From positions 46,314,001-46,378,000 of the forward strand of contig CM114271.1 in the NCBI GenBank assembly GCA_050084515.1: a stretch of DNA of 64,000 nt. Direction: 5' to 3'. A model generated the notes under the pieces. That model saw nothing but the letters and a program-made list of their open reading frames with translations, did no database searches and had not been told where the DNA came from. Of this stretch, positions 1-64,000 are shown piece by piece. This DNA is from Blasia pusilla (Eukaryota). The position numbers and the translations under genes were made by a program. How positions within the stretch are numbered: the first letter of the stretch is position 1; every line of letters begins with the position of its first letter.

Positions 1-700
1 AATCTCTTAGGTGACCTCTCTGCAAGCCATACTTGCGTAAACCCCTCTTCACCGTCTGCACAACTCTCTCCGCTAATCCATCCGCCTCGGGATGATCTCG
101 CGAAGTCATGCGATGGTCGATCAGCGCCTGATCACACAAGGCTTGGAACTCACTTCGAAACTGAATACCCTGGTCTGTCAACACCTCAGCCAGTGCGCCA
201 TAATGACTCATCACTCTATCAAGGAAGGTATAAGCTATTCCCTTACTTGCTTTGTCAGGCAATGCAACCAACTCGATCCACTTCGAGAAGTGCTCGACCA
301 TCACCAACACGACTGTGACGCTCCGTCAAAGGCAAAAGTCCTGCAAAATCTAAACTCCATCTATACCCTAAGCCCATGATCGGTAATGGATGCAACTGTG
401 GAGTTAGAGCATTGAATGATGCTCGGAACCAATCACACACCATGCACATGGCAAAAAACTGGTGAACGTCAGTCTGCATGCCTCGCCACCAAATCTGAAT
501 CTGGAGCAAGCAGTACGTCCGCTTCACCCCAAAGTGACCCAACTCCTCATGGGCATGCTGCACTAGTCGTGCTCTATGCAAAGGATGCGGCACTATGCGT
601 ACTCTTCCATCCTCCCAAACCCTCAAAACATGTGTCCCCTCCCAACGGAACCGTCTGGCCCGCTGTAGGATCCGATTCCGCCACGGTGCTCGCAAGGCTT
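1..700 (-). pseudogene. Integrase N-terminal part (copy A)
   Basis: ORF 255-695 contains HAHEELGHFG...CMVC (HHCC zinc finger) and WSLDFAG; frameshifted downstream. Confidence 0.9.
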
Positions 701-993
701 CCAGTACGAAGGTACTCCAAGACTACTCCATCATCATGAATATCTCGGCCATCTGTCGTCTCCTCATTGGCCTCGGGATCCAAGGACTCTCTACTAGACC
801 TCGCCATCAAAGTCTCCACACTCTGGCTCTCCATAGCCAACATGCCTAAATAGGTTGACGTGTGCCATCCTGGCAGTGACTCCTCATCACTCTCTCCATG
901 CCATCGAGCTCCAGTCGCATCTCGCTGACTCGGGCATGGGTTACGACTCAACCCATCTGCATCCTGGTTGAGCGTCCCAGGTCTATGTACCAG

Positions 994-2290
994 CTAAAAA
1001 TCATACTCTTGCAACAACAAAGCCCATCTCGCAAGCTTCCATGTAAGCTTGTCGGACTCCATCAACCACTTCAGTGGTTGATGATCAGTGATGACGGTAA
1101 AGGGATTTCCGAATAAGTAACACATGAAATGCGCGACAACCCACACTGTAGCCAAGCACTCACCCTCATACAAGCTATACTTTGCCTCTGTAGCATTGTT
1201 TGAGCGGCTAGCGTAAGCCACCACGAACTCTCTACCCTCATCATCATGCTGGGTGAGCACCGCTCGAAGCCCCAACATGCTCCAATCTGTGTGCAACTGG
1301 AAAGGACGCCTCCTGATTGGTCTCCTCAAGATGGACGCGAACGTTAACCTGTCCTTGAGCAACTGAAATGCTCGTTCCTACTCACCCCCTTGTACAACTC
1401 GTGATCCACCTTGGTCAGCAAGGTCAGCGGCTTTGCAATCGAACTGAATCCCTTGACGTACCACCGATAGAAGTTCTCCAATCCCATGAATGCGCGAACA
1501 CGGCTCACATCTGTAGGGCATGGAATGCATGAGATAGCCTCTACCTTTGTTTGTTGAACACCAAGGCCCCATGGGTATATTGTATGACCAAAGTACTCAA
1601 TCTGGTCGTAGAAGAACTTGCACTTGCCTTGATGTAGCTTCAGCCCATGTAATTGCAATCGTCAAAACACCTCCTCTAGATGTCGCTCATGCTCCTCAAC
1701 CGTGGCGCTAAAGACTACGATGTCATCAATATAACACCTAGCAAAATCCAAACCAACCAAGATCCTATCCATGACCCTCTGAAACTCATCCGGGGCATTC
1801 TTTAACCCAAATGATAAGAACCGCCTCTGTAACAAACAATCCTTCCCGTGAGGATCGATGCCCCAAAATGCCGTCTTCTGCCTGTCCTCCAATCTGATAG
1901 GCAGCTGATGGTATCCAAATCGCAAATCCAATGAACTAAAAACCTTTCCATGACCAATCGCATCAAAGATCTCCTCAGGGGTGGGCATGGCATACCTATC
2001 GGACTCCGTCTGCCGATTGATAGGTCGGTACTCCCCACATATCCGACTATCCGTCCAGTTGCCATGCACATCCTTCTTGGCGGGCGTGACACTGGCAGAT
2101 GCATACTCCCCATGCGACATCTCCACTAGTCCTGCTCCAACCAAGTCCTGGCTCCTACTCTGAATCAACGCCCTCTCCATATCACTGTACTTGTAGGGTC
2201 GTCAGAAGATCGGCGTATCACTCGACAACTCAATGCGGATCCCTGGTCCCTTCAGCGTACCCAAATCCTTCATGCTAAATACAGAGCAAC
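994..2290 (-). pseudogene. Reverse transcriptase and RNase H (copy A)
   Basis: ORF 1662-2180 has LDLRFGYHQ, FGLKNAP and CYIDDIVVFS; 1344-1658 is the RT thumb region; 994-1362 has FQLHTDWS, VVAYASR and TDHQPLKW. Confidence 0.95.
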
Positions 2291-2729
2291 TCCTATAACT
2301 CCTAAGGAATTGATGTATTCGGCGCCGCTCTCCTCCTGTGAACTTAAGGCGCATATCTGGCTCCCAAGTCTCCATCATGACTACGGTAGGACTCTCCGAC
2401 GCGGATATCGGTGGTTGCTATGGTGCAACCCCGTCTCGAACAACAACACTCCACCGCTCTCATGTAGCCAACTGCAAACTCTGACCTCCTCCACATGTAG
2501 TGCACGGAACCACACTCGATGCTGTGGCTATCATCTCTTGGTGTACCTGCAAAACATCCCAAGAAGTCCAAGGGTGTCTCTCTCGATCTCCCCTAGTGTG
2601 TCGATCTTCTCGGGTCTCGCCCCCAGCCACTGCCTCCACCATCTCGGTAGGCATGGGGCTCACCAACGCAACTGTTGTGATCTGTCGCGATCTCATCCGA
2701 CGCTGCTCAACCACTCCCAAGTTCAAGAT

Positions 2730-3680
2730 CCATATCAAGTAGTTCAGGTCCATTGCCTGACCCAAGACATGGCATCGTGATGCCTCTGATACTAACGGGA
2801 CTACTGTCACTCCTTGGAGAAATCCCATCGCCCGCTCTCTCTTGTCGGCATTGGGCTCCACCAACCTTTGAACGTGGTCATCCCAAACCAAGCAAGGACC
2901 GACCTCCTTGTATGCATAGGAAGCGGGAAAAATCACAAACGTGGGAAAGGCTGCCCGCGGCTTGCCTACCCTGTTGACCACAATCAATGGTGGTCGATCA
3001 TCGTGCCTCACTGCCTGTGATTGACGACTTGGATCCAGATGGAATCCACTAATAAATGGGAGGGGCGCTCCACTCTTGCATACGCCCTCCGTAACACCGC
3101 ATGGGGCACCAAGTTGGTCCACCATAGACGCGGACAATGGGCTCTATAATCTACACTCACCGCATCCAAGAACACTGCTGGGCCGATCCAGGCACGCACC
3201 TGATGAGCACTCGTCACCACCCGTGACGTGAAGTCTCCTAAGATGGGAACATTCTCCAGAATGTAGGCTGGAGAACGAGATTGGTGCTCCTACAACTGCC
3301 GTAAGACCTCAATATCTCCCAAAACAACATGGACCGAGTATCAGCCAACCCGCTGCCTCGTCCAGCACTCAATTGGCCTTGATATGGCCAACCAGAAATG
3401 ACCAAATCAATGGTCCCTACCCGCTCTAAGTCCTGAGCCCCCAACAACAAAATATCGCTCGGTAGGAAACTCTGGTATCCCTGTACCGCGGACGCAGACA
3501 ATTAGTCGGGAAAACATAGGTGTAACTACGACACATGTTGTAGTGAGATGCGCCTCGCAACATCATCACTCTCCAGATACAGGTACTATTGTACTCGCAC
3601 TCTTGCCTGCAAAACAACAACTAACCCGGTGCTTATCCCTCCAAAGAGGTCTAACACTTGAATACCCTTCTCCGAGATAC
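2730..3680 (-). pseudogene. DNMT3-like C5 cytosine methyltransferase domain in pol (copy A)
   Basis: Motif I IQVLDLFGGISTGL; motif IV IDLVISGWPYQG (catalytic Cys read as TAT at 3382-3384); motif VI ILENVP; motif VIII AHCPRLWWTNL; motifs IX/X ERAMGF...HVLGQAMDL. Split across frames. Confidence 0.9.
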
Positions 3681-3995
3681 ACCACACAATAGGTGTGGTA
3701 TCCAAGGGTGTCATCGTAGCACTCCCTGCTACCTCGGGTTCCTCAGACCCGTCATGCTTTGGTGCAAACGCCTCGCTCCACGTGGTTTGCACGTGCTCAT
3801 CTGCCAATCGTCGAAGCTCCTCAATTGAGCCCCACAGCGGCACCTCTCCTCCACGGAATTATGCGGCTACCATAACACTCCTCTCCATAGAAATGTCAGG
3901 AACGGGAGTATCCTCTGCATGGACATGTCCCTCAATCAAATCACTGCACATGTGAATTGAATGGGTAATGAGCTAAGGCGCCCATCACCTGACTG

Positions 3996-4400
3996 CTATC
4001 CTGGTCTGTAGGACGCTGACTCTTCCCAGTAATCTAGGGAAAACCCCATCGGGTATAACACTACTCCACCAACCAAGACGTCGTAGGACTGTGCATTAGT
4101 CACTATCGCCTTGGCTCGCACCATGGACTCATCTGTAGGATGTCCCGGGAGAATCCTCACCATGACCTCCTCTCGGGTGATATACTGTGTGATACTCGCT
4201 CCACCCAAGGATGTCCGTATCCGGAATGGATAACGCTCCACATCGGCTCTCGTCAAGCCTAATCCTCTGAATGACGCTTTCCCCAACATCAAGGGTTGCG
4301 CTCTTGAATCCAACAAGACGCGATGCGGACTGAAAGCTCTACCTCCGGGACTCACCAATTGGAAGACCTCTCCTTGGTTATCCAGAAACACAATACCAGG
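3996..4400 (-). pseudogene. Retroviral-type aspartic protease (copy A)
   Basis: RVLLDSRAQPLMLG (LLDSGAQ in the copy at 31316-31525) and YDVLVG. Confidence 0.8.
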
Positions 4401-5229
4401 AGAAGCCATGGCACGCTCTATCGCGGGTCTAGCAGACATCTCCGCCATCCTAGCAGCCGCAACCTGCCATGAATCTGACATGGACGGCCCGAGGATTCGC
4501 TCCAAGGGCAGGTCCATCACCTCCTCTGCACTCACCTCTGAATGTGATGCAGGAACTCCAACTCCACGCCACATACCGTAGCGGCCAGCCGAAAAGCCTC
4601 GGCGGGCGTACTCCCCAATGTCATAACATCAAAAGCATAAAATAAAGGAGCGCAGTACACCATGGTCGCTGTCCCCAACAACGTGCTCAACACATGCCCC
4701 TCGTGAGCATCAACAATAGGAGTCGTCGCACTCACTTCTCCCATCGCCCTCCGTGCCTGCACACCAACAACGTCACCGACTCTCCAGGAACTCTGATCAT
4801 GACCCATCGATGGGGTCCTCATTGCCTCGGACAACGTGAAAGACTGAGGAAGCCTAGTCTATTTCTTGGCTTCCCCTCGTTGTGGATCCAACTCTGCGGC
4901 TGCTCTACGCGTCACAACTACGGCGGCCTCCATCTGGGCAACCCCGCACATCCAACCTGGATCCTCCATATCTCTAGCTTCTCCATATGATGTCGATGCC
5001 ACGGATCCAACGTTGGGTAATCTCAATGCCATAGCGGCAATCTGCTCTTGTAGTTGATGTATCTGAGCAACCATCGTAGCCTCACGCCCGACATCTCCCT
5101 CGACGCGTCTAGGTGGTAAGACTCTAACTCCTCCATGGGCAGCTCCACCACCCTGTCGGGCAACTCCAGCTCCTCGTCCCCCAACGGGACCACCTGGTGC
5201 ACAATCTCTAGGCCCACCCGGACCGGCTA

Positions 5230-6560
5230 CTCGCTTTGGTGCCCTCTCTAGCCCTCGGTCCGGACGTAACTCAGGATGTAAACTGAAACACCTCGCGCAT
5301 GTATGACAATAGTCACACTGATAACCTCACGGTGCATCACCATCTCCTCCTCCATGAGGAAGCACACGTCCATGACCCTGACAAGTGCAATCGCGCTGAT
5401 GATGGGCTCCACCACATGACCAACAAGTAATAGTAGGTGGCTGCTACTGAGCCGCATATGAAGGCGCAGGTCTTTGTGGCACAACCTCCCGGTGTCCTCC
5501 TTGAGCTCGTGGTGTCACAATCGACCTATCTTGGAGTCCACGTTGCTGCACAGGTAGTGCAGACAATCGTGACTCCTCTCATCCAGAACCCATGGTGGCT
5601 ACGCTCTCCTCCGCCATGTTGCGCTCAATGTTCTCGGCGGTCCTAAAAACATCTGTTGACGTAGGGGAGGTGTTCATAAGAAGCACCCCTTCCCGCACCC
5701 GTGTCCGTAGGGTCCGGTCCAACATCGCGTACCATGACTGGATAGCGTGAGCCTCTATCACCCCGTGAGTGACGTTGATCAACCGGCGTAAGCGAGTGTA
5801 AGCCTCACACAAACTCTCACCTGGGTGCCTCTGGAAGTCGTGGATGCTCCGCAACTTCTCCGTCCGTACCCCTTGGTAGCTCGCCCTCAACTCAGCAAAG
5901 AACTCAACCAGAGGGTTGAACCTGGGACGAACCCAACTAGACGGTGCAACTGCTCCCGTGCAAGTGACCCCTCCTAAATGTCACTAGTGGAAGAGGAAGT
6001 AGCCTCTTCTGACTCCTCCTCCTCATCTGGGAATGGCTCCGTCCATGACACATAATGTGGGTCAAAGTAGAGCCTCCACGCCTCGATCTCACGTGCATAT
6101 CTCTGAGAGAACTCTTGATAATCATCCATGCTGGAACATACCGTTCCATGTTGTAAACGGACTGAACTCTCTAGAGTTCCTGGCCTGTTGGGAGTCGCAC
6201 CAACTCCTAAACTTTGCTATGAAATCGTGCAACTCAATCGTGCCTATTGCACCCTGCACCTGCAACCCTAAACCCTAAACCCTAAACCCTAAACCTACCT
6301 GAGCCTACGTGGTCCTCTACCCCGATCGTCCATCTCGTACGCCCAACTGGTAGGACCACTCACAATGTGTGGCGATATACTCACAAACTCCTCTACACGC
6401 TTCCCCTCGTCTAAAGACGACACAGAAGGAGATCGAGGTGGTCTCTCACGTGGAGACCCTCGAAACCTCACACCACTCCGGGTAAACCCTCTAGAGCTAC
6501 TCTCAGGTCCACTACCTCGCCTCTCAAAATCCTGAAAGGACGCCGTGATGACCCTCGTGC
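5230..6560 (-). pseudogene. gag (copy A)
   Basis: FQRHPGESLCEAYTRLRRL retrotransposon-gag motif (5579-5890); zinc-knuckle remnant SCGGAHHQRDC near 5390-5425. Confidence 0.8.
6266..6293 (+). repeat. Interstitial plant telomeric repeat (CCCTAAA)x4
   Basis: Four perfect CCCTAAA units read directly. Confidence 0.95.
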
Positions 6561-7619
6561 CCCTCTCACACGATCTTTCAACCTCGCGAGTAATCCCTCA
6601 ATCACTCATCCCAAACATGCAGCACTCGATCTACACTCTCCCTCCCCGAGATGTGTAACGTGCGGCAACAAGCGGCGTGGTGCGGCGAATTGACCAGACT
6701 ATCATCACATCGACAACCTACCCTCAACTCCGGACATCCCACACAGATCTATGTCCCCTAAACCACATATATAAATGATGCTCTCAACATCCACACACCC
6801 AATATCCCCAAATAAACTACCCAAATCCCAGTATCCCTCACACGTGCAAGATAAAGGACCACAATGGATAACCTGAACACATGTCGATGTCGCTCCTCAG
6901 CAACTGCAAATATCGACCAAAACTCGGTCGTGGAGATAACTCCTCCAATCATCAAGTCAAACTCCTCCCGTACTGACGTTGCTTAAAACTCCTTGATGGA
7001 CAGTGCGGTTCCAGCGGAACGGAACGGCTACGAACGGCATGACCCTCGATGGTGGGATGCGGCACTCGGCGGCATACCCTCCTCAATCAACAATAAACCC
7101 ACACTTTGCTCCACAATGACGGTGCGGTGCGGCCACGAGCGGCAATCCGCGGCGCGTTGCGGCTACGGGCGTCACGGGATAATACTCGATCGTCGTCGAG
7201 CGGCTATCAATCACAATATAGCAGCATGAAATCAAAACTCAAACACCATAACCGGAGGCCATCTACCATCACTGGTTGATGACAAAACTGCGATGACGGT
7301 GGCGGCCAACCAAAATACGTAGTGGCAGCGCAAGTGAGAGGATCAACGGTGGTTGTGGAAGACCCTCCACTTTGTAATGGCGGCAATGGCAACCAAAGGG
7401 TGGACAACGACCGAATGCAGCTGTGAGCAACGCTAGGCAACGGCAATGGCTAACGGTGGCCCGTGGCCGGTGGACCATTGACGGTGATGGTTGACCGTTG
7501 ACTAGTGACGGTGACTATGACGGCGACGGGCGCCGCCGGCGTGGCGGGTGGTTTAGGGTTTGAACAATTTAATCCTAAAAATTGCCTAGCAATGGCAGTT
7601 TTGCAAGATTGACCATAAC

Positions 7620-8562
7620 TAAATGCAACTCCAAATTGCGCACCGTTTGTTGCACATCGTGCACAGCTTCACGATCTACAACAACGTCAAAAAATATTTG
7701 GAATTGGACATTCCAATAAAAACCAAAGGGGATTGTCGTAAAGCCCATTGTCTCTTTCTCCTAGACAAAATTTGGCAGCGCTTCCGCGCTGATTTCTCCC
7801 AACCAAAATGTAAAACCTGTAAAAATACAAACCAGCAAGCTACATGTTGCTCCCGAGAGCACCGGCATGGGGCAACCCGCCCCCATAATCAATTCCTATC
7901 AGAAATTGGGCAGCGCTTCTGCGCGCCACTCTTCCACACGAAAAATCGGCAAATGCAAAGAACAATCAAATCAGCCCTTGCTCCGGTGAGCACTCCCATG
8001 AGCCGGTCAATGGGGAACACGGTCCCCAACCTGCAAAAATAGGGAGTGACCAGCGAGCTCCCCCATGAAGCTCTCTCACTCTCTCTTTGTAAAGTAAGAT
8101 CCAATCTCTCTCTACACCATCTCACACCATAGCTCTCAAAGGTGTGCACTCTCTCTCATGTCAAACCAAACCCACTCTCCTAATGATAGGCTTGGGTTAC
8201 ACTCACAAGGCAAGGGACCATAGCTCCATCGCCTCATGCCAAAAGGTTCAACAAAGAGAGAATGAGCTCTTAAGCTCTCTCTCCTTGAAGTATACCCCTC
8301 CCCTCTCCCAAGCTCTCTCCATGATGTAGGAGGTCAAGGGCCACTTACCAAAAATAGAAAGTTGATCATATATTCAAAATGGTACTTACCTAAAATAATA
8401 AGTTCCTCAATATGGCTTCAAATGAGCCAAAACGAAGGGGAAACCTGCTCTCTCAGGTTTCTCGGGGCCTCAACAGGTCATCCTCGACCTACTGAGTGTG
8501 TCCTCCACTACTCACAAAGGCACTCTACTAGATCTCATAAATATATCCTAAAAGATATGACA
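7620..8562 (-). repeat. 5' LTR-like terminal repeat of copy A (inner boundary uncertain)
   Basis: Homologous to 62670-63623 and, inverted, to 42112-42437. All three begin at the same TGTC terminus, where similarity stops. Confidence 0.8.
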
Positions 8563-9654
8563 CTAGAAACAGAGCACAAGAGCGAGAGGGAAAAGCCCGA
8601 AAACTAGATTGGAGGAGTGAGAGCGCGGGAGAACACGAGAGCGAAGGGGCGCTCGTGCTTGCTATTGTCGACGGCTAGGGAACCGAGGGAGAGCGCTTAA
8701 TTGTAGATGGTGCGAGGTGGGGAAGGGAGCTCGAATGCACATGTCGAGGGAGGGAGGCACGAAGGGGCGCTCGCTTGATTGCGGATGGCGAGAAGGCAAG
8801 GAGGAGGGCTTGCACACTCGCTTGACGGAGGTGGGAGGAGCGCAAGCACAAGGGTGCTCGCACTCGCTCAACTCGAGATGGAGAGGACTGCAAACAGGGA
8901 AGAGGTGGGCGAGGAGACCCTCGTAGAGTTGCAAGAGCAAGTGATTGAGATGGACAACAAGAAGGCAGGAAGGAGCGCGAGTGATCGAGAGCATAGGACG
9001 ATAAGTCGAGGAGGAGCGCGAGCACACGGGTGCTCGCGCTCGCTCGATTGCAGACGTGGAAGAGGCGGGAAAAAGACAATCGCGTAGGATCAAGAGCAGA
9101 GTAGCCCTCCGCTTAAGTGCTTCCGTGAGCGAGCCAGAGCGAAAATGGCCGGAGTGAGGTCTGCCCCAACCACCTCATTTTCCGCTCCAAGTGGCGATGA
9201 CGGGGGAAAGATTGTTAAAGGCCGCAACGAGATCTCACCGTCCTATCTCGCTGCCCTAAATTGTACAGTGGGAGGGCGAGACTTCTCGACGAGATTGCCC
9301 CATCCCATCTCGGTGACTTGAATCCAACGGCCTACAGGGTGGGATGGTTCGGGCGAGGTCAGACCGTTCGATCTTTACGCCTTCGATCTAACGGGGGCCT
9401 GAGGGAGGGCGCGCTTCTATGGCCGAGATTGGGCCGTCCGATCTAGCTGCCCCGGATCTGACGGTGGTGTTAACAATCTAGAGTGGGTGGATTTTGATCG
9501 TCACATCAGAAAAAAAGTTAGGACGATACAGATTCATTCACATCTATCGATCGTTCCCCCTTCTTTATATTTAAATTAAAATATATAATTTAAAATATAT
9601 GAAAAAATAAAAATGTAGTTTATATAATTTAGAATATAGTTAAAATTTTCTATG

Positions 9655-9875
9655 TAATCAATTTTTTCCTATTCTAATTCTAAAATACTTTCCCCCTTTT
9701 TCCATCCTCTTTCTTTTTCCCTTCCTTTCTCTTTAAAAAATTCCATAATCAATTATTTTCTTTTCCTATTCTAATTCTAATTTTCCCCTCTATTTTTACT
9801 CCCCTTTCCTTTTTTCCCTTCTTTTCTCTTTAAAAAAGATCTATAATCAATTCTTTTCTTTTCCTATTCTAATTT
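9655..9875. repeat. AT-rich degenerate tandem repeat, about 95-bp period, 3 units
   Basis: TAATCAATT...TTCCTATTCTAATT recurs near 9655, 9747 and 9844. Confidence 0.7.
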
Positions 9876-10541
9876 CATTAAAAAAAATTCTCTACCATAT
9901 AGAAATTTCTAAATAAAATTCTAAATTGAATCTTCTTGCAGATACTACTTGCTCATGGTTACCTTCCCTTTTGTTTCCCAGTCTAATTTTATTTTATTTT
10001 TTTACAATTTTCCCTTGTTAATTTTCTTATGTGTGTTTTAACATATTACTCTATTATATATGCCCACAAAATGGCTGGGGGGATGGAAAATTGTGCACTT
10101 TGTGATATTACAAATTTACCTCTTAGCTAATGGTGAGGGGAAGCACCTCTCACTCCATCAATCCCAATATCTCCAACATATGGTGCCCAAATTCATTTAA
10201 TCTCTTTTTGTTGTTGTGTTTTTATTTGTCTTTTTGTTTCATTGCATATTTTTCATGTATCTATATAATTTATGGTTGGCCTTATTGTACAGACTCCCTC
10301 TTCCTTAAAAATCTTATGGCATTATCGATTATCGAAAAGTGCTTCGTGCCAAGGGCCAAAAAAGAAATGGAGCCATTTGTGCTCAAACCCTAGGAGAGCG
10401 AAGGAAACGACAACCTCATGTCCTCATTGAATCATCTCTCACGTATATTCAGCATATGGATGATAGATCGCACTTTCCATTCTAATGCTTTCTAGCCTTT
10501 ATAGCTTGCTCACCCTAATTAGTTTTGTATCATACTAACTA

Positions 10542-11269
10542 TGTTGTGCGTATACTTATCGCTACACAACATACATCGTTCGTCACATCCAGACCACACA
10601 AAACCGATCTTCCCTACACACGGGTAGATCCACACATGTACAGAAATCAACTCATACATATACATGGAGATCACACAACAAAAATGAAGAGTAGTAAAAA
10701 TGGCACATCCGGCCTAAAACTCCACTCCTCAATCTACATCGGCATATCGAGCCTCGTCCACCCTGTGCTATCAAGGAATCTAGACGCTAGCACCTAGTCC
10801 TAACTCACATTCATGAGAAAGATGGCTTGGGAAAGCAATCTTCCTCCCTTATATAGGGTTGGGAAGAGCCAAAAGGTTCTTCCCCTAAAAATAGCCATCC
10901 TCCTGGTAACCTAAGCGCACAGGTTACCAGGGGCGAGTGGCCTGCTCAACAAGTCATCCGGTTGTGAAAGACTTCAACAGGAAAGTTGTCAGAAATGATG
11001 TTCCTATCACAACGGACCTATCCTCAACCTCATTCAACACCTCGGGACAAAGTTACACTCAAGACAGTACGCTAGCTCCTATGCCCTATCCACGATAGAT
11101 CTCGAACTATCGGCTACTTAGATGTGACAGTTGTCGTGTGCATACACATCGCTACATAACATACATCGTTGGTCACATCCACACCACACAACATCGATCT
11201 TCCCTACACATGGGTAGATCCTCACATATAAAGAAATCAACTCATACATATATATGGAGATTACACAAC
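10542..11269 (-). repeat. 3' terminal repeat region of DNMT-Gypsy copy B, with a 138-bp module at both ends
   Basis: 10542-10679 matches 11132-11269. TG/CA termini, a TATA-like CCCTATATAAGGG near 10850 (minus) and a purine tract at 11270-11279. Confidence 0.8.
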
Positions 11270-11346
11270 CGCCCCCCTAGCTAGCAGTTGGATCCTCCTA
11301 ACTCCATATAGAAAATATCACATCTCCCTGACATGACTTACTACCC

Positions 11347-13063
11347 TATACACATCTCGGACATATCCATCATTCTGTAGGAACTACATCAAGAGGGGGG
11401 CTCAGACATGACATATGCCACCCTCGAGAACAACCACACATACCAACATGGTAGCTGAAGTCCTCGCAGATCCGCACAACATATACCTCAAGCATGTAGG
11501 TACCACTGTCAAGCTTGGATCTACTATCCTGTCCATATTTGAAGGGTGACATGGCGTACAATTACGCACATGATCCTTCCAAACCATATGATCCCGTCCC
11601 TCCAATATGAGGACTCTGATCGTAAATACCTCGCGCATAAGTAGGATGTGCGCCCTGCAGTGACATCTAGCGTCGTGGATATCGCATGCTGTAAATACAC
11701 GTAATCTCCAAGATGAAACCTCCTAATCCCTGGACGAAAACCTCCTCCACGAATGGTCGTGTACCTCAATGTATCCCTATGCTGAGTAATAGCTAAGTTC
11801 TCAAAGGCCATGGGCATAACTCTACGAAAAATCTCCGCCCTCTGAGAACACGCTTATACCCACACATCTGGATCATCAAGATCTAACACCTCTGCCATGT
11901 CACGTTGAATAGATGTAGGTAAATCTAGCTCTCTCCCAAAGAGAAAAAAGTAATGTAAAAATGACGCCAAGGATGGATGCTGACTGAAGGGATATCCCAT
12001 AGCCAACCATGGCAACTATAGGTCCCACTCTCTCAACTGTCCCCGGTCCAAGCCATACTTGTGCAATCCTTTCTTCATTGTCTGTACTACTCTCTCCGCT
12101 AACCCATCCACCTCAAGATGATCTCTGGATGTGGTGTGGTGATCCATCACCGCCTGGTCACATAAGGCTTGAAACTCTCCCTTGAACTTGGTACCCTGGT
12201 CAGTCAACACCTCTACCGGTGCATCAAAATCACTTAGCACACGATCTAGAAATGCATAAGCTATTCACTTGTTTTCCTTGTCCAATAGTGCCACCAACTC
12301 TATCCACTTGGAGCAATGCTCCACCATGACCAACACATATCTATAATGACGCCCCCTCAATGGCAAAGGTCCCGCAAAGTCTAAACTCCACCGATAACCT
12401 AAACCCATAATCAGAAAAGGATGTAAGTGCGGAGTGGGAGCATTGAAGGATGCTCGCACTCTATCACATACCATACATCTGGCCACAAAATCCTGTGCGC
12501 CAGTATGCATGCCGCGCCACCAATATTGAACTTGGAGTAAGATGTAACTACACTTTACTCCAAAATGTCCCAACTCCTCATGGGCATGTTATACTACATG
12601 TGTTTGCTGGGAAGGATGAGGTACCACTCGTATCCTACCATCTTCCCATACCCGCAAAATGTGAGTCCACTCCCACCTGAACCTCCTGGCTCTCTGTGGG
12701 ATCCGATCCCGCTCCCTAGCACTCACTGTGCTTGCTATGGCACTAGTACGCAAGAACTCCACAACCTCCACATCGTCATGGATATCACGACCATCTATCA
12801 TCTCCTCATTGACCTACGGATCCAAAGACTCATCATATGATCCCACCATTGGAGTCACCGCCTATGACTCACCTGCCATAGTCAACCAACAAAGATAGGG
12901 AGATGCATGCCAACTGGGCACCATCTCCTCATCACTCTCTCCATGCCATCGAGCTCCTTTGTTCTCTCTCTGACTCGGACATGGGTTACGACTTAACCCA
13001 TCCGCATCCTCGTTCAGCCGACCTGGCTTGTGAACCACGTCGAACTCATACTCTTGTAGTAAG
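11347..13063 (-). pseudogene. Integrase with C-terminal PHD finger (copy B)
   Basis: GHFG...CMVC, WSLDFAGP, VLTDQG, GLAER; then (Y)MLCGS...MLVC/GCSRGWHMSCLSPPLDVVP...WICPRC before the stop. Confidence 0.88.
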
Positions 13064-16000
13064 TATTGAAGATTGAGTTACAGTCAAGCTCATGAGACAC
13101 CTGAACTGCTACATTTGGTACTCACACGAAGTAGGAAAACTTAATCTTGGTTAGTCACTTAAGCGCAATTATCTTAACTAGGGTTAGTTAATCACAATTA
13201 GTCTAACTCGAGACCATGGTTAAGTTGAGGATAAGGGTTGCTTGTACATACCCTATATAATTGAGAAGGAGACCAGCCTCCACTCATTCTCTCATTGCAA
13301 ATTTCGTTCTCTATGGTGGTGTGTGAGTTGTTTCCCACCAGTTATGCTTCCTTAGAAGTTTTCCACATGGTATAAGAGCGATAGGAGAATATCACTTGAA
13401 ATTCTTGGTGTTTGAGGTGAGAAGAGAGGCAAGAGAAGGCACAATTTCAATTTGGGAGAAGGAAATTTTATTCACAGCTCAGTGGATGCAAATTTTAGGT
13501 GGAGCTTTGCCCATGATAAAACTTTGGAGGCGTTTTTTAAGGCTTTCCTGGTTAATTTAGCCATCTGGGTCCGCAACGGCTAGAATGATGCCAAATTTTG
13601 GTTTTAGCCATCTTATAGAACTCATTGAGAAATTTCCAATGCACCAAACTCACTCGATTCTGACATTTTGAGCTCATGCAGTAGCAATTTCAGTGTAGGA
13701 AAGTGCAATTAGTGAAGAAAAGTTGTGTAGTTTGCTCTATACATGCCAATTTCGACTAGTTCTTTCATACAGTTGATCAATTTTGGAAAAATTTAGGTTG
13801 ATTTTTGTGGAGGAGTAATCTATGCTTCAATTGGAGGAGTAGAGAGCCTGAATTTTTTTTTTTGTGAGTAAAATCGTTCGTCATGGAGTATTCCTTAACA
13901 ACAATCACACGCGAGAAGCTAGATAAGCAGAATTACAATGTCTGGAAGTTTCGCATGAAACAATTTCTCATGGGTCAAGAACTATGGGAGCTTGTCATAG
14001 GTGATGAGGCCAAGCCAGAAGGCGACTCAACAGACTTGAATGTTCGCGCATGAAACAAACACGCAAGGCAAGTAATCCACTACATTTCAATAACGATCAG
14101 TTCGCCAATGACATGTCACATTCTAGATATTGATAGTCTGGAGGAGGCTGGGATGCATTGGAAAAGCTATTCCACACATCTACAAAGGCCAGAAAGCTTC
14201 AATTAAATAAAAATTGAACGAAGTGAGTATATTATATTATATTATGAGTATCAGACATATTGTTGATCAGTTGAATAGCATTGGAGTGAGAGTAGAAGAT
14301 GATGATCTGATTTTGTTCACTCTTTAAGGCCTTCCCAAGGATTCCAAGTCCTTTGAGACCTCTATCTCTGTGAGAGAGAAGTATCCAACCTTTCAAGAGT
14401 TAGTCCCACTGTTAATCAGTGAAGAGATGCGCCTAGTAGGCAGCGGTAGCTCGTCTAGTCTGCAAAAGAGCTCTATTTGCATGTTATGGATCAAACAGAC
14501 GCATGGATCTTGGCAAAAGGCTTCCGTGGACATGGTGGATATCAATCATATGGAGGAAGAGGCACTCCATATAACGTCACACAATCAACTACGAACCAAT
14601 ACCAAACACAATCACAATGTGGTGATGGTGGAAACCGTTGGGGTCGAGGTCAATAGTAGAGGACCCTTGATCTTGCAATTACTGTGGGATAAAGGATCAC
14701 TACGCAAATATTTGCTTCAAGAAGAAGGTAGACATGAGAACACGAGCCTTATAGCAACGAAACTATGTGGAGCAACAATACCAAGAGCAGTACCAAGAAC
14801 AACAACATTCACAAACGGAGCATCTCTTGGTTATGACTCATCATATTGGAGCAATGGTCAAGAAAGACTCGACATCAGATTGGTACATTGACTCTGGCGC
14901 TTCAAATCATATGATCTCACAAGCTTAGTGGTTCAGTAGTTTGAAGCCGATGAAAGATCCTGCAATTGTGCTCACATGAGATGACACTCAACATCACATC
15001 ACGCATACGGATAAAGTTCCAATGGCATCATATGGTTTTTGTGCTCTTGGAAATGTTCTCTATGTTCCTACCATTGCAAGAAAGCTGATCTTTGTAGGAC
15101 AGATAGTAGAACAGGGTTGTCAAGTGAAGTTTAACATAGATGGTTATTCATTGAAACAATAACCAAAGGAACTAGATGTGGCAGAATGTTCAAATTAGAT
15201 ATTTCTATGCCAAAGATTCAAACATCTATGTATGGTCAAACCGGCCTACAAGTCACAGATCTAAATGTGTGGCATGAAAGAATTGGACATATGAATCTTC
15301 AAAGATTACAGAGGCTTTCATCATCTAATATAGTAATAGGACTCCCTAAATTAGCGAGTCCTATTACGTTAGAGGTATGTACTACTTGCCAATTTGGAAA
15401 ACAAGCTAGATTTCCTTTTCCAAAGCAAGGTAGAAGAGTTGGAGTTGATCCAGAGTGATGTGTGGACAACCTCACAACATAGCCTTAGTGGTTGGTAGTA
15501 CTTTGTTTCATTTATTGATGACTTCTCTAGTTATATATGGGTATACTTTCTGAAAGCAAACTCAGAGGTATTCTCAGTGTTCCAAACAGTCAGAGTTCCA
15601 GTACAGAAGCAAACTAGAGAACACATTCTGAAATTGTGTTATGATGGAGGAGGAAAGTATCTTTCAACAGAGTTTGATGACTATTTACGTCAGAATGACG
15701 TCCAACGTCAAGTAACTTGTTATTACATTCGATAATAAAATGGAGTGGCTGAGAGGAAGAATCGACCTATTGCTGAAGGGATACAAGTTGTGTTGAATGA
15801 GAAGAACATGCCTAAGGTGTATTGGGCAGAGGCTGTAGCATGTGCAATCTTCTTAATCAAGTGAACTCCAACAACAAGAGTTCATGATAAAAGCCCATTC
15901 GAAGTCTTCACAGGAAGTAAACCTCATTTCTCCTTCTTGAAAGTATTTGGCATTATTTGGTATGCTCATGTTCCTTCTGAGGGACATCAGAAATTAGACC

Positions 16001-17888
16001 CCTAGTCTGAAAGATGTATCTTCATTGGCTATGCTGATGAACTAAGGGATATACGTGCTACTTATTATGAATCCTGATGTTGTCTTTGATGAGCTTAAGT
16101 CATGGTATGCTCCATCTGAGCCTATTCCACCTCTAAACTCGTCTATTGAGGGAGAGAATATGATTGTAATCCAAAAGATCAAGCGAAATGAAGATGGTAC
16201 AATTAACAAATACAAAGCGAGATTGGTGGCTAAGGGCTATGCACAACAATCGATTATGAGGAAACATTTAGCCATGTTGCAAAGATGGCGACTACAAGAA
16301 TAGTGGTTGTAGTTGCTGTAAGTAAGAAGTGGAGATTACATCACATAAAGGTCAAGAATGCCTTCTTGAATGGAGATCTATACGAGGAGGTATGTATGAC
16401 TCAACCACCAAGATACAAGCATCCCAAATTTCCATTTTGCGTGTGCAGGTTGAAGAAAGCTCTATACGAGCTCAAACAAGCTCTTAGAGTTTGGTATGGC
16501 AAGATTACGTATGTCCTAAAAGAGTTGGGTTTTAGGGTATGTGATTTTGATCCTCGTTATATGTCTTGAGAGGACAAGATCATATGGTTCTCATTATGTT
16601 GTATGATGACGATCTCTTGATTACTGGGAATACTGAAGAAATGGTACAACAAGTCAAGCTTAAGTTACAAGCAGAATTTGATAAGAAGGACTTGGGAGAA
16701 CTCAAGTATTTCCTTGGTATTGAGTTTATCAAGGTTGGAGAGAGTATATGGTTACTATAACAACATTATGCCCTTCATATGCTTTCAAAATTTGGTATGA
16801 TGGCTTGTAAGCCAATCTCTACACCGTTGGACCAGAGTGTGAAGCTAAGAGTGGATGAAGGAGAGTTGCTTGCAGATTCTAATTTGTACAAGTGCATGGT
16901 TGGAAGTTTGATCTATCTAACTATATCTAGACGAGATTTGAGCTATGTTGTTGGCCTAGTGAGCCAATTTATGCAAGCACCTCGAAAATCTCACGTGGAT
17001 GCTGTGAGGAGGATTATGCCATATATGAAATTCTCTATTCAATTCGGGCTTCAATTTGAAATAATACCCTAATACTTCTCTGAGTTTTCAATTATAGGGA
17101 TTCACAGATGTTGATTGGGAAGGAAGCGTATCGGATCAACACTCTACATCTGGTTATTCATTAACTTTGGGAAGCCCAACTATAAGTTGGGCTTCAAAGA
17201 AGCAACCTACAGTTGCTTTATCTTCAACAGAGGCTGAGTACAGAGGAGCAACCAATGCAGCATGTGAGGCAATGTGGCTTCATCGATTACTTGTTGAGAT
17301 TGATGTTAGTAACTTAGGATCTAGTGTAATATAAACAGAAAATATTAGTAGCATCAAGCTTGCTAAAAAGCCTATGTTTCATGCTCGTACAAAGCATGTT
17401 GAGGTGCACTATCATTTTATCAGAGAAAAAGTGCTTGCAAGAGAAATTAATCTTGTGTATATAGGTACATATCAGCAAATTGCTCACATCTTTACAAAGG
17501 CATTATCGAGAGATAAGTTTGAGATGTTTAGAAATGATTTAGCCGTTAGAGATATCGATATGAGCTTGAGGGGTAGTATTGAAGATTGAGTTACAATCAA
17601 GCTCATGAGACACCTGAACTGCTACATTTGGTACTCACACGAAGTAGGGAAGCTTAATCTTGGTTAGACACTTAAGCGCGATCATCTTAACTAGGGTTAG
17701 TTAATCACAATTAGTCTAACTCGAGACTATGGTTAAGTTTAGAGTTATGGTTTCTTTTACATATCCTATATAATTGAGAAGGGGACCAGCCTCCACTCAT
17801 TCTCTCATTGAAAATTTTGTTCTCCATGGTGGGATGTGAGTATGAAAATCGTTTTCCACCTGTTATGCTTCTTTAGCAGTTTTCCACA
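13064..17888 (+). mobile_element. Ty1/Copia LTR retrotransposon with both LTRs, degenerate
   Basis: LTRs 13064-13367 and 17577-17888; PBS TGGTATAAGAGC 13368-13379; PPT GAGGGGTAG; TSD GTAAG/ATAAG. gag, WYIDSGAS protease, WHERIGH integrase, YKARLVAKG and LYDDD RT, FHARTKHVEVHYHFIRE RNase H. Confidence 0.96.
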
Positions 17889-17950
17889 ATAAGGGAGCCC
17901 ACTGAGCAAGCTTTCCCATAAGCTTGTCGGACTCCATCAACCACCTCAAC

Positions 17951-19127
17951 TGTCGCGACCCTCATGACCAAACAAGTGCCAAGCGGAACATCGGAACATT
18001 AGCGCGCTCACGCTAAGATGGTTTGCGCGTTGGAGTTGTCTCAAAGAGGAGATAAGAGACGAGACGCGAGCGAGGAGTCACGTTTCAAGTGTTATGGTTG
18101 CGACTGAGAAACCTGGACCAAACGCGAAATGAGACTTGAAAGAAGTAGAGTCTAGGAAGTGGGTTGCCAAAAGGAAGATCCGGATTTGGAACGCCACTAG
18201 CGTTTGAGAGTTTCCGACTGTATTTATGGCCATAACTTTTAGCACCAAGATGCGTTTGGAGCAAATAAGGGTGCGTTGGAAATCTTATAGAGAGACGGTC
18301 CAAACGCACTAAAGATCGTTGCAAACGCATAAGTAGCGTCCGAGATACAACCCGAAAACGACTGTAAGTAGAGTCGGGTTGAGGGCCACAATGAAGGGCC
18401 CGACCCTCTTTTCCCAAAGGGGAGGGGTTATTGGAGAACCCCAGAAGTACTAGTAAGGGGGAAGGTCTCCGAGAGTGCTTGGAACCCAAACCCCACTTTG
18501 GGCGCCACGGGGCGGCTCAAGGGCATGGAACGGAACGCGAGTTTGGGCGTTGGGTTGGAAAACCTACACCAAGTCCATTGAGGCGATTTTAGACATCCCT
18601 CTTGGATTTCACACCGCGACTCAATTACTTGGGTCTCGGTTCGAAACTCACCCGAGGACCGTTGAACTGTTGGGATCGCTAGGCGCGCAAGGGCCGTTTT
18701 AGATCCCTGGACTAACCAGGAAGTTTGTTCCAAGTCTTGAAGGACTTGCCATGTTTTGGAAGCTAGGAACTAAGGAAGGTTGAGCTTGATGAGACGCCGA
18801 GTTGAGGACTCGGTGGGTTGGGACTCCGGTTGCCCAAACCCGACTAACCAGAGTGCGTGTTTGGGAGGAGATCGGCGATGAGTTCGTGACCTACTGAACG
18901 CACGCTTCCGCAACACTAAAGATTGACGTTCAAGGAGAGTAGGGGCGCGACAAGTGGTATCAGAGCTAATCCTTGGTGAGCGAGAACTTGGGGTCGTGGG
19001 ATCAGCCGGACGCTTGGGAAATTTCAAGGTAGCGGCTAGACTCGGACGCTCGAGGAGTTCGTGACCTACTGAACGCACACTTCCGCAACACTAAAGATTG
19101 ACGTTCAAGGAGAGTAGGGGCGCGACA
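17951..19127 (+). mobile_element. Internally deleted LTR retrotransposon (one full LTR, PBS, and the tip of the second LTR)
   Basis: TGTCGCG...CGCGACA termini; perfect TCAAC TSD (17946-17950 and 19128-19132); PBS TGGTATCAGAGC 18955-18966; 18880-18952 repeated at 19055-19127. Confidence 0.93.
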
Positions 19128-19527
19128 TCAACCATTGATGATAAGTGATAAGTGTGAAAGGGTTTGTGAATAGATAGCACTTGAAATGTGGCACGGCCCA
19201 CAGTGTAGCCAAGCACTCTCCCTCGTAGGAGTTGTACTTTGCCTCTGCAATGTTGTTCGATCGGCTTGCGTAAGCCACAACAAACTCCCTCTCCTCGTCA
19301 TCTCTCTGAGTAAGCATTGCTCTTAGTTCCAACATGCTCCAATCTGTATGCAACTGGAATGGACCACCCCTAATGGGTTTTTGTAAAATGGATGAGGACG
19401 TCAACATGTCCTTGAGCTCCTAAAGTGCTCGCTCCTGATCATCTCCTCATAACCAAACTTGATCAAGTCTTGTCAATAAGGTCAAAAACTTCGCGATCAC
19501 ACTAAATGCCTTGACATATCGTCGATA
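19128..19527 (-). pseudogene. RNase H and RT C-terminus of DNMT-Gypsy copy B
   Basis: PFQLHTDWS...VVAYASRSN; continues collinearly at 17889-17950 and left of 13063. Confidence 0.9.
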
Positions 19528-22500
19528 CACTAGAAGAAATCCTTAGTTTTAGGACTAAGACATATGACTCATACAAGTCATAATTTACATTCCACGAATG
19601 GCAATGACTAACGACTACTTTAGACACAAAAGCCAAGGCATATTTGTCTCGCGACTAGGCTAACTAAGATGGTCGGCTTAGGTGGACGTTGGTACATGAC
19701 TAGAGGGTGTAGTCATGAGGCCACGACTGACACGTCACTTTGATCATATGGAATAATGGCATTTCAACGCATGATGTGGACTAATTTTTGTGATATGGCA
19801 CTGATGATGTGGAGTATGGAAGACAACTCGTGTAGTCGTATCTAGGATATCCGTGTTGTTACCACCAATGACTACCACAGTCATGTTTAGTCATGTAAAA
19901 GTACATTGTATCGAATGACAATATAACAAGTGTACCACATGGGTGAGGAAGCCACTTGGTGGTAATAGTCCTGCCTCCATCAGTCATCAAATTTTCGGAT
20001 TCAGTCATAGTTCACAACTCGTGTAGTCATATCAATTTTTTCCACTACTTTAATTCACTCACGTTGTCATGTTTAGTCACTCGCCGAGTAGTGACACATG
20101 ACTAGGGTAGAAGGCCCTACAACTAGTGTAGACATGACAATACGGTTGTACGTAGGACATAATGAGTCCTATAGTCATTGCAATAGGACTGCATGAGTCA
20201 TGTTTAGTGATTAGGTAGGAATGATACCTCACTATACCAGTGATATTGATATGACTCGTAGTGATTGTAGATTTATTTTATTTTTGGAGTTTTTGATGAG
20301 TTTATTACTATCTTTTGAAAGGTCTTTCACTTGTAATTGGATATGAATTGCTAAAATCCTTGTGTCCATTTCTGTTTGAATTGCAACCCCATATCATAGA
20401 CATCAACATATGAATGTCTTAAAAGTAAAGTCTACTATCAGAATTGATTCTCATATCCAACAAACCAGATGTCTTAAGCCAATAAAGTCACCTCAAAAGA
20501 GAAGTCTATGCACCTCAGGTAGTTTTGTGCCAAAAAGAAAATTTACTCTACTACATCACCTTCCTCATATGCATCTTTGGCCAGACCATGCTCGATCCAA
20601 GAGCATCACCAAATGTTTCTTGTGCGGGTTCATCAATCAAATTTAGCATTCATAGGGCATGTTTATGCTAAAATACTTCATTGAGATCAACCCTAACCAT
20701 GCCTGGTGGGATATCCTTGGCATGGAACTTGTCTCTTCCGCCAAAACTTTATATGAACCCTGATCCTCGATTCGTAGCTACAAGAATACAAAGAACAAGC
20801 ACTTAGTTCCAATCCAAAATTTTCTCCCATGCATGTACACCATAAATCTGAAAATAATCTGCTATGAATTACCTGTGTGAATACCATCCTCATTTCGGAA
20901 GATCATGTGAAAAGTTGATAAGTCCTAGATGACCATGTAACTGTCCACAACAATTAACATCAGTGTCGTCATTTGAACCTTGAATGGATGAGGCCATTGT
21001 AGGCGAGAGAAGTTACCTTGGTTCTTTTCTTGGATGAGTCGGATCTGATTTCACTATCCTGCTCATTTGCTACATCACAGTGGAGCCTAGACTTCTGTCT
21101 TTTGGCTGGTGATCATTTAGCTTGGTTGTCCATACTCAAGTTTTCTGCACACAATTGTCATACAATTCTGTAAGATAAAATGTCCACTATTTTTTTGATG
21201 GATAGAAAATTGTGCAAATGAACCATTCAATATGTCAAGATCCCATGCTTACGAGTATTCCTAGTTTTATCATCCCCAACACTTTCCGTGGAGCTTCTCC
21301 TCTTGGTGCTCTGTTCTGGCCCTTCTGTAAGGAATCAAAGTCGACCAAGATGAGTTAGAATATTATGTACTTAACTACAATAAGTAATTGTATTACAAGT
21401 TCCTAGGTTTGATGAAGCAAAACAAAGCTCCTTACCACTAGATTGCCTAGTTGCTATTGCCTCCTTATGTGTTGAGATCTTCCTCTTCCCTGGTTGAGCT
21501 ATTCTCGCTTCAGAAGTTGGTGGATGTTCAACAACGACTGAAAGTTACCAAACTCAAAAGAAGATATTTGAGAAGATCAACAAGTGATATTCACTAAAAA
21601 TGACAGACGAAAGGCAAGGAAGAAATAGAAAGGGAATCTTTACATTGAATGGTGAGTTACTTGATGTTCTCTTCTCTTCCCCTGTTGCGGATGATAGGGA
21701 ACAGGATGGTGGGTTAGGGGAAATCTGTTGTGGTGTAGAAGACAAGTCCTTGGAGGTGAGCTTTGACACCATTTCCATCAGTACACCTAATGCTTTGTTC
21801 TGCCATTCCATCTGCAACTTCACATCATCCAAATCTGCACTCCACTTCTTCTCCACCTCCTCTAGCTGAATAGTAACTCTGGATTCCACAATCTGCATGA
21901 ATAGACCACATATTAGGTCAGAGAATAGGAGCTATAATTCTGCTACAATACAACCAAATTCAACCTATGATACTCACTCCTTCAACCGTGACATTCAGAT
22001 GGGTTACAACAATAGTAAGCTTGTAAATATACCAGTGAACTGAATTGTGTAAAACCTAGTTGTTTGGGCAGGTCTTCTCTCTCCATTGATTCTATCCCTC
22101 TGCCCAAGGATCCTTTGGACACACGTGGCACTTGCACATGCACCTTAGAAAAACTTGAATCTTAATTTCACATGTATTTAAGGGTTGAATGCAAGCAAGG
22201 AAATGAGCCAATAATCAAAATATTATCATATTACTCATGAACATTATCATAAAAACTAGGGAATGCCAAGATGACTTACATCAAGTCCATCTAGACCTAC
22301 TCGACCGGAGTAATTTAAAGTTTGGAACTTGGCCCTTGCTCCAGCCATCTTTTCTGCCTTCGTTTTGCCCTCCTCAGAAAGCTAATAATCTACTAATCAT
22401 GCCCATGACTCCTCATCGATATCAGGGTGACACGGGACAGTGCAATGTGCCCCATGTAGTGTCCAATAGTTCTTTACATTGTGTTATTTTCTTCTTCATG

Positions 22501-24200
22501 AAATCGAGAGAAAGTGATGGTGCACCCATATAGGTGTATGCCTCAACAATGTGATTTTGGATTGCAGCCATGATGATAGCATTCTGTTTACTAATCTCAA
22601 TGCATGACAAGTACAAGTACCTCATTGCCCATACCTTCAATTCATTTAGCGAAGGCTCATAACCTGGCACTTTATGCGATGGAACACCATTAGGCATGAG
22701 TTCGCATCTAGGTTTTAAATTTTTCTCCTTCCTCATGGAGACATTGCGTGCCCATAAGTCACGCTTTGTGCAACTCCTCTGTTCTCCTACAAGTGAAGAC
22801 ACCACCACTCCATTTCATGATGTCAGAATGAAGTAAGGACTTGTGAGAACTCACTATATTGGAATCTCGTTTAACTAAATACACCCTATTACTAATTCAG
22901 AATCTATCAAAATCTATAATACATGGATTATGAACTTTGCATATACAACGCAAAAATACATAATATGCACTAAGAAAATCACCCCATGATTTCTCAAAAC
23001 CATGCCAGAAACTCTGTCTCATCAAAATCCGACCAACATAATCATTTTTGAAATATGAAATTCAAACCAAACAATGCAGGAGCCAAACGAACACACAAGA
23101 GATCTTAAAATGCAAAGCAAGCAACTGTGGAAAATTGATATTAGACAACCAAGTAGACTAAACCAAGTAGACTGCAAAATTGTATACTAAATATTTGAGG
23201 TGCTACTTAAACATGTATGTGAGATTATGGGCAAATGTTTTTGGCTATAAAACCAAGAACGGAACAACTATCATCTGCAAAGAAAGAAGTAATATCTCAA
23301 AACTATAAACTTGGACCATTTTATGAGCCATTTGATCAAATATGTGTTGTACTCACACTAGGAACTAGAACCTATAAAAATTGGTCTAAATTTGGAACCA
23401 ATAAACTATCTTTTGCATAAGGGGAAGTAATATCTCAAAATCTCAAAGTCACCGCCGATAAACGATCCATTTGATCAAAGATCTGGTGTACTTACACCAG
23501 GAACTACAACCTATAAAAACTAGTCTAAAACAGAGCACCATGACAATTTTGGAAACCATAAACTCTTACTCAACAAGAGCGGAGCCACACTGAACATATA
23601 GATGAATTTAAAGTGTAAAGCATGCAGCCTAGAAAATATAGTATCAAACAACCATCAAGAAAAATATACCTCAAATAAAACTGTATACTAAACAATCCAT
23701 TAGCCAACTAAAACATAGAAGTTATGTGATATGCAAAACGGTACATCTATCAAATCTGGAAAGTACCAAGTATCATTTGCATATGGAGAAGTAATTAGCC
23801 TATATAACCTATACTTTGACAACCATCACCTAATATCTGAAAATCAGAAAGTCAGTCTCATCCATCTAGAACATTGAACCTTCATGTGTTATGAAGTAGA
23901 AAACTAGAGCTTGTAAAATCTGTACTACATAGAAGAAATAACATTTTTCTACATCACAAACTTGGACCATTTTATGAGCCATTTGATCATAGATCAAGTG
24001 TACTCAGACATGGAAGTACAACCTATAAAATCTAGTATGAAATCTGTTCTCTATGGAGCACCATACCATCCTTCTAAATCAAGACCTTTGAGAGTTACTT
24101 ATGTAGGGGCCACTTTATCATATATCTGGTTGACGATTAATGGAGTAACAGAAATCACAAACACTAACTAAACAATGTAGGAGCCATTTGAACATTCAAA
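19528..24200. mobile_element. CACTA (En/Spm) DNA transposon, one terminus visible, right boundary unknown
   Basis: CACTAGAAGAAAT begins exactly where RT homology stops. Dense CATGACT/AGTCATG subterminal repeats in both orientations run to about 20260; internal degenerate repeats at 23280-24060. Confidence 0.8.
20550..22810 (-). pseudogene. Intron-containing TnpA-like accessory gene remnant of the CACTA element
   Basis: C-terminal DKFHAKDIPPGMVRVDL...ETFGDALGSSMVWP resembles the Tnp1/En/Spm-associated domain; a coiled-coil-like exon near 21700-21900. Recognised by eye. Confidence 0.5.
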
Positions 24201-24753
24201 TGACATCAGACAACGAGCATGTCATCTCCCTAAAGCCAAGAATGTAGAATGTAGGCATAGAAGTGATGTATATGTGCTAAAATTACTGCCTATAAACTAC
24301 CTAGGTATCATCACTCAATAGTCGGTAATATAGACTCTATAATCATTTGAACATAAGTGAATGCTAAAAAGGGAGCAAAGGGAGCAACCAAACGAGCCTT
24401 TTCCAAGGCCGAAAGCTAGTGGCTACTCAATCACGGATGCCTTCAACTCCGACAAGGCTAGTACCCATCGAATCTGCCCTCTTACTACCAAAATCCTATC
24501 AAACTGTGCTCGATAAAATTTTGCAATCAATAAAAACATGTCTAGGTTCTCTCCATTGTGCACAGTTACATGTAGAAGCACATGCTTGTGGTGTCACATT
24601 CTCTGATGGGCTAGGTGTGGCGCACAAGTGGGATCTACTGCGATACAATTGGTCATCTGGATTCCCGCTGGTCAATGGAGGCGCCAAAGGTGTTGGAGGC
24701 CACGGTTGGGATGGCCCCTGTCCCTTGTATCCACAAATAAATGCAAGTGATGA

Positions 24754-27921
<3,168 letters not shown>

Positions 27922-28400
27922 TGATGTGTGTAGCAGGGCGCGCGCTATCAATGTTCTAGGACATTGCGGTCAAAGATGTTTCTTCTTAGAATGAGGCGAA
28001 GAGAGAAAGTACAAGAGAGAAAATATGATACCTGAACCGCAAGTGTTTTTTGAAACCGATCGGGAAACACAGAATGCGGGAATGTGGAGGGTCTGAACCC
28101 TATGGAAACACAAAGGAGCAAAAGTGAACCCGGAGAGCCCGGTCTGACACAACAAGCCACCAAGGACTAAACATGCCACATCAACTTAGGATGTTACAAG
28201 CAATGCCCCCTAGGATCCAACTGACTACAAGAGAGCCCTTTCATAATGAGGATGGGCAAACAAAGTTGTCTAGTTTTCACCCTCAACATCAAATCGACTT
28301 GGTTATAATCAAGAGTATGAACTACGCATCCTAGTGTTCTATCGCATTGTCCATCGGCAAACAGATCGTGACGCGGCATAGATGGCACAATGATTTGTAA

Positions 28401-28940
28401 CACCACCTTTTCTCACCTCCACCCTCACCAAGGGTTCTAAAAAACAGAAAACTTTGCCAAGAGGGGCAACCCAACACTAGGAACACAAAGGAAAAGAAAA
28501 AACTTGAAATGACTACTCCCACATGGATTTAAAAATAATAAACCCCAAAATAGGTGGGGGGAGCATGAAAGATTAAAAAGGAGTCGGAACCGTTGAAGTA
28601 GTGCCAAGAGGTAATCCTCAGGTTCCTCCCAAGTTTGATCCCCATCCAATGGTGGGATGAAAAGATAGCTCCATGTTAACGTGAAATTGACACAAAGACT
28701 TATGACCATCCTACTCAAAGCCTTTCTCCTCCTTGTTGACACCACCTTTTCTCACCTCCACACTCACCAAGGGTTCCACAAAATAGGAAAATTTTCCCAG
28801 AGGGACACCCCAACACCACAAACACATGGAAAAAGAAAAAACTTGAAATGTCAACTCCCACATGGATTTAAAAATCGTAAACCCCAAAGGAGGTTTTTTT
28901 TTTTGAGAGGAGCATGAAGGGTTAAAATGCAGATCGGAAC
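28401..28940. repeat. Direct duplication of about 190 bp, offset about 340 bp
   Basis: CACCACCTTTTCTCACCTCCAC...ACTCCCACATGGATTTAAAAAT occurs at 28401 and 28740. Confidence 0.85.
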
Positions 28941-28979
28941 TAAATGGTAAGAATTGCCATTAATCTCTCCCAAACTGAT

Positions 28980-31900
28980 CTATCCCCCAAAATGCTATCT
29001 TCTTCCTGTCCTCCAACCTGATAGGAAGTTGATGATAGCCACCACGGAGATCTAAGGTACTGAAAATCTTTGCATGCCCTACCGCATCAAAGATCTCCTC
29101 ATGAGTAGGCATGGCATATCAATCTGACCTTCTCTATTGATTGATAGGTTAGTAATCCCCACACATCCGTCTATCCATCCAATTGCCATACATATCCTTC
29201 TTTTCCAACATGACTGTGGCAGATGCATACTCCCCATGCGATAACTCCACAAGTCCTACCTCCAACAAATCCTGACTCCTGCCCCGAATCAAGGCTCGCT
29301 CCATATCAAAATACTTATAGTGTTGACGAAAGATCGGCGTATCACTAGCCAACTCAATCCGTATCCCGAGACCCTTCAGCGTACCTAAGTCTCTCATACT
29401 AAAGGCAAAACAACTTACATTCCCTCTCAAAAACCTATGAACTCACCGTCGCGCTCCTCCTATCAACTTGAGAGTTATCACAGGCTTCCAAGTCCCCATC
29501 GTAACTTCACTCGGAGAGGACGCAACCTTCGGCTTTGGTTGCTATGTAGTAACCCTGGCCATCTCCGCGAAAACCACTCCACTCTGACCTCCTACACCAT
29601 GCTCCACATCCAAAAAATGAACATATGTTGCTATGGCTGCCTTCGCATTCTATGCTCAAACGACGTCCCAGGAAGTCCATGGGTGCCTATCTCTCCTCGT
29701 CCCGCCCCCAGCCAATGCTTGTACAGACCCGGTAGGCAATGCTCCAACTCGTGGACGTGACCGCATGGATGACACTCGCATCTGTCTTTGCTCAGCCATA
29801 CCCAAGCTAACTATCCATGTGAGAAAGTTGAGGTCCATTGCCTGCCCCAATACCTATCTCCATGATACCTCAGTCATACCTGGCACCGTAGTAGAACCTG
29901 TAGCAAACCTCGTTGCACGCTCGCACTCATCTGCCATAGGCTCCTCCAATGCTCGGGTCACCTCATCCCAAATCATGCGTGGCCCTCCGTGGAAAAAGGC
30001 ATGGGATGTTGGGAAGGTGACCAACGTAGGTAAGGCTACCCTCAACTCCCCCACCCTATTGGCTATCGCCAATGATGGTCTATCATCCCGCGTCATCGGC
30101 CATCTGACATCGACGCCCTAAGCCCAAAATAGCATCCACTATGAGATGTGGTGCTCTTTGAACTCTATCGTATGCTCAACTCAGTACCACTGATGGTATC
30201 AGGTTTGTCCACCACATCCGTGGATGATGGGCACGTGAGCCAACTCTCACTGCATCTAACAACACAGCAGGTTCTAACCAAGATCTGATCTGATGCATAC
30301 TCGTCACTACACGTGCAGGAGTGTCTCCCAGCAATGGCACATTCTCCAAAATGTACATCAGGGAACATGTCTCACTCTCATGCAAGTGTTGCACTACTCG
30401 CAACGTCTCCCAAAATATCCTTGATCTGGGATCCTGCAATCCAAACTCTTGGCCAACTCTTGAATGACCATGACATGGCCATCCAAAAATCACCAAATGA
30501 ATGGTGCCAACGTTATCCAGATCGTGCACCCCCACTAAAGAGATATCGGCGGGTAGTGTATGCTGATACCCTTGTATTGGAGCTACCGGCAACAACTTAG
30601 GATACCTCTGGACCAATCTCGCCACGTGGCGTAATGATACTCGCCGCATGGTCTCATCTCTCTCTACATAAAGGTATTGATGCACACGAATACCCTCCTG
30701 CAACACCGCAGCTAATCCGGTGCTAATCCCTCCGAAGAGATCTAACACCCTAATCCCCTCCTCTAGACACTACCACACAACGGGTGTGGTATCCAATGGT
30801 GTGAACGTCTCCACTCCATGAGCCCGATCGCCACTTGAATCTTGCTACTTCGGGATAAAGGCATGACTCCATGCCTATCTCACGAGGTCGTCGGCACTCC
30901 TCTGTAGCTCTCGAGTCGTACCCCACAATGGTGAAGAGGTCTCGCCAACATGGGAAGAGACACCTCCCATGGCATGTCTCTTCATGGGACTATCCGCTAC
31001 TGGGACATCCTTTGCATGTGCGTTCCCCTCCAACAACTCTCTTGGCCAGCTAACACTACCTGTGAAAGCTGCCAATGTGGTCACAGACTCATCGCGTGGT
31101 CGAACACCATCGCGTTGCGGCAAACTCTACGGGTAACTGACTCATCCTCCCATCACGTGACCACCACCCTGGCCGATAAGCAACGGTTTCTCCCATAAGT
31201 CAAGGATGAATCCTAGAGGATATAGCTCTACACTCCCCACCAACACATCGTTTGACTCAGCTGGTGTTGTAATCGCACGTGTGCATACCATAGCACTATC
31301 CGTCGCATGCTATGGCTAGACTCTGAAAACTATCTCTTTTTTAGTCATATACTGCGTGCGTGATACGCCCCCAATCAAGGTCTGTATCTGGAAGGGAGAA
31401 GGCTCAATGTCGGCCTTCCGTAACCCCAACGCTAAACACGCCGCCTTCCCTAACATCAAGGGTTGCGCTCCTGAATCAAGTAGGATGCGATGCGGGTGGT
31501 ACATTGTCCCAGTCGGACTAACCAAGTGAAAAACTCAAGCTCAGTTATCCAATAACACCATGCCAGGTGTCACCACGGCTTGCTCTATGGTCGATCGAGA
31601 TGCCATGACTCTGTGGGGAATGTCCTGAGCACTTGCTCTGAGGGCAAGTCCACCACCTCCCCCAACTACCTTTGAATGAGAGGCACTCACCACTCCATGC
31701 TCATACAACATGGCGGCCAACCGGAACACCTTAGTTGGTCCAACTCCCAATATCACGAACTCTATGGCAGAAAATAACAGAGCCTGGCTCACCTTGGTGG
31801 CCACCTCCAACACTGTGGTCGACACTTACTCCACTCAAGCCAGTACATGAGCTGCCACTCCAACTCCTCAAAATGTCGAGGCACCTGCGTGACTAGTAGG

Positions 31901-32140
31901 CACCACTAGTCGTCGAGGCACCATCAATGGAGTGTATAATACCTCTAACAACGTGAACGATTGTGGAACCCGGGCCTGCCGCCCATCGGTTCCCTTCGAT
32001 GGGTCAATCTCGCAGCATCTCGAGTCACTACTGCAGTAGCCTCAACCTGAGCCACACTACACAAGTCATAAGGGTTTTGAAGTCTTGGCATGTCCAACAG
32101 GGATACACAATGACTCGGTACATCACAACCTTGGCACATT
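28980..32140 (-). mobile_element. DNMT-Gypsy pol fragment (RT N-terminus, DNMT, protease), probably the upstream half of copy B
   Basis: 29149-29430 RT start (RRMCGDY); 29650-30790 DNMT; 31316-31525 LLDSGAQ protease. Same strand and collinear with 10542-19527. Confidence 0.88.
29790..30790 (-). pseudogene. DNMT3-like C5 cytosine methyltransferase domain (copy B)
   Basis: A single 190-aa ORF (30176-30748) has LDLFGGISTGL, YLYVERD, GWPCHG with intact catalytic PC, ILENVP and AHHPRMWWTNL; motif X GQAMDL lies at about 29830-29850. Confidence 0.93.
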
Positions 32141-34929
32141 TCATCTGGATCCCAATGGGCGAACAGAGGGGCTTTTGAACATGGAAAAAATTAAACTTAG
32201 ATGGGGGAGAAGGAGAATTTGCAAGAAACACCAACAAACCAAACTAGAATGGAAGCGGATGGAGACCTACCAAGACGAGGAGCAGTGACATTTGCAACAC
32301 CAGTAAACATACCCACATTTTTGGTGGATCGGGATTGCCATACACTGGAGATGATATCCATCGAGAGGGGTTCTCAAACGACGGATAAGATCTTATTGGA
32401 TCAGGATATGCAGACTTTGGATGTGGTGCACATTACCAGAGCTTCTCAAACACCAAATCTTCAGGTTTTCAGTATATTATGTCAAAAATATATAATTCTT
32501 ACAATGGATCAGCAAGTGCAAGCAGAATCTTGTGCACCCGTAATGGTCACTTAGGTTGTCAAAAGGAGCCTATACAGATAGTCAGTAGGCATTGCCAAAC
32601 AGAGACTGTCTTTGCAATCAACCAATTCATTCAAACAGATCCAAATCTAATAATGGTTAATGGATTTGCCCAAACTGAGGGGTGTTATTTCTCCTACTAT
32701 GATCAGAATGATGTTGTGAAATGACGGCCCCCTGTGTTGAGTGAAGAATATTGGTATTTAGTTGAGGGGCATGAAGAGAAGGTTGGTTGTGAGTGGCGGC
32801 TAATCAATTTGCGATCAAAGTCAAATCATTCTATACCTGATGAACAACCATCTTCAGAGTTGGAGGTGCCACATGTGCTGAAGAGTGGGTCAGGACATAT
32901 TTTTACACGAAATCTGTAACTAGGTGGAGGTGATTTTGTTGTTGGAGAAAATCCAACGTTTCCATCAACAAGCTTTAAGGTAGTGACACAAACACGTAGG
33001 CTACATCATCAAAGCTTACGGAACACAAAATGATTAGATAGACATAAGGAGACTATCTTCTATTTCATGTGGCTATTCTTAGTCTTGGGTTCTTCGCGAT
33101 TTTTGTGCTTGGCGGCTTATTAAACTTTTCATTTATTGCACTCACATAAGCTTGGTGGAGTCATCTTGCGGCTATTAACAGTTCATGGTGCTTATTCATA
33201 CTCTTGGATTGATTTACACTGTTGGGTTGTTGGAAAATATTGCACTTACAAGCTAATCAGTTAAGCTTATTTCTCAAAGGTACTTGGTAGAATACGTCTC
33301 CTAGCGGCTACTTAGAGTTTATGGCGCTTATTTGTAGTCCCCTTAGCTTATGGACAATCTTGGTGGTTGTTTGAATATCTGGAGGCTATTTGCAATCAGT
33401 AAGTGTGTCGTGCTTTTCTCATGCATTTGTGTTTCCTATGCTACAGGAGGATAGCCAAGCAACACACGAGGATAACCGAGCAATGTCACCCTCAAGGGGC
33501 ACCCGATACTTGTTGATGAGCAAATATTTGAATTGTGCATGTCATATGTAGGTGTCAAGCTTGAGCATTCAACGCATCTTCACTGTTGGGAGGATAAAAT
33601 ACATCGAAGAGAGAAATCAACTACTAGATTAGACAAGTACTTTGATATCTTGGAGAACAGGCACACCACATTGATATATGAGAGGGAGCAACTTTTCTTA
33701 AACCTTGAACTATCTGGCTATGACTCATTTGCCTTGTGGTTGGAAGCATTGGATAGAGTGTCGGCAATGAAAGAGACCATTACTTGGATTTTAGTATTCA
33801 CAACTGAACTCTTCACAATGCTGGCTATCTCATGTGAGGAGGGAGATGAAAAAATCAACCCTAGGGAAATCTCTCAAGGAGATATAGAAATTGCATAGGC
33901 TTTCTAAAAATTTTAAGGAGTAGAAACAATAGGGTTAAATTTAACTCGAGTTTACATCTCAATGCACTAAATTTTGCGTCACTTGAATCGGATAGTAAAG
34001 GCTTTCTTTCTTCATGACTTCTAGAAGTGGTTGGTGAGTCTAAGTATCATAAGTGTTTGTAATGACACGAATCTCATCTCCATAATTGTTGTTCTTTTGG
34101 TGGCTAACAATTGACTTCTAGGATTTCTTTTTAGCCACAGGAAGATTTCGATAAAAAACAATGAGATCAATTGAATGATGCCTAAAATTTGTGACTTTTA
34201 TTATTGAAGTGAAGTAAAACCGAGTACATGTCCTTCCAAAACACTCCTACTGTCTTAGAACCAAAACACTCCTACTATCTTGGAACATCCACTTCACCAG
34301 CGAGAGCTTCCTTTAGAAAATCAACTAATGTCCTATTAGTTGCTAGAGAGGTACAAATTCCATGACAAACTTCTTGAAGTTGAGTGTGAAGAACATCCAC
34401 GTTAGTTGCTATGTCGTCAAGGTTCTTTTGCAGCCCTTGAACTTGTACTAGGACGCTATGCAATGTAACATGCAAGTTCTATTGCAAGCCTTCATCGAGA
34501 TGATGCTCTCAAAAGGAGCAAGTGACATCTTCCAATGATGCAACCGAGGTTTTATCCACCACCTGAGGTTTAGGACCAACGTTCACCACAAGCGGAAATG
34601 ACGGAATAGGCAAAAAATGTTATGAGTGGCGGTAGGAACAATACTTTCCCCTGCTCCTACTCTATGTTCCACAAGAAACATCCACTTGCCACTAGATTGT
34701 GTCTGAACATGAGATATCTGCTCTTCGATGGTCATCTTCTCAAAATCAACAGTAGTCATGCCCATAATCGCATCTCCACCTTGCCAAATGATAAAACGAT
34801 GCATAGTTTCTAGCACGTAATCTACCACATCATTGTCAATTAAACGAAGGAAAAAACATCCACCTTGTCACTAATCCATATTCGACACATAAATTATTGC
34901 TACCCTATACTAGCGAGATTCTCACCCGA

Positions 34930-35233
34930 GTCAGGGTAAGAGGTAGAAGTTGGAGCCACACTAGCTATTCTAAGCTCCGTGCCTTCTCTAAGTTGGATCA
35001 TCGTCATGGTAGCAATCATATGCTCCAACTGATTGATGCACGAGAGAAGCGCCATCTCTAGGCTCTCGTTCCATCTCCTTTGGCTGGTGGTGGTCCTCTA
35101 CCATCACGTCCAGTAACAACTCCTCGACCTCGTCTAAGATGACCGGCCCCAAGCCCTCGGCCTACCTTTGGACGTACCTCTCGACGAAGGTCAAAATATC
35201 TATTCCTAGAGTGACCATATATGTGGCAATAGT
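34930..35233 (-). pseudogene. gag zinc-knuckle fragment related to the DNMT-Gypsy gag, cut by the Copia insertion
   Basis: YCHIYGHSRNRYFDLRREVRP plus an RG-rich tail resembles the 5150-5330 region of copy A. Confidence 0.55.
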
Positions 35234-38127
35234 TATTGAAGATTGAGTTACAATCAAAGCTCATGAGATACCTGAACTCCTACATTTGGTACTCACACGA
35301 AGTAGGGGAGCTTAATCTTGGTTAGTCAGTTAAGCGCGATTATCTTAACTAGGGTTAGTTAATCACAATTAGTCTAACTCGACACTAAGATTAGGATTAG
35401 GGTTTCTTGTAGATATCCTATATAATTGAGAAGGGGATCAGCCTCCACTCATTCTCTCATTGCAACTTTTGTTCTCTATGGTGATGTGTGTGTGTGAGAG
35501 CCGTTTTCCACCAGTTATGCTTGTTAAGCAGTTTTCCACATGATATCAGAGGTATAGGAGAACATCACTTGAAATTCTTGGTGTTTGAGGAGAGAAGAGA
35601 GGCAAGAGAAGGAAAAAATTCAGTTTGGAAGAAGGAAGTTTTATTCAGAGCTCAGTCGGTATAGATTTCATGTGGAGCTTTGACGGTGATAAAACTTTGG
35701 AGGCATTTTTTAAGGCATTCTCGGTCAATTAAGCCGTTGGATCCATAGCGGCTAGAATGACACCATAATGTGGTTCTATTCTTATTGAAGAGCCCGTTGA
35801 GAGCTTTCCAATGCATCCAAAATTGCTCAATTCTGACTTTCAGAGCTTTTGCAGTAGCAATTTCAGTGTAGGAAAGTGCAATTAGTGAAGAAAAGTTGTG
35901 CAGTTCGCTCTCTACAGGCCAATTTCGACTAGTTCTTTCATACACTTGATCAATTTTGGAAAATTTCAGGTCAATTTCTGTGTTGGAGTAGTCTATGCTT
36001 CAATTAGAGCAGTAGAAAGCCTGAAATTATGTTTTTGTGAATGAAATCGTTCGTCATGGAGTATTCCTCCACAGTAATCACAGGCGAGAAGCTAGATAAG
36101 CAGAATCACAATGTCTTGAAGTTTCGCATGCATGAAAAAATTATGGGTCAAGAACTATGGGAGCTTGTCACAGGTGATGAGGCCAAGCCAGAGGGCGACT
36201 CAATAGACTTGAATATTCGCGCCTGGAACAAACGCGCAAGGCAAGTAATTCACTACATTTCAATAACGATCAGTTCGCCAATGATAGGTCACATTCAAGA
36301 TGTTGATATTCCGAAGGAGGCCTGGGATGCATTGGAAAAGATATTCCAGACATCTATAAAGGCCACAAAGCTTCAATTGAAACAACAATTGAACGAAGTG
36401 AGGAAAGGATCGTAGAGCATCAATGATTATATTTTGAGTATCAGACATATTGTTGATCAGTTGAATAGCATTGGAGTAACAGTAGAAGATGATGATCTTA
36501 TTCTATTCATTCTTCAAGGCCTTCCAAAGGATTACAAGCCCTTTGAGATCTCTATCTCTGTGAGAGAGAAGTATCCAACCTTTCAAGAGTTAGTACTAAT
36601 GTTAATCAGTGAAGAGATGCGCCTAGTAGGCAGCCGTAGCTCGTCTAGTTTGTAAGAGAGTGTGCTATTCGCACGTTATGGATCAAACAGATGCAGCGGT
36701 AGCTCGTCTAGTGTGCAAGAGAGTGCATTATTTGCAGGTTATGGATCAAAAAGAGGCAAGGGTCGTGGCAGAAACTTCCGTGATCGTGGTGGATATCAAG
36801 CATATGGAAGAAGAGGCACTCAATATAACATCATACAATCAACTACGAACGAGTACCAGACACAATCATAAGTTGGTGATGGTGGAAACCGTTGGGATCA
36901 ATGTCAGCAGTAGAGGGTCCGTGGATCTTGCAATTACTGTGGGATAAAGGGTCATTTTGCAAAGTTTTGCTTCAAGAAGAAGGCATATATGAGAACAGGA
37001 GCTTACAGCAACAAAACTATGTGGAGCAACAACACCAAGAGCAGTACCAAGAATAACAACATTCACAAATGGAGCATCTCTTGGTTATGACTCATCATAT
37101 GGGAGCAATGGTCAAGAAAGACTCGACAACAGATTGGTATATTAACTCTGGTGCATCAAATCAGATGACCTCACAAGCTAAATGGTTCAGTAGTTTGGAA
37201 CCGGTGAAAGATCTTGCAATTGTGCTCACAGGAGATGATACTCAACATCATATCACGCATACCGGTAAAGTTCCAATAGCATAAGATGGTCTTTGTGCTT
37301 TTGGAAATGTTCTCTATGTTCCTACCATTGTAAGAAACCTTATTTCTGTAGGACAGATAGTAGAACAAGGTTATCAAGTGAAGTTTAGCATAAATGGTTC
37401 TTTCATTGAATCAATGGATGACCAAACTACGACAGCCAAAGGAACTAGATCTGGAAGAATGTTCAAATTAGATGTTTCTATGCCAGAAATTCAAACATCA
37501 ATGTATGGTCAAATCGGCCAACAAATCACAGATCTAAATGTGTGGCATAAAAGAATTGGACATATGAATCTTCAAATATTATAGAGTCTTTCATCATCTA
37601 ATACAGTAATAGGACTCCTTAAATTAGCGAGTCCTGCTACATTAGAGGTATGTCTTGCTTGCCAATTTGGAAAACAAGCTAGATTTCCTTTTCCAAAGCA
37701 AGGTAGAAGAGCATCCAGGATATTGGAGTTGATTCACAGTGATGTATGGACAGCATCACAACATAGCCTTAGTGGTTGCCAATACTTTCTTTCATTTATT
37801 GATGACTTCTCTAGGTATATATGGATATACTTTCTGAAACCAAACTGAGAGGTATTCTTAGTGTTCCAAACATTCAGAGTTCTAGTAGAGAAGCAAACCG
37901 GAGAACACATTCTGAAATTGCATTGTGATGGAGGAGGAGAGTATCTTTCAACAGAGTTGGATGATTATTTACGTCAGAATGGCATCCAACGTCAAATGAA
38001 TTTCCGTTACATTCCAGAACAAAATGGAGTGGCTGAGAGGAAGAATCGACATATTGCTGAAGCGTCACGAGCTATGCTAAATGAGAAGAACATGCTTAAG
38101 GTCTATTGGATAGAGGTTGTAGCATGT
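35234..38127 (+). mobile_element. Second copy of the same Ty1/Copia family, 3'-truncated within integrase
   Basis: LTR 35234-35540 matches 13064-13367; PBS-like TGATATCAGAG; gag 36041-37060 with a CNYCGIKGH knuckle; WYINSGAS; QNGVAERKNR. Confidence 0.94.
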
Positions 38128-38393
38128 CCAATATTGTTATGTATTCCCTAACAATGGGTGTAGGTTCGGAAAAAGGATCTTAGAGTGTTTAGGTGGGCTA
38201 AGAGGATGGGTTATTTAATGCCCTTTTTTTCTCTTCTCATTCAAAATTTTTTCCAAAAATTTGCCGTTGGCAAAGAAAAATGAAGGAAAACAACGGTTGG
38301 AGAGTGCAGTCCAACGGAAAGTTGAATTGTTGTGTTCAGGAAGGTTGAATTGTTCCTAAAAAAGGAATCTATAGATTCTCTTTTTATTGAAAT

Positions 38394-38585
38394 TGTAGGT
38401 GCTATGATTTAAAGGTACAAAAGAAGCACCCCATTTGCTGCACAAACGGCTGTAGAAAATGCTATTAATTAGAATGTTAGTTGATCAAGGTATGAAACAA
38501 GGTGAAGTAATGATTAGTGGCCCAGGCCCATGAAGAGATACAGCACTACGAAAAATTCGTTGAAGTGGTATAATACTTAGTTTTG
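38394..38585 (+). pseudogene. rps11: Plastid rps11 fragment (NUPT)
   Basis: Translates with frameshifts and stops to FKGT...[50 protein letters not shown]. Confidence 0.9.
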
Positions 38586-40559
38586 AATAAGTCATGTTTG
38601 CATATGTTTATAAACAGAACGTACCTTTTAAATTGGTGTTGAATACATAGGCAGATGTCATTTTATTTGTCTTTTTTGAGATCAATAACCATTGCTCCAT
38701 CTAACAGGGTCTGATTGTTGTGAGATCTTCTTTTCCAAAGTTGAAGGGATGGCAGGTCATGAACGCAATTATGATTTTGGAGTTCTCCTAGATTTTGTGT
38801 CAAGTTTGAACAGATTGGCAGCATTGGAATTTGGTGTAGAAGGTTTGAAACTAGGTAGAGCTTATAAGAAAATGGTGCATATTTGGCATGATTTACAATC
38901 TTTCACTTCCATTTCAAGTGCCTTCGTAACTCGATGATTATAGTAGTGTTGCAAAAAATGCCTTGGTGGTGGAGGCCTTGAAGCAAGGTTTGTGGGAGGC
39001 ACAAAATCTATGCACAAAGTTGGAGATGAATCCTCATACATGGGAGATAGATACAAGGTGGTGGTACACGCCTTCAATTATAGAGATCCAAATTTGGAAA
39101 AAAGATGCCATATCAATATGGAATGAGGAAATTGATCCAAATGAAGATCGCCAAGTAGATGGTGATTATACCCATGAGAATGAGAATGCTCCTATAAGAG
39201 CTAGTGATCTTGGAAGATCAAACTCAATTAAAGTGACTAGTAGACCTTCTAGAGAACAAGATGACTTGGTGGACAGTGCATTGTGGAACACAATTGATAT
39301 TTGTCCACATTTACCTGGAGATGAGGAGATGTTAGATGATGGATTGGATGACTTGGATGTTGCCGGGAATAAGGTTTGTTATGTATTTGGGGAAATCATC
39401 TCATCTTAGATTGAGGATAGGAGAGAGGGCTCTCAAAAGGTGGTTCCACTGGTTACATTTCAAGGAAGTCGAATTTATAAGTTAGCTCTTGTGAGTTAAC
39501 TTGTGGAAAATCTTTCATTGTCAAAAGATAGGCTGAGAAGAGTTCAAAGTATCAAGAAGGTGAAATATTCCATTCATTGGAATAGTATTTGAGAGACTAG
39601 GGATAATTCAAGTGAGAGGTTGATTATTGATATTGGATCTAATATTGTTGTTGTGTTTGCAGTTGGATCGGACGCTCAACAAGCATGTAAGACAACTCGA
39701 TCATTAGTGGTTGCAAGGAAGGGAAAGGGGAAAGCATCAACATCCAGGCCCAAGGAAATAATAAAGGATTCAATATTAAGTGGGACTGATCATGTTATTT
39801 GGATTGGGTGGATTCAGAAAATTAGAAGGAAGTATGGACCAAATTTTGCTCGACCTAGGCATGAGGTGGGCTTGTTCGATAGACGCGTGCCTTTGAATGA
39901 AAATGGACAATTTGTATGTCAAGTTATGTGTAATTGGTATAAGCCTCTAGGTTATAGTAAGACAAGGTTCAAATATAATGAGGTAGATTGACATTGAGAT
40001 GGTTGTGATCTTAGTAACAATGAGGGTCACAAGTGGTGGTGTGGTTAGTACAAGGACTCTATATGAGAATGATTGAAAGGCTCTAGATAAATTCTTAGAG
40101 GAGAATCATAGTTTGGTTGTCGATTGATATAAGCTCCTTATTCTATATGGCTGCAAATACAACATAGCCCTAATGGGGATTGAGATCCATGAAATTAACA
40201 AATTATACATGTAGCTTTTGTTCATATCAATTCATTTACAAATGTTGGAGTTGCAGGTTTCTATGGTTGCATACAACTATTGAATATCAATCTTGAATGT
40301 TTAATTTTTATCTGTATACATCATAAAAGGTTTGTTTTCAAATTCTGGGCATAAAAGTTTTTGGGCTCTTCTAATTTTTGGATAAGAAAAAAAATTCTTA
40401 CAAGAAAGGGTTGTAAATACCCCAAATCCACTTTTAAGATAGGGTCCTTAATATATTGTTGCTGATGTAATTAGGAGCTTTAAAATTAGGGCGGAAAAAT
40501 TAAAAAGGGGTTATTTAATAGGGTCTCGCACACACATAATCTAGAGTTCTATACGAAGA

Positions 40560-40860
40560 GTGAGGACTTGGAGCACATCATACAACACCGATCTTCTCAA
40601 CACACATATCAATCCATCCATAAACGAAACACCCTCTTGTATATACATTGAGATCACACAACTGTCCCCCTAGTTGGCAGTTGGGTCCCTAACTCCAAAT
40701 AGCAAACACATACGTACCTAACAAAATCTAATATCCTATACATATCTAGCACCATTGGTGCCATCATCCTTGCAACACTACAAATACCTATCGTATTGAT
40801 CTCTATGAAGATATCTAACACTCTCGTAACCTGCTCCAAACGCTGCCACACAACACGTGT
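40560..40860 (-). mobile_element. 3' UTR and terminal-module fragment of the DNMT-Gypsy family
   Basis: GAGATCACACAACTGTCCCCCTAGTTGGCAGTTGG matches 11257-11290. Confidence 0.65.
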
Positions 40861-40869
40861 GATACTTAG

Positions 40870-42437
40870 ACAGTGAGGGAGTAGCATATGCCTTCCTAGA
40901 TCGAGTGTTGAGTCATTATGGCGCACCAACTGAGGGTGTTGACAGACCAGGATACGGAGTTTATCCGGGGAGTTTCAGGCCTTGTCTGATCAGGCGCTAA
41001 TTGATCATCGCACCACTTCGCAAGATCATCCTAAGGGGGATGGACTAGCGGAGAGGGTTACGCAAACGGTGAAGTGAGGTTTATGCAAGTATGGCTTATA
41101 TAGAGGTCACATAGATAATTGGGACCTCCAATTTCCGTGGCTGGAGATGGGATATAGATTCCTCAAGAAGATATCCTTAGCATCTTTCTCACCGTACTTG
41201 TTGCTTTATGGCCAACGGTCAGATTTACCTACAGCCATTTGTCGAGATGTTGGTGAGGTGTTGAAGCTCGATGACCTTGATGTACGGATACGAGCATGTT
41301 CTCAGAGGACTGAGTTGTTTTGAAGAGTGATGCCCATGGTGTTTGAGAACTTGGCGATTGAGCAGCTTGGGGTACGATGAGGTATGCGACTATTTAGGGA
41401 GGTGTTTACATAACGACTATCCAAAGGTTTCATCAGGGAGACTATGTCTACTTACAGCATATGGCACCCACAATGTTGGATGTGACTGCAAGGCCCACTA
41501 TCTTGAGAGTGAGTGAGGTTTTGTCATCTTGTGTTCTCTTATTGGAGGGACACGATGGTATGATTAGGAAGAACCGTGTGCGTAACTGTGCGTCATATCA
41601 CCTTCCTAACATTGAAGATACAGTTCATCCGAGCTTAGTAGGACTTCTTGTAGGCTGACATTGTCTGTTGTGCGGTTCTGCACGTGATACAACCACTATG
41701 CTAGTCTGTGATGGATATTCGAGAGGATGGCATATGGCATGTCTGACGTCACCTCTCACTAGGGCTCTTCGAGGACGATGTATGTGCCCCAAATGTATGT
41801 ATAGTAGGTAGTTATAGATTTCGACTTGTTTTTATGGCATCGATGATAAGAAGGCGAATAACAATGGGGCCACATGAGCACCCAACTTTTTTTCTCTTAG
41901 TGTTCTAGAGATGTATGTTATGAGAGGTAGGGATAGATGGCTATCCGACGTTAGAGGGACCTAACCACCAGCTAGGGAGTGATTGGAGATAATTTGGTAT
42001 TTCTCGTCTCGATGTTTGGATGTCATGAGCTATCATGGGATCGTGCATGTTTGTGTGTGTGTTAGGTGACAATAATGTATGTTGTGTAGCGATGTGTATG
42101 TGCACGATAATTGTCTCATCTTTTATGATAGAACGACGAGATCTAATAGAGAGCCTTCATAGGTTGTGAAGGAAAGCCTCAAGATGTCGAGGATGACATG
42201 TTGAGGCCACGGGTAACCTAAGAGAGTAGGTTTTCCCTTCTTTTTGGCTCATTTGGAGCCATCTAGATAAACTTACTATTTTGAGAAAATTCCCATTTTG
42301 AGTATAATTGACTTTCTATTTTTATAAATGGCCCTTGACCTCCTACAATGGGTCAAGAGCCAAGGAGGTGACCCGGAACCATGGGTTATCGTGAAGAGAG
42401 CTTGGAAAAGGGAAGGGGATATACTTCCAAGAGATAG
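40870..42437 (+). mobile_element. DNMT-Gypsy family 3' fragment (copy D): integrase core, PHD finger, 3' UTR, partial LTR
   Basis: VLTDQD...GLAER; CLLCGSARDTTTMLVCDGYSRGWHMACLTSPL...CMCPKC at 41662-41800; 42112-42437 is the reverse complement of about 8280-8562. Confidence 0.88.
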
Positions 42438-43560
42438 ATGGATGAGTATGTCATCATCTATATTGATGACAAATTAATCTACTTAAAGCCACTAAATGAG
42501 CATGCTCGACACTTGGAGGCGGATTTGTCAACACTTTGTGCGAACAAGTTGTATGGAAATGAGGAGAAGGGTGAATTTAGCTTAAGCAAGATTAAATTCT
42601 TGGGTCATCTGATTAGTGTAGATGAAATCACCGTTATTTGGGGTTTCATCATACTTGGGTGTACATTGGTAAAATATCACTCAAGTATTTTGAGATGCAT
42701 AATTGTGTTACAGCAAAACAACTATGATGATATGATACCTTTGCGTTTATGAACGTGGAACTAATGAACAAGATCGGGAAAGATAATTTCATACTGAACG
42801 CCTTGAGTCACAAGGATAAATATATGCAATTGACTACACAAGTCTTGAGAGTCATATTTCTCAAAGAAAAATATATGGACAAAAGGATTTGTGAGGGGTA
42901 CATGAAGGACGCCCAAGTTGATGAGTACTTAAGGAGGTTGAGGGAGGGTAAGAAGGTAGCCAACATAAGCTTGAGGCATGGTTTGCTAAGGTTAAAGCAA
43001 AGTTGAAGTTATCTTGGTGAGGGTAAGTTTCAGACTAAGGTATTTATAGAGTGTCATGACATGCCCTTGGTTGGAAATAAAGGGGAGAAATCCATACGTG
43101 TTATTTTGGCCAAGATGCTCTTCAAGCCCAACATGAAGGAAGATGTTGCCCATCTTGTGGAGACTTGTGTTACCTGCCAAGGAAACATGGTTTCTTATGA
43201 GAAGAAATGAGGCTTCCCTTAATCATTACCAATTCCAGAAGGGCCATTGCAAAGAATAAGCATGGATTTCATAACAAGTCTTCGAGAGTCTAAGGGACAC
43301 AATGCCATACTTGTGATTGTCGATTAGTTTGGAAAGTTGGCGAGACTACTACCTACTTTGGATTCTACGACCGCCTATGCAACCTCTCGACTTTTCCTAT
43401 ACACTTGGTGGGAATCACATGGCTTACCAACGAGCATTATTTCTAATCGAGTGCATGAGTGCATTGCGGAAACAATAGGCTAAGGACGAAGTTGAGCTTT
43501 AGTAGCTTTTCATCCTTGAACACACAGAGCGAGGAAACTCAATCGTGAACCAATACCCAT
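42438..43560 (+). pseudogene. pol fragments of an unrelated chromovirus-type Ty3/Gypsy element
   Basis: VIIYIDDKLIY, KFLGH, GKDNFILNALS, LPIPEGPLQRISMDFITSL...AILVIVD. Confidence 0.8.
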
Positions 43561-45222
43561 TGGCTTGTAGAATGTCACGCGGCCGACGGAGTGGATATAC
43601 GCTAGGCCATCCATGACAAGGCCACGTTCACCACGCGCAGCACCAAACCAAAATGAGGGCGATTAGAGAACCAGGATTTGCTAGAAAGCTGGCAGAGCAG
43701 CACTCGCATCTCCAAAATCTGACACGTGAGCACAATTCGAAGCTTCGTCCTTGAGATGAGGTTATTATGCAACACCGATAAAAATGTTGACAAGAAGGGC
43801 ATTCAGACTTTGTAAAAGCCACTCTAACTCAAACTTAGGAATTGTCGAGTGTTTCCGTACTTTTGTGGAATGTTTACATCACCAATTTGCTCCGCACGTA
43901 TCGTCAAAACACAGAAGATTTGGTAGTATATTTTCACTTGTTGCGAGAAGTGAACAAGTTGTCCGCGTTCACACTGCGTATCTACACCTGACACGTTCAC
44001 AACACTGCTTTCATTTCAAAGTGAGTTTAAGGAGTAAACCACTTGCAGTGACTACACCTGCTCTGCAGACACAACGGGTCACCCTAACGTCGTTTTTAGA
44101 CAGTCCTTCACATCACTCTTCATGTTCATTTCATTGCTCGGAAATTTCAAACCTGGAGGTCGACGCAGACAGGGTTCTCTCCTGTAAAGGCACTACCAAA
44201 AGGTCGAGTTGCATTCCAGATTGTTCGACTCTAGAATTTCTGATCTCGGCCTGAAGGTGGGGTAGAAATTATCCGCTCTCGAATTTCCAGGTGTTTACAA
44301 GCATACCACCCCATCTTTCTTCCTATTTAGGCAGTCCTTTACCAGAAAAGCGTTTCTTACTGTAACAACGCCAGGCACAATTCCATATGAAATCATCTTA
44401 CTGTCCAGCTTACTATCATAAAAAATTTCGGCAAATATGAATACCATAAGAAAATTTCTTATTACCCCATTCAAACCCGACCCTATTTCAGCCTTTCTCC
44501 TTGCGTCTGTCCCTAAGACAAGGGCATGCACTGCTTAGGAGTTTAGGAGTTATGCCAGGGAGTCACCAGTTAGAACTGACAATCTGATTCAATTCCAGAA
44601 AGCATAGGCCACACTGTACACCGGGTCCATTTCACGATATAATTGGGGAGATGTTGCCACATATATTGTAGTGACAGGACAGTGCTCACAGTTGTGGGAA
44701 AGCGGTAAATCCATCTCTCCGTGGTTCATTTCATGTTAGACAGCCATCCTGCTCTTTTAAAGAGTGTTCCAGGGGACACTTCAGACAATCGTCTGCGATA
44801 GAGAACATGAAAATGCCAGGTCGCTCTCATAACTATGATTGAAGCATGAACTAACATCAAAGCTCACCAAAAACTCTGAGAACCTGTAATCTTCCAAACA
44901 ACTGAAATAACGTGTCAAAAGACCAAGCAGACTACAAGAACCCAAAACACATCATAAGAGGTTGACATAACTTTGCCGCCAAAACTTAAGCTCTGTACAC
45001 CCCCCTCCCTTGTGCCCTTTGCTAATCTTCGGGTAGGAGGCCATCTATGTCTGCTAAAGACGAAAGTAACATTTCTGCTAAGCATGGGCACAACCTGGTC
45101 TGCTTCACCAATTGAGTTACTCTTGCGACATATCCTCATAGGTAATTCAACACAAGGTCTAAGAGACCAAAGTAGATTTAACATGTCACTACGGCCTAAG
45201 CCACAGAAAATTACAGACCTGC

Positions 45223-46862
45223 CTAAGAGGCGGTTTCTTTCTTAGCAGCTTCCTCAAATGTTTCACCCTCAACAAGTTGAGGAACGTCATCATCTTCATC
45301 CTCTGCGCCTGCAGTGTCCTGCCTCTGAAACTGCTGTGCAATCTTCTTCAGGTTGGGAAGGTTGTCTGGGCCTGCCAAGAGTAAGAGCACCTCAAGGTGA
45401 GATAGCTAAACTTATGGAAAATATCAACGTCCAGAAGACCAACGAGATCTCAAGTTAAACGACCCAATGCTGTGCAAGAAAAAGGGAGAAACCTACCGAG
45501 CTGGTTGATAATGCCCGGCAAGAGGTCTTGCAACTCTGTAACACATACCAAACACCCATTCAAATATCACTCAGCTTCAAGTTCACATAGCCAAAAACCA
45601 CCCCGTAAGATAACATCGCCACCTTCAGAAGAGGTGAGACTAACATCTTGAGCTCCAAGGGATGTAAACTCCGACGAAAAACCAAGAAAGCCCTAGTGCT
45701 TTCCAAAACCCTAAACTATACGAAGTGGAATGATATCATATTCGCCAAGAGGACCCAACTTAAAAGAGCGACACATGGCAATGACCGCTTCACAGGACAC
45801 ATATCGAAGAACTCAAAATTCCGTTGAAAAGGGAATTGGAGAAAGGCCGCGTATCATGTCATATTCATGCAAGCTTGAGAGTTCAGAACATACTTTTAGA
45901 TTGTGAGGGGCCGCTGACAACCCACGTATTAGCAGCAATGGACGCTTGCACTGTAGAGTAGAAAATTACAGGTCAGCACGGTAGGGAGGAGGTTGACGAT
46001 ACCAAATCATGTGTGCAACAGTGAAAAATATCAGAATTGGATTTTCTTCAAAACTCGAGCCGTTTACTTCAACACTCCGTATTTTGCATTAGACACTGTT
46101 AACCTTGTACACATGCTTCCCAAAAATTACATGGTTCCAGTGTTGCTCGAGAGATAGCAAGAGACCCCATCCAGGGTCGAACGGACTACACAAGGAGACG
46201 TGACTCAGTTGCGACGAATCCCAACCTCCTTCGCCCGCGAAAGAGTGATCTTCCTAAGATGGGTAAAGATCGAAGCCCAAACATGCGAATCTTATAATCT
46301 CTGGAAGTGGAAAAGGAGTACAGCACCTTTGGGATTCACGAAGTGAATGACGGTCTCGTCTTTAAAGATGTTAACCTCCTCAATACCGGGGATGGTGTTC
46401 ACACCAAGTCTCTTGAGGGTATTTTGTAACCTCTTGTCGTCTGTAGTTGTAGTCTTGTGCACGGCTTTTTTCTTTCTGGTAAGATAGAATAAATGCAGAA
46501 TAGGGGTGAGCTCAACCTGATCATCTGCTAGGGTTTTGAAAAGCCTAAGACGGATCCTATATTTCCTGCACGACCCCTAAACTGAAAACTCTTTACTCTC
46601 AGCTCAAGTTGCCTCACGGATTGACGGAAATTGTCCGAAAATACGTTGTTGTAAGGACAAAATTTCCGGCATTGCAACGACCAGTTCTCTCCTACCAGCT
46701 AAATTCCTCAGCAGATTATTAGGTTACCATGGAAAGGGATGCGTGATCGATGAGCCCTATAACCTTCAGGAAATCAAAAAATGGCGACACTCACCGTCGG
46801 ACACTGCCCTTCCCACCAGTGCGAACGGCACTGGCCATCTTCTGCAGCTTCTCGATATTCAT
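45223..46862 (-). CDS. BTF3: Nascent polypeptide-associated complex beta subunit / basic transcription factor 3, 153 aa, 5 coding exons
   Basis: Exons 46862-46795, 46475-46327, 45950-45894, 45535-45497 and 45371-45223, all GT-AG and in frame (462 nt): [30 protein letters not shown]...[10 protein letters not shown]...[14 protein letters not shown]...[14 protein letters not shown]...[17 protein letters not shown]. Confidence 0.97.
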
Positions 46863-47310
46863 CTGCGCGTCCCAACAAGGCAATTCAACCACACCCCCGT
46901 GTCAAGGAACGAGGTACATTCGCACTGACCTAGAATACACAGCAATCAGCCTTTCTTTCTCATATTTTCACCCACACTAATCATCCACCCATGCCTGCCT
47001 CCGAACCAATCCCATCCTGAGCAAAGCATAGGTAGATGAAGACCTGCCTTTACGTAAAACCTCACAAGAGCCCCGTCCTCTTAGGTGTGGAAACGCGGAG
47101 GGCTCCAAACGGACAGACAGTATGATGCAACAAAGCTCGGAGAGCAACAGATCGCGAATCACATGGTCAAATGCATTGCAAATACGAGGCAAGGGTACAG
47201 AAGAGAAACCTCGCTAGGGTAGAGGTTGGCCGCCGCGAGGCCACGGATTATGCTAGCCGATGAATGTTGCAGAGGAGAAAGGAAAGTCTTGCGCTTGCGA
47301 GAGGAGTGCA
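46863..47310 (-). other. Probable 5' UTR intron and non-coding first exon of BTF3
   Basis: A CAG acceptor directly precedes the ATG; candidate donor GAG/GTTTCTCTTC near 47209. Confidence 0.55.
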
Positions 47311-48499
47311 AGACGGCCCAGCGGCGGAGCTTCCCTAACGTCTGCCACTCACAGAGTAGATGTAATCAATCTTATCCGTTCGTAACGTTGGCGTGCGTAA
47401 CTATGGTCTGAGATGAGATGTCAGCCATCCTCATCGTTGAATGGAAACCCAGCCACCCGACACGGGGTAACCAATGGTCGAGATGACTTCATCCAATCCA
47501 TTCAATGGCGATTGAATTTATCGGAGGGTGCGGATTGCCTAAGGGAAGGTGTAGCACCTACGAATGGCGGAGAATCATGGATTAGGCAGGCAGGCCAGTT
47601 TACCTCCGTTCCTTTCATATTAGGGTAAGGCCCTCTCAGCCAAACAAACCCATGTGAACCGAATGCGGACGCCCTAAACCATCCCAACAACGCAAGTGAC
47701 CTCATATTGAATTCACATTTCTTTTTTCGGGACTATTTCCCCATTTTTAATTCAGGTTTCTCTTCTCCTATTCAAACCACCTTCCACCATTAAAAAAGGA
47801 CAAAAGGGGATGGGAATAGAAAAATCCTCCTTATGTAAGGATTTTTTTTTCCACTTTAAGCGTGTTGGATTAAGAGGAGATAATAAAAGAAATAAAAATC
47901 AGATGTATGTGCAAATTTTAATAGCATTTGTGCATAGCATGGGCACCACTTAGTATTTACATTAGACATAGTGAGTGAAATGTAGGGATGGACATCAAAA
48001 CAGGCATACGAACATACATCATTAGGGGTGTGTTATGATTTACCAGTAAAGTGTTCTTGCGATGCACGCGAAATAAAAAAAGTGTTTGAAAAACTAATAT
48101 ATAGTCGGTGAAAGGAACAGGTTAATGATGTTGCACACCAATTCAAAATTCTTTTCTTGTTGCCCGTGACATGTGAATGTGAATCATTTTCTTGCTGCTC
48201 AGTTGTTACGTGTCAAACATAGAAGTGTTTGCAAATCAAGAAGGCACTCTCCCATAATAATATAGACTAGTAAGGTACTCGCGCGATGCACGGAAAAAAA
48301 AATGTTTGAAGAGTTTTTGTTAGTGAAGGGATTAATCATGCTGCACATAAATTCAAACTTTTTCTTCCTGCCCATAACATGTGAAACATTTTTTTTCTTG
48401 TCCAATTATCACATGTCAATAGGGCCTTAAAAACATCTGCCAATAATATTTTTAAAAATTGTGTTTAAATTTCCAAATTTTAAGTATAATTCCCACTTT

Positions 48500-49960
48500 T
48501 TAAAATCTTAAAAGAGTAAGAAAATTTCACCTTTAAATAACACTCATCTCCCCTAAATAATTTCAATCCTGTGTAAAAGCTCAAACAATAACTATTCTTC
48601 CCCTTTCACTCTTTCTGCCAAAATAACATTCACTAACCAAAATCTTAGCTAATTTTAATTAACGAAATCATTTTCCTTTTCCATCAAAATTCATTTTTCT
48701 TTCCCAAAATATCATATGTGAACTAATACGATTATTTAAAAAATGATCATGTTATTTCTTTTAAATTTTAAATATGATTTCTATTTTCTAGAATCTTATA
48801 AGAGTAACAACATTTCACTCTCTTAGTAATTAGAATCCTCCATTCAAATTTAAATGATATCCCAATACGTCAAGTAATTTTATCTTTTCAAAAAAATTTA
48901 ACAAAATCTACACCTCCATTAAATTTTATTTCTTTTTTCTATCAAATATGAATTGAGGTAACAAATCTAAATTTTTGGTTATTTATCATAATTATTATAT
49001 TTTTTAATATTTATAATCATCCATTCTAATATTAAAATAAATATTAATTGATTAATATATATTCGACTCAAATCATTATTCATTTTCTAACCATCTAACA
49101 CGATTAAGGCAACAAAATTCATGGATATTACCTATTTTGTCTTATTATCCTGTTATCTTGTCATATTATGCTTATGTGATGGTCAATTATTATATAAATT
49201 ATGTACACTAGTTACAATATCCTTGTTTTGCACACAAAAAATATTGTTTTAAAAGAAACCCATTTCAAAATATATATATAATTTTTATTTTCTTTAATCT
49301 TAAAAGAGTAATAACATTTCCACTTAAAAATAACTATATTTTTTAACTAGAATTTAAATAATACCTAACTCTCCTAAATAATTTCACTCCTCCAAACAAG
49401 TTTAAAGAATACCAACTCTTTATGTTAAAATAACATCCGCTAATTAAATTAATAGTTAATTTCAATTAATGATACCATTTCCTTTCTCCATTCAAATTCA
49501 TTTTCCTTTCCCAAAATATCAAATTTGAATAAAAATGATTTTTTTATTAAAAAAATTTCAATTCAAAAATTAAATCTAACTTTCATTTTCTTAAATCTTA
49601 GAAGAGTAATAACATTCCACTCTTCAATTCAAATGATACCCCACTCCCCTAAATAATTCCACCCTTCCATAAGCAATAATATTCCTTCTCCATTACAATT
49701 TATTTTCTTTTTCCATCAAATATAAATTAAAGGAAAACTTTGTAATTTTTGGCTATTTTGTCTAATTATCCCACTATTTTGTCTTATTGTACACCTAGAA
49801 TCACCCATTATGATATAAATTAATGAAAATATATTATTATTATTATTATTTTGCTCTTCCACTCAAATTCATTTTCTCTACCCATCTAATGTGAATCAAA
49901 GGACAAAATTCAAACATCATGTTGTTTCGTAATACTATCCCACTATTTTGACTTGTAATA
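48500..49960. repeat. AT-rich diverged tandem duplication, period about 790 bp, with internal subrepeats
   Basis: TCTTA.AAGAGTAA recurs near 48506, 48794, 49299 and 49597; TTTCCCAAAATATCA near 48700 and 49507. Confidence 0.7.
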
Positions 49961-50779
49961 CATATAGGGTCACCCGTTCTATTATAGATAATACGGATCA
50001 ATCCCGGAATTGATAGTTTAATTTTGGAGTGATAGACATTCCATTTTAATGGACCCCTCCTTTCCTAGTTTCCCAATATATTTGCCTTTTAGTATCCAAT
50101 GCATTTTAGATTAATAGTATAGATTAAGGAGCCTCACTCCTATGAATGACAAGTGGCCATTGACCTTAAGGGATGAAGCCCTCTTCATTTGGAGAAGATC
50201 ATCCAACTCCTTCCTATTTCTAATAGACTGATAGGATACATTATTTTCTTGTTATATGACTGGTTTTGTATACATATGTCTCTTAGCTAAAGAGGGACTT
50301 TTTTTACTTTTGGCCTCCTCTTACCTACCACACCAAAATATCCTCCTCTCCATCCGTTGTATGTAGTGAAGGCCCGCGGTCACAAATAGCTAAGTCTATG
50401 GTTCCCACACTAGGAGGGGACCCGGGAAGCAAGTCATGATCGCGGGTGCAAGAAGGAAAGATCTTGGTATGACCCACCAAAGTTATAACCTAAACTAGCT
50501 GGTTGTACGACTAGGAAGAGCGAGGAAACCAGCCCCGAGACTAACGCTAGGCGAGACCCGCACGTGTCTCATGACTAGTATTAGGAAAAACATGTATGTA
50601 GCTACTCACGGGGATAAAGCGAAGGCAAGCAAGGTTTTAGACCTTGGAGCCAAACGCCAAATAAAGGGCGAGAAGCAAGGAACATCTAAGTAGTCAAGAT
50701 GGGTAAGAAGCCACGAGACTAGTCACTAAACGCAAAGGGCAACAAGACAACCATGAGACAGTCGTAGTGGCAACTCGTA

Positions 50780-51839
50780 CTTCACTTCTCACTAAGCCTT
50801 TCATTCCTCCTCTACCAAAGTTGGTATTCAATGGCATACCAGTCTGCGTTGAATGAATCTTCCCATCTTTAAAGTTTACTATTCCATTCCTAAGAGCTTA
50901 TGAAAACTCCTCATATTCTCGACATTGATGCTCAACACTATCACACTATATACATCTTCTGAAAAAGTATCTAATTTGCAAAGTATCACCAACACTAAGA
51001 TTCCTATCTAGTTTAAGCTCAGCCATTTCTACTCTCAACTCTCTCAAACCTTTCACCAACTCATCAATGACAAAATCTTCAAGCTTTGCTGACATCGATT
51101 TAGGCAATGGATTTGAAATTGATACCTCCGACTTGAATAGTGCGATTCTACCTCTACTTCGACTTTGCTTTGTGAGAATAGCAACAACTTCTTCCACTTT
51201 CTTCCAATTAGTGCTGATACCTCCTTCTTCCATCTTGTCTGCCAACATTATGAAAAGCTTGTCCTTCAAATTCTCATCAGCCGCCTCAAGAAATAACTCG
51301 GTTTTTCTCAAGTCGAGAGTTGCCCTTTCGGAAGAAGAAAGCTGAAAAGACCGCTTCTCAAACTCACTCAATAATTCATTGGGAGTCATTCCCTTCCCTA
51401 GACGTTGCTCTATCCATTCTAGAAAACTCGTCTTAGTCACCCGATCCACATCATCATCGAAGAATTTTCCTTTCAGCAACTATTCATACTCTTCCTATGA
51501 GGTTGGATTTTATGCTCTCAACTTCTTTACTTGACTACGGATCTCTGGTATTACAGCTAACTCAAAACTTGACACCATATCACCTTCGGATATACGGTTT
51601 ACCTGCATCTCACAAATATACTCTCGAACATACTCGGTGATGTTCCTCCCATCAAATCTGCCCAACTTCTTTACAATCACTTGGAGAGCCCTTGTTGATC
51701 TTTGCTCTCCTATATGAACTCCTCCTTGTTGGCTCAACAATGTTGTCAAAGTTCGGAGAAGATCCTCAGTTCCCTCAATTCCCATTGATGAAGTACTCCC
51801 AAAAGTAGTCATTTTGATAAGACTCCAACTTGCAAACAC
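50780..51839 (-). pseudogene. gag of another LTR retrotransposon family; probable LTR/leader at about 52000-52950
   Basis: GRFDGRNITEYVREY gag-like motif in ORFs 51510-51839 and 50946-51479, followed by CI*CDSVEH...C knuckle remnant. Confidence 0.7.
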
Positions 51840-53084
51840 AATCTATCGCCTCAAATATCTCTTAGTGGAAGCACCATTTTTCGAATCGAGAGCCTTTCTT
51901 CGAGTAAGGGCGAGCCTTCTAGCTACGGCAGACATGGTCGATGCAAGGTGAACTCTCTAAGAAGTTCTACTTTTTCAATACAAAATTATTATGTATACTC
52001 TTTATTATCTCACGATAAGTATCACAAATGGAAGTGTCGAGGCGATCACTTCTTCGTAACATCGGACCCCAAAATTCCTATTTATAAAATCCCTACGACC
52101 CCGTCATCGCCAGTCAGAAAATAGAGCATTGAGATATTGGCGCAACCACTTTACGTTTATACATGAGGAAGATAGCACAACTAGTGTTAGGAAGATAGCA
52201 CAACTAGTGTTAAACCCTATTTGAGCAGGCCTATTGATATCCATGGATCGCTATATAAGAACATACAAAGTACAATCCCATGTCCTTCCATATGTGACGA
52301 TAGGAAGAATCACCTGAGTTGGAGATTCCATGATATGGTTCATGAACGCCTCCCCAAAGTGATAAACTAAATAGCAAGTGAACCAGTACCTATCTACAAA
52401 GACTAACTTGACATGGTAAGGATTGAGGAAAGGAAAGTCGGGCACAACTCGTGCTCCATCCCTATCCATGCTTGACAGACATTCTCTACTCTCCTCAAGA
52501 ATGGGCTTTGGCGGAATTATTCTCCCACGAAGGATAATCCACTCTCATTGGGAAAATAACAAACCAAAACATTCACTATTTTAGTACGACTAAACTCGTA
52601 TAAGGTGACAAGCCTCTAGAAACCTCTCGAAGAATAGATCATGGTCAAGTTATTCTCCCAAGAGGAGTGATCCACTCTCATTGGAAGAGCAAGCAATCCC
52701 AAAGCCATACACTCAAGAGTGACACGAGAGACTCAAGATGTGAAATAGAAGGTGATGAATCCTCGAAGGTCCCTCCTCTTTATATATACTCACAAGGGAT
52801 CCACAAGAGTACGAAATATCTTGTGCCACGTGACTTCCTCTCAAGGCTTAGCCAATCACATTTTGACACAAGTAGATTTTCTCTTATCTCTTCCAAAATA
52901 TCCTCTTTTACCCACTTGATATTTTCCAAATTACCCCAACTAACCTAGCCACCAACCAAGACTACTTTTGCTTTTCATTAAAGCACCAATCTCACTACTT
53001 TACTTTTATAAAGTCATCTTTTATTTATTACCTCTTTTCCTAAAGTTGGGCCCACATAAAAGAGGCACCATAAAGAGGTTTAAA

Positions 53085-56000
53085 CATGGGAATCTTGGTG
53101 TATTTGCAAAACATCCTAAGAAGTCCAAGGGTGTCTCTCCCGATCATCCGTGGTGTATCAATCTCCTTAGTTCTCATCCCCAACCACTGCCTCAACCGTC
53201 TCAAGAGGCATGGGGCTCACCAACGCAGATAATAATGTAATCCTGAAACGACGTTCCTGAAAGCGCTTCAAGTCCATTGTTGACCTAAGATAGCCATGAT
53301 GCCTTTGAGAGGGAGAGCTGAAAATCTCCCATCGTCGCTCTCGCTCATCACGTTAGGCTCCACTGCTATTCCCAAAGTCCATTGCCTCCTTGAATGCAAA
53401 GGAAGCGGGAAAACTCACCAATGTGGGAAAGGCTTCTCGTGGCATGCCAATCCTATTGACCACAGCCAACGACGGTCGATCATCGTGCCTCATTTCCTGT
53501 GATTGACGGCCCGGATTCAATATGGAATCCACCAACAAATCATAGGGGCGCTCCACTCTCGCATACACCCTCCGCAATAACTCATGTGGCACCAAGTTGG
53601 TCCGAGTAAAAACGCGGGCGATGTGCTCGTGTTCCACACTCTCCGCATCCAACCACACTACTGGGTCGATCCATGCACATCTCTGTTGTGCACTCGTCAC
53701 CACGCGAGACCGTGAATCGCCCAAAATCGGCACATTCTCCATAATGTATGGTGGAGAAAGAGATTGATCCTCCTGCAAGGCTCACAAAATTTGTATAATC
53801 TCCTTAAACAACCTGGACCGAGAGTCAACTAACCCGCTACCTCGTCCAACATTCCATTGGCCCTGACACGGCCAACCAGCAATGACCAAGTCTATGGTCC
53901 CTACCCGCTCCAAGTCCTGCGCCCCCAACAATGAAATGTCCCTCGGTAGGGAACTCTGGTAACCCTGGATGGCAAACGCAAACAACAAGTTGGGAAAGCT
54001 TTGGCATAACTGCGCCACATGGTGAAGTGAAGCGCGCCTCGCAACATCATCAACCTCCACATACATGTACTGTTGCACGCCCAATCCTCCATCCAAAACA
54101 ACAGCTAAGCCAGTGTTGATCCCTCCAAAGAGATGTAGCAGACGAATACCCTCCTTTGGGATGCACCACACAATCGAGGTGGTGTCCAAAGGGGTCATAG
54201 TAGCACTCATGGCTACCTCGGGTTCCTCTGATCCGTCACGCTCTAATGCAAATATCTCACTCCATGCCGTTTGCACATGCTCGGCCGCTAAGCGTTGAAG
54301 CTCCTTTATCGAGCCCCAAAGTGGCACCTCTCCTCCACGGAATGATTTGGCTACCATGACACTCCTCTCCATACAAATATCAGGGACAGAAGTATCCTCT
54401 GAATGCACATGTCCTCAATCAAATCACTAGGCCAGTGAGGACGCTGCTAAGGCTTCCATCTCTCCTGGCCTTCGCTCGATCACTCCACCGATGAATCGAA
54501 CGGGTAATGAGCTAAGGCGCCCATCACCTGACTACCATTCTAGTCTGTAGGACGTTGACTCCTCCTAGTAATCTAGGGAAAACCCTATCGGGTACAACAC
54601 TGCTCCACCAACCAAGACGTCGTAGGACTCTTCATCAGTCACTATCACCTTGGCTCGCACCATAGACTCATATGTAGGATGTCTTGGGCAAATCCTCACC
54701 ATGACCTCCTATCGGGTGATATACTACGTGGTAATCGCTCCATCCAAGGATGTCTGTACCCGAAATGGGCAATGCTCCACATCTGCTCTCGTCAAGCCTA
54801 ATCCTCTAAATGGCTGCTTTCCCCAACATCAGCGGTTACGCTCCTGAATCCAACAAGACGCGATGCAAACTAAAAACTCTACCTCTTGGACTCACCAACT
54901 GGAAGAGCTCTCCCTCGGTTATCTAGCAACACAACACCAGGAGAAGCCATGGCACGCTCTATCGCGGGTCTAGCGGGCATCTCCACCATCCTAGCAGCCG
55001 CAACCTACCATGAATTTGACGTGGACAGCCCGAGCATAGGCTCCAAGGGTAGGTCCATCACCTCCTTTGTAATCACCTCAGAACATTATACAAGAACTCC
55101 AACTCCACGCTCTCATAGCGTAGTGGCCAACCATAAAACCTCGGCGGGCGTACCTCCCAATGTAATAATATCGAAAGTAGAAAACAAAGGAGTACGGTAC
55201 ACAATGGTGGCCGCCCCCAACATTAATGTGCTCGACACATGCCCCTCATGAGCATCAGCAATATGAGTCGTCCCACTTTCTTCTCCCATCACCTTCTGTG
55301 CCTGCACACCAACAACATCACCAACCCTATGAGAACTCTAATCATAACCCATTGATGGGGTCCTCATCGCCTTAGACAACATGAAAGATAGAGGAAGCCT
55401 GAGGTGTTTCCTGGCTTCCCCTTGGTGTGGATCCAACTCGGTGACTTCTCCACGTGTAACAATTGCGGCGGCCTCCATTTGGGGACCCCGCATATCCAAC
55501 CAAGATCCTCCATATCTTTGGCTGCTCCATATAACATTGATACCACCGATCCGACATCGGATAACCTCAGTGTCATAGCGGCAATCTGATGTTGTGGTTG
55601 CTGTATCTGAACAACCCTCCCAGCCTCACGCCCGACGTCTCCCTCAACACATCTATATGGTGGAACTCTACCTCTTCCACGGGAAACTCCACCACCCCCT
55701 CTGATAACTCCAGCTCCTTGTCCCCCAACAGGACCACCTGGTGCACGACCTCTAGGCCCACCCGGACCAGCAACTTGCTTTGGCGCCCTCTCTAGCCCTC
55801 GGTCCGGACATAACTCAAGGTGCAAGCTGAAATACCTAGCGCGTGTGTGACCGTACCTTTGATAATAGTTACATAGATAACCTCTTCATGTAGCACCATC
55901 TCCTCCTCCATGCTGAGGCACGCGTTTATGCCCCTGACGAGTGAAATCGCCTTGATGATGGGCTCCACCACATGACCTACAAGAAATCGTAGACGGCTGC

Positions 56001-58380
56001 TGTTGAGCTGCATATGAAGATGCAGGTCTCTGTGGCATGGCTTGTTGATATCCTCCTTGAGCTCATGGTGTCACAAACCTATCTCTGAATCCACGTTGCT
56101 GCATTGGTGGTGCAGGCAATCATGATTGCTCTCGCCCAGAATCCATGATGGCTATGGTCTCCTCCGCCATGTTGCGCTCAATGTTTTTGGCGGTCCTACT
56201 GGAAAGGACGCCCCCTGATCGGTCTCCTCAACATGGGCGCGGACGTCAATCTGTCCTTGAGCAGTTGGAATGCTCTCTCTTGCTCATCCCCCTAGTGCCA
56301 CTCATGATCCACCTTGGTTAGCAAGGTTAGCAACTTTGCAATCGAATTAAAACCCTTGAGGTACCGTCGATAGAAGTTTGCCAATATTATGAATGCACAA
56401 ACTCGACTCACATCTGGAGGGCGTGGAATGCGTGAAATAGCCTCTACCTTCATCTGATGCACACCAACGCCCCTTGGATATATCATATGACCTAGGTACT
56501 CAATCTGGTCGTAGAAGAACTTGCACTTTCCTGGATGTAGCTTCAACCTATGTAACTGCAATCGTCGAAACACCTCCTCTAGATTTCGTTCATGCTCCTC
56601 AACTGTGGCGGTAAAGACTACGATGTCATCAATATAACACCTAGCAAAATCCAAACTTGTCAAGAGTAGTGTCCTTGAAAGATTGGCGTGTCACTCGACA
56701 ACTCAATGGGGATCTCTGGACCCTTTAGCGTACCCAGATCATGCATACTAAATGAAAAACACCTCCTATAACTCCTCAGAAACTGATGTATCCGGCGCCG
56801 CTCAACGTAGGGGAGATGTTCATAAAAAGCACCCCCTCCCGCAACTATGTCTACAGAGGGTCCGATCCAGCATTGCGTACCATGACTGGATAGCCCGAGC
56901 CTCTGTCATCCCCTAAGTGATAGTAATCAACTAGCGCAAGCATGTGTAGGCCTCACGCAAACTCTCACCCAAGCGCCTCTGGAAGTTGTGGATGCTCCGC
57001 AACTTCTTCGTCCGTACCCCTTGATAGCTCGCCCTCAACTCAACGAAGAACTCAACCACGGGGTTGAACCTGGGACAAACTCGATTGGATGATGCAACTT
57101 CTCCAGTGCGAGTCATCCCTCTTACAACATCACTGGCAAAGGAACCCTCTCCTGACTCCTCATCCTCATCTGGAAACGACTCAGTCCATAACACAAAGTG
57201 TGGGTCATAGTAGAATCTGTACGCCTCAATCTCATAGGCATATCTTTGCGAGAACTCATGGTAATTGTCCATGGGTGCCCCCTCTAAATGTTGGAACATT
57301 CGGTTCTTTGTTGTAAATGGGTTGAACTCTCTAGAGTTCCTAGCCCGTTGTGATTCACACCAACTCCGTAATGAAATCGTGTAACTCTATAGTACCTACA
57401 ACATCCAAAAACCTACGCGGTCCTCTACCCCGCTCATCTTTTTTATACGCCCAACAAGTAGGACCACTCAATATGCGGGGTGGATCACTAATACACTCCT
57501 CTACACTCTCCCCCTCGTGTGAAGACGACAGAGAAGAACATTGAGGTGGTCTCTCACGTAGAGACCCTCGAGACCTCGCACCACTCTGGGTAAACCCTCT
57601 AGAGTTAATCTCAAGTCCACCACCTTGTCTCTCAAAGTCCCGAAAGGACGCAGTGATGGCCCTCATGCCCCCTCACACGATCAATCTCAATCTTGCGAGT
57701 ACTCACTCAATCACTCACACTACGCATGCGGCATTCAATCTACACTCTCTCACTAAGACGTGTGCTATGCGGCAACAAGCGACGTGGTGCGGAAAATCAT
57801 CTCTTGTCTTATCAACTCATCCACAGGACACATCCTCAACTCTAGACATCCCATACATGTCTATGTCCCCTACACTCGTACATCATTGATGCTCTCAGCA
57901 TCAGCACGAAACCCAATATCCCCAAATAACTTTCCAATATCCGGAGTTCCCTAACACGTGCAGGGCAAAAAACCAGAATGGATAATATGAATAAATGTAT
58001 GTGTCGCTCCTCAACAACTGCAAAACCTCGACCCCAACTCGGTTGTGAAGACAACTCCTCCAAATAGTACATCATACTCTCATGGTGGTGAGGGTGCTCC
58101 AAAACATCCTCGATGTGCGATGCGGATCCAACGGTATGGTACGGCACTAGCGGCACATAATGGCTACGAACGACACGACACTTGATAATGGGGTGCGGCA
58201 CTTAGCGGCATACCTCCTCAATATCAACAGAACATAATCTACTTCACCATGATTGTACGGCTCCGTGATCAAGACGGTATGGTGCGGCCACAAGCGGAAT
58301 GGCGCAACAATTGGTGGCGCGTTGCAACGATGGGCGTCACGGCACCGTAGTGGATCGTCGCCGAGCGGCTGCCACCTCAA
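53085..58380 (-). mobile_element. DNMT-Gypsy copy C: leader, gag, protease and DNMT; rearranged and truncated
   Basis: Collinear nucleotide similarity to copy A from about 2540 to 7205. Confidence 0.92.
53270..54180 (-). pseudogene. DNMT3-like C5 cytosine methyltransferase domain (copy C)
   Basis: IRLLHLFGGINTGL, YMYVEVD, IDLVIAGWPCQG with intact PC, IMENVP, HIARVFTRTNL. Confidence 0.92.
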
Positions 58381-58399
58381 GACATAGCAAAGGGAAGAA

Positions 58400-61300
58400 A
58401 AAACTTGGACCCCATGAATCAATAGGTTACTTTTCATCTTGAAATGGTCAATCCTCAACGGGTCGGTGATGGACAGGTGCAACGTGATACCAGCGAACAG
58501 AACAAAAATCAAAAAAATCAAGTGTCCATAGGACCCACCGTCCTATTTCTAACGGTGCAAGAACAGCTGAGGAGGGTCGTCAACGAAGGCGTCAAATGGA
58601 GCCGGATGGAGTCGGACGGAGTGGATGGTGCGTTGGCGGACAGCGGGTTTCGGCGGACGGAACAAGGAGGCCGTCACAATAGCAACACAGGCCGCCGTAG
58701 CAAAATAGGTAGGAACGCGACTACTACAGGCGGGGCGCTTCATTATGAAGCACTTCGCAGTATCACGAGGAACCAAGTGCAGTGTCGGGCTTCGGGTTCT
58801 CTCAAAGAGGAGAATGCTTTGGTCTTCAACAAAGCGCGAAGAGGCACACAGACTTCGTTTGTAAATCAAGACCAAGAAAACCTAGTTGTTATCCCACGCG
58901 CCACGCTCTAACCGGCGGCGGCGGTGTTGTCATATCTGCGCCGCCACATCCAAGAAACCGTTAAGGGATTGCATCAACATAAGTCAGTGGCTACTACCCG
59001 GGCGTTCATTTTCATGGATGGAGAGCCTCCAAGGTTTCGCAGCATGTTGAAGCGCGGAGCAGACAATGATCAACCTTCGCCACTTCGCTCGACACCCACG
59101 ATGCCTCGTGAAGACCGAGCTCCCATCATGTGAAGCGCGGCCATGCCAATTAATAAGCTTACGCCCGAGTTAATCAAAGCGCTTGAAGAGCGGTCACTGG
59201 TGATTTTTTTCCAATCAAATTGGACTCTTACCTCATGAGAGCTTCTCGAGGAGGTTTGATCTTCGACTGGGGCCGCCAAATTCAAGAAACAGGGGTTCTG
59301 TTACCGAGCCCAACCACAAAATTGGACTCCAAATGATTGGAGGGCAACGTATATGCTTCCTACCGCTCCTAAGTATGAATATGACATTGACTTATTGGTG
59401 AAGCACAAAGATCTGCTGGCTCTGGGATATGTGACGTCAGATCACTTAGGAAGGAATGGCTATAAAGCTACATCCTTGTCCCCACTCTTGTTCGGACAAT
59501 TTTGCAAGCACTTGATGGCCTTGTTCTATCCTGCCCATTCTTACTACTTGACTAATAAGCTTTTCAAGATGTGCTATGTGTTGTGGAATCAACATTTGGA
59601 ACCCGAAGCACCGGGTGTAGACTTCCCTACCTTCTCGGATGGACAAGTGCACGGGATGATCAAAACGCTTCATCTGAGTACGAAGTCTTTCTTATCGCCT
59701 TTCTTAATTCATTTTTACATTCGTAAGAAGGAATTGATGGCGGATGAGGCGCTGGATTGGACGCAATTGACTCCGGTGCGCATGCCTAAGACAGGTGACA
59801 CTTCCGCTTTGGGAAGCCGCAAAGTTACGCCAACTCACAAAGCAAGTCGGAGGCGACATCAGCCTAGTTCTTCTTTGGGCAAAGACGAAGATCGACCCGA
59901 AGTACCAAGAACAAAGCGCGGACAGGCAAACTTTGAGATGCCTTCGGACACAGACCTTGCACCACCAGAAGATCTAGTTGAGACACCCAACAGTACCGAC
60001 GCCTCCCACACTCTTCGTCACATGCTGAGGACTTCAACGCATCTTTTGTGGTTCTTGAATCTGGCCATACGAGTAATGAACCATCTACAGAAGGTATTAC
60101 GCGTGGGCGATGAGACATAGGCAAAATAATATATCCAAGCGTTGAATGACCTTGACAACAACACAAAGTCTTTGTTAGAGAACGAAGCACAACGAAGCCT
60201 GGTACAGCAATAGCTCGAGCTTCACAATCAAGAGCTTGATGACACTAAGGCGACGCTTTGTAAAGCTCAAGCCGAGTTGGTACAAGTGCAGTATGAATCT
60301 CGGAATGCACGACAATGGGAAAGTTTGGAATTCAATATAGAGTTTGGGGCGGATTAGTTGGTTGCGCAAGTCAAGCATGCTTCGTAGCTGATTCGGCAGT
60401 ATCAACAACAAGTGGCTCTTCTACAAACGGAATTCAAGAAAGTTGCGGGGCATAATGCTTTAATGTCCAAATTACTATAAGATCAGCAAGAAACCAACAC
60501 TGACTTGGTAGCACAATGGTCGAAGGCCACAGGGAGGATCTCAATCTTGAAAGCATAACACGTGATGTGCACGTGGACCCGGAAGACGCTAAGGAGATCA
60601 TGGAGGAGGCCGGGAAGAACTTCGAGCAAAAGATGATCGAAGAAATAGCATATGTCAACAAACACTAGAAACGCCAATTCGATAACCATGCAAAGCCACT
60701 TCCAAAAGTGTCACCAACCATTACGGTCGCACTTGAAGAGCTTCCTTTCTGTACATCCTCAGATGTCTTAGTCTAGAACAAAGTGCTTGGGACTTTGTTG
60801 GTCGTTGTTAAGTGGAGAGATAAAATGAGGAATCACACGCCCAAGATCATCAACAAACCTTAGATTATTCATGGCCATTTTCCCCCTGCTACTGAGTTTG
60901 AAGGATTAGAAGATACATTTATGGATTCAGATGTAGAAAAATTAAGTATTCGCCAGGGCGGCTAACATTTGAGGGAGGGGGTATATGATACCCATAATTT
61001 TGTAATTTTGCAGATTAATACAATTTTATTCAACCTGAGTATGGATCTCTTCAAGGATTAAGCCTATTTGAAGTAAAGTTTGTATATACAAGACTGTCTT
61101 GAATATTATTTGTGCGTATTGGATATAATGAGGAGTATTGGAGTGGATCATGAAGCTCCTAGGATAAGGCAGAGAGATGGAATATCAAGGATTTTGCCTT
61201 GGAGGAGAGGGAAATTAACTCACAAAGTCTAAAGACCAAAAGGGAAGGTTGTCAAAGACAACGAAGCCTAATTAAGAACCTAGTTATGGAGTGCTTCACC

Positions 61301-62325
61301 CTTTAACGAAGCACAAAGAAGAAGCAGATGTACTTTGCTCTTCAACGAAGCACCAAGACCAAGAAGCAGTGCTTCGCGGGAGAACGAAGCATTTGGAACA
61401 AGCGCGAAGAATGCAGCGCTTTGTCTTTAGAAGAAGAGGAAGAGCTTTGTCCTTGAAGGAAGAAGAAGAGGTCTTGACTTCGCATTAAAGAGAAGACTGG
61501 TCACGATTTCAAGCAACACACTATTAGAGTAGTTAGGCTAGTAAGAGGCGTGACTTTTCGGAGTAGATAGGAAGGTAGGACAGTTATGACCAGCGGATTC
61601 GTATGGATCACAATAAGAGTAAAGAGAACCGTAGATTTAAGTAGTTAAAAGATTCCAATAGGTGCTTACTTAGCAAGAAGCGCTTCAGATTATTAGTACT
61701 TATACCTTCTGGAAGGATATTTAAGGATCATGAACACAACTATCATCATTATTCTCTTATAATATCCTTATGCTGTAAGAATGGTCCGAGTGGGAGAATA
61801 GTAACCTCTCGTGCTTGTATACACTTTGAAGCTTTCTTGTTCTTGATGGAATAGTAAAGAACCCATTTCTTCATTTTGATGTACGATGCACATGTATGAG
61901 AATTCTTATTGGGTATGCAGAGTGAGGAGTGGAGTAGGAGAGAAAATTTCACCAATAGAATAATCAACATCGAGATGTGAGAAATCTGTTCGACCGAGAG
62001 TAGCCTTCCAAGATAGATTGAGTTCCGAAAGTAGGAGAAGCCTTCTTCTTGTTGAGATCTCTATGAGGTTCTTTGGTGTTGAGTGAAGATCTACCTGAGC
62101 GTGAATTCAATTCTACTAGAGAGAATCAAGGAAAGACATTGTGGTACTAATGGAGTGAAGAATATGATGATAACTGATTGAATCCTAATTGTATATACAT
62201 AACTACAACTATTGCAAGATAAACCCTAATTTAAACTCTCTTTTCAGATCATCGTGATCCTCTTGAGGATCGAACTCGTTAAATTACCATCAAAAGATCA
62301 ATTCTTATAATTCTTGTACATTACA
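58400..62325 (+). mobile_element. 3' half of a different LTR element: accessory ORF remnants, PPT and an LTR of about 1.3 kb
   Basis: 255-aa ORF 59353-60120 and coiled-coil-like remnants; PPT GAGGGAGGGGG 60971-60981, then TGATACCC; candidate end ...TTACA at 62325. Confidence 0.55.
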
Positions 62326-62669
62326 TGTAGTCGTTATATCGGAGAGAGCGGCGGATGGACGAAGTAGGGGGGGGGGGACCTACTGCATTCGACTTTGACT
62401 CAAATATTTCCCCTCAAATTGGGCTCCGCCCTCCTCAACTGGGTTAGCCATAAATTTGGCTGACATATCCCTCAACAACTGGGTCAACTTCTCCCTAAAA
62501 TACATTTCCACCATATTTCTCCTTAAAATCACAAGTCCCCTTATCCTATCCACCAGAAGAAAAATATTTTTTTTCTACCACTGAAGAATTTACTGACGAT
62601 TTTCCAATTTCACTCCCATCTTGGAACGATGGCTATGGCAGCCACACAAGAATGATCATAACTCCATGC

Positions 62670-63623
62670 TCCAATCTCCAAATTGCACATTGTTTCTTCT
62701 ACGGTGTACACAACTTTTTGATCTACAAACTTATCAAATTGGTTTTTCCATTCAACCTTCCAATAAAAATTGAAGGGGATTGTTGTGCAGCCTAACGTCT
62801 CTTCTCCTACACAAAAATTGGTAGCGCTTCCGCGCTGATTTCTCCCAACAAAATTTTAAAACCTATGCACATATAAACCATAAAGCTACACGATACTCCG
62901 GAGAGCACTAGCATGGGGCAACCAGCCCTCATACTCAATCCCTATCAAAAATTGGGATGCGCTTTCGCGCGCCACTCTTCCACACGAAAAAATGGCAAAG
63001 GAAACATCAAAAGTGAGCGGCTCTTGGTCCGGTGAGCACTCCCATGAACTGTTGAATGGGAAATATAATCCCCAACCATAAAAACAAGCAAGTGACTAGC
63101 AAGCTCCCCCATTAAGCGCTCTCACTCACTCATTCTCTCTTTGTAAAATAAGATCCAATCTCTCTCAACACCATAACTCTCAAATGTGTGCACTATCTCT
63201 CATGTCAAACCAAACCCAGTCTCCTAATGAGAGGCTTGGATTACACTCACAAGGCAAGGGACCACAGCTCCTCCGCCTCGTGCCAAGAGCTTCAACAAAG
63301 AGAGAATGAGCTCTCTCTCTCTCTCTCTCTCAAGCTCTCTCCTCGATAACCTATGCTCGTAGGTCACCTCCTTGGCTCTTGACCTGCTATAGCGGTCAAG
63401 GGCCATTTCCCAAAGTGGAAATCCAACTATACTCTAATAAGAAACTTACCCAAAATAGTGAGCTTCTCTATATGGCTCCAAATGAGCCGAAACGAAGCGA
63501 AAACTTGCTCTCGCAAGTTACCCATGGCCTCAGCAGGTCATCCTCGATCTCTTGAGGCTATCCTCCACAATCCCCGAAGGCGCGCTACTAGATCTTGTCG
63601 ATCTATCCTAAATGATCGTGACA
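62670..63623 (-). repeat. LTR-like repeat of the DNMT-Gypsy family
   Basis: Aligns by eye with 7620-8562 and ends at the same TGACA terminus. Confidence 0.85.
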
Positions 63624-63740
63624 ATGGTTTACGTGGGAGGAGACACATTATTACGAGTTTGGGAGGATGATAGAGTATGTGTGGTGTCTCATCCTTTATA
63701 GAAAGTATAATTGATGCAACATAACCAAAAGGAGTTAACT
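63624..63740 (+). pseudogene. Short integrase N-terminal fragment of the DNMT-Gypsy family
   Basis: Reads (with a frameshift) FTW...LLRVWEDDRVCVVSHPL...LMQHNQKEL, compared with RFRWEGTHVLRVWEDGRVRIVPHPL...LVQHAHEEL in copy A. Confidence 0.7.
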
Positions 63741-64000
63741 ACAACAATTGCCATCCCCGACGTAACAACCTCACATCCCATGAGGTCCATGGGGATTTCT
63801 TTCAATCATCTCTTATCTCTTCATTAATCCCCACCAATCTCTACCTTGGCCACTACATATGTCTTCTTGATGGGAACAAGGTTAACAAGTGCAATAACTA
63901 TGATGTTTGGCAATCCTATTCGACGCTACTCAATTCTAGTAGTAATGGTATAGTCAATACTCCTAAGGGGGAATCCCATCATGGGCTCTCTCTTATCGAT

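Follow-up and report, generated by a model that had tools for sequence, protein, structure and literature searches.

At least four copies or fragments of one Ty3/Gypsy LTR retrotransposon family, all decayed, lie in the 64-kb stretch of Blasia pusilla DNA analysed here (the window). Copies A, B and C, all on the minus strand, carry a DNMT3-like C5 cytosine methyltransferase domain (DNMT) next to the protease (PR). In copies A and B the domain is followed by an in-frame UAG and the reverse transcriptase (RT); copy A continues into RNase H (RH) and integrase (IN). Coordinates are listed in Table 1.

Table 1. Features of the retrotransposon family in the window
Feature	Position	Strand	Basis or remark
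Copy A, gag region, degenerate, 3 frame changes	4571..6253	-	tblastn of Marchantia P0007 residues 16-553
Copy A, aspartic protease	3954..4487	-	tblastn of P0007 residues 578-757, 56% identity
Copy A, PR-DNMT linker and DNMT3-like C5-MTase domain	2553..3942	-	tblastn, motifs; catalytic core 3654-2745
Copy A, motif I LDLFGGISTGL	3654-3622	-	motif position
Copy A, motif IV GWPYQG	3393-3376	-	motif position
Copy A, motif VI LENVP	3259-3245	-	motif position
Copy A, motif VIII RLWWTNL	3130-3110	-	motif position
Copy A, PRAAFPTFV block	2960-2934	-	motif position
Copy A, motif X ERAMGF; GQAMDL	2837-2820; 2762-2745	-	motif position
Copy A, in-frame UAG between DNMT and RT, then CAA CCA	2418..2420	-	UAG CAR YYA context; position common to copy B and intact relatives
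Copy A, reverse transcriptase, YIDD at 1733-1722	1365..2411	-	PF00078 56.4 bits; tblastn of L010 ORF3 residues 2-350, 72% identity
Copy A, RNase H region	670..1497	-	PF17917 118.6 bits and PF17919 92.8 bits on 994-1377; tblastn
Copy A, integrase (H2C2 finger, core start), cut by window start	2..716	-	PF00665 42.6 bits on 2-325; tblastn
Copy B, gag C-terminus, PR, DNMT, UAG, RT start	28942..32011	-	tblastn, motifs; truncated or interrupted below 28942
Copy B, PR LLDSGA	31483-31466	-	motif position
Copy B, DNMT	about 29662-30769	-	motif I 30745-30713, GWPCHG 30484-30467, LENVP 30349-30335, RMWWTNL 30220-30200
Copy B, UAG CAA CCA	29544-29542	-	junction DNMT/RT
Copy C, gag, PR, DNMT	53110..57426	-	tblastn, motifs; ends at about 53110 without RT
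Copy C, PR LLDSGA	54856-54839	-	motif position
Copy C, DNMT	about 53110-54138	-	motif I 54138-54106, GWPCQG 53877-53860, MENVP 53742-53728
Integrase and C-terminal PHD-like remnant, further family fragment	11328..13053	-	tblastn of L036 ORF2 residues 477-1042
RNase H fragment, family of copy A	19126..19542	-	tblastn of L010 ORF3 residues 311-452, 68% identity; blastn to copy A 74%
Integrase C-terminal fragment of family	40872..41811	+	tblastn of L036 ORF2 residues 728-1037

Decayed copies in the window

In copy A, Pfam and tblastn gave the order PR, RT, RNase H and IN, with the integrase last. The initial annotation had placed a domain with DNMT motifs on the pol strand between protease and RT, and this placement is confirmed; the motifs all lie within 2730-3680, with the protease block LLDSRA (4316-4299) on one side and YIDD of the RT on the other. 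Motifs I, IV, VI, VIII, IX and X occupy minus-strand positions 2745-3654 in unpermuted order. The domain is split over three frames in tblastn (3942-3307, 3313-3038 and 3038-2553), its core carries two frameshifts (at about 3310 and 3038) plus stops, and the catalytic Cys of motif IV is gone (GWPYQG); the C-terminal piece is alignable with intact relatives. The protease of copy A has DSR in place of DSG in its active-site block, and its piece has no Pfam match in the window. The gag region gave only a weak Retrotrans_gag match (15.1 bits, under the cut-off of 24.1), and a regex search found no intact CCHC zinc knuckle in the copy A gag or the window, which we read as loss to decay.

The motif IV Cys is present in copies B (GWPCHG) and C (GWPCQG), and ENV in all three copies. 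An open 197-aa piece of copy B (P0002, 30769-30179) matched PF00145 with 31.2 bits (E 2e-7), and the copy C translation P0001, in which X replaces 5 stops, matched with 31.0 bits (E 2e-7), both over the cut-off of 22; only one of the four ORF pieces of copy A touches this family, with 16.4 bits. The PF00145 match by which the initial annotation proposed to check its methyltransferase call was thus obtained from copies B and C. As traced by tblastn, DNMT is in frame with PR in copies B and C, and RT is in frame with the DNMT C-terminus in copies A and B. Copy C also contains an RT-like fragment out of place at 56199-56818.

Among the further fragments, 12220-13053 matched PF17921 with 45.3 bits and rve with 23.4 bits, the latter under the cut-off; the whole fragment 11328..13053 may represent distal copy B sequence, split off by nested insertions. 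The plus-strand fragment ends in a PHD finger at 41659-41808 (PF00628, 27.9 bits, cut-off 24). No complete copy, LTR pair or target-site duplication (TSD) of the family was found within the 64-kb window. All window copies are dead owing to frameshifts and stops; they are pseudogenes, incapable of the functions proposed below. CpG depletion was considered as a sign of self-methylation and set aside as not discriminating, the values being 0.66-0.73 in the copies, 0.46 in the rest of the window and 0.28-0.70 in intact relatives.

Intact relatives and the stop before the reverse transcriptase

Intact relatives, numbered with the prefix L, are metagenome contigs. Their coding plan is gag, PR and DNMT in one ORF, a single in-frame UAG, and RT-RH-IN with a PHD finger at its end. 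In L036, the first ORF (976-5082, 1369 aa) contains an Asp protease match of 22.4 bits (just under the cut-off of 24.3), PF00145 and, by regex, a CCHC pattern; the second ORF (5086-8226) follows the stop in the same frame and contains RT, RH, H2C2, rve and PHD. L041 and L010 are laid out like L036. The Pfam order in L036 and L010 is RVT_1, RT_RNaseH, Integrase_H2C2 and rve, and ORF1 of L010 contains a zf-CCHC of 32 bits. PF00145 scores in the intact relatives range from 37.8 to 51.1 bits, and Asp_protease_2 falls just under its cut-off. The PHD finger (PF00628) is located at the integrase C-terminus, across the stop from the DNMT. The initial annotation had described the DNMT as lying inside pol; its position between PR and RT stands, but the domain ends the gag-PR ORF and one conserved UAG separates it from RT.

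LTRs were recognized in six relatives (L001, L011, L032, L052, L056 and L072) as direct repeats of TG...CA type, about 290-340 bp in length and about 8.7-9.2 kb apart, which start with TGTCATG. The LTR pair of L032 is 342 bp long and 92% alike; no clean TSD was evident in L032 or L056.

The two ORFs of the intact loci always share a frame and are parted by exactly one stop. At eight of nine DNMT/RT junctions (L036, L041, L010, L042, L076, L078 and window copies A and B) the stop reads TAG CAR YYA; the ninth, L001, reads TAA CAA CCC. All 15 in-frame loci of the Sphagnum type have TAG or TAA CAA CCC at codon +98/99, the last triplet CCC departing from YYA. Across sublineages the residues flanking the stop vary, and the stop and CAR are kept. 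Of 25 gag-PR-MT proteins from databases, 21 have a tail of 62-166 aa past the domain. As expected of a signal that depends on context only, no conserved RNA structure was found downstream of the stop (consensus -0.06 kcal/mol). The leaky-stop consensus reported for plant viruses is UAG_CAR_YYA (PMC3542737), and we infer from this agreement that the stop before RT is a candidate leaky stop of the tobacco mosaic virus (TMV) type, which would be read through.

Like TMV and other plant viruses with a type I leaky stop, the family has a single in-frame UAG with CAR YYA before the polymerase. Different from those viruses, the host element is a plant LTR retrotransposon, the last domain upstream of the stop is a methyltransferase, and the signal is recognized here from sequence alone. 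Readthrough between gag and pol occurs in gammaretroviruses, and PR is encoded within the gag frame in alpharetroviruses. A leaky stop upstream of the DNMT was also considered for a sister lineage (L052 type) and rejected; in the 17 of 21 loci with motif I, the codon is TGG (Trp) in 11 and TAG, TGA or TAA in 6, which fits decay.

The DNMT3-like domain, its constraint and its distribution

Both sequence and fold place the domain nearest to DNMT3. In a phmmer search of the PDB with P0002, the top 29 matches were DNMT3A/B/C (1.8e-9 to 5.9e-7), followed at a distance by HaeIII (0.0033) and DRM (0.0045). Profile A3 gave 6.6e-20 for DNMT3A and 1e-18 to 1e-19 for DNMT3B/C, compared to 5e-9 to 4e-7 for DRM, 5e-6 for HhaI and 1e-5 for DNMT2, so that DNMT3 leads by at least ten orders of magnitude. 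The AlphaFold model of the domain has a pLDDT of 74.5 and a pTM of 0.79; in a Foldseek search of the PDB with this model, all matches listed, to rank 47, were DNMT3A/B/C (E 4e-16, TM 0.64/0.73-0.76). The ESM Atlas returned only generic C5-methylase clusters (Streptophyta, phage-labelled) at 0.96, uninformative on origin. The motif parallels to DNMT3 (LFGG, PC, ENV, R.R..W.NL and ER..GF) all hold, in line with the initial annotation.

Like the host DNMT3A/3B/3C of mammals and the plant DNMT3 proteins (PpDNMT3b, MpDNMT3b), its best matches in sequence and fold, the element domain has motifs I to X unpermuted. However, identity is about 20-22%, the stretch between motifs VIII and IX is longer, and the domain is embedded in a Gag-PR polyprotein. 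It also lacks PWWP and ADD; Pfam found neither in ORF1 of L036 or L041, only protease and PF00145. By its likeness to solved sequences and folds we assign it as a DNMT3-like catalytic domain and, because no PWWP or ADD lies N-terminal of it, not as a DNMT3 orthologue. DRM2 is a more remote C5-MTase that descends from DNMT3; different from the element domain, it has a circularly permuted motif order, and its match is confined to roughly the first 130 profile positions (5e-9 to 4e-7), whereas profile A3 matched DNMT3A in three collinear stretches. The initial annotation was therefore right that the motif order is not permuted as in plant DRM enzymes.

The catalytic residues are strongly conserved across the family. 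Of the 191 full-length domains among 355 proteins, 99% retain the motif IV Cys, 100% the Glu of ENV, 98% the two Arg of motif VIII and 100% its Asn; a sister lineage has GWECQG instead of GWPCQG in motif IV. Six of 80 loci have an uninterrupted domain, and these yielded two pairs with usable dS: dN/dS is 0.117 for L036 versus L042 and 0.84 for L001 versus L026, the latter as in copies decaying after insertion.

The window copies fall inside a bryophyte clade (support 0.995), whose named members are bryophytes only. Named relatives come from Marchantia, Calypogeia and Sphagnum, and more distant ones from Closterium and Scenedesmus; at E <= 1e-30 the family comprises 450 clusters at 50% identity. 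The Marchantia polymorpha relatives are annotated as hypothetical proteins only, and in two Marchantia gene models (P0013 and P0020) DNMT is joined to RT through predicted splicing. Searches of word-indexed protein databases gave, among the matches listed, only transposon-borne relatives, and no K. nitens protein was among the database relatives listed.

This kind of element is already known from KnitGypsy-Dnmt3 of the charophyte Klebsormidium (PMC5890265); what is added here is many liverwort and moss relatives. The same paper bears out the statement in the initial annotation that DNMT-carrying retrotransposons occur in dinoflagellates and a charophyte alga. As described there (de Mendoza et al. 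2018), the Klebsormidium nitens domain lies in the Pol ORF and is under purifying selection (Ka/Ks < 0.2), and a figure legend likens the repeat arrangement to DIRS. The elements described here are like KnitGypsy-Dnmt3 in being LTR Gypsy elements whose coding region includes a Dnmt3-related domain, unpermuted, intronless and under purifying selection (here 0.117, for one pair). The host here is a bryophyte and not a charophyte, and the relatives have direct TG...CA LTRs and a stop that separates DNMT from RT. SymbioDIRS-Dnmt3 of Symbiodinium also bears a Dnmt3-like domain, but on a DIRS backbone that has a tyrosine recombinase and is not Gypsy; its authors regard the acquisition as independent. 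De novo CG methylation has been demonstrated, in yeast, for the SymbioDIRS-Dnmt3 domain only; in the only published test of a Gypsy-DNMT3 domain, that of K. nitens, yeast showed no methylation, an outcome that the authors call inconclusive.

No description of such elements in land plants was found in the literature consulted, which for PMC5890265 extends to the text outside the species list in its supplements. The portions consulted of PMC12344493, the bioRxiv preprint 10.64898/2026.05.21.726589 (2026), PMC6453930, PMC11982613, PMC6317226 and bioRxiv 10.1101/2021.02.12.428880 contain none, and that of PMC6317226 (Neumann et al. 2019) lists no methyltransferase-bearing lineage and uses the word 'methyltransferase' 0 times.

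Possible role of the methyltransferase

The coding plan of the family is gag-PR-DNMT-UAG-RT-RH-IN-PHD finger, and we consider it likely to be expressed by readthrough and packaging as follows. Most ribosomes would halt at the UAG, giving Gag-PR-DNMT, and a minority would read through to the full fusion with RT-RH-IN. Since the enzyme precedes the conserved candidate leaky stop, its yield would match that of Gag, and it would enter the virus-like particle together with Gag. After protease cleavage, it could methylate the element's own fresh cDNA or new insertion; this is the function we favour, with a confidence slightly short of even. The PHD finger of the integrase may read histone tails and steer integration, in the manner of the chromodomains of chromoviruses. 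Like chromoviruses, the family has a histone-reader module on the integrase C-terminus; different from them, the reader is a PHD finger (PF00628) and not a chromodomain.

Several other explanations bear on parts of this model. That the arrangement is a chance juxtaposition, with a pseudogene of a host DNMT3, or an independent insertion, lodged between PR and RT of one element, finds nothing in its favour beyond the broken frames of copy A, and we discount it almost entirely; the same order recurs in three window copies, in dozens of contigs and in annotated proteins, and it is this repetition, together with the hundreds of relatives, that rules chance out. The initial annotation had itself raised a separate insertion or a frame mismatch with PR and RT, and neither was found: gag-PR-DNMT is an uninterrupted ORF in L036, L041 and L010, and the window copies share frames as described above. 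A catalytically dead DNA-binding or scaffolding module of the DNMT3L kind, to which the missing Cys of copy A and GWECQG of the sister lineage might point, is very improbable given the near-invariant Cys and Glu of the full-length domains; in copy A, the Cys loss accompanies general decay. Methylation of RNA, namely of the element's genomic RNA in a DNMT2-like manner, was raised for a LINE-borne DNMT in PMC5890265, and the published yeast test of a Gypsy-borne DNMT gave no DNA methylation. With DNMT2 at 1e-5 against DNMT3A at 6.6e-20 in the profile search and only DNMT3 among the top folds, we hold it to be improbable.

The stop after the DNMT might instead be a true terminator, with RT-RH-IN made by reinitiation or from a spliced or subgenomic RNA and no Gag-PR-DNMT-Pol fusion formed. 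The predicted splicing in P0013 and P0020 would fit such an arrangement, and the case for readthrough is drawn from sequence; however, both ORFs of intact loci share one frame with exactly one stop, the six bases past the stop match the leaky context at eight of nine junctions, and no conserved start signal of ORF2 was seen, which makes termination rather unlikely. The enzyme might also be active in trans, on the chromatin of nearby host genes, of competing transposons or of silencing genes of the host, and not on the element's own cDNA. Production in Gag amounts is far above the need of one cDNA per particle, and accidental activity on the host genome is discussed in PMC5890265. Nevertheless, the sequence gives no sign of a nuclear targeting module on the DNMT; Pfam finds only protease and MTase in ORF1, and the PHD finger belongs to the integrase on the other side of the stop. 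We regard action in trans as unlikely.

Plants silence transposons mainly through DNA methylation, so a transposon with its own de novo methyltransferase inverts the usual picture. Transposons of this kind were shown in 2018 in one charophyte and in dinoflagellates (PMC5890265). New here is that they are common in mosses and liverworts, the model species Marchantia polymorpha among them, and that they form a large family with a conserved candidate leaky stop after the enzyme and a PHD finger on the integrase. These features bear on what a transposon gains from methylating DNA. In practice, these copies should be excluded from DNMT gene counts in bryophyte genomes.

We also put forward, as a tentative and somewhat doubtful wider reading, an old LTR retrotransposon superfamily that spans the green lineage (chlorophytes, zygnematophytes, liverworts and mosses) and combines a DNA-methylation writer with a histone reader in at least three orders: gag-PR-MT/RT-RH-IN-PHD, PR-MT-RT-RH-IN-PHD and PR-RT-MT-IN. 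In bryophytes, the methyltransferase would reach Gag amounts via a leaky stop of the plant-virus type and mark each new copy at birth. If this reading is true, many 'hypothetical protein' models of Marchantia with PF00145 would be such elements, and part of early land-plant de novo methylation would be transposon-encoded, not host-encoded.

Decayed Gypsy-DNMT copies in the window

Copies A, B and C are decayed Ty3/Gypsy elements on the minus strand, each with a DNMT3-like C5 cytosine methyltransferase domain. The methyltransferase motifs claimed by the initial annotation were found in copy A in the order I, IV, VI, VIII, IX and X, and its order of protease, DNMT and RT was recovered there as well. 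The copy A domain is badly decayed; it contains stops, is split over three frames in tblastn, and its catalytic Cys is changed to Tyr (GWPYQG). A single copy A fragment touched PF00145, the Pfam C5 cytosine methyltransferase family, below threshold (16.4 versus 22 bits). P0002 and P0001, the domain pieces of copies B and C, both cleared the cut-off (31 bits, E 2e-7). Since these two copies share the arrangement of copy A and pass PF00145, the observation is real and not a chance pattern. The window holds only dead copies of the Gypsy-DNMT element.

Features of the Gypsy-DNMT family in the window
Feature	Coordinates	Strand	Evidence
Copy A gag remnants	6253-4571	minus	ORF lists, Pfam, tblastn with intact relatives
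Copy A aspartic protease, active-site block LLDSRA	4487-3954	minus	ORF lists, Pfam, tblastn with intact relatives
Copy A C5 cytosine methyltransferase domain	3942-2553	minus	ORF lists, Pfam, tblastn with intact relatives
Copy A motif I, LDLFGGISTGL	3654-3622	minus	
Copy A motif IV, GWPYQG	3393-3376	minus	
Copy A motif VI, LENVP	3259-3245	minus	
Copy A motif VIII, RLWWTNL	3130-3110	minus	
Copy A motif IX by order, PRAAFPTFV	2960-2934	minus	
Copy A motif X, ERAMGF	2837-2820	minus	
Copy A GQAMDL	2762-2745	minus	
Copy A RT, YIDD	2411-1365	minus	ORF lists, Pfam, tblastn with intact relatives
Copy A RNase H	1497-670	minus	ORF lists, Pfam, tblastn with intact relatives
Copy A integrase, cut by window edge	716-2	minus	ORF lists, Pfam, tblastn with intact relatives
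Copy B, arranged as A; open over 197 aa, motifs I to VIII (P0002)	28942-32011	minus	tblastn
Copy C, arranged as A; domain mostly in a single frame, interrupted by stops (P0001)	53110-57426	minus	tblastn
Further family fragments	11328-13053, 19126-19542	minus	tblastn
Further family fragment	40872-41811	plus	tblastn
PHD finger, 27.9 bits (cut-off 24)	41659-41808	plus	Pfam PF00628
Broken PHD finger	near 11328-11432	minus	

Between the gag pieces of copy C lies a misplaced RT fragment (56199-56818, minus strand; YIDD at 56636-56625), 86% identical to copy A 1296-1753; it is a rearrangement or nested fragment. Another RT fragment (26219-26734, minus strand; PF00078, 43 bits), with neighbouring ORFs at 25580-27414, is flanked by fragments of the Gypsy-DNMT family and belongs to a different, probably non-LTR, retroelement. 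A second repeat family, unrelated to Gypsy-DNMT, occupies 13062-15738 and 35233-38022 on the plus strand (about 2.7 kb, 22.2 kb spacing, 85-92% identity); its ORF at 14328-14888 has a sub-threshold kinase-like match. The window also contains a long CT/GA dinucleotide microsatellite translating as LS repeats (24502-24945) and a very AT-rich segment (48001-50000, GC 0.26 versus 0.36-0.55 in the rest). No recognisable host gene was found in the 64 kb.

Methyltransferase domain and coding plan of intact relatives

In a phmmer comparison of P0002 with all PDB chains, 29 DNMT3A/B/C sequences came out on top (1.8e-9 to 5.9e-7), followed by HaeIII (3e-3) and DRM (4.5e-3 at best). A3, a profile built from eight domain sequences, matched DNMT3A (6.6e-20), DNMT3C (8.6e-19) and DNMT3B (about 2e-18), and then tobacco DRM (5e-9), DRM2 (3.5e-7), HhaI (5e-6) and DNMT2 (1e-5). 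The A3-DNMT3A alignment consists of three collinear stretches, which cover motif I, motifs IV-VIII and motif X; different from DRM, which is permuted, the transposon-borne domain is unpermuted. The domain of an intact relative, modelled by AlphaFold, reached a mean pLDDT of 74.5 and a pTM of 0.79, with low confidence at the catalytic loop and between motifs VIII and IX. Every structure listed by Foldseek for this model, down to rank 47, is DNMT3A, DNMT3B or DNMT3C (E 4e-16, 20-22% identity, query TM 0.64, target TM 0.73-0.76). These matches bear out the unpermuted DNMT3-like domain proposed earlier, and the domain may be termed DNMT3-like as judged by likeness to solved sequences and folds. 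No PWWP or ADD domain was found by Pfam in ORF1 of the intact relatives, and thus the element has the catalytic domain only.

When longer proteins were searched by word index with P0002, 41 matches were obtained, namely 16 Marchantia polymorpha gene models, two Calypogeia fissa and two Sphagnum proteins, and contigs for the remainder. The Marchantia models are of gag-PR-DNMT (P0007, 1278 aa) or PR-DNMT-RT-RH (P0013) type. In metagenome contigs, 184 of 214 candidate stretches were confirmed on scanning, of which 80 loci (L-numbers) were retained; the best-preserved ones reveal the coding plan independently of gene models. ORF1 of L036 is a single 1369-aa ORF with a CCHC pattern (by regex), an Asp protease just under the cut-off (22.4 bits) and PF00145 (51 bits); after one stop, a 1047-aa ORF follows in the same frame with RVT_1, RT_RNaseH, Integrase_H2C2, rve and PHD in order. 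L041 and L010 have a similar coding plan. In all three, the methyltransferase shares one ORF with gag and PR; it is thus made as a single translation product with Gag and the protease, and is not a separate insertion. The uninterrupted gag-PR-DNMT-RT-RH-IN ORF sought after the initial annotation was recovered as far as gag-PR-DNMT, but a stop precedes RT-RH-IN.

Direct LTRs of 290-340 bp, starting with TGTCATG and spaced about 8.7-9.2 kb, were present in L001, L011, L032, L052, L056 and L072; those of L032, L011 and L001 end in ...TTTTCA. No clean target-site duplication was seen at the relatives examined for LTRs. The intact L010 (321-6809) is strongly depleted in CpG (observed/expected 0.28; GpC 1.18), lower than the dead window copies (0.66-0.73); this may be a trace of CG methylation acting on the lineage over a long time.

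A PHD finger (PF00628, 40 bits) ends both L036 ORF2 (residues 990-1034) and the L052 integrase (10841-11995). Chromoviruses carry a chromodomain at this position, whereas the Gypsy-DNMT family carries the PHD finger; the family thus combines a histone reader with its DNMT domain, a writer of methylation.

The DNMT/RT junction reads TAG CAG TTA in L036 and L042, TAG CAA TCA in L041, TAG CAA CTA in L076 and L078, TAA CAA CCC in L001, and TAG CAA CCA in L010 and in copies A (stop 2420-2418) and B (stop 29544-29542) on the minus strand of the window. Eight of these nine fit UAG CAR YYA, the context responsible for the leakiness of the replicase stop in tobacco mosaic virus and also used by other plant viruses (PMC3542737). 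All 15 Sphagnum-type loci with DNMT end and RT start in one frame have a stop (TAG in 12, TAA in three) plus CAA CCC at the same codon, which is +98/99 counted from GQAMDL and lies 44 codons ahead of the RT FAFSM block. The stop and CAR persist across sublineages while the surrounding residues vary; no conserved RNA structure was found 3' of the stop. In 21 of 25 gag-PR-MT database proteins, a tail of 62-166 aa follows the domain. From this context we infer programmed readthrough, in which most ribosomes would yield Gag-PR-DNMT and few the full fusion. The stop might instead be a true terminator, with Pol made by another route, but we consider this improbable.

Size and lineages of the family

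When 1.84 billion representatives were searched in full by HMMER with A3, 10659 proteins passed E <= 1e-3; of these, 2218 also passed 1e-10 and 450 passed 1e-30. Among the matches listed, many are 1000-3400 aa in length. The named members seen across the protein searches are liverworts (Marchantia polymorpha, M. paleacea, Calypogeia fissa), mosses (Sphagnum fallax, S. troendelagicum, S. jensenii) and algae (Closterium sp. NIES-53 and NIES-54; Scenedesmus sp. PABB004, 'pol'). One close domain relative, P0253, carries the NCBI label of a 'Candidatus Obscuribacterales' metagenome-assembled genome; most likely, a contig from a plant or alga was binned wrongly.

In a FastTree domain tree, copies B and C fall into a 27-tip clade (support 0.995), whose 16 named tips are all bryophytes; a bryophyte is therefore the most likely host of the window. 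A further gag-PR-MT clade is made up of the Closterium elements. In a sister lineage, the L052 type (L052, L055-L058, L062-L080), the order PR-DNMT-RT-RH-IN-PHD lies in one frame; a protein of Calypogeia fissa (P0325) groups here. Its motif IV is GWECQG instead of GWPCQG, and six of seven in-frame loci lack a stop after DNMT; a candidate leaky stop before the DNMT was rejected, as the position is a decayed Trp codon. In a large outer clade (P0131, P0139, P0135 and others, including the Scenedesmus 'pol'), whose polyproteins are very long and reach 3456 aa, crude motif tagging placed the DNMT-like domain between RT and IN, which seems to be a third domain order.

Proposed working and relation to known elements

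A full-length domain was present in 191 of 355 collected proteins. Among these 191, the motif IV Cys (99%), the ENV Glu (100%), and two Arg (98%) and the Asn (100%) of motif VIII are conserved. The domain is uninterrupted in only six of the 80 loci, and only two pairs gave usable dS: dN/dS is 0.117 for L036 versus L042 (dS 0.27), in agreement with Ka/Ks < 0.2 reported for Klebsormidium nitens elements (PMC5890265), and 0.84 for L001 versus L026 (dS 0.06), as expected of post-insertion decay. That the domain is dead we regard as extremely unlikely.

KnitGypsy-Dnmt3 of K. nitens and DIRS- and LINE-borne DNMTs of Symbiodinium were described by de Mendoza et al. 2018; only DIRS-borne domains produced CG methylation in yeast, the Gypsy-borne domain gave none, which its authors call inconclusive, and cDNA methylation after reverse transcription is proposed among other ideas (PMC5890265). 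The accessible parts of the same group's later papers name 'streptophytes (Gypsy-DNMT3)' with no further detail. In the part of the literature covered, we found no published description of Gypsy-DNMT elements in liverworts, mosses or any land plant, and no mention of a leaky stop or PHD finger in such elements. In the text covered, Neumann et al. 2019 (PMC6317226) do not mention a methyltransferase in classifying plant LTR elements; a Marchantia methylation preprint (bioRxiv 10.1101/2021.02.12.428880) names the host methyltransferases MpDNMT3b, MpCMTa, MpMET and MpDN4MT1a/b but uses neither 'retrotransposon' nor 'reverse transcriptase'. Elements of this kind have been known since 2018, and the one described here is a new representative from land plants. 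The initial annotation was essentially right, and the putative leaky stop, the PHD finger and the breadth of the family are added here.

Beyond the established architecture, DNMT3-like fold, conserved catalytic residues and conserved stop context, the element may work as follows. Gag-PR-DNMT would be the main product; the enzyme would be co-assembled with Gag, released by the protease, and methylate double-stranded cDNA or the fresh insertion, while the PHD finger would guide integration. We hold such self-methylation of new copies tentatively, its chance falling a little short of even. Action in trans on host chromatin is unlikely, and RNA as substrate very unlikely. The element could gain by passing as already-silenced or 'self' DNA, by protection of its cDNA, or by a self-restraint that spares the host.

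What the first reader, a model, noticed from the sequence alone, without database searches (positions are those of the whole stretch)
29790..30790. The DNMT domain is conserved in a clearly diverged second subfamily with the catalytic PC intact
Seen: copy B differs markedly from A and C in nucleotides and linkers, yet keeps the DNMT at the same PR-DNMT-RT position. It has a 190-aa uninterrupted stretch holding FGG, GWPC, ENV and RMWWTN. Inference: an old acquisition kept by selection, not a one-off gene capture.
Basis: partly seen in the sequence, partly recalled or inferred. Interest (0 to 1): 0.8.

Follow-up and report, generated by a model that had tools for sequence, protein, structure and literature searches.

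The report
Dead methyltransferase-carrying gypsy retrotransposon copy
This is a broken, truncated copy of a plant (bryophyte-type) gypsy retrotransposon family that carries its own DNMT3-like cytosine methyltransferase, a kind already described in a green alga, here shown to be old, kept by selection, and placed just before a conserved leaky-looking stop codon.

Summary
Window 30179-30769 (minus strand) is a 197-aa open stretch with FGG, GWPC, ENV and RMWWTN, and it matches Pfam DNA_methylase and DNMT3A. Copy B is 66% identical to copy A in nucleotides, while A and C are 80-83% identical.

B itself is a dead fragment with 19 unplanned stops and one frameshift. Its long open stretch is not beyond chance.

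The inference is supported at the family level:
- Between A/C and B, the DNMT core shows pN/pS of 0.35-0.41 with synonymous sites saturated. That equals the protease, is lower than the linkers, and is higher than RT.
- DNMT and RT trees agree.
- The same gag-PR-DNMT-RT order occurs in Marchantia, Calypogeia, Sphagnum and Closterium proteins and in 70 metagenome loci.

The element matches the published Gypsy-DNMT3 kind (KnitGypsy-Dnmt3, Klebsormidium), including its odd A-coding-B-A-B repeats.

One feature I did not find in print. An in-frame TAG/TAA followed by CAA-YCN sits exactly between DNMT and RT in 50 of 54 copies, including A and B. So DNMT ends ORF1 (gag-PR-DNMT), and RT-RH-INT probably needs readthrough.

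The parts
31589..32011 (-). Copy B: remnant of the gag C-terminus / gag-PR linker. The element is truncated upstream, so no gag N-terminus or 5' repeat is present.
   Evidence: tblastn mapping to the L001 guide, positions 534-700
31196..31588 (-). Copy B: aspartic protease region (LLDSGAQPLMLG), interrupted by in-frame stops.
   Evidence: Guide positions 701-830. The ORF piece 31319-31534 aligns to P0031 residues 98-153 at E=4e-15, which lies inside that protein's Pfam Asp_protease_2 match. The piece itself gives no Pfam hit.
30764..31195 (-). Copy B: poorly conserved PR-DNMT linker, with stops at 31144, 31129, 30877, 30847 and 30772.
   Evidence: A-B amino-acid identity is 0.39.
30179..30769 (-). 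Copy B: the 197-aa open stretch, which is DNMT motifs I-VIII (FGG, GWPC[H], ENV, RMWWTN).
29797..30184 (-). Copy B: C-terminal half of the DNMT (TRD, motif IX degraded to ADECERATRF, motif X GQAMD). It is broken by TGA at 30176-30178, a frameshift near 30090-30104, and TAG at 29854-29856.
29545..29796 (-). Copy B: poorly conserved tail of ORF1 after the DNMT. The equivalent part is disordered in the model of relative L001.
29542..29544 (-). Copy B: the family-conserved in-frame TAG, in the context aca TAG caa cca, between DNMT and RT.
28942..29541 (-). Copy B: post-stop linker and N-terminal part of RT, in the same frame as the DNMT C-terminal half. Similarity ends at about 28942.
   Evidence: The RVT_1 hit is only E=0.0034, below Pfam's cut-off. 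The 135-aa match to Marchantia P0011 RT is 65% identical.
2712..3672 (-). Copy A: DNMT domain in three frames, with the catalytic Cys replaced by Tyr (GWPYQ).
2418..2420 (-). Copy A: the same conserved in-frame TAG (cca TAG caa cca).
53389..54156 (-). Copy C: DNMT domain with GWPCQ kept and motif VIII degraded. It is cut after guide position 1235.
19126..19542 (-). RNase H fragment, possibly the continuation of copy B across nested insertions. It is 73.5% identical to A in nucleotides.
   Evidence: That it belongs to B is an inference.
12220..13062 (-). RNase H-end and integrase fragment, possibly the continuation of copy B. It is 73.2% identical to A in nucleotides.
   Evidence: That it belongs to B is an inference.

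Best explanation
Window 28942-32011 (minus strand) is a dead, truncated copy (B) of a second, old sublineage of a gypsy-type retrotransposon family. The family is found in bryophytes and streptophyte algae. Its coding region reads gag(CCHC)-protease-DNMT, then an in-frame stop, then RT-RNaseH-integrase.

The DNMT is a DNMT3-type C5 cytosine methyltransferase with motifs in the normal, unpermuted order and without PWWP or ADD domains. It was acquired once, before the sublineages split. It has been co-inherited with RT under purifying selection about as strong as that on the protease.

It is the same kind of element as the published KnitGypsy-Dnmt3 of Klebsormidium nitens. Full-length relatives show the same A-coding-B-A-B repeats.

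Inferred mechanism:
- ORF1 (Gag-PR-DNMT) is the main translation product.
- A leaky UAG in a TMV-like context (UAG-CAA-YCN) lets a minority of ribosomes continue into RT-RH-INT.
- DNMT would therefore be made at Gag-like abundance, could be packaged with Gag, and could methylate the element's cDNA. Self-methylation of cDNA is the hypothesis of de Mendoza et al. 2018.

Shown here: domain identity and order, selection, tree congruence, and the conserved stop. Inferred: readthrough, packaging, and the methylation target.
For: Identity of the domain:
- Pfam PF00145.
- A profile of 26 relatives hits DNMT3A at 3e-25, DRM at 3e-15 and M.HhaI at 4e-9. The three matched blocks are collinear.
- The AlphaFold model of the unbroken DNMT ORF of relative L001 has pLDDT 83.6. 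Its top PDB matches are all DNMT3A/B/C, with TM by target 0.80-0.84.

Architecture:
- gag-PR-DNMT-RT-RH-INT is seen in Pfam scans of relatives and of L001 and in tblastn onto A, B and C.

Distribution:
- Named relatives come from Marchantia polymorpha, Calypogeia fissa, Sphagnum and Closterium.
- There are 70 metagenome loci.
- The representative library holds 1474 proteins at E<=1e-3.

Selection:
- See for the domain-by-domain figures.
- WB-L001 DNMT core pN/pS is 0.28.
- WA-L001 pN/pS is 0.19 for RT, 0.19 for RH and 0.24 for INT.

Congruence.

The stop:
- An in-frame stop at guide position 1397 is present in 44 of 52 mapped copies. The next most recurrent stop is in 17 of 70.
- 50 of 54 copies spanning the junction have TAG (38) or TAA (12) followed by CAA-YCN, in the RT frame. 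This includes A and B, which read TAG CAA CCA.
- Marchantia and other protein models end about 35 residues after the DNMT. Two models end in ...ERVASPKVFA, exactly at the stop.
- UAG-CAR-YYA is the type I leaky-stop consensus (PMC3542737, passages read).
- GAG-PROT | RT-RH-INT two-ORF layouts are known in plant elements (PMC6317226, passages).

Repeats:
- A1...B1-A2-B2 with TG..CA ends and 4-bp duplications occurs in L039, L040 and L045.
- This matches the Fig. 4c and Fig. 1e legends of PMC5890265.
Against: - No fully intact copy was seen. Every full-length copy has extra stops; the best, L001, has one. Present activity is therefore unknown.
- Synonymous sites between sublineages are saturated (pS about 0.70-0.75). 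Omega values are rough, and protein-guided alignment biases dN downward.
- Among young copies of the main metagenome group, DNMT pN/pS is about 0.6 against 0.4-0.5 for RT-RH. DNMT is somewhat more relaxed there.
- Only 7 of 50 stop contexts fit YYA fully. 42 have CCC or CCT.
- No conserved RNA structure was found downstream of the stop.
- No K. nitens sequence was retrieved in any search. Orthology with KnitGypsy-Dnmt3 rests on architecture and repeat layout only.
- The PDB has no DNMT4-type structure as far as I know. A 2026 preprint places some algal LTR-borne DNMTs next to DNMT4. The DNMT3 label is therefore not backed by a reference phylogeny here.
Confidence: 0.85

Rival explanations
1. 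RT-RH-INT is expressed by splicing, not readthrough. An intron that includes the stop, with the conserved ...TAG|CAA serving as a 3' splice site, would be removed from some transcripts, as in Ogre elements.
For: [quoted passage not shown] The sequence before the stop in the main group (ggtttttgcaTAG|caa) looks like a pyrimidine tract plus YAG. One Marchantia gene model (P0011) skips guide positions 1296-1394.
Against: No GT with a donor-like context is conserved across the deep lineages, either in the tail or elsewhere between guide positions 940 and 1396, beyond conserved Val and Gly codons. The tail before the stop stays open: it has 6.3 stops per 1000 codons, the lowest of all segments. The pyrimidine run is absent in A, B and L001.
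Confidence: 0.15
2. The DNMT was captured independently by the A/C lineage and the B lineage, or swapped in by recombination. On this view its shared position does not reflect one old acquisition.
For: A-B synonymous difference is lower in RT (pS 0.51) than in DNMT and PR (0.70-0.72). This could mean a mosaic history.
Against: The flanking linkers, the tail and the stop context are shared. DNMT and RT trees give the same deep groups, and the DNMT data do not reject the RT clade {L001, A, B} (AU p=0.77). The DNMT order is shared with Marchantia and Closterium proteins.
Confidence: 0.04
3. The DNMT domain is a neutral passenger, and the similarity between subfamilies only reflects recent common ancestry.
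For: Dead copies decay at the same rate in DNMT as elsewhere. Young-copy pN/pS is about 0.6.
Against: Between sublineages, synonymous sites are saturated while DNMT core pN is only 0.21-0.29, against 0.42-0.50 in linkers. 37% of core columns are at least 90% conserved across all lineages.
Confidence: 0.03

Closest known systems
KnitGypsy-Dnmt3 of Klebsormidium nitens (de Mendoza et al. 2018, PMC5890265). A 2026 preprint refers to it as 'streptophytes (Gypsy-DNMT3)' (10.64898/2026.05.21.726589).
   Same: Gypsy domain composition. An intronless, non-rearranged Dnmt3-type domain inside the element's coding region. Purifying selection on the DNMT. The DIRS-like A-coding-B-A-B repeat layout, seen here in relatives L039, L040 and L045.
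   Different: The hosts here are bryophyte-type (closest named proteins: Marchantia, Calypogeia, Sphagnum) and there are many copies. The paper places the DNMT 'into the Pol polyprotein ORF'. Here the DNMT lies upstream of a conserved in-frame stop, at the end of a gag-PR-DNMT ORF. No K. nitens sequence could be compared. Fig. 4c and Supplementary Fig. 13 were not seen.
SymbioDIRS-Dnmt3 of Symbiodinium (same paper)
   Same: A Dnmt3-type domain in a retrotransposon polyprotein. A-coding-B-A-B repeats. Congruent RT and DNMT trees.
   Different: Those elements have a DIRS-type RT and a tyrosine recombinase. Here there is a DDE integrase (rve and Integrase_H2C2 Pfam hits), TG..CA ends and 4-bp target duplications.
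Type I (tobamovirus-like) leaky stop UAG-CAR-YYA, and gag-stop-pol readthrough in gammaretroviruses and Tj1 of S. japonicus (PMC3542737, PMC4600332)
   Same: An in-frame UAG between an upstream structural/enzymatic ORF and the polymerase ORF, followed by CAA. Copies A, B and L001 read UAG CAA CCA, a full match.
   Different: Most copies read CAA CCC, so the last position does not fit. No downstream pseudoknot was found. Readthrough is untested. The stop follows PR-DNMT, not Gag.
[quoted passage not shown]
   Same: The coding region is split after the protease.
   Different: In Ogre the ORFs are separated by an intron of about 274 bp. Here there is a single in-frame stop, and a DNMT is added to ORF1.

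Membership tests
Gypsy-DNMT3 retrotransposons (KnitGypsy-Dnmt3 type) | Gypsy domain composition and order (GAG, PROT, RT, RH, INT) | tested here: met
   Pfam scans of relatives and of L001. tblastn onto A, B and C. B itself keeps only gag-end, PR, DNMT and the RT start.
Gypsy-DNMT3 retrotransposons (KnitGypsy-Dnmt3 type) | A non-rearranged Dnmt3-type C5-MTase inside the element's coding region | tested here: met
Gypsy-DNMT3 retrotransposons (KnitGypsy-Dnmt3 type) | DIRS-like repeat layout A-coding-B-A-B | tested here: met
   Met in relatives L039, L040 and L045, and partly in L009. Not testable on copy B (a fragment) or on A, which runs off the window.
Gypsy-DNMT3 retrotransposons (KnitGypsy-Dnmt3 type) | Sequence-level kinship with K. 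nitens copies | not tested
   No Klebsormidium protein appeared, and none could be fetched.
Canonical LTR retrotransposon (Ty3/gypsy) | Two identical long terminal repeats flanking the coding region | tested here: not met
   Relatives have A1 at the 5' end and B1-A2-B2 at the 3' end instead of plain LTRs.
Canonical LTR retrotransposon (Ty3/gypsy) | TG..CA termini, a short target-site duplication, and a polypurine tract | tested here: met
   Ends read TGTC...GACA. Duplications are CATA (L040), AAGG (L045) and AACA/AATA (L039, one mismatch). The run aggggggcg sits before B1. These were seen in relatives only.
DNMT3 class of C5 cytosine methyltransferases | Collinear motif order I, IV, VI, VIII, IX, X, with a catalytic Pro-Cys and ENV | tested here: met
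   B has PCH instead of PCQ. A has PY instead of PC.
DNMT3 class of C5 cytosine methyltransferases | Closer to DNMT3 than to other DNMT classes | tested here: inconclusive
   DNMT3A/B/C are the best matches by sequence profile and by fold, ahead of DRM, HhaI and DNMT2. No reference phylogeny was made, and no DNMT4 comparator was available.
Type I leaky stop (UAG-CAR-YYA) | UAG followed by CAR YYA | tested here: inconclusive
   38 TAG and 12 TAA among 50 stops. CAA follows in 49 of 50. YYA follows in 7 of 50 (including A, B and L001), and CCC or CCT in 42.
Type I leaky stop (UAG-CAR-YYA) | Measured readthrough | not testable with these tools
   Needs a reporter assay or ribosome profiling.

The most novel reading that the evidence does not exclude
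A bryophyte-wide gypsy lineage expresses its captured DNMT3-type methyltransferase as the C-terminal domain of ORF1 (Gag-PR-DNMT). It reaches RT-RH-INT only by reading through a conserved TMV-type leaky UAG (UAG-CAA-YCN). The methyltransferase would then be made in Gag-like excess over reverse transcriptase and packaged with Gag. This would be a recoding-controlled dose of an epigenetic enzyme in a retroelement. It would also mean the Gypsy-DNMT3 capture predates the split of streptophyte algae and land plants.
Probability: 0.6. Interest if true: 0.6.

Novelty: new member of a known kind. Interest (0 to 1): 0.45.

Why it matters
DNMT-carrying retrotransposons turn the host's main silencing mark into a tool of the transposon. 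The published plant-lineage case is one alga, treated as a lineage-specific capture.

The evidence here points to one long-lived family across liverwort- and moss-type genomes and Closterium, with sublineages old enough for synonymous saturation. The methyltransferase is kept as tightly as the protease.

The conserved stop gives a concrete, testable expression model: DNMT at Gag dose, RT at readthrough dose. It also points to tractable material (Marchantia copies) for asking what a transposon gains from methylating DNA.

Tried and rejected
- Whole genome: none is held for this window.
I used ORF pieces and tblastn instead.
- B's own PR, RT and DNMT-C pieces give no Pfam hit above cut-off. L001's protease gives none either. 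The PR label rests on the D-S-G motif and on alignment to P0031's Pfam-matched region.
- Earlier notes of this scan: nothing for this genome or this sequence.
- Sequencing runs: 8 rows, all with small shares (0.13 or less). No RNA holder is listed. Nothing was laid.
- RNA structure after the stop: only a 6-pair helix at -2.9 kcal/mol, with no support.
- Splice donors: none conserved across lineages.
- B1/B2 repeats around the A-like repeat of copy D (42110-42404): none found.
- L057 and L015 showed no direct repeats of 100 nt or more.
- A link to K. nitens by name: not found in any protein search.
- YN00 and ML dN/dS often failed or gave dS above 5 because of saturation. I report pN/pS and NG86 instead.
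- Literature: searches found no paper describing DNMT-bearing gypsy elements in bryophytes or a stop after the DNMT. The library is partial, and supplements were closed.
Full report
**What is in the window**

The window is eukaryotic and rich in transposons. It holds microsatellites, a LINE-like RT and nested elements. No whole genome is held for it.

Three minus-strand copies of one retroelement family are present:
- Copy A lies at about 194-8560 and runs off the window within the integrase.
- Copy B lies at 28942-32011.
- Copy C lies at about 53389-57600 and is rearranged.

A and C are 79.8-83.2% identical in nucleotides. A and B are 65.9% identical over 1900 nt.

**Checking the observation**

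The stop-to-stop ORF at 30176-30769 (minus strand) is 197 aa. It carries LDLFGGISTG, FGWPCHGHS, ILENVPLL and HPRMWWTN.

It matches Pfam DNA_methylase at E=2e-7. Among solved structures it matches DNMT3A best, at E=1.8e-9. There, RMWWTN aligns with RYFWGN of DNMT3A.

Three qualifications apply:
- The second half of B's DNMT is broken. There is a TGA at 30176-30178, a frameshift near 30090-30104 and a TAG at 29854-29856. Motif IX is degraded.
- B reads PCH where all 26 aligned relatives read PCQ. Copy A has lost the catalytic Cys (GWPYQ). Copy C keeps PCQ.
- B has 19 unplanned in-frame stops in 998 mapped codons. By simulation, an open run of 197 or more codons somewhere in B has P=0.28. For the DNMT I-VIII segment alone P=0.015, but that segment was picked after looking.

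Over all copies, stop density in the DNMT core is 11.9 per 1000 codons. The other segments range from 6.3 to 16.1. Most stops sit at Gln, Arg and Trp codons: 630 of 1069. This is the pattern of C-to-T decay. B is therefore a decaying fossil, and its open stretch is not evidence of selection on this copy.

**What it is**

The closest named proteins are 57-69% identical to B's ORF. They come from Marchantia polymorpha, Calypogeia fissa and Sphagnum. In total 41 proteins reached E<=1e-3 among 1489 candidates.

The representative library holds 1474 proteins at E<=1e-3 and 377 at E<=1e-10. These include Closterium and Scenedesmus 'pol' proteins.

Pfam scans of relatives show two architectures:
- zf-CCHC, Asp_protease, DNA_methylase, RVT_1, RNase H and integrase in that order. 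This is seen in P0084, P0064, Closterium P0060 and Marchantia P0011.
- RT-RH-DNMT-INT-PHD, a second layout seen in other proteins (P0054, P0068).

A profile of 26 relatives hits DNMT3A at 3e-25, DRM at 3e-15, M.HhaI at 4e-9 and DNMT2 at 1e-6. The three matched blocks are collinear.

I modelled the unbroken 438-aa DNMT ORF of metagenome relative L001. The model has pLDDT 83.6, with residues 359-438 disordered. Its best PDB matches are all DNMT3A/B/C methyltransferase domains, with TM by target 0.80-0.84.

No PWWP or ADD domain was found.

I call the domain DNMT3-type with one reserve. I made no reference phylogeny. A 2026 preprint places some algal LTR-borne DNMTs next to DNMT4 (passages).

**Selection**

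I fetched 70 related metagenome loci. I then mapped every copy codon by codon onto the near-intact L001 coding region. L001 was read with X at its two stops.

| Comparison | Segment | pN/pS or value |
|---|---|---|
| A-B | DNMT I-VIII (189 codons, aa identity 0.59, pN 0.247, pS 0.699) | 0.35 (bootstrap 0.28-0.43); NG86 omega about 0.15 |
| A-B | DNMT TRD-X | 0.42 |
| A-B | PR | 0.35 |
| A-B | RT | 0.27 |
| A-B | PR-DNMT linker | 0.56 |
| A-B | tail | 0.68 |
| C-B | DNMT core | 0.41 |
| B-L001 | DNMT core | 0.28 |

An earlier run with Marchantia guides agrees.

Synonymous sites are saturated, so omega is approximate. Even so, nonsynonymous change in the DNMT core is about half that of the linkers. 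It equals that of the protease.

Column conservation points the same way:
- 71 of 193 DNMT-core columns are at least 90% conserved across copies.
- The figure is 21-25 of 149 in the linker and 73-74 of 159 in RT.
- B keeps 65 of the 71 conserved core columns.

Among 779 pairs of young copies in the main metagenome group, pN/pS is about 0.6 for DNMT and 0.4-0.5 for RT-RH. This is expected when most differences are post-insertion decay. It also shows DNMT is somewhat less constrained than RT.

**Tree congruence**

Of 73 records, 42 covered at least 80% of both DNMT (guide 980-1300) and the RT part that B retains (guide 1441-1599). The other 31, copy C among them, were left out.

Both trees give the same deep groups: {L053-55}, {L001, A, B} and a main group of 36. 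In the DNMT tree, A, (L001, B) and the main group are unresolved relative to one another.

The DNMT data do not reject the RT clade {L001, A, B} (AU p=0.77). Pairwise distances correlate with r=0.79, and 0 of 999 permutations reached that value. Within the main group alone, r=0.48 with 0 of 999.

The DNMT has therefore travelled with the RT. This argues against separate captures.

One oddity remains. A-B synonymous difference is lower in RT (0.51) than in DNMT and PR (about 0.70). It may reflect recombination or nucleotide-level constraint. I did not resolve it.

**A conserved stop between DNMT and RT**

L001 is one reading frame from gag to integrase with only two stops. One of them, at guide position 1397, recurs in 44 of 52 mapped copies. 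The next most recurrent stop is in 17 of 70.

I scanned the 54 copies that span the junction:
- 50 have an in-frame stop in the RT frame followed by CAA (49 of 50; TAA in one copy) and YCN. The stop is TAG in 38 and TAA in 12.
- The contexts are CAACCC in 42, CAACCA in 4, CAATCA in 3 and CAACCT in 1.
- Of the four without it, two (L033, L060) read TAC at that site.

The stop is present in every deep lineage. This includes window copy A (2418-2420, cca TAG caa cca) and copy B (29542-29544, aca TAG caa cca).

Protein models support the same ORF end:
- Models from Marchantia (P0002, P0005, P0007, P0008, P0028) and several from other sources end about 35 residues after the last aligned DNMT residue.
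- Two models end in ...ERVASPKVFA, exactly the codons before the stop.

Downstream, RT-RH-INT is under strong constraint. A-L001 pN/pS is 0.19 for RT, 0.19 for RH and 0.24 for INT. No ATG is conserved across lineages after the stop. So the stop must be bypassed in active elements.

UAG-CAR-YYA is the tobamovirus-type leaky context (PMC3542737, passages). A, B and L001 fit it fully. Most copies miss the last A.

I found no conserved downstream RNA structure. I also found no conserved splice donor.

Readthrough is my preferred reading, at about 0.6-0.65. Ogre-like splicing is the main rival (PMC6317226, passages). A gag-stop-pol layout that is needed for activity is known for Tj1 (PMC4600332, passages).

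**Ends of the element**

Full-length relatives L039, L040 and L045 begin with a repeat A1 of about 330 nt, which starts TGTCATGACC. They end with B1 (115 nt), then 2-3 nt, then A2, then B2, which ends CGCACGACA. L009 shows the same layout but is cut.

Further details:
- Similarity between copies starts exactly at A1 and stops exactly at B2.
- A purine run, aggggggcg, precedes B1.
- The flanks show 4-bp duplications: CATA, AAGG, and AACA/AATA with one mismatch.

This is the 'A-coding region-B-A-B' layout that de Mendoza et al. describe for SymbioDIRS-Dnmt3. They state it is shared by KnitGypsy-Dnmt3 (PMC5890265, figure legends read as passages).

**Comparison with what is known**

DNMT3 domains inside retrotransposons are published for dinoflagellates and for the charophyte K. 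nitens. For K. nitens, Ka/Ks is below 0.2, and a retrotransposon DNMT was shown to methylate CG de novo (PMC5890265, abstract and passages). Later papers repeat this for 'streptophytes' (passages).

The present family matches that kind in domain composition, DNMT type, selection and repeat layout. I could not compare sequences with K. nitens. I also could not see Fig. 4c or Supplementary Fig. 13.

I did not find two things in the searched library (PMC5890265 does not mention Marchantia). One is the wide occurrence in bryophyte-type genomes. The other is the conserved stop that puts DNMT at the end of a gag-PR-DNMT ORF.

**Verdict**

The element is a new member of a known kind. The expression model adds something testable. 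Interest is moderate.

Noticed in passing
L039:2724-12043; L040:2851-12060; L045:1679-10805: Full-length relatives have split direct repeats (A1 ... B1-A2-B2) instead of plain LTRs. They still have TG..CA ends, 4-bp target duplications and a DDE integrase. The B1|A2 junction looks like the 3' end joined to the 5' end with 2-3 nt between them.
   Followed up: partly
window 28942-29409 vs 1506-2285 (RT of B and A): A-B synonymous difference is clearly lower in RT (pS 0.51) than in PR and DNMT (0.70-0.72). This could mean recombination between sublineages or a nucleotide-level constraint in RT.
   Followed up: no
window 3440-3470 (copy A, motif IV): Copy A has the catalytic Cys replaced by Tyr (GWPYQGQ). 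Copy C keeps GWPCQ but has a degraded motif VIII.
   Followed up: yes
window 19126-19542 and 12220-13062 (minus strand): RNase H and integrase fragments about 73% identical to A. They may be the rest of copy B, separated by nested insertions. One such insertion is an element with 89%-identical repeats at 13062-13367 and 17575-17888, related to 35234-38139.
   Followed up: partly
window 40872-42404 (plus strand): A fourth fragment of the family (copy D): integrase followed by a segment (42110-42404) similar to the 5' terminal repeat of A (8325-8562) and C (63331-63625). No B1/B2 repeat was found around it.
   Followed up: partly
window 56199-56803 (minus strand): In copy C, an RT/RNase H piece lies between gag and the gag-PR linker, out of order. 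C also lacks the DNMT end, the tail and the stop.
   Followed up: no
window 25577-27414 (minus strand) and 24780-24950: A non-LTR-type RT (Pfam RVT_1, E=4.6e-11) with broken neighbouring ORFs, next to a long (GA)n microsatellite.
   Followed up: no
L001:321-6809: This is the best-preserved relative. It is one frame from gag to integrase, with a single unplanned stop (3192-3194) besides the conserved one (4509-4511).
   Followed up: yes
proteins P0054, P0068, P0229 (Monoraphidium), P0086 (Scenedesmus): A second architecture, RT-RH-DNMT-INT-PHD, carries a related DNMT domain in chlorophyte and unnamed metagenome proteins. Its relation to the gag-PR-DNMT form is open.
   Followed up: no
all mapped copies: Unplanned stops recur at the same Gln, Arg and Trp codons in unrelated copies (for example guide 1110 in 17 of 70). 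This is parallel C-to-T decay, as expected for methylated DNA.
   Followed up: partly

Follow-up and report, generated by a model that had tools for sequence, protein, structure and literature searches.

A PHD finger lies at positions 41662-41796 (+) of the window, as we call the whole 64-kb stretch of DNA analysed here, and it is recognized by Pfam PF00628, by a family profile, and by alignment with 115 relatives. The frame 41659-41811 (+) is translated into 50 residues followed by TAG, and PF00628, which has a curated gathering cut-off of 24 bits, matches residues 2-46 of this translation over profile positions 1-47 of 47 (E 2.2e-6, 28 bits); such a search had been proposed in an earlier note on this DNA (the sequence-only reading), and its outcome is positive. 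The finger is of the C4HC3 type, with the spacing C-x2-C-x11-C-x2-Y-x4-H-x2-C-x14-C-x2-C, in which the fourth zinc ligand is Tyr (TAT, 41716-41718), as that note had described it; both its coordinates and its motif were right. Additionally, Cys (41779-41781) stands where a conserved Trp normally precedes the final pair of Cys residues. The TAG that ends Pol, at 41809-41811 (+), is located four codons past the last Cys of the finger. A chromodomain was considered for this region and rejected, with no match of PF00385 in 41659-41811 and PF00628 as the sole Pfam family found there.

In the alignment with the 115 relatives, the expected residue occupies ligand columns 1-4 in 113/115, 113/115, 116/116, and 114/116 rows, respectively, and columns 5-8 in 116/116 (the His), 116/116, 113/114, and 104/114, with the Trp kept in 105/115. 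The window finger (copy A) is one of two exceptions in the ligand 4 column and, with seven of eight ligands kept where its relatives have all eight, must be regarded as a decayed member of the family. The family PHD profile, built from 115 database relatives and run on all six frames of the 64-kb window, gives 57.1 bits (E 3.6e-19) for copy A and matches only two places, 41653-41805 (+) and 11343-11509 (-). As both are found directly 3' of an integrase C-terminal domain, they do not represent a chance pattern of Cys and His residues.

In copy A, the finger is preceded by a remnant of the integrase catalytic core at 40955-41320 (+), identified by tblastn and 54.9% identical to the core of database protein P0007, and by the C-terminal SH3-like domain of the integrase, an 86-residue open frame at 41398-41655 (+). 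The latter was also found with tblastn, 41401-41637 matching residues 906-985 of P0007, and is 61.6% identical to P0002. The core is in a different frame from the SH3-like domain, and an in-frame TGA (41656-41658, +), seen in the translation, separates that domain from the finger; this codon is a break, as relatives P0002-P0010 read through. The finger had been placed directly after the integrase, which holds in that it follows the C-terminal SH3-like domain and has to be amended for the intervening stop codon and the displaced frame of the core.

Homology to the family begins only at ~40872, and copy A is therefore a dead 3' fragment. The segment at its 5' truncation point (40872-41113, +; blastn) is 81.6% identical over 244 bases to the integrase of another element of the window (element 1, described below, at 247..8). 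On the other side, a spacer of ~300 bases separates the finger from a 295-base fragment of a terminal repeat (42110-42404, +; blastn), corresponding to the 'A' repeat of related elements, so that copy A extends over ~40872-42404 and comprises core, SH3-like domain, PHD, spacer, and repeat. That it is dead follows from its 5' truncation, the in-frame TGA, the Tyr at ligand 4, and the Cys substituted for Trp. The TGA break, the change of Trp to Cys, the frame shift of the core, and the truncation at ~40872 had been missed or understated in the sequence-only reading.

The surroundings are made up of other remnants, including a truncated copia element (gag, 36041-36412; integrase, 37849-38148), open frames without a Pfam match (38689-39988), and, 3' of copy A, an RT fragment of another element (42438-42749), which begins where a second, 'B' repeat would be sought; no such repeat was found downstream of the terminal repeat of copy A. 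For the 64-kb window itself the finger carries little weight, being one relic among other dead transposons. The observed/expected ratio of CpG in this part of the window is ~0.4-0.7.

Related elements in the window

The second place matched by the family profile, 11343-11509 (-), belongs to another copy (copy B), whose finger is distributed over two frames (36.5 + 5.4 bits). A 1-base deletion and a TGA interrupt it, and its ligand 1 is Tyr; the two residues altered in copy A, the Cys of ligand 4 and the conserved Trp, are intact. Copy B (12588..11340) aligns with copy A across 943 bases, the finger included, at 68.7% nucleotide identity. The region upstream of the PHD in copy B (11546-13053, -), delineated by tblastn, includes the SH3-like domain (11546-11745), the integrase core (11824-12354), a zinc-binding ORF (12265-12588), and the end of RNase H (12916-13053), all on the minus strand; over 1009 bases of RNase H and integrase it is 73.2% identical to element 1. 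Neither an RT nor a DNA methyltransferase (DNMT) region was found in copy A or copy B.

Three further elements in the window carry a DNMT. Element 1 is a contiguous DNMT-RT-RNase H-integrase unit at 2-3672 (-), identified with Pfam RVT_1, RT_RNaseH, and Integrase_H2C2 and with tblastn, in which the DNMT (2718-3672), RT (1437-2156), RNase H (868-1227), integrase zinc-binding ORF (258-722), and integrase core (2-325) follow one another on the minus strand. The element as a whole (2-8562, -) is cut by the left edge of the window inside the integrase core, before any PHD could be reached. Its 5' terminal region (7604-8562, -; blastn) is shared with element 2 (62647-63616), and the outer 238 bases of this region are also common to the repeat that follows copy A. 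That repeat corresponds to the outermost 5' end of both elements, being 79.5% identical to 8562..8325 of element 1 over 239 bases and 79.1% identical to 63625..63331 of element 2 (blastn).

The DNMT domain of element 2 (53383-54156, -) matches PF00145 with E 2e-4 and 21.3 bits, just below the cut-off of 22 bits, and is found by tblastn at 50-53%. Element 3 (28939-30769, -; tblastn) consists of a DNMT (29788-30769) and the start of RT (28939-29280), and its DNMT ORF (30179-30769) matches PF00145 with E 2e-7. All 29 matches of this ORF among solved structures are to DNMT3A/B/C (best E 1.8e-9), and, judged by these matches, the methyltransferase is of the DNMT3 type.

Every RT-containing family fragment in the window, in elements 1, 2, and 3, adjoins a DNMT. 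The order typical of Ty3/gypsy Pol, RT-RNase H-integrase with H2C2 and rve core, is found in element 1 as well as in database proteins P0007, P0020, and P0038. Within the DNMT-bearing set, element 1 shares 65.9% identity with element 3 and 74-86% with element 2; these elements thus diverge from one another at least as far as copies A and B do from element 1, and the likeness of copy A to element 1 (81.6% in the integrase, 79.5% in the terminal repeat) exceeds that between elements 1 and 3. The best database match of the RNase H (82.7%) and of the integrase zinc domain (69.9%) of element 1 is P0038, shown by Pfam to be an RNase H-integrase-PHD protein in which the PHD (residues 681-725 of 728) closes the ORF. 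The link between PHD and DNMT in the window is therefore indirect, in that no single copy spans both, yet these similarities are consistent with it.

Relatives in databases and metagenomes

A query comprising the integrase and PHD of copy A, with X at the stop codon, retrieved nine proteins, in all of which PF00628 is present and in six of which the integrase core is listed; those that are named belong to liverworts, Calypogeia fissa and Marchantia polymorpha. A larger set of 359 proteins was compiled from searches with P0007 and P0116 and from a full HMMER scan with the DNMT ORF of the window, and their domains were mapped with phmmer. The PHD follows the SH3-like domain in 118 of the 133 database proteins that have that domain, namely in 55/64 of those with DNMT, integrase core, and SH3-like domain and in 63/69 of those with the SH3-like domain and no detected DNMT.

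Six of the nine DNMT-plus-integrase proteins that miss the PHD were inspected. Four of these (P0058, P0087, P0239, and P0267) end before or inside the finger, P0036 has a divergent tail rich in Cys and His, and P0168 has an unrelated tail. The PHD is a constant of the lineage, and hardly any member that extends to the end of the integrase is without it. The finger is the C-terminal module of a Ty3/gypsy lineage found in liverworts, streptophyte algae, and chlorophytes.

The whole series of domains from DNMT to PHD is contained in a single ORF in P0020 (1516 residues), where the PHD (1470-1513) is located at the end of the protein, and in P0052 (1783 residues, including a protease), which is also closed by the PHD. 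In both proteins, the DNMT region matches only PF00145 in Pfam, with no ADD or PWWP family. The PHD and DNMT are ~1300 residues apart, with RT, RNase H, and integrase between them; at this distance, direct cooperation of the two domains is not implied by the architecture. The DNMT occurs either before RT or between RNase H and integrase, and in both domain orders the PHD is fused to the end of the integrase. The sequence-only reading had placed the finger at the site where chromoviruses carry their chromodomain, and this assignment agrees with the fusion to the integrase C-terminus and with P0102, in which the PHD is followed 25 residues on by a chromodomain; P0102 is the only relative with a chromodomain. 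P0125, an element that carries Dam, has a PHD at another position.

The metagenome scan was performed with an alignment (A2) as the query; with P0020 alone no relative was found. Among the best 80 of the 571 loci obtained, 38 are informative on both sides of Pol, and in 36 of these a DNMT is located upstream of RT, although these loci stem from a small number of metagenome projects and cannot be counted as independent. The PHD was found by tblastn or regex in 20 of the 36 DNMT loci, and in the other 16 a decayed PHD was recovered with the family profile after reading through stops as X (E 9e-20 to 6.5e-7, 48 frames). The remaining two of the 38, L014, in which the RT is 5'-truncated, and L016, have a PHD without a DNMT. 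Among the best 80 of the 571 loci, there is no intact ORF leading from DNMT to PHD. When 11 window pieces derived from elements 1-3 and from the two copies (A and B) were matched to the loci, L002, which is contiguous between DNMT and PHD, placed in the top four for 9; it did not do so for the two DNMT N-half ORFs.

That the element would pair a PHD with a DNMT, as had been proposed from the window letters, thus holds at the level of the family (55/64 proteins, 36/36 DNMT loci) and does not hold for copy A itself, which is 5'-truncated and has no DNMT region. Neither of the findings that had been named as contrary to that proposal, a failed PHD match or the restriction of PHD-bearing integrases to elements devoid of the DNMT, was obtained. 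The pairing is frequent in the family, but the PHD is not specific to DNMT-bearing elements. In PHD-bearing P0060, P0096, P0094 (from Klebsormidium nitens), and P0059, neither PF00145 nor phmmer detects a DNMT, and 611, 458, 294, and 350 residues, respectively, precede the RT; a very divergent DNMT may be contained in these free stretches. The C-terminal half of a DNMT was found upstream of RT in 0/45 gene models that extend from RT to PHD, most of which start too near RT to tell.

In a FastTree phylogeny of RT, RNase H, and integrase core (127 rows), nearly all PHD-bearing proteins fall into one group of 106 rows (support 92). Within it, one clade (46 rows, support 98) unites the proteins whose DNMT is placed between RNase H and integrase, and those with the DNMT before RT, the order seen in the window, are scattered over the rest of the group. 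P0007 and its liverwort-like kin cluster with P0020 (11 rows, support 99). In this quick tree, constructed without an outgroup test, the likely order of events appears to be the acquisition of the PHD first and of the DNMT later.

Reader type, proposed function, and alternative explanations

The last 62 residues of P0007, an intact PHD of the family, were compared with solved structures. The best matches are the PHD of CHD4 (E 7e-20) and the second PHD of DPF3 (E 8e-15), followed by others from PHF12, KMT2C/D, DPF2, KDM5A/B, ATXR5, PHF21A, KAT6A/B, WSTF, BAZ2A/B, UHRF1, and AIRE, whereas no chains of ING, BPTF, TAF3, or PYGO are present among the best 60 of 90 matches. Likeness to readers of the histone H3 tail had been suggested in the sequence-only reading and is borne out by this series, in which CHD4, DPF3, PHF12, KDM5A/B, ATXR5, PHF21A, and AIRE are represented. 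The PHDs of the CHD4, DPF3, KDM5A/B, PHF21A, and AIRE type are readers of the H3 N-terminus with unmethylated K4. They share with the family finger the C4HC3 spacing and the aromatic residue directly before His, which is present in 107/116 rows of the alignment; they differ in being parts of cellular regulators, and no orthology is claimed.

In PHDs that read methylated K4, a Trp of the cage is located two residues before the zinc-binding His. In the family alignment, this position is occupied by Gly in 104, Ala in 9, Pro in 2, and Thr in 1 of 116 rows, and never by an aromatic residue; copy A has Gly. The resemblance of the finger to H3-tail readers is thus supported by sequence comparison.

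Chromoviruses are held to select heterochromatin by means of a histone reader, the chromodomain, at the integrase end (Gao et al. 2008, as cited in PMC6673714). By analogy with this reader at the same site, we infer that the PHD would tether the integration complex to H3 tails devoid of K4 trimethylation. In active copies, the PHD would stay attached to the integrase and hold the complex on nucleosomes through the N-terminal tail of histone H3, in the manner of the chromovirus chromodomain; with an H3 tail lacking K4 trimethylation as the likely target, insertions would be steered away from active promoters, and the DNMT3 module would separately methylate the DNA of the element. We consider tethering through the H3 tail, argued from the chromovirus analogy, to have somewhat better than even chances, and a preference for unmethylated K4, suggested by the residues and matches described above, to fall slightly short of them.

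Taken as a whole, 41662-41796 is probably the decayed C-terminal PHD of a Ty3/gypsy-type Pol of the streptophyte Gypsy-DNMT3 kind, with the family order DNMT3-RT-RNase H-integrase-PHD and the tethering mechanism proposed here; for the identity of the finger and its membership in the family, our confidence is high. The short length of the finger (45 residues) and its broken ligand might suggest that the motif arose by chance, or that it is the exon of some host gene for a PHD protein beside a transposon. Such an origin is ruled out for practical purposes by the score of PF00628 above its cut-off, by the recurrence of the finger after the same integrase domain in copy B, by the nine related proteins, the 115-relative alignment, and the family profile, and by its presence after the SH3-like domain in most of the database proteins having that domain and in metagenome loci. 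Another explanation is that copies A and B descend from a DNMT-less sister subfamily of the PHD-integrase clade, so that the reader and the writer were never united in one element. Both copies indeed lack everything upstream of the integrase or RNase H, and PHD-bearing members without a detectable DNMT exist (P0060, P0096, P0094, and P0059). However, the identity of copy A to DNMT-bearing element 1 in integrase and terminal repeat, the DNMT adjoining each RT-containing family fragment in the window, and the DNMT in nearly all informative loci of the closest outside clade (36 of 38 in the best 80 of 571) make such a descent quite improbable, and the link to the DNMT drawn for copy A is one at the level of the family.

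The function of the PHD could also differ from the one proposed, the finger regulating or placing the DNMT of the element in the stead of an ADD domain, or acting after integration on local chromatin, instead of guiding integration. Host DNMT3 enzymes sense unmethylated H3K4 through their ADD domain. The restriction of the DNMT regions of P0020 and P0052 to PF00145, with neither ADD nor PWWP, would fit such a substitution, as would the closest solved PHDs, which belong to readers of the H3 N-terminus. It is, nevertheless, an unlikely arrangement, since the finger is placed at the end of the integrase in both domain orders, some 1300 residues from the DNMT, and since its presence is independent of the DNMT, as indicated by members without a detectable DNMT and by Dam-carrying P0125, in which it is placed elsewhere. 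The chromovirus precedent at the integrase end, moreover, concerns the choice of integration sites (Gao et al. 2008, as cited in PMC6673714).

If the preferred reading of the finger as an integrase tether is extended to the whole clade, the PHD-ended integrase may define an old gypsy clade of the green lineage, a PHD counterpart of the chromoviruses that ranges from chlorophytes to liverworts. In such a clade, DNMT3 would have been taken up at two sites of Pol, before RT and between RNase H and integrase, and a chromodomain would have been added in some members; the PHD would steer insertions to chromatin devoid of H3K4 methylation and the DNMT would mark the copies, with the pre-existing reader favouring two independent captures. 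This extension is offered tentatively, and we rate it as rather doubtful; were it true, the clade would provide a natural series of self-contained reader-writer elements. The family with both PHD and DNMT could in any case serve as an experimental system in which to ask whether transposons pair the choice of site with methylation of their own DNA.

Comparison with known retrotransposons

Gypsy-DNMT3 elements of streptophytes were first described in Klebsormidium nitens (de Mendoza et al. 2018, PMC5890265) and are also named in bioRxiv 10.64898/2026.05.21.726589; the DNMT3 module of the K. nitens element performs de novo CG methylation in yeast assays (PMC5890265). KnitGypsy-Dnmt3 resembles the window family in having a Ty3/gypsy Pol with a DNMT3-type methyltransferase in the polyprotein upstream of RT (PMC5890265), and the K. 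nitens gene model P0058 shares with element 1 the order DNMT-RT-RNase H-integrase. The unusual, DIRS-like A...B-A-B repeats given for KnitGypsy-Dnmt3 in the legend to Fig. 4c (PMC5890265), in which A precedes the coding part, recur in six metagenome relatives (L009, L013, L025, L033, L036, and L040), which argues that these, and by kinship also the window family, are of the same kind as that element; in L002, no direct repeats were found. In contrast, the word PHD occurs 0 times in the text and legends of PMC5890265, the figures and supplements of which may show one, and P0058 stops inside the integrase SH3-like domain. In the literature searched, a PHD is nowhere explicitly described for Gypsy-DNMT3 elements, with the same reservation for figures and supplements.

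Chromoviruses likewise carry a histone-reader module on the C-terminus of the integrase, and this module is held to direct their integration by the state of the chromatin, as has been demonstrated for MAGGY (PMC3350952; Gao et al. 2008, as cited in PMC6673714). Their reader, however, is a chromodomain, whereas that of the window copy is a PHD zinc finger. PHD accessory domains are known in REM1 of Chlamydomonas reinhardtii and in other retrotransposons (Perez-Alegre et al. 2005; Kapitonov and Jurka 2003, as cited in PMC6673714 and PMC8557442), and the PHD is a common accessory domain in C. reinhardtii (PMC8557442). REM1 differs from the window family in that no DNMT is mentioned for it in the parts of PMC6673714 and PMC8557442 consulted. 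According to the survey 10.1101/2021.11.30.470311, PHD and Chromo are the readers most often fused to transposon domains.

EpiLTRs are LTR retrotransposons that also unite a chromatin reader with a DNA methyltransferase (bioRxiv 10.64898/2026.05.21.726589). Those of Cymbomonas and Euglena have a chromodomain plus Dam and a DNMT4-related DNMT at the 3' end of pol, whereas the window family has a PHD as the reader and a DNMT3-type writer upstream of RT. With both Gypsy-DNMT3 elements and PHD retrotransposons already in print, the combination is less new than the sequence-only reading implied, and the detail added here is that Gypsy-DNMT3 elements, besides their methylation writer, bear a conserved histone-reader finger at their end. 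Among named proteins, the nearest kin of the window copy come from liverworts, not from Klebsormidium, and gene models of liverworts that carry a PHD or DNA methylase annotation can now be flagged as transposon fragments.

Placement of the methyltransferase and of additional chromatin modules in Pol

Among the database proteins related to the Ty3/gypsy family of the window (P-numbers), the DNA methyltransferase domain (DNMT) occupies one of two positions within the clade that carries a PHD finger behind the integrase. In six proteins (P0020, P0052, P0075, P0113, P0128, and P0314) it precedes the reverse transcriptase (RT), and in at least 38 others (P0054–P0102 and others, including P0127 of Haematococcus lacustris) it is located between RNase H and the integrase. 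Proteins of the latter class, with the order RNase H–DNMT–integrase, form a single clade of 46 rows with support of 98 in a FastTree phylogeny comprising 127 rows and calculated with no outgroup test. The presence of two DNMT positions in the clade therefore implies either a single capture followed by relocation, or two captures.

Two polyproteins carry further modules. P0102 includes RT, RNase H, DNMT, integrase, a PHD finger (residues 1426–1470), and a chromodomain (residues 1495–1544) in a single chain, and is thus a DNA methylation writer combined with two histone readers. P0125, a gypsy polyprotein, consists of a protease, a Dam adenine methyltransferase domain (residues 363–468), RT, and RNase H, with its PHD finger (residues 1083–1127) preceding the integrase zinc domain rather than being placed C-terminal to the integrase.

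Gene models and repeat layout of the relatives

The gene models that extend from RT to PHD (class "unk") begin 1–458 residues before RT in all 45 cases, with this segment not exceeding 300 residues in 43 of them, and none of the 45 includes the C-terminal half of the DNMT. Many models from Marchantia stop just past the DNMT, as in P0277. In many copies, one ORF may end and another begin between DNMT and RT, or these ends may be an artefact of gene calling. The model P0005 (MARPO_0060s0038 of Marchantia polymorpha) is chimeric: behind the end of the integrase and most of a PHD finger it continues into part of the element's DNMT, and it is probably a fusion of two adjacent element fragments.

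In six related metagenome loci (L009, L013, L025, L033, L036, and L040; among the best 80 of 571), the coding region is flanked by repeats in the order A–coding–B–A–B, with A of ~290 bases, B of ~165–200 bases, and the first B beginning ~70 bases 3′ of the PHD. This DIRS-like A…B–A–B layout has been reported for KnitGypsy-Dnmt3, the Gypsy-DNMT3 element of Klebsormidium nitens (de Mendoza et al. 2018, PMC5890265).

Other elements and open frames in the window

Each of the two integrase–PHD fragments is adjoined by a copia-type element, one at 13064–15855 and the other at 35234–38139, the latter including a gag match (PF14223) at 36041–36412. The two copia-type elements share 86% identity, and their orientations relative to the adjoining fragments are opposite. 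Directly 5′ of copy A, the plus-strand integrase–PHD fragment, are three open frames of 82–159 residues (38689–39988, plus strand), for which no Pfam match was found at E 0.01.

Near element 3, one of the DNMT-bearing gypsy fragments, several minus-strand open frames of 147–203 residues (25577–27414) look, by eye, like an inserted non-LTR (LINE-type) reverse transcriptase. A long GA/TC dinucleotide run at ~24800–24950 is read as RE and SL repeats in translations. An open frame of 94 residues at 46292–46576 (minus strand), which we take to resemble an exon for the beta subunit (BTF3) of the nascent-polypeptide-associated complex, may represent a host gene among the transposons.
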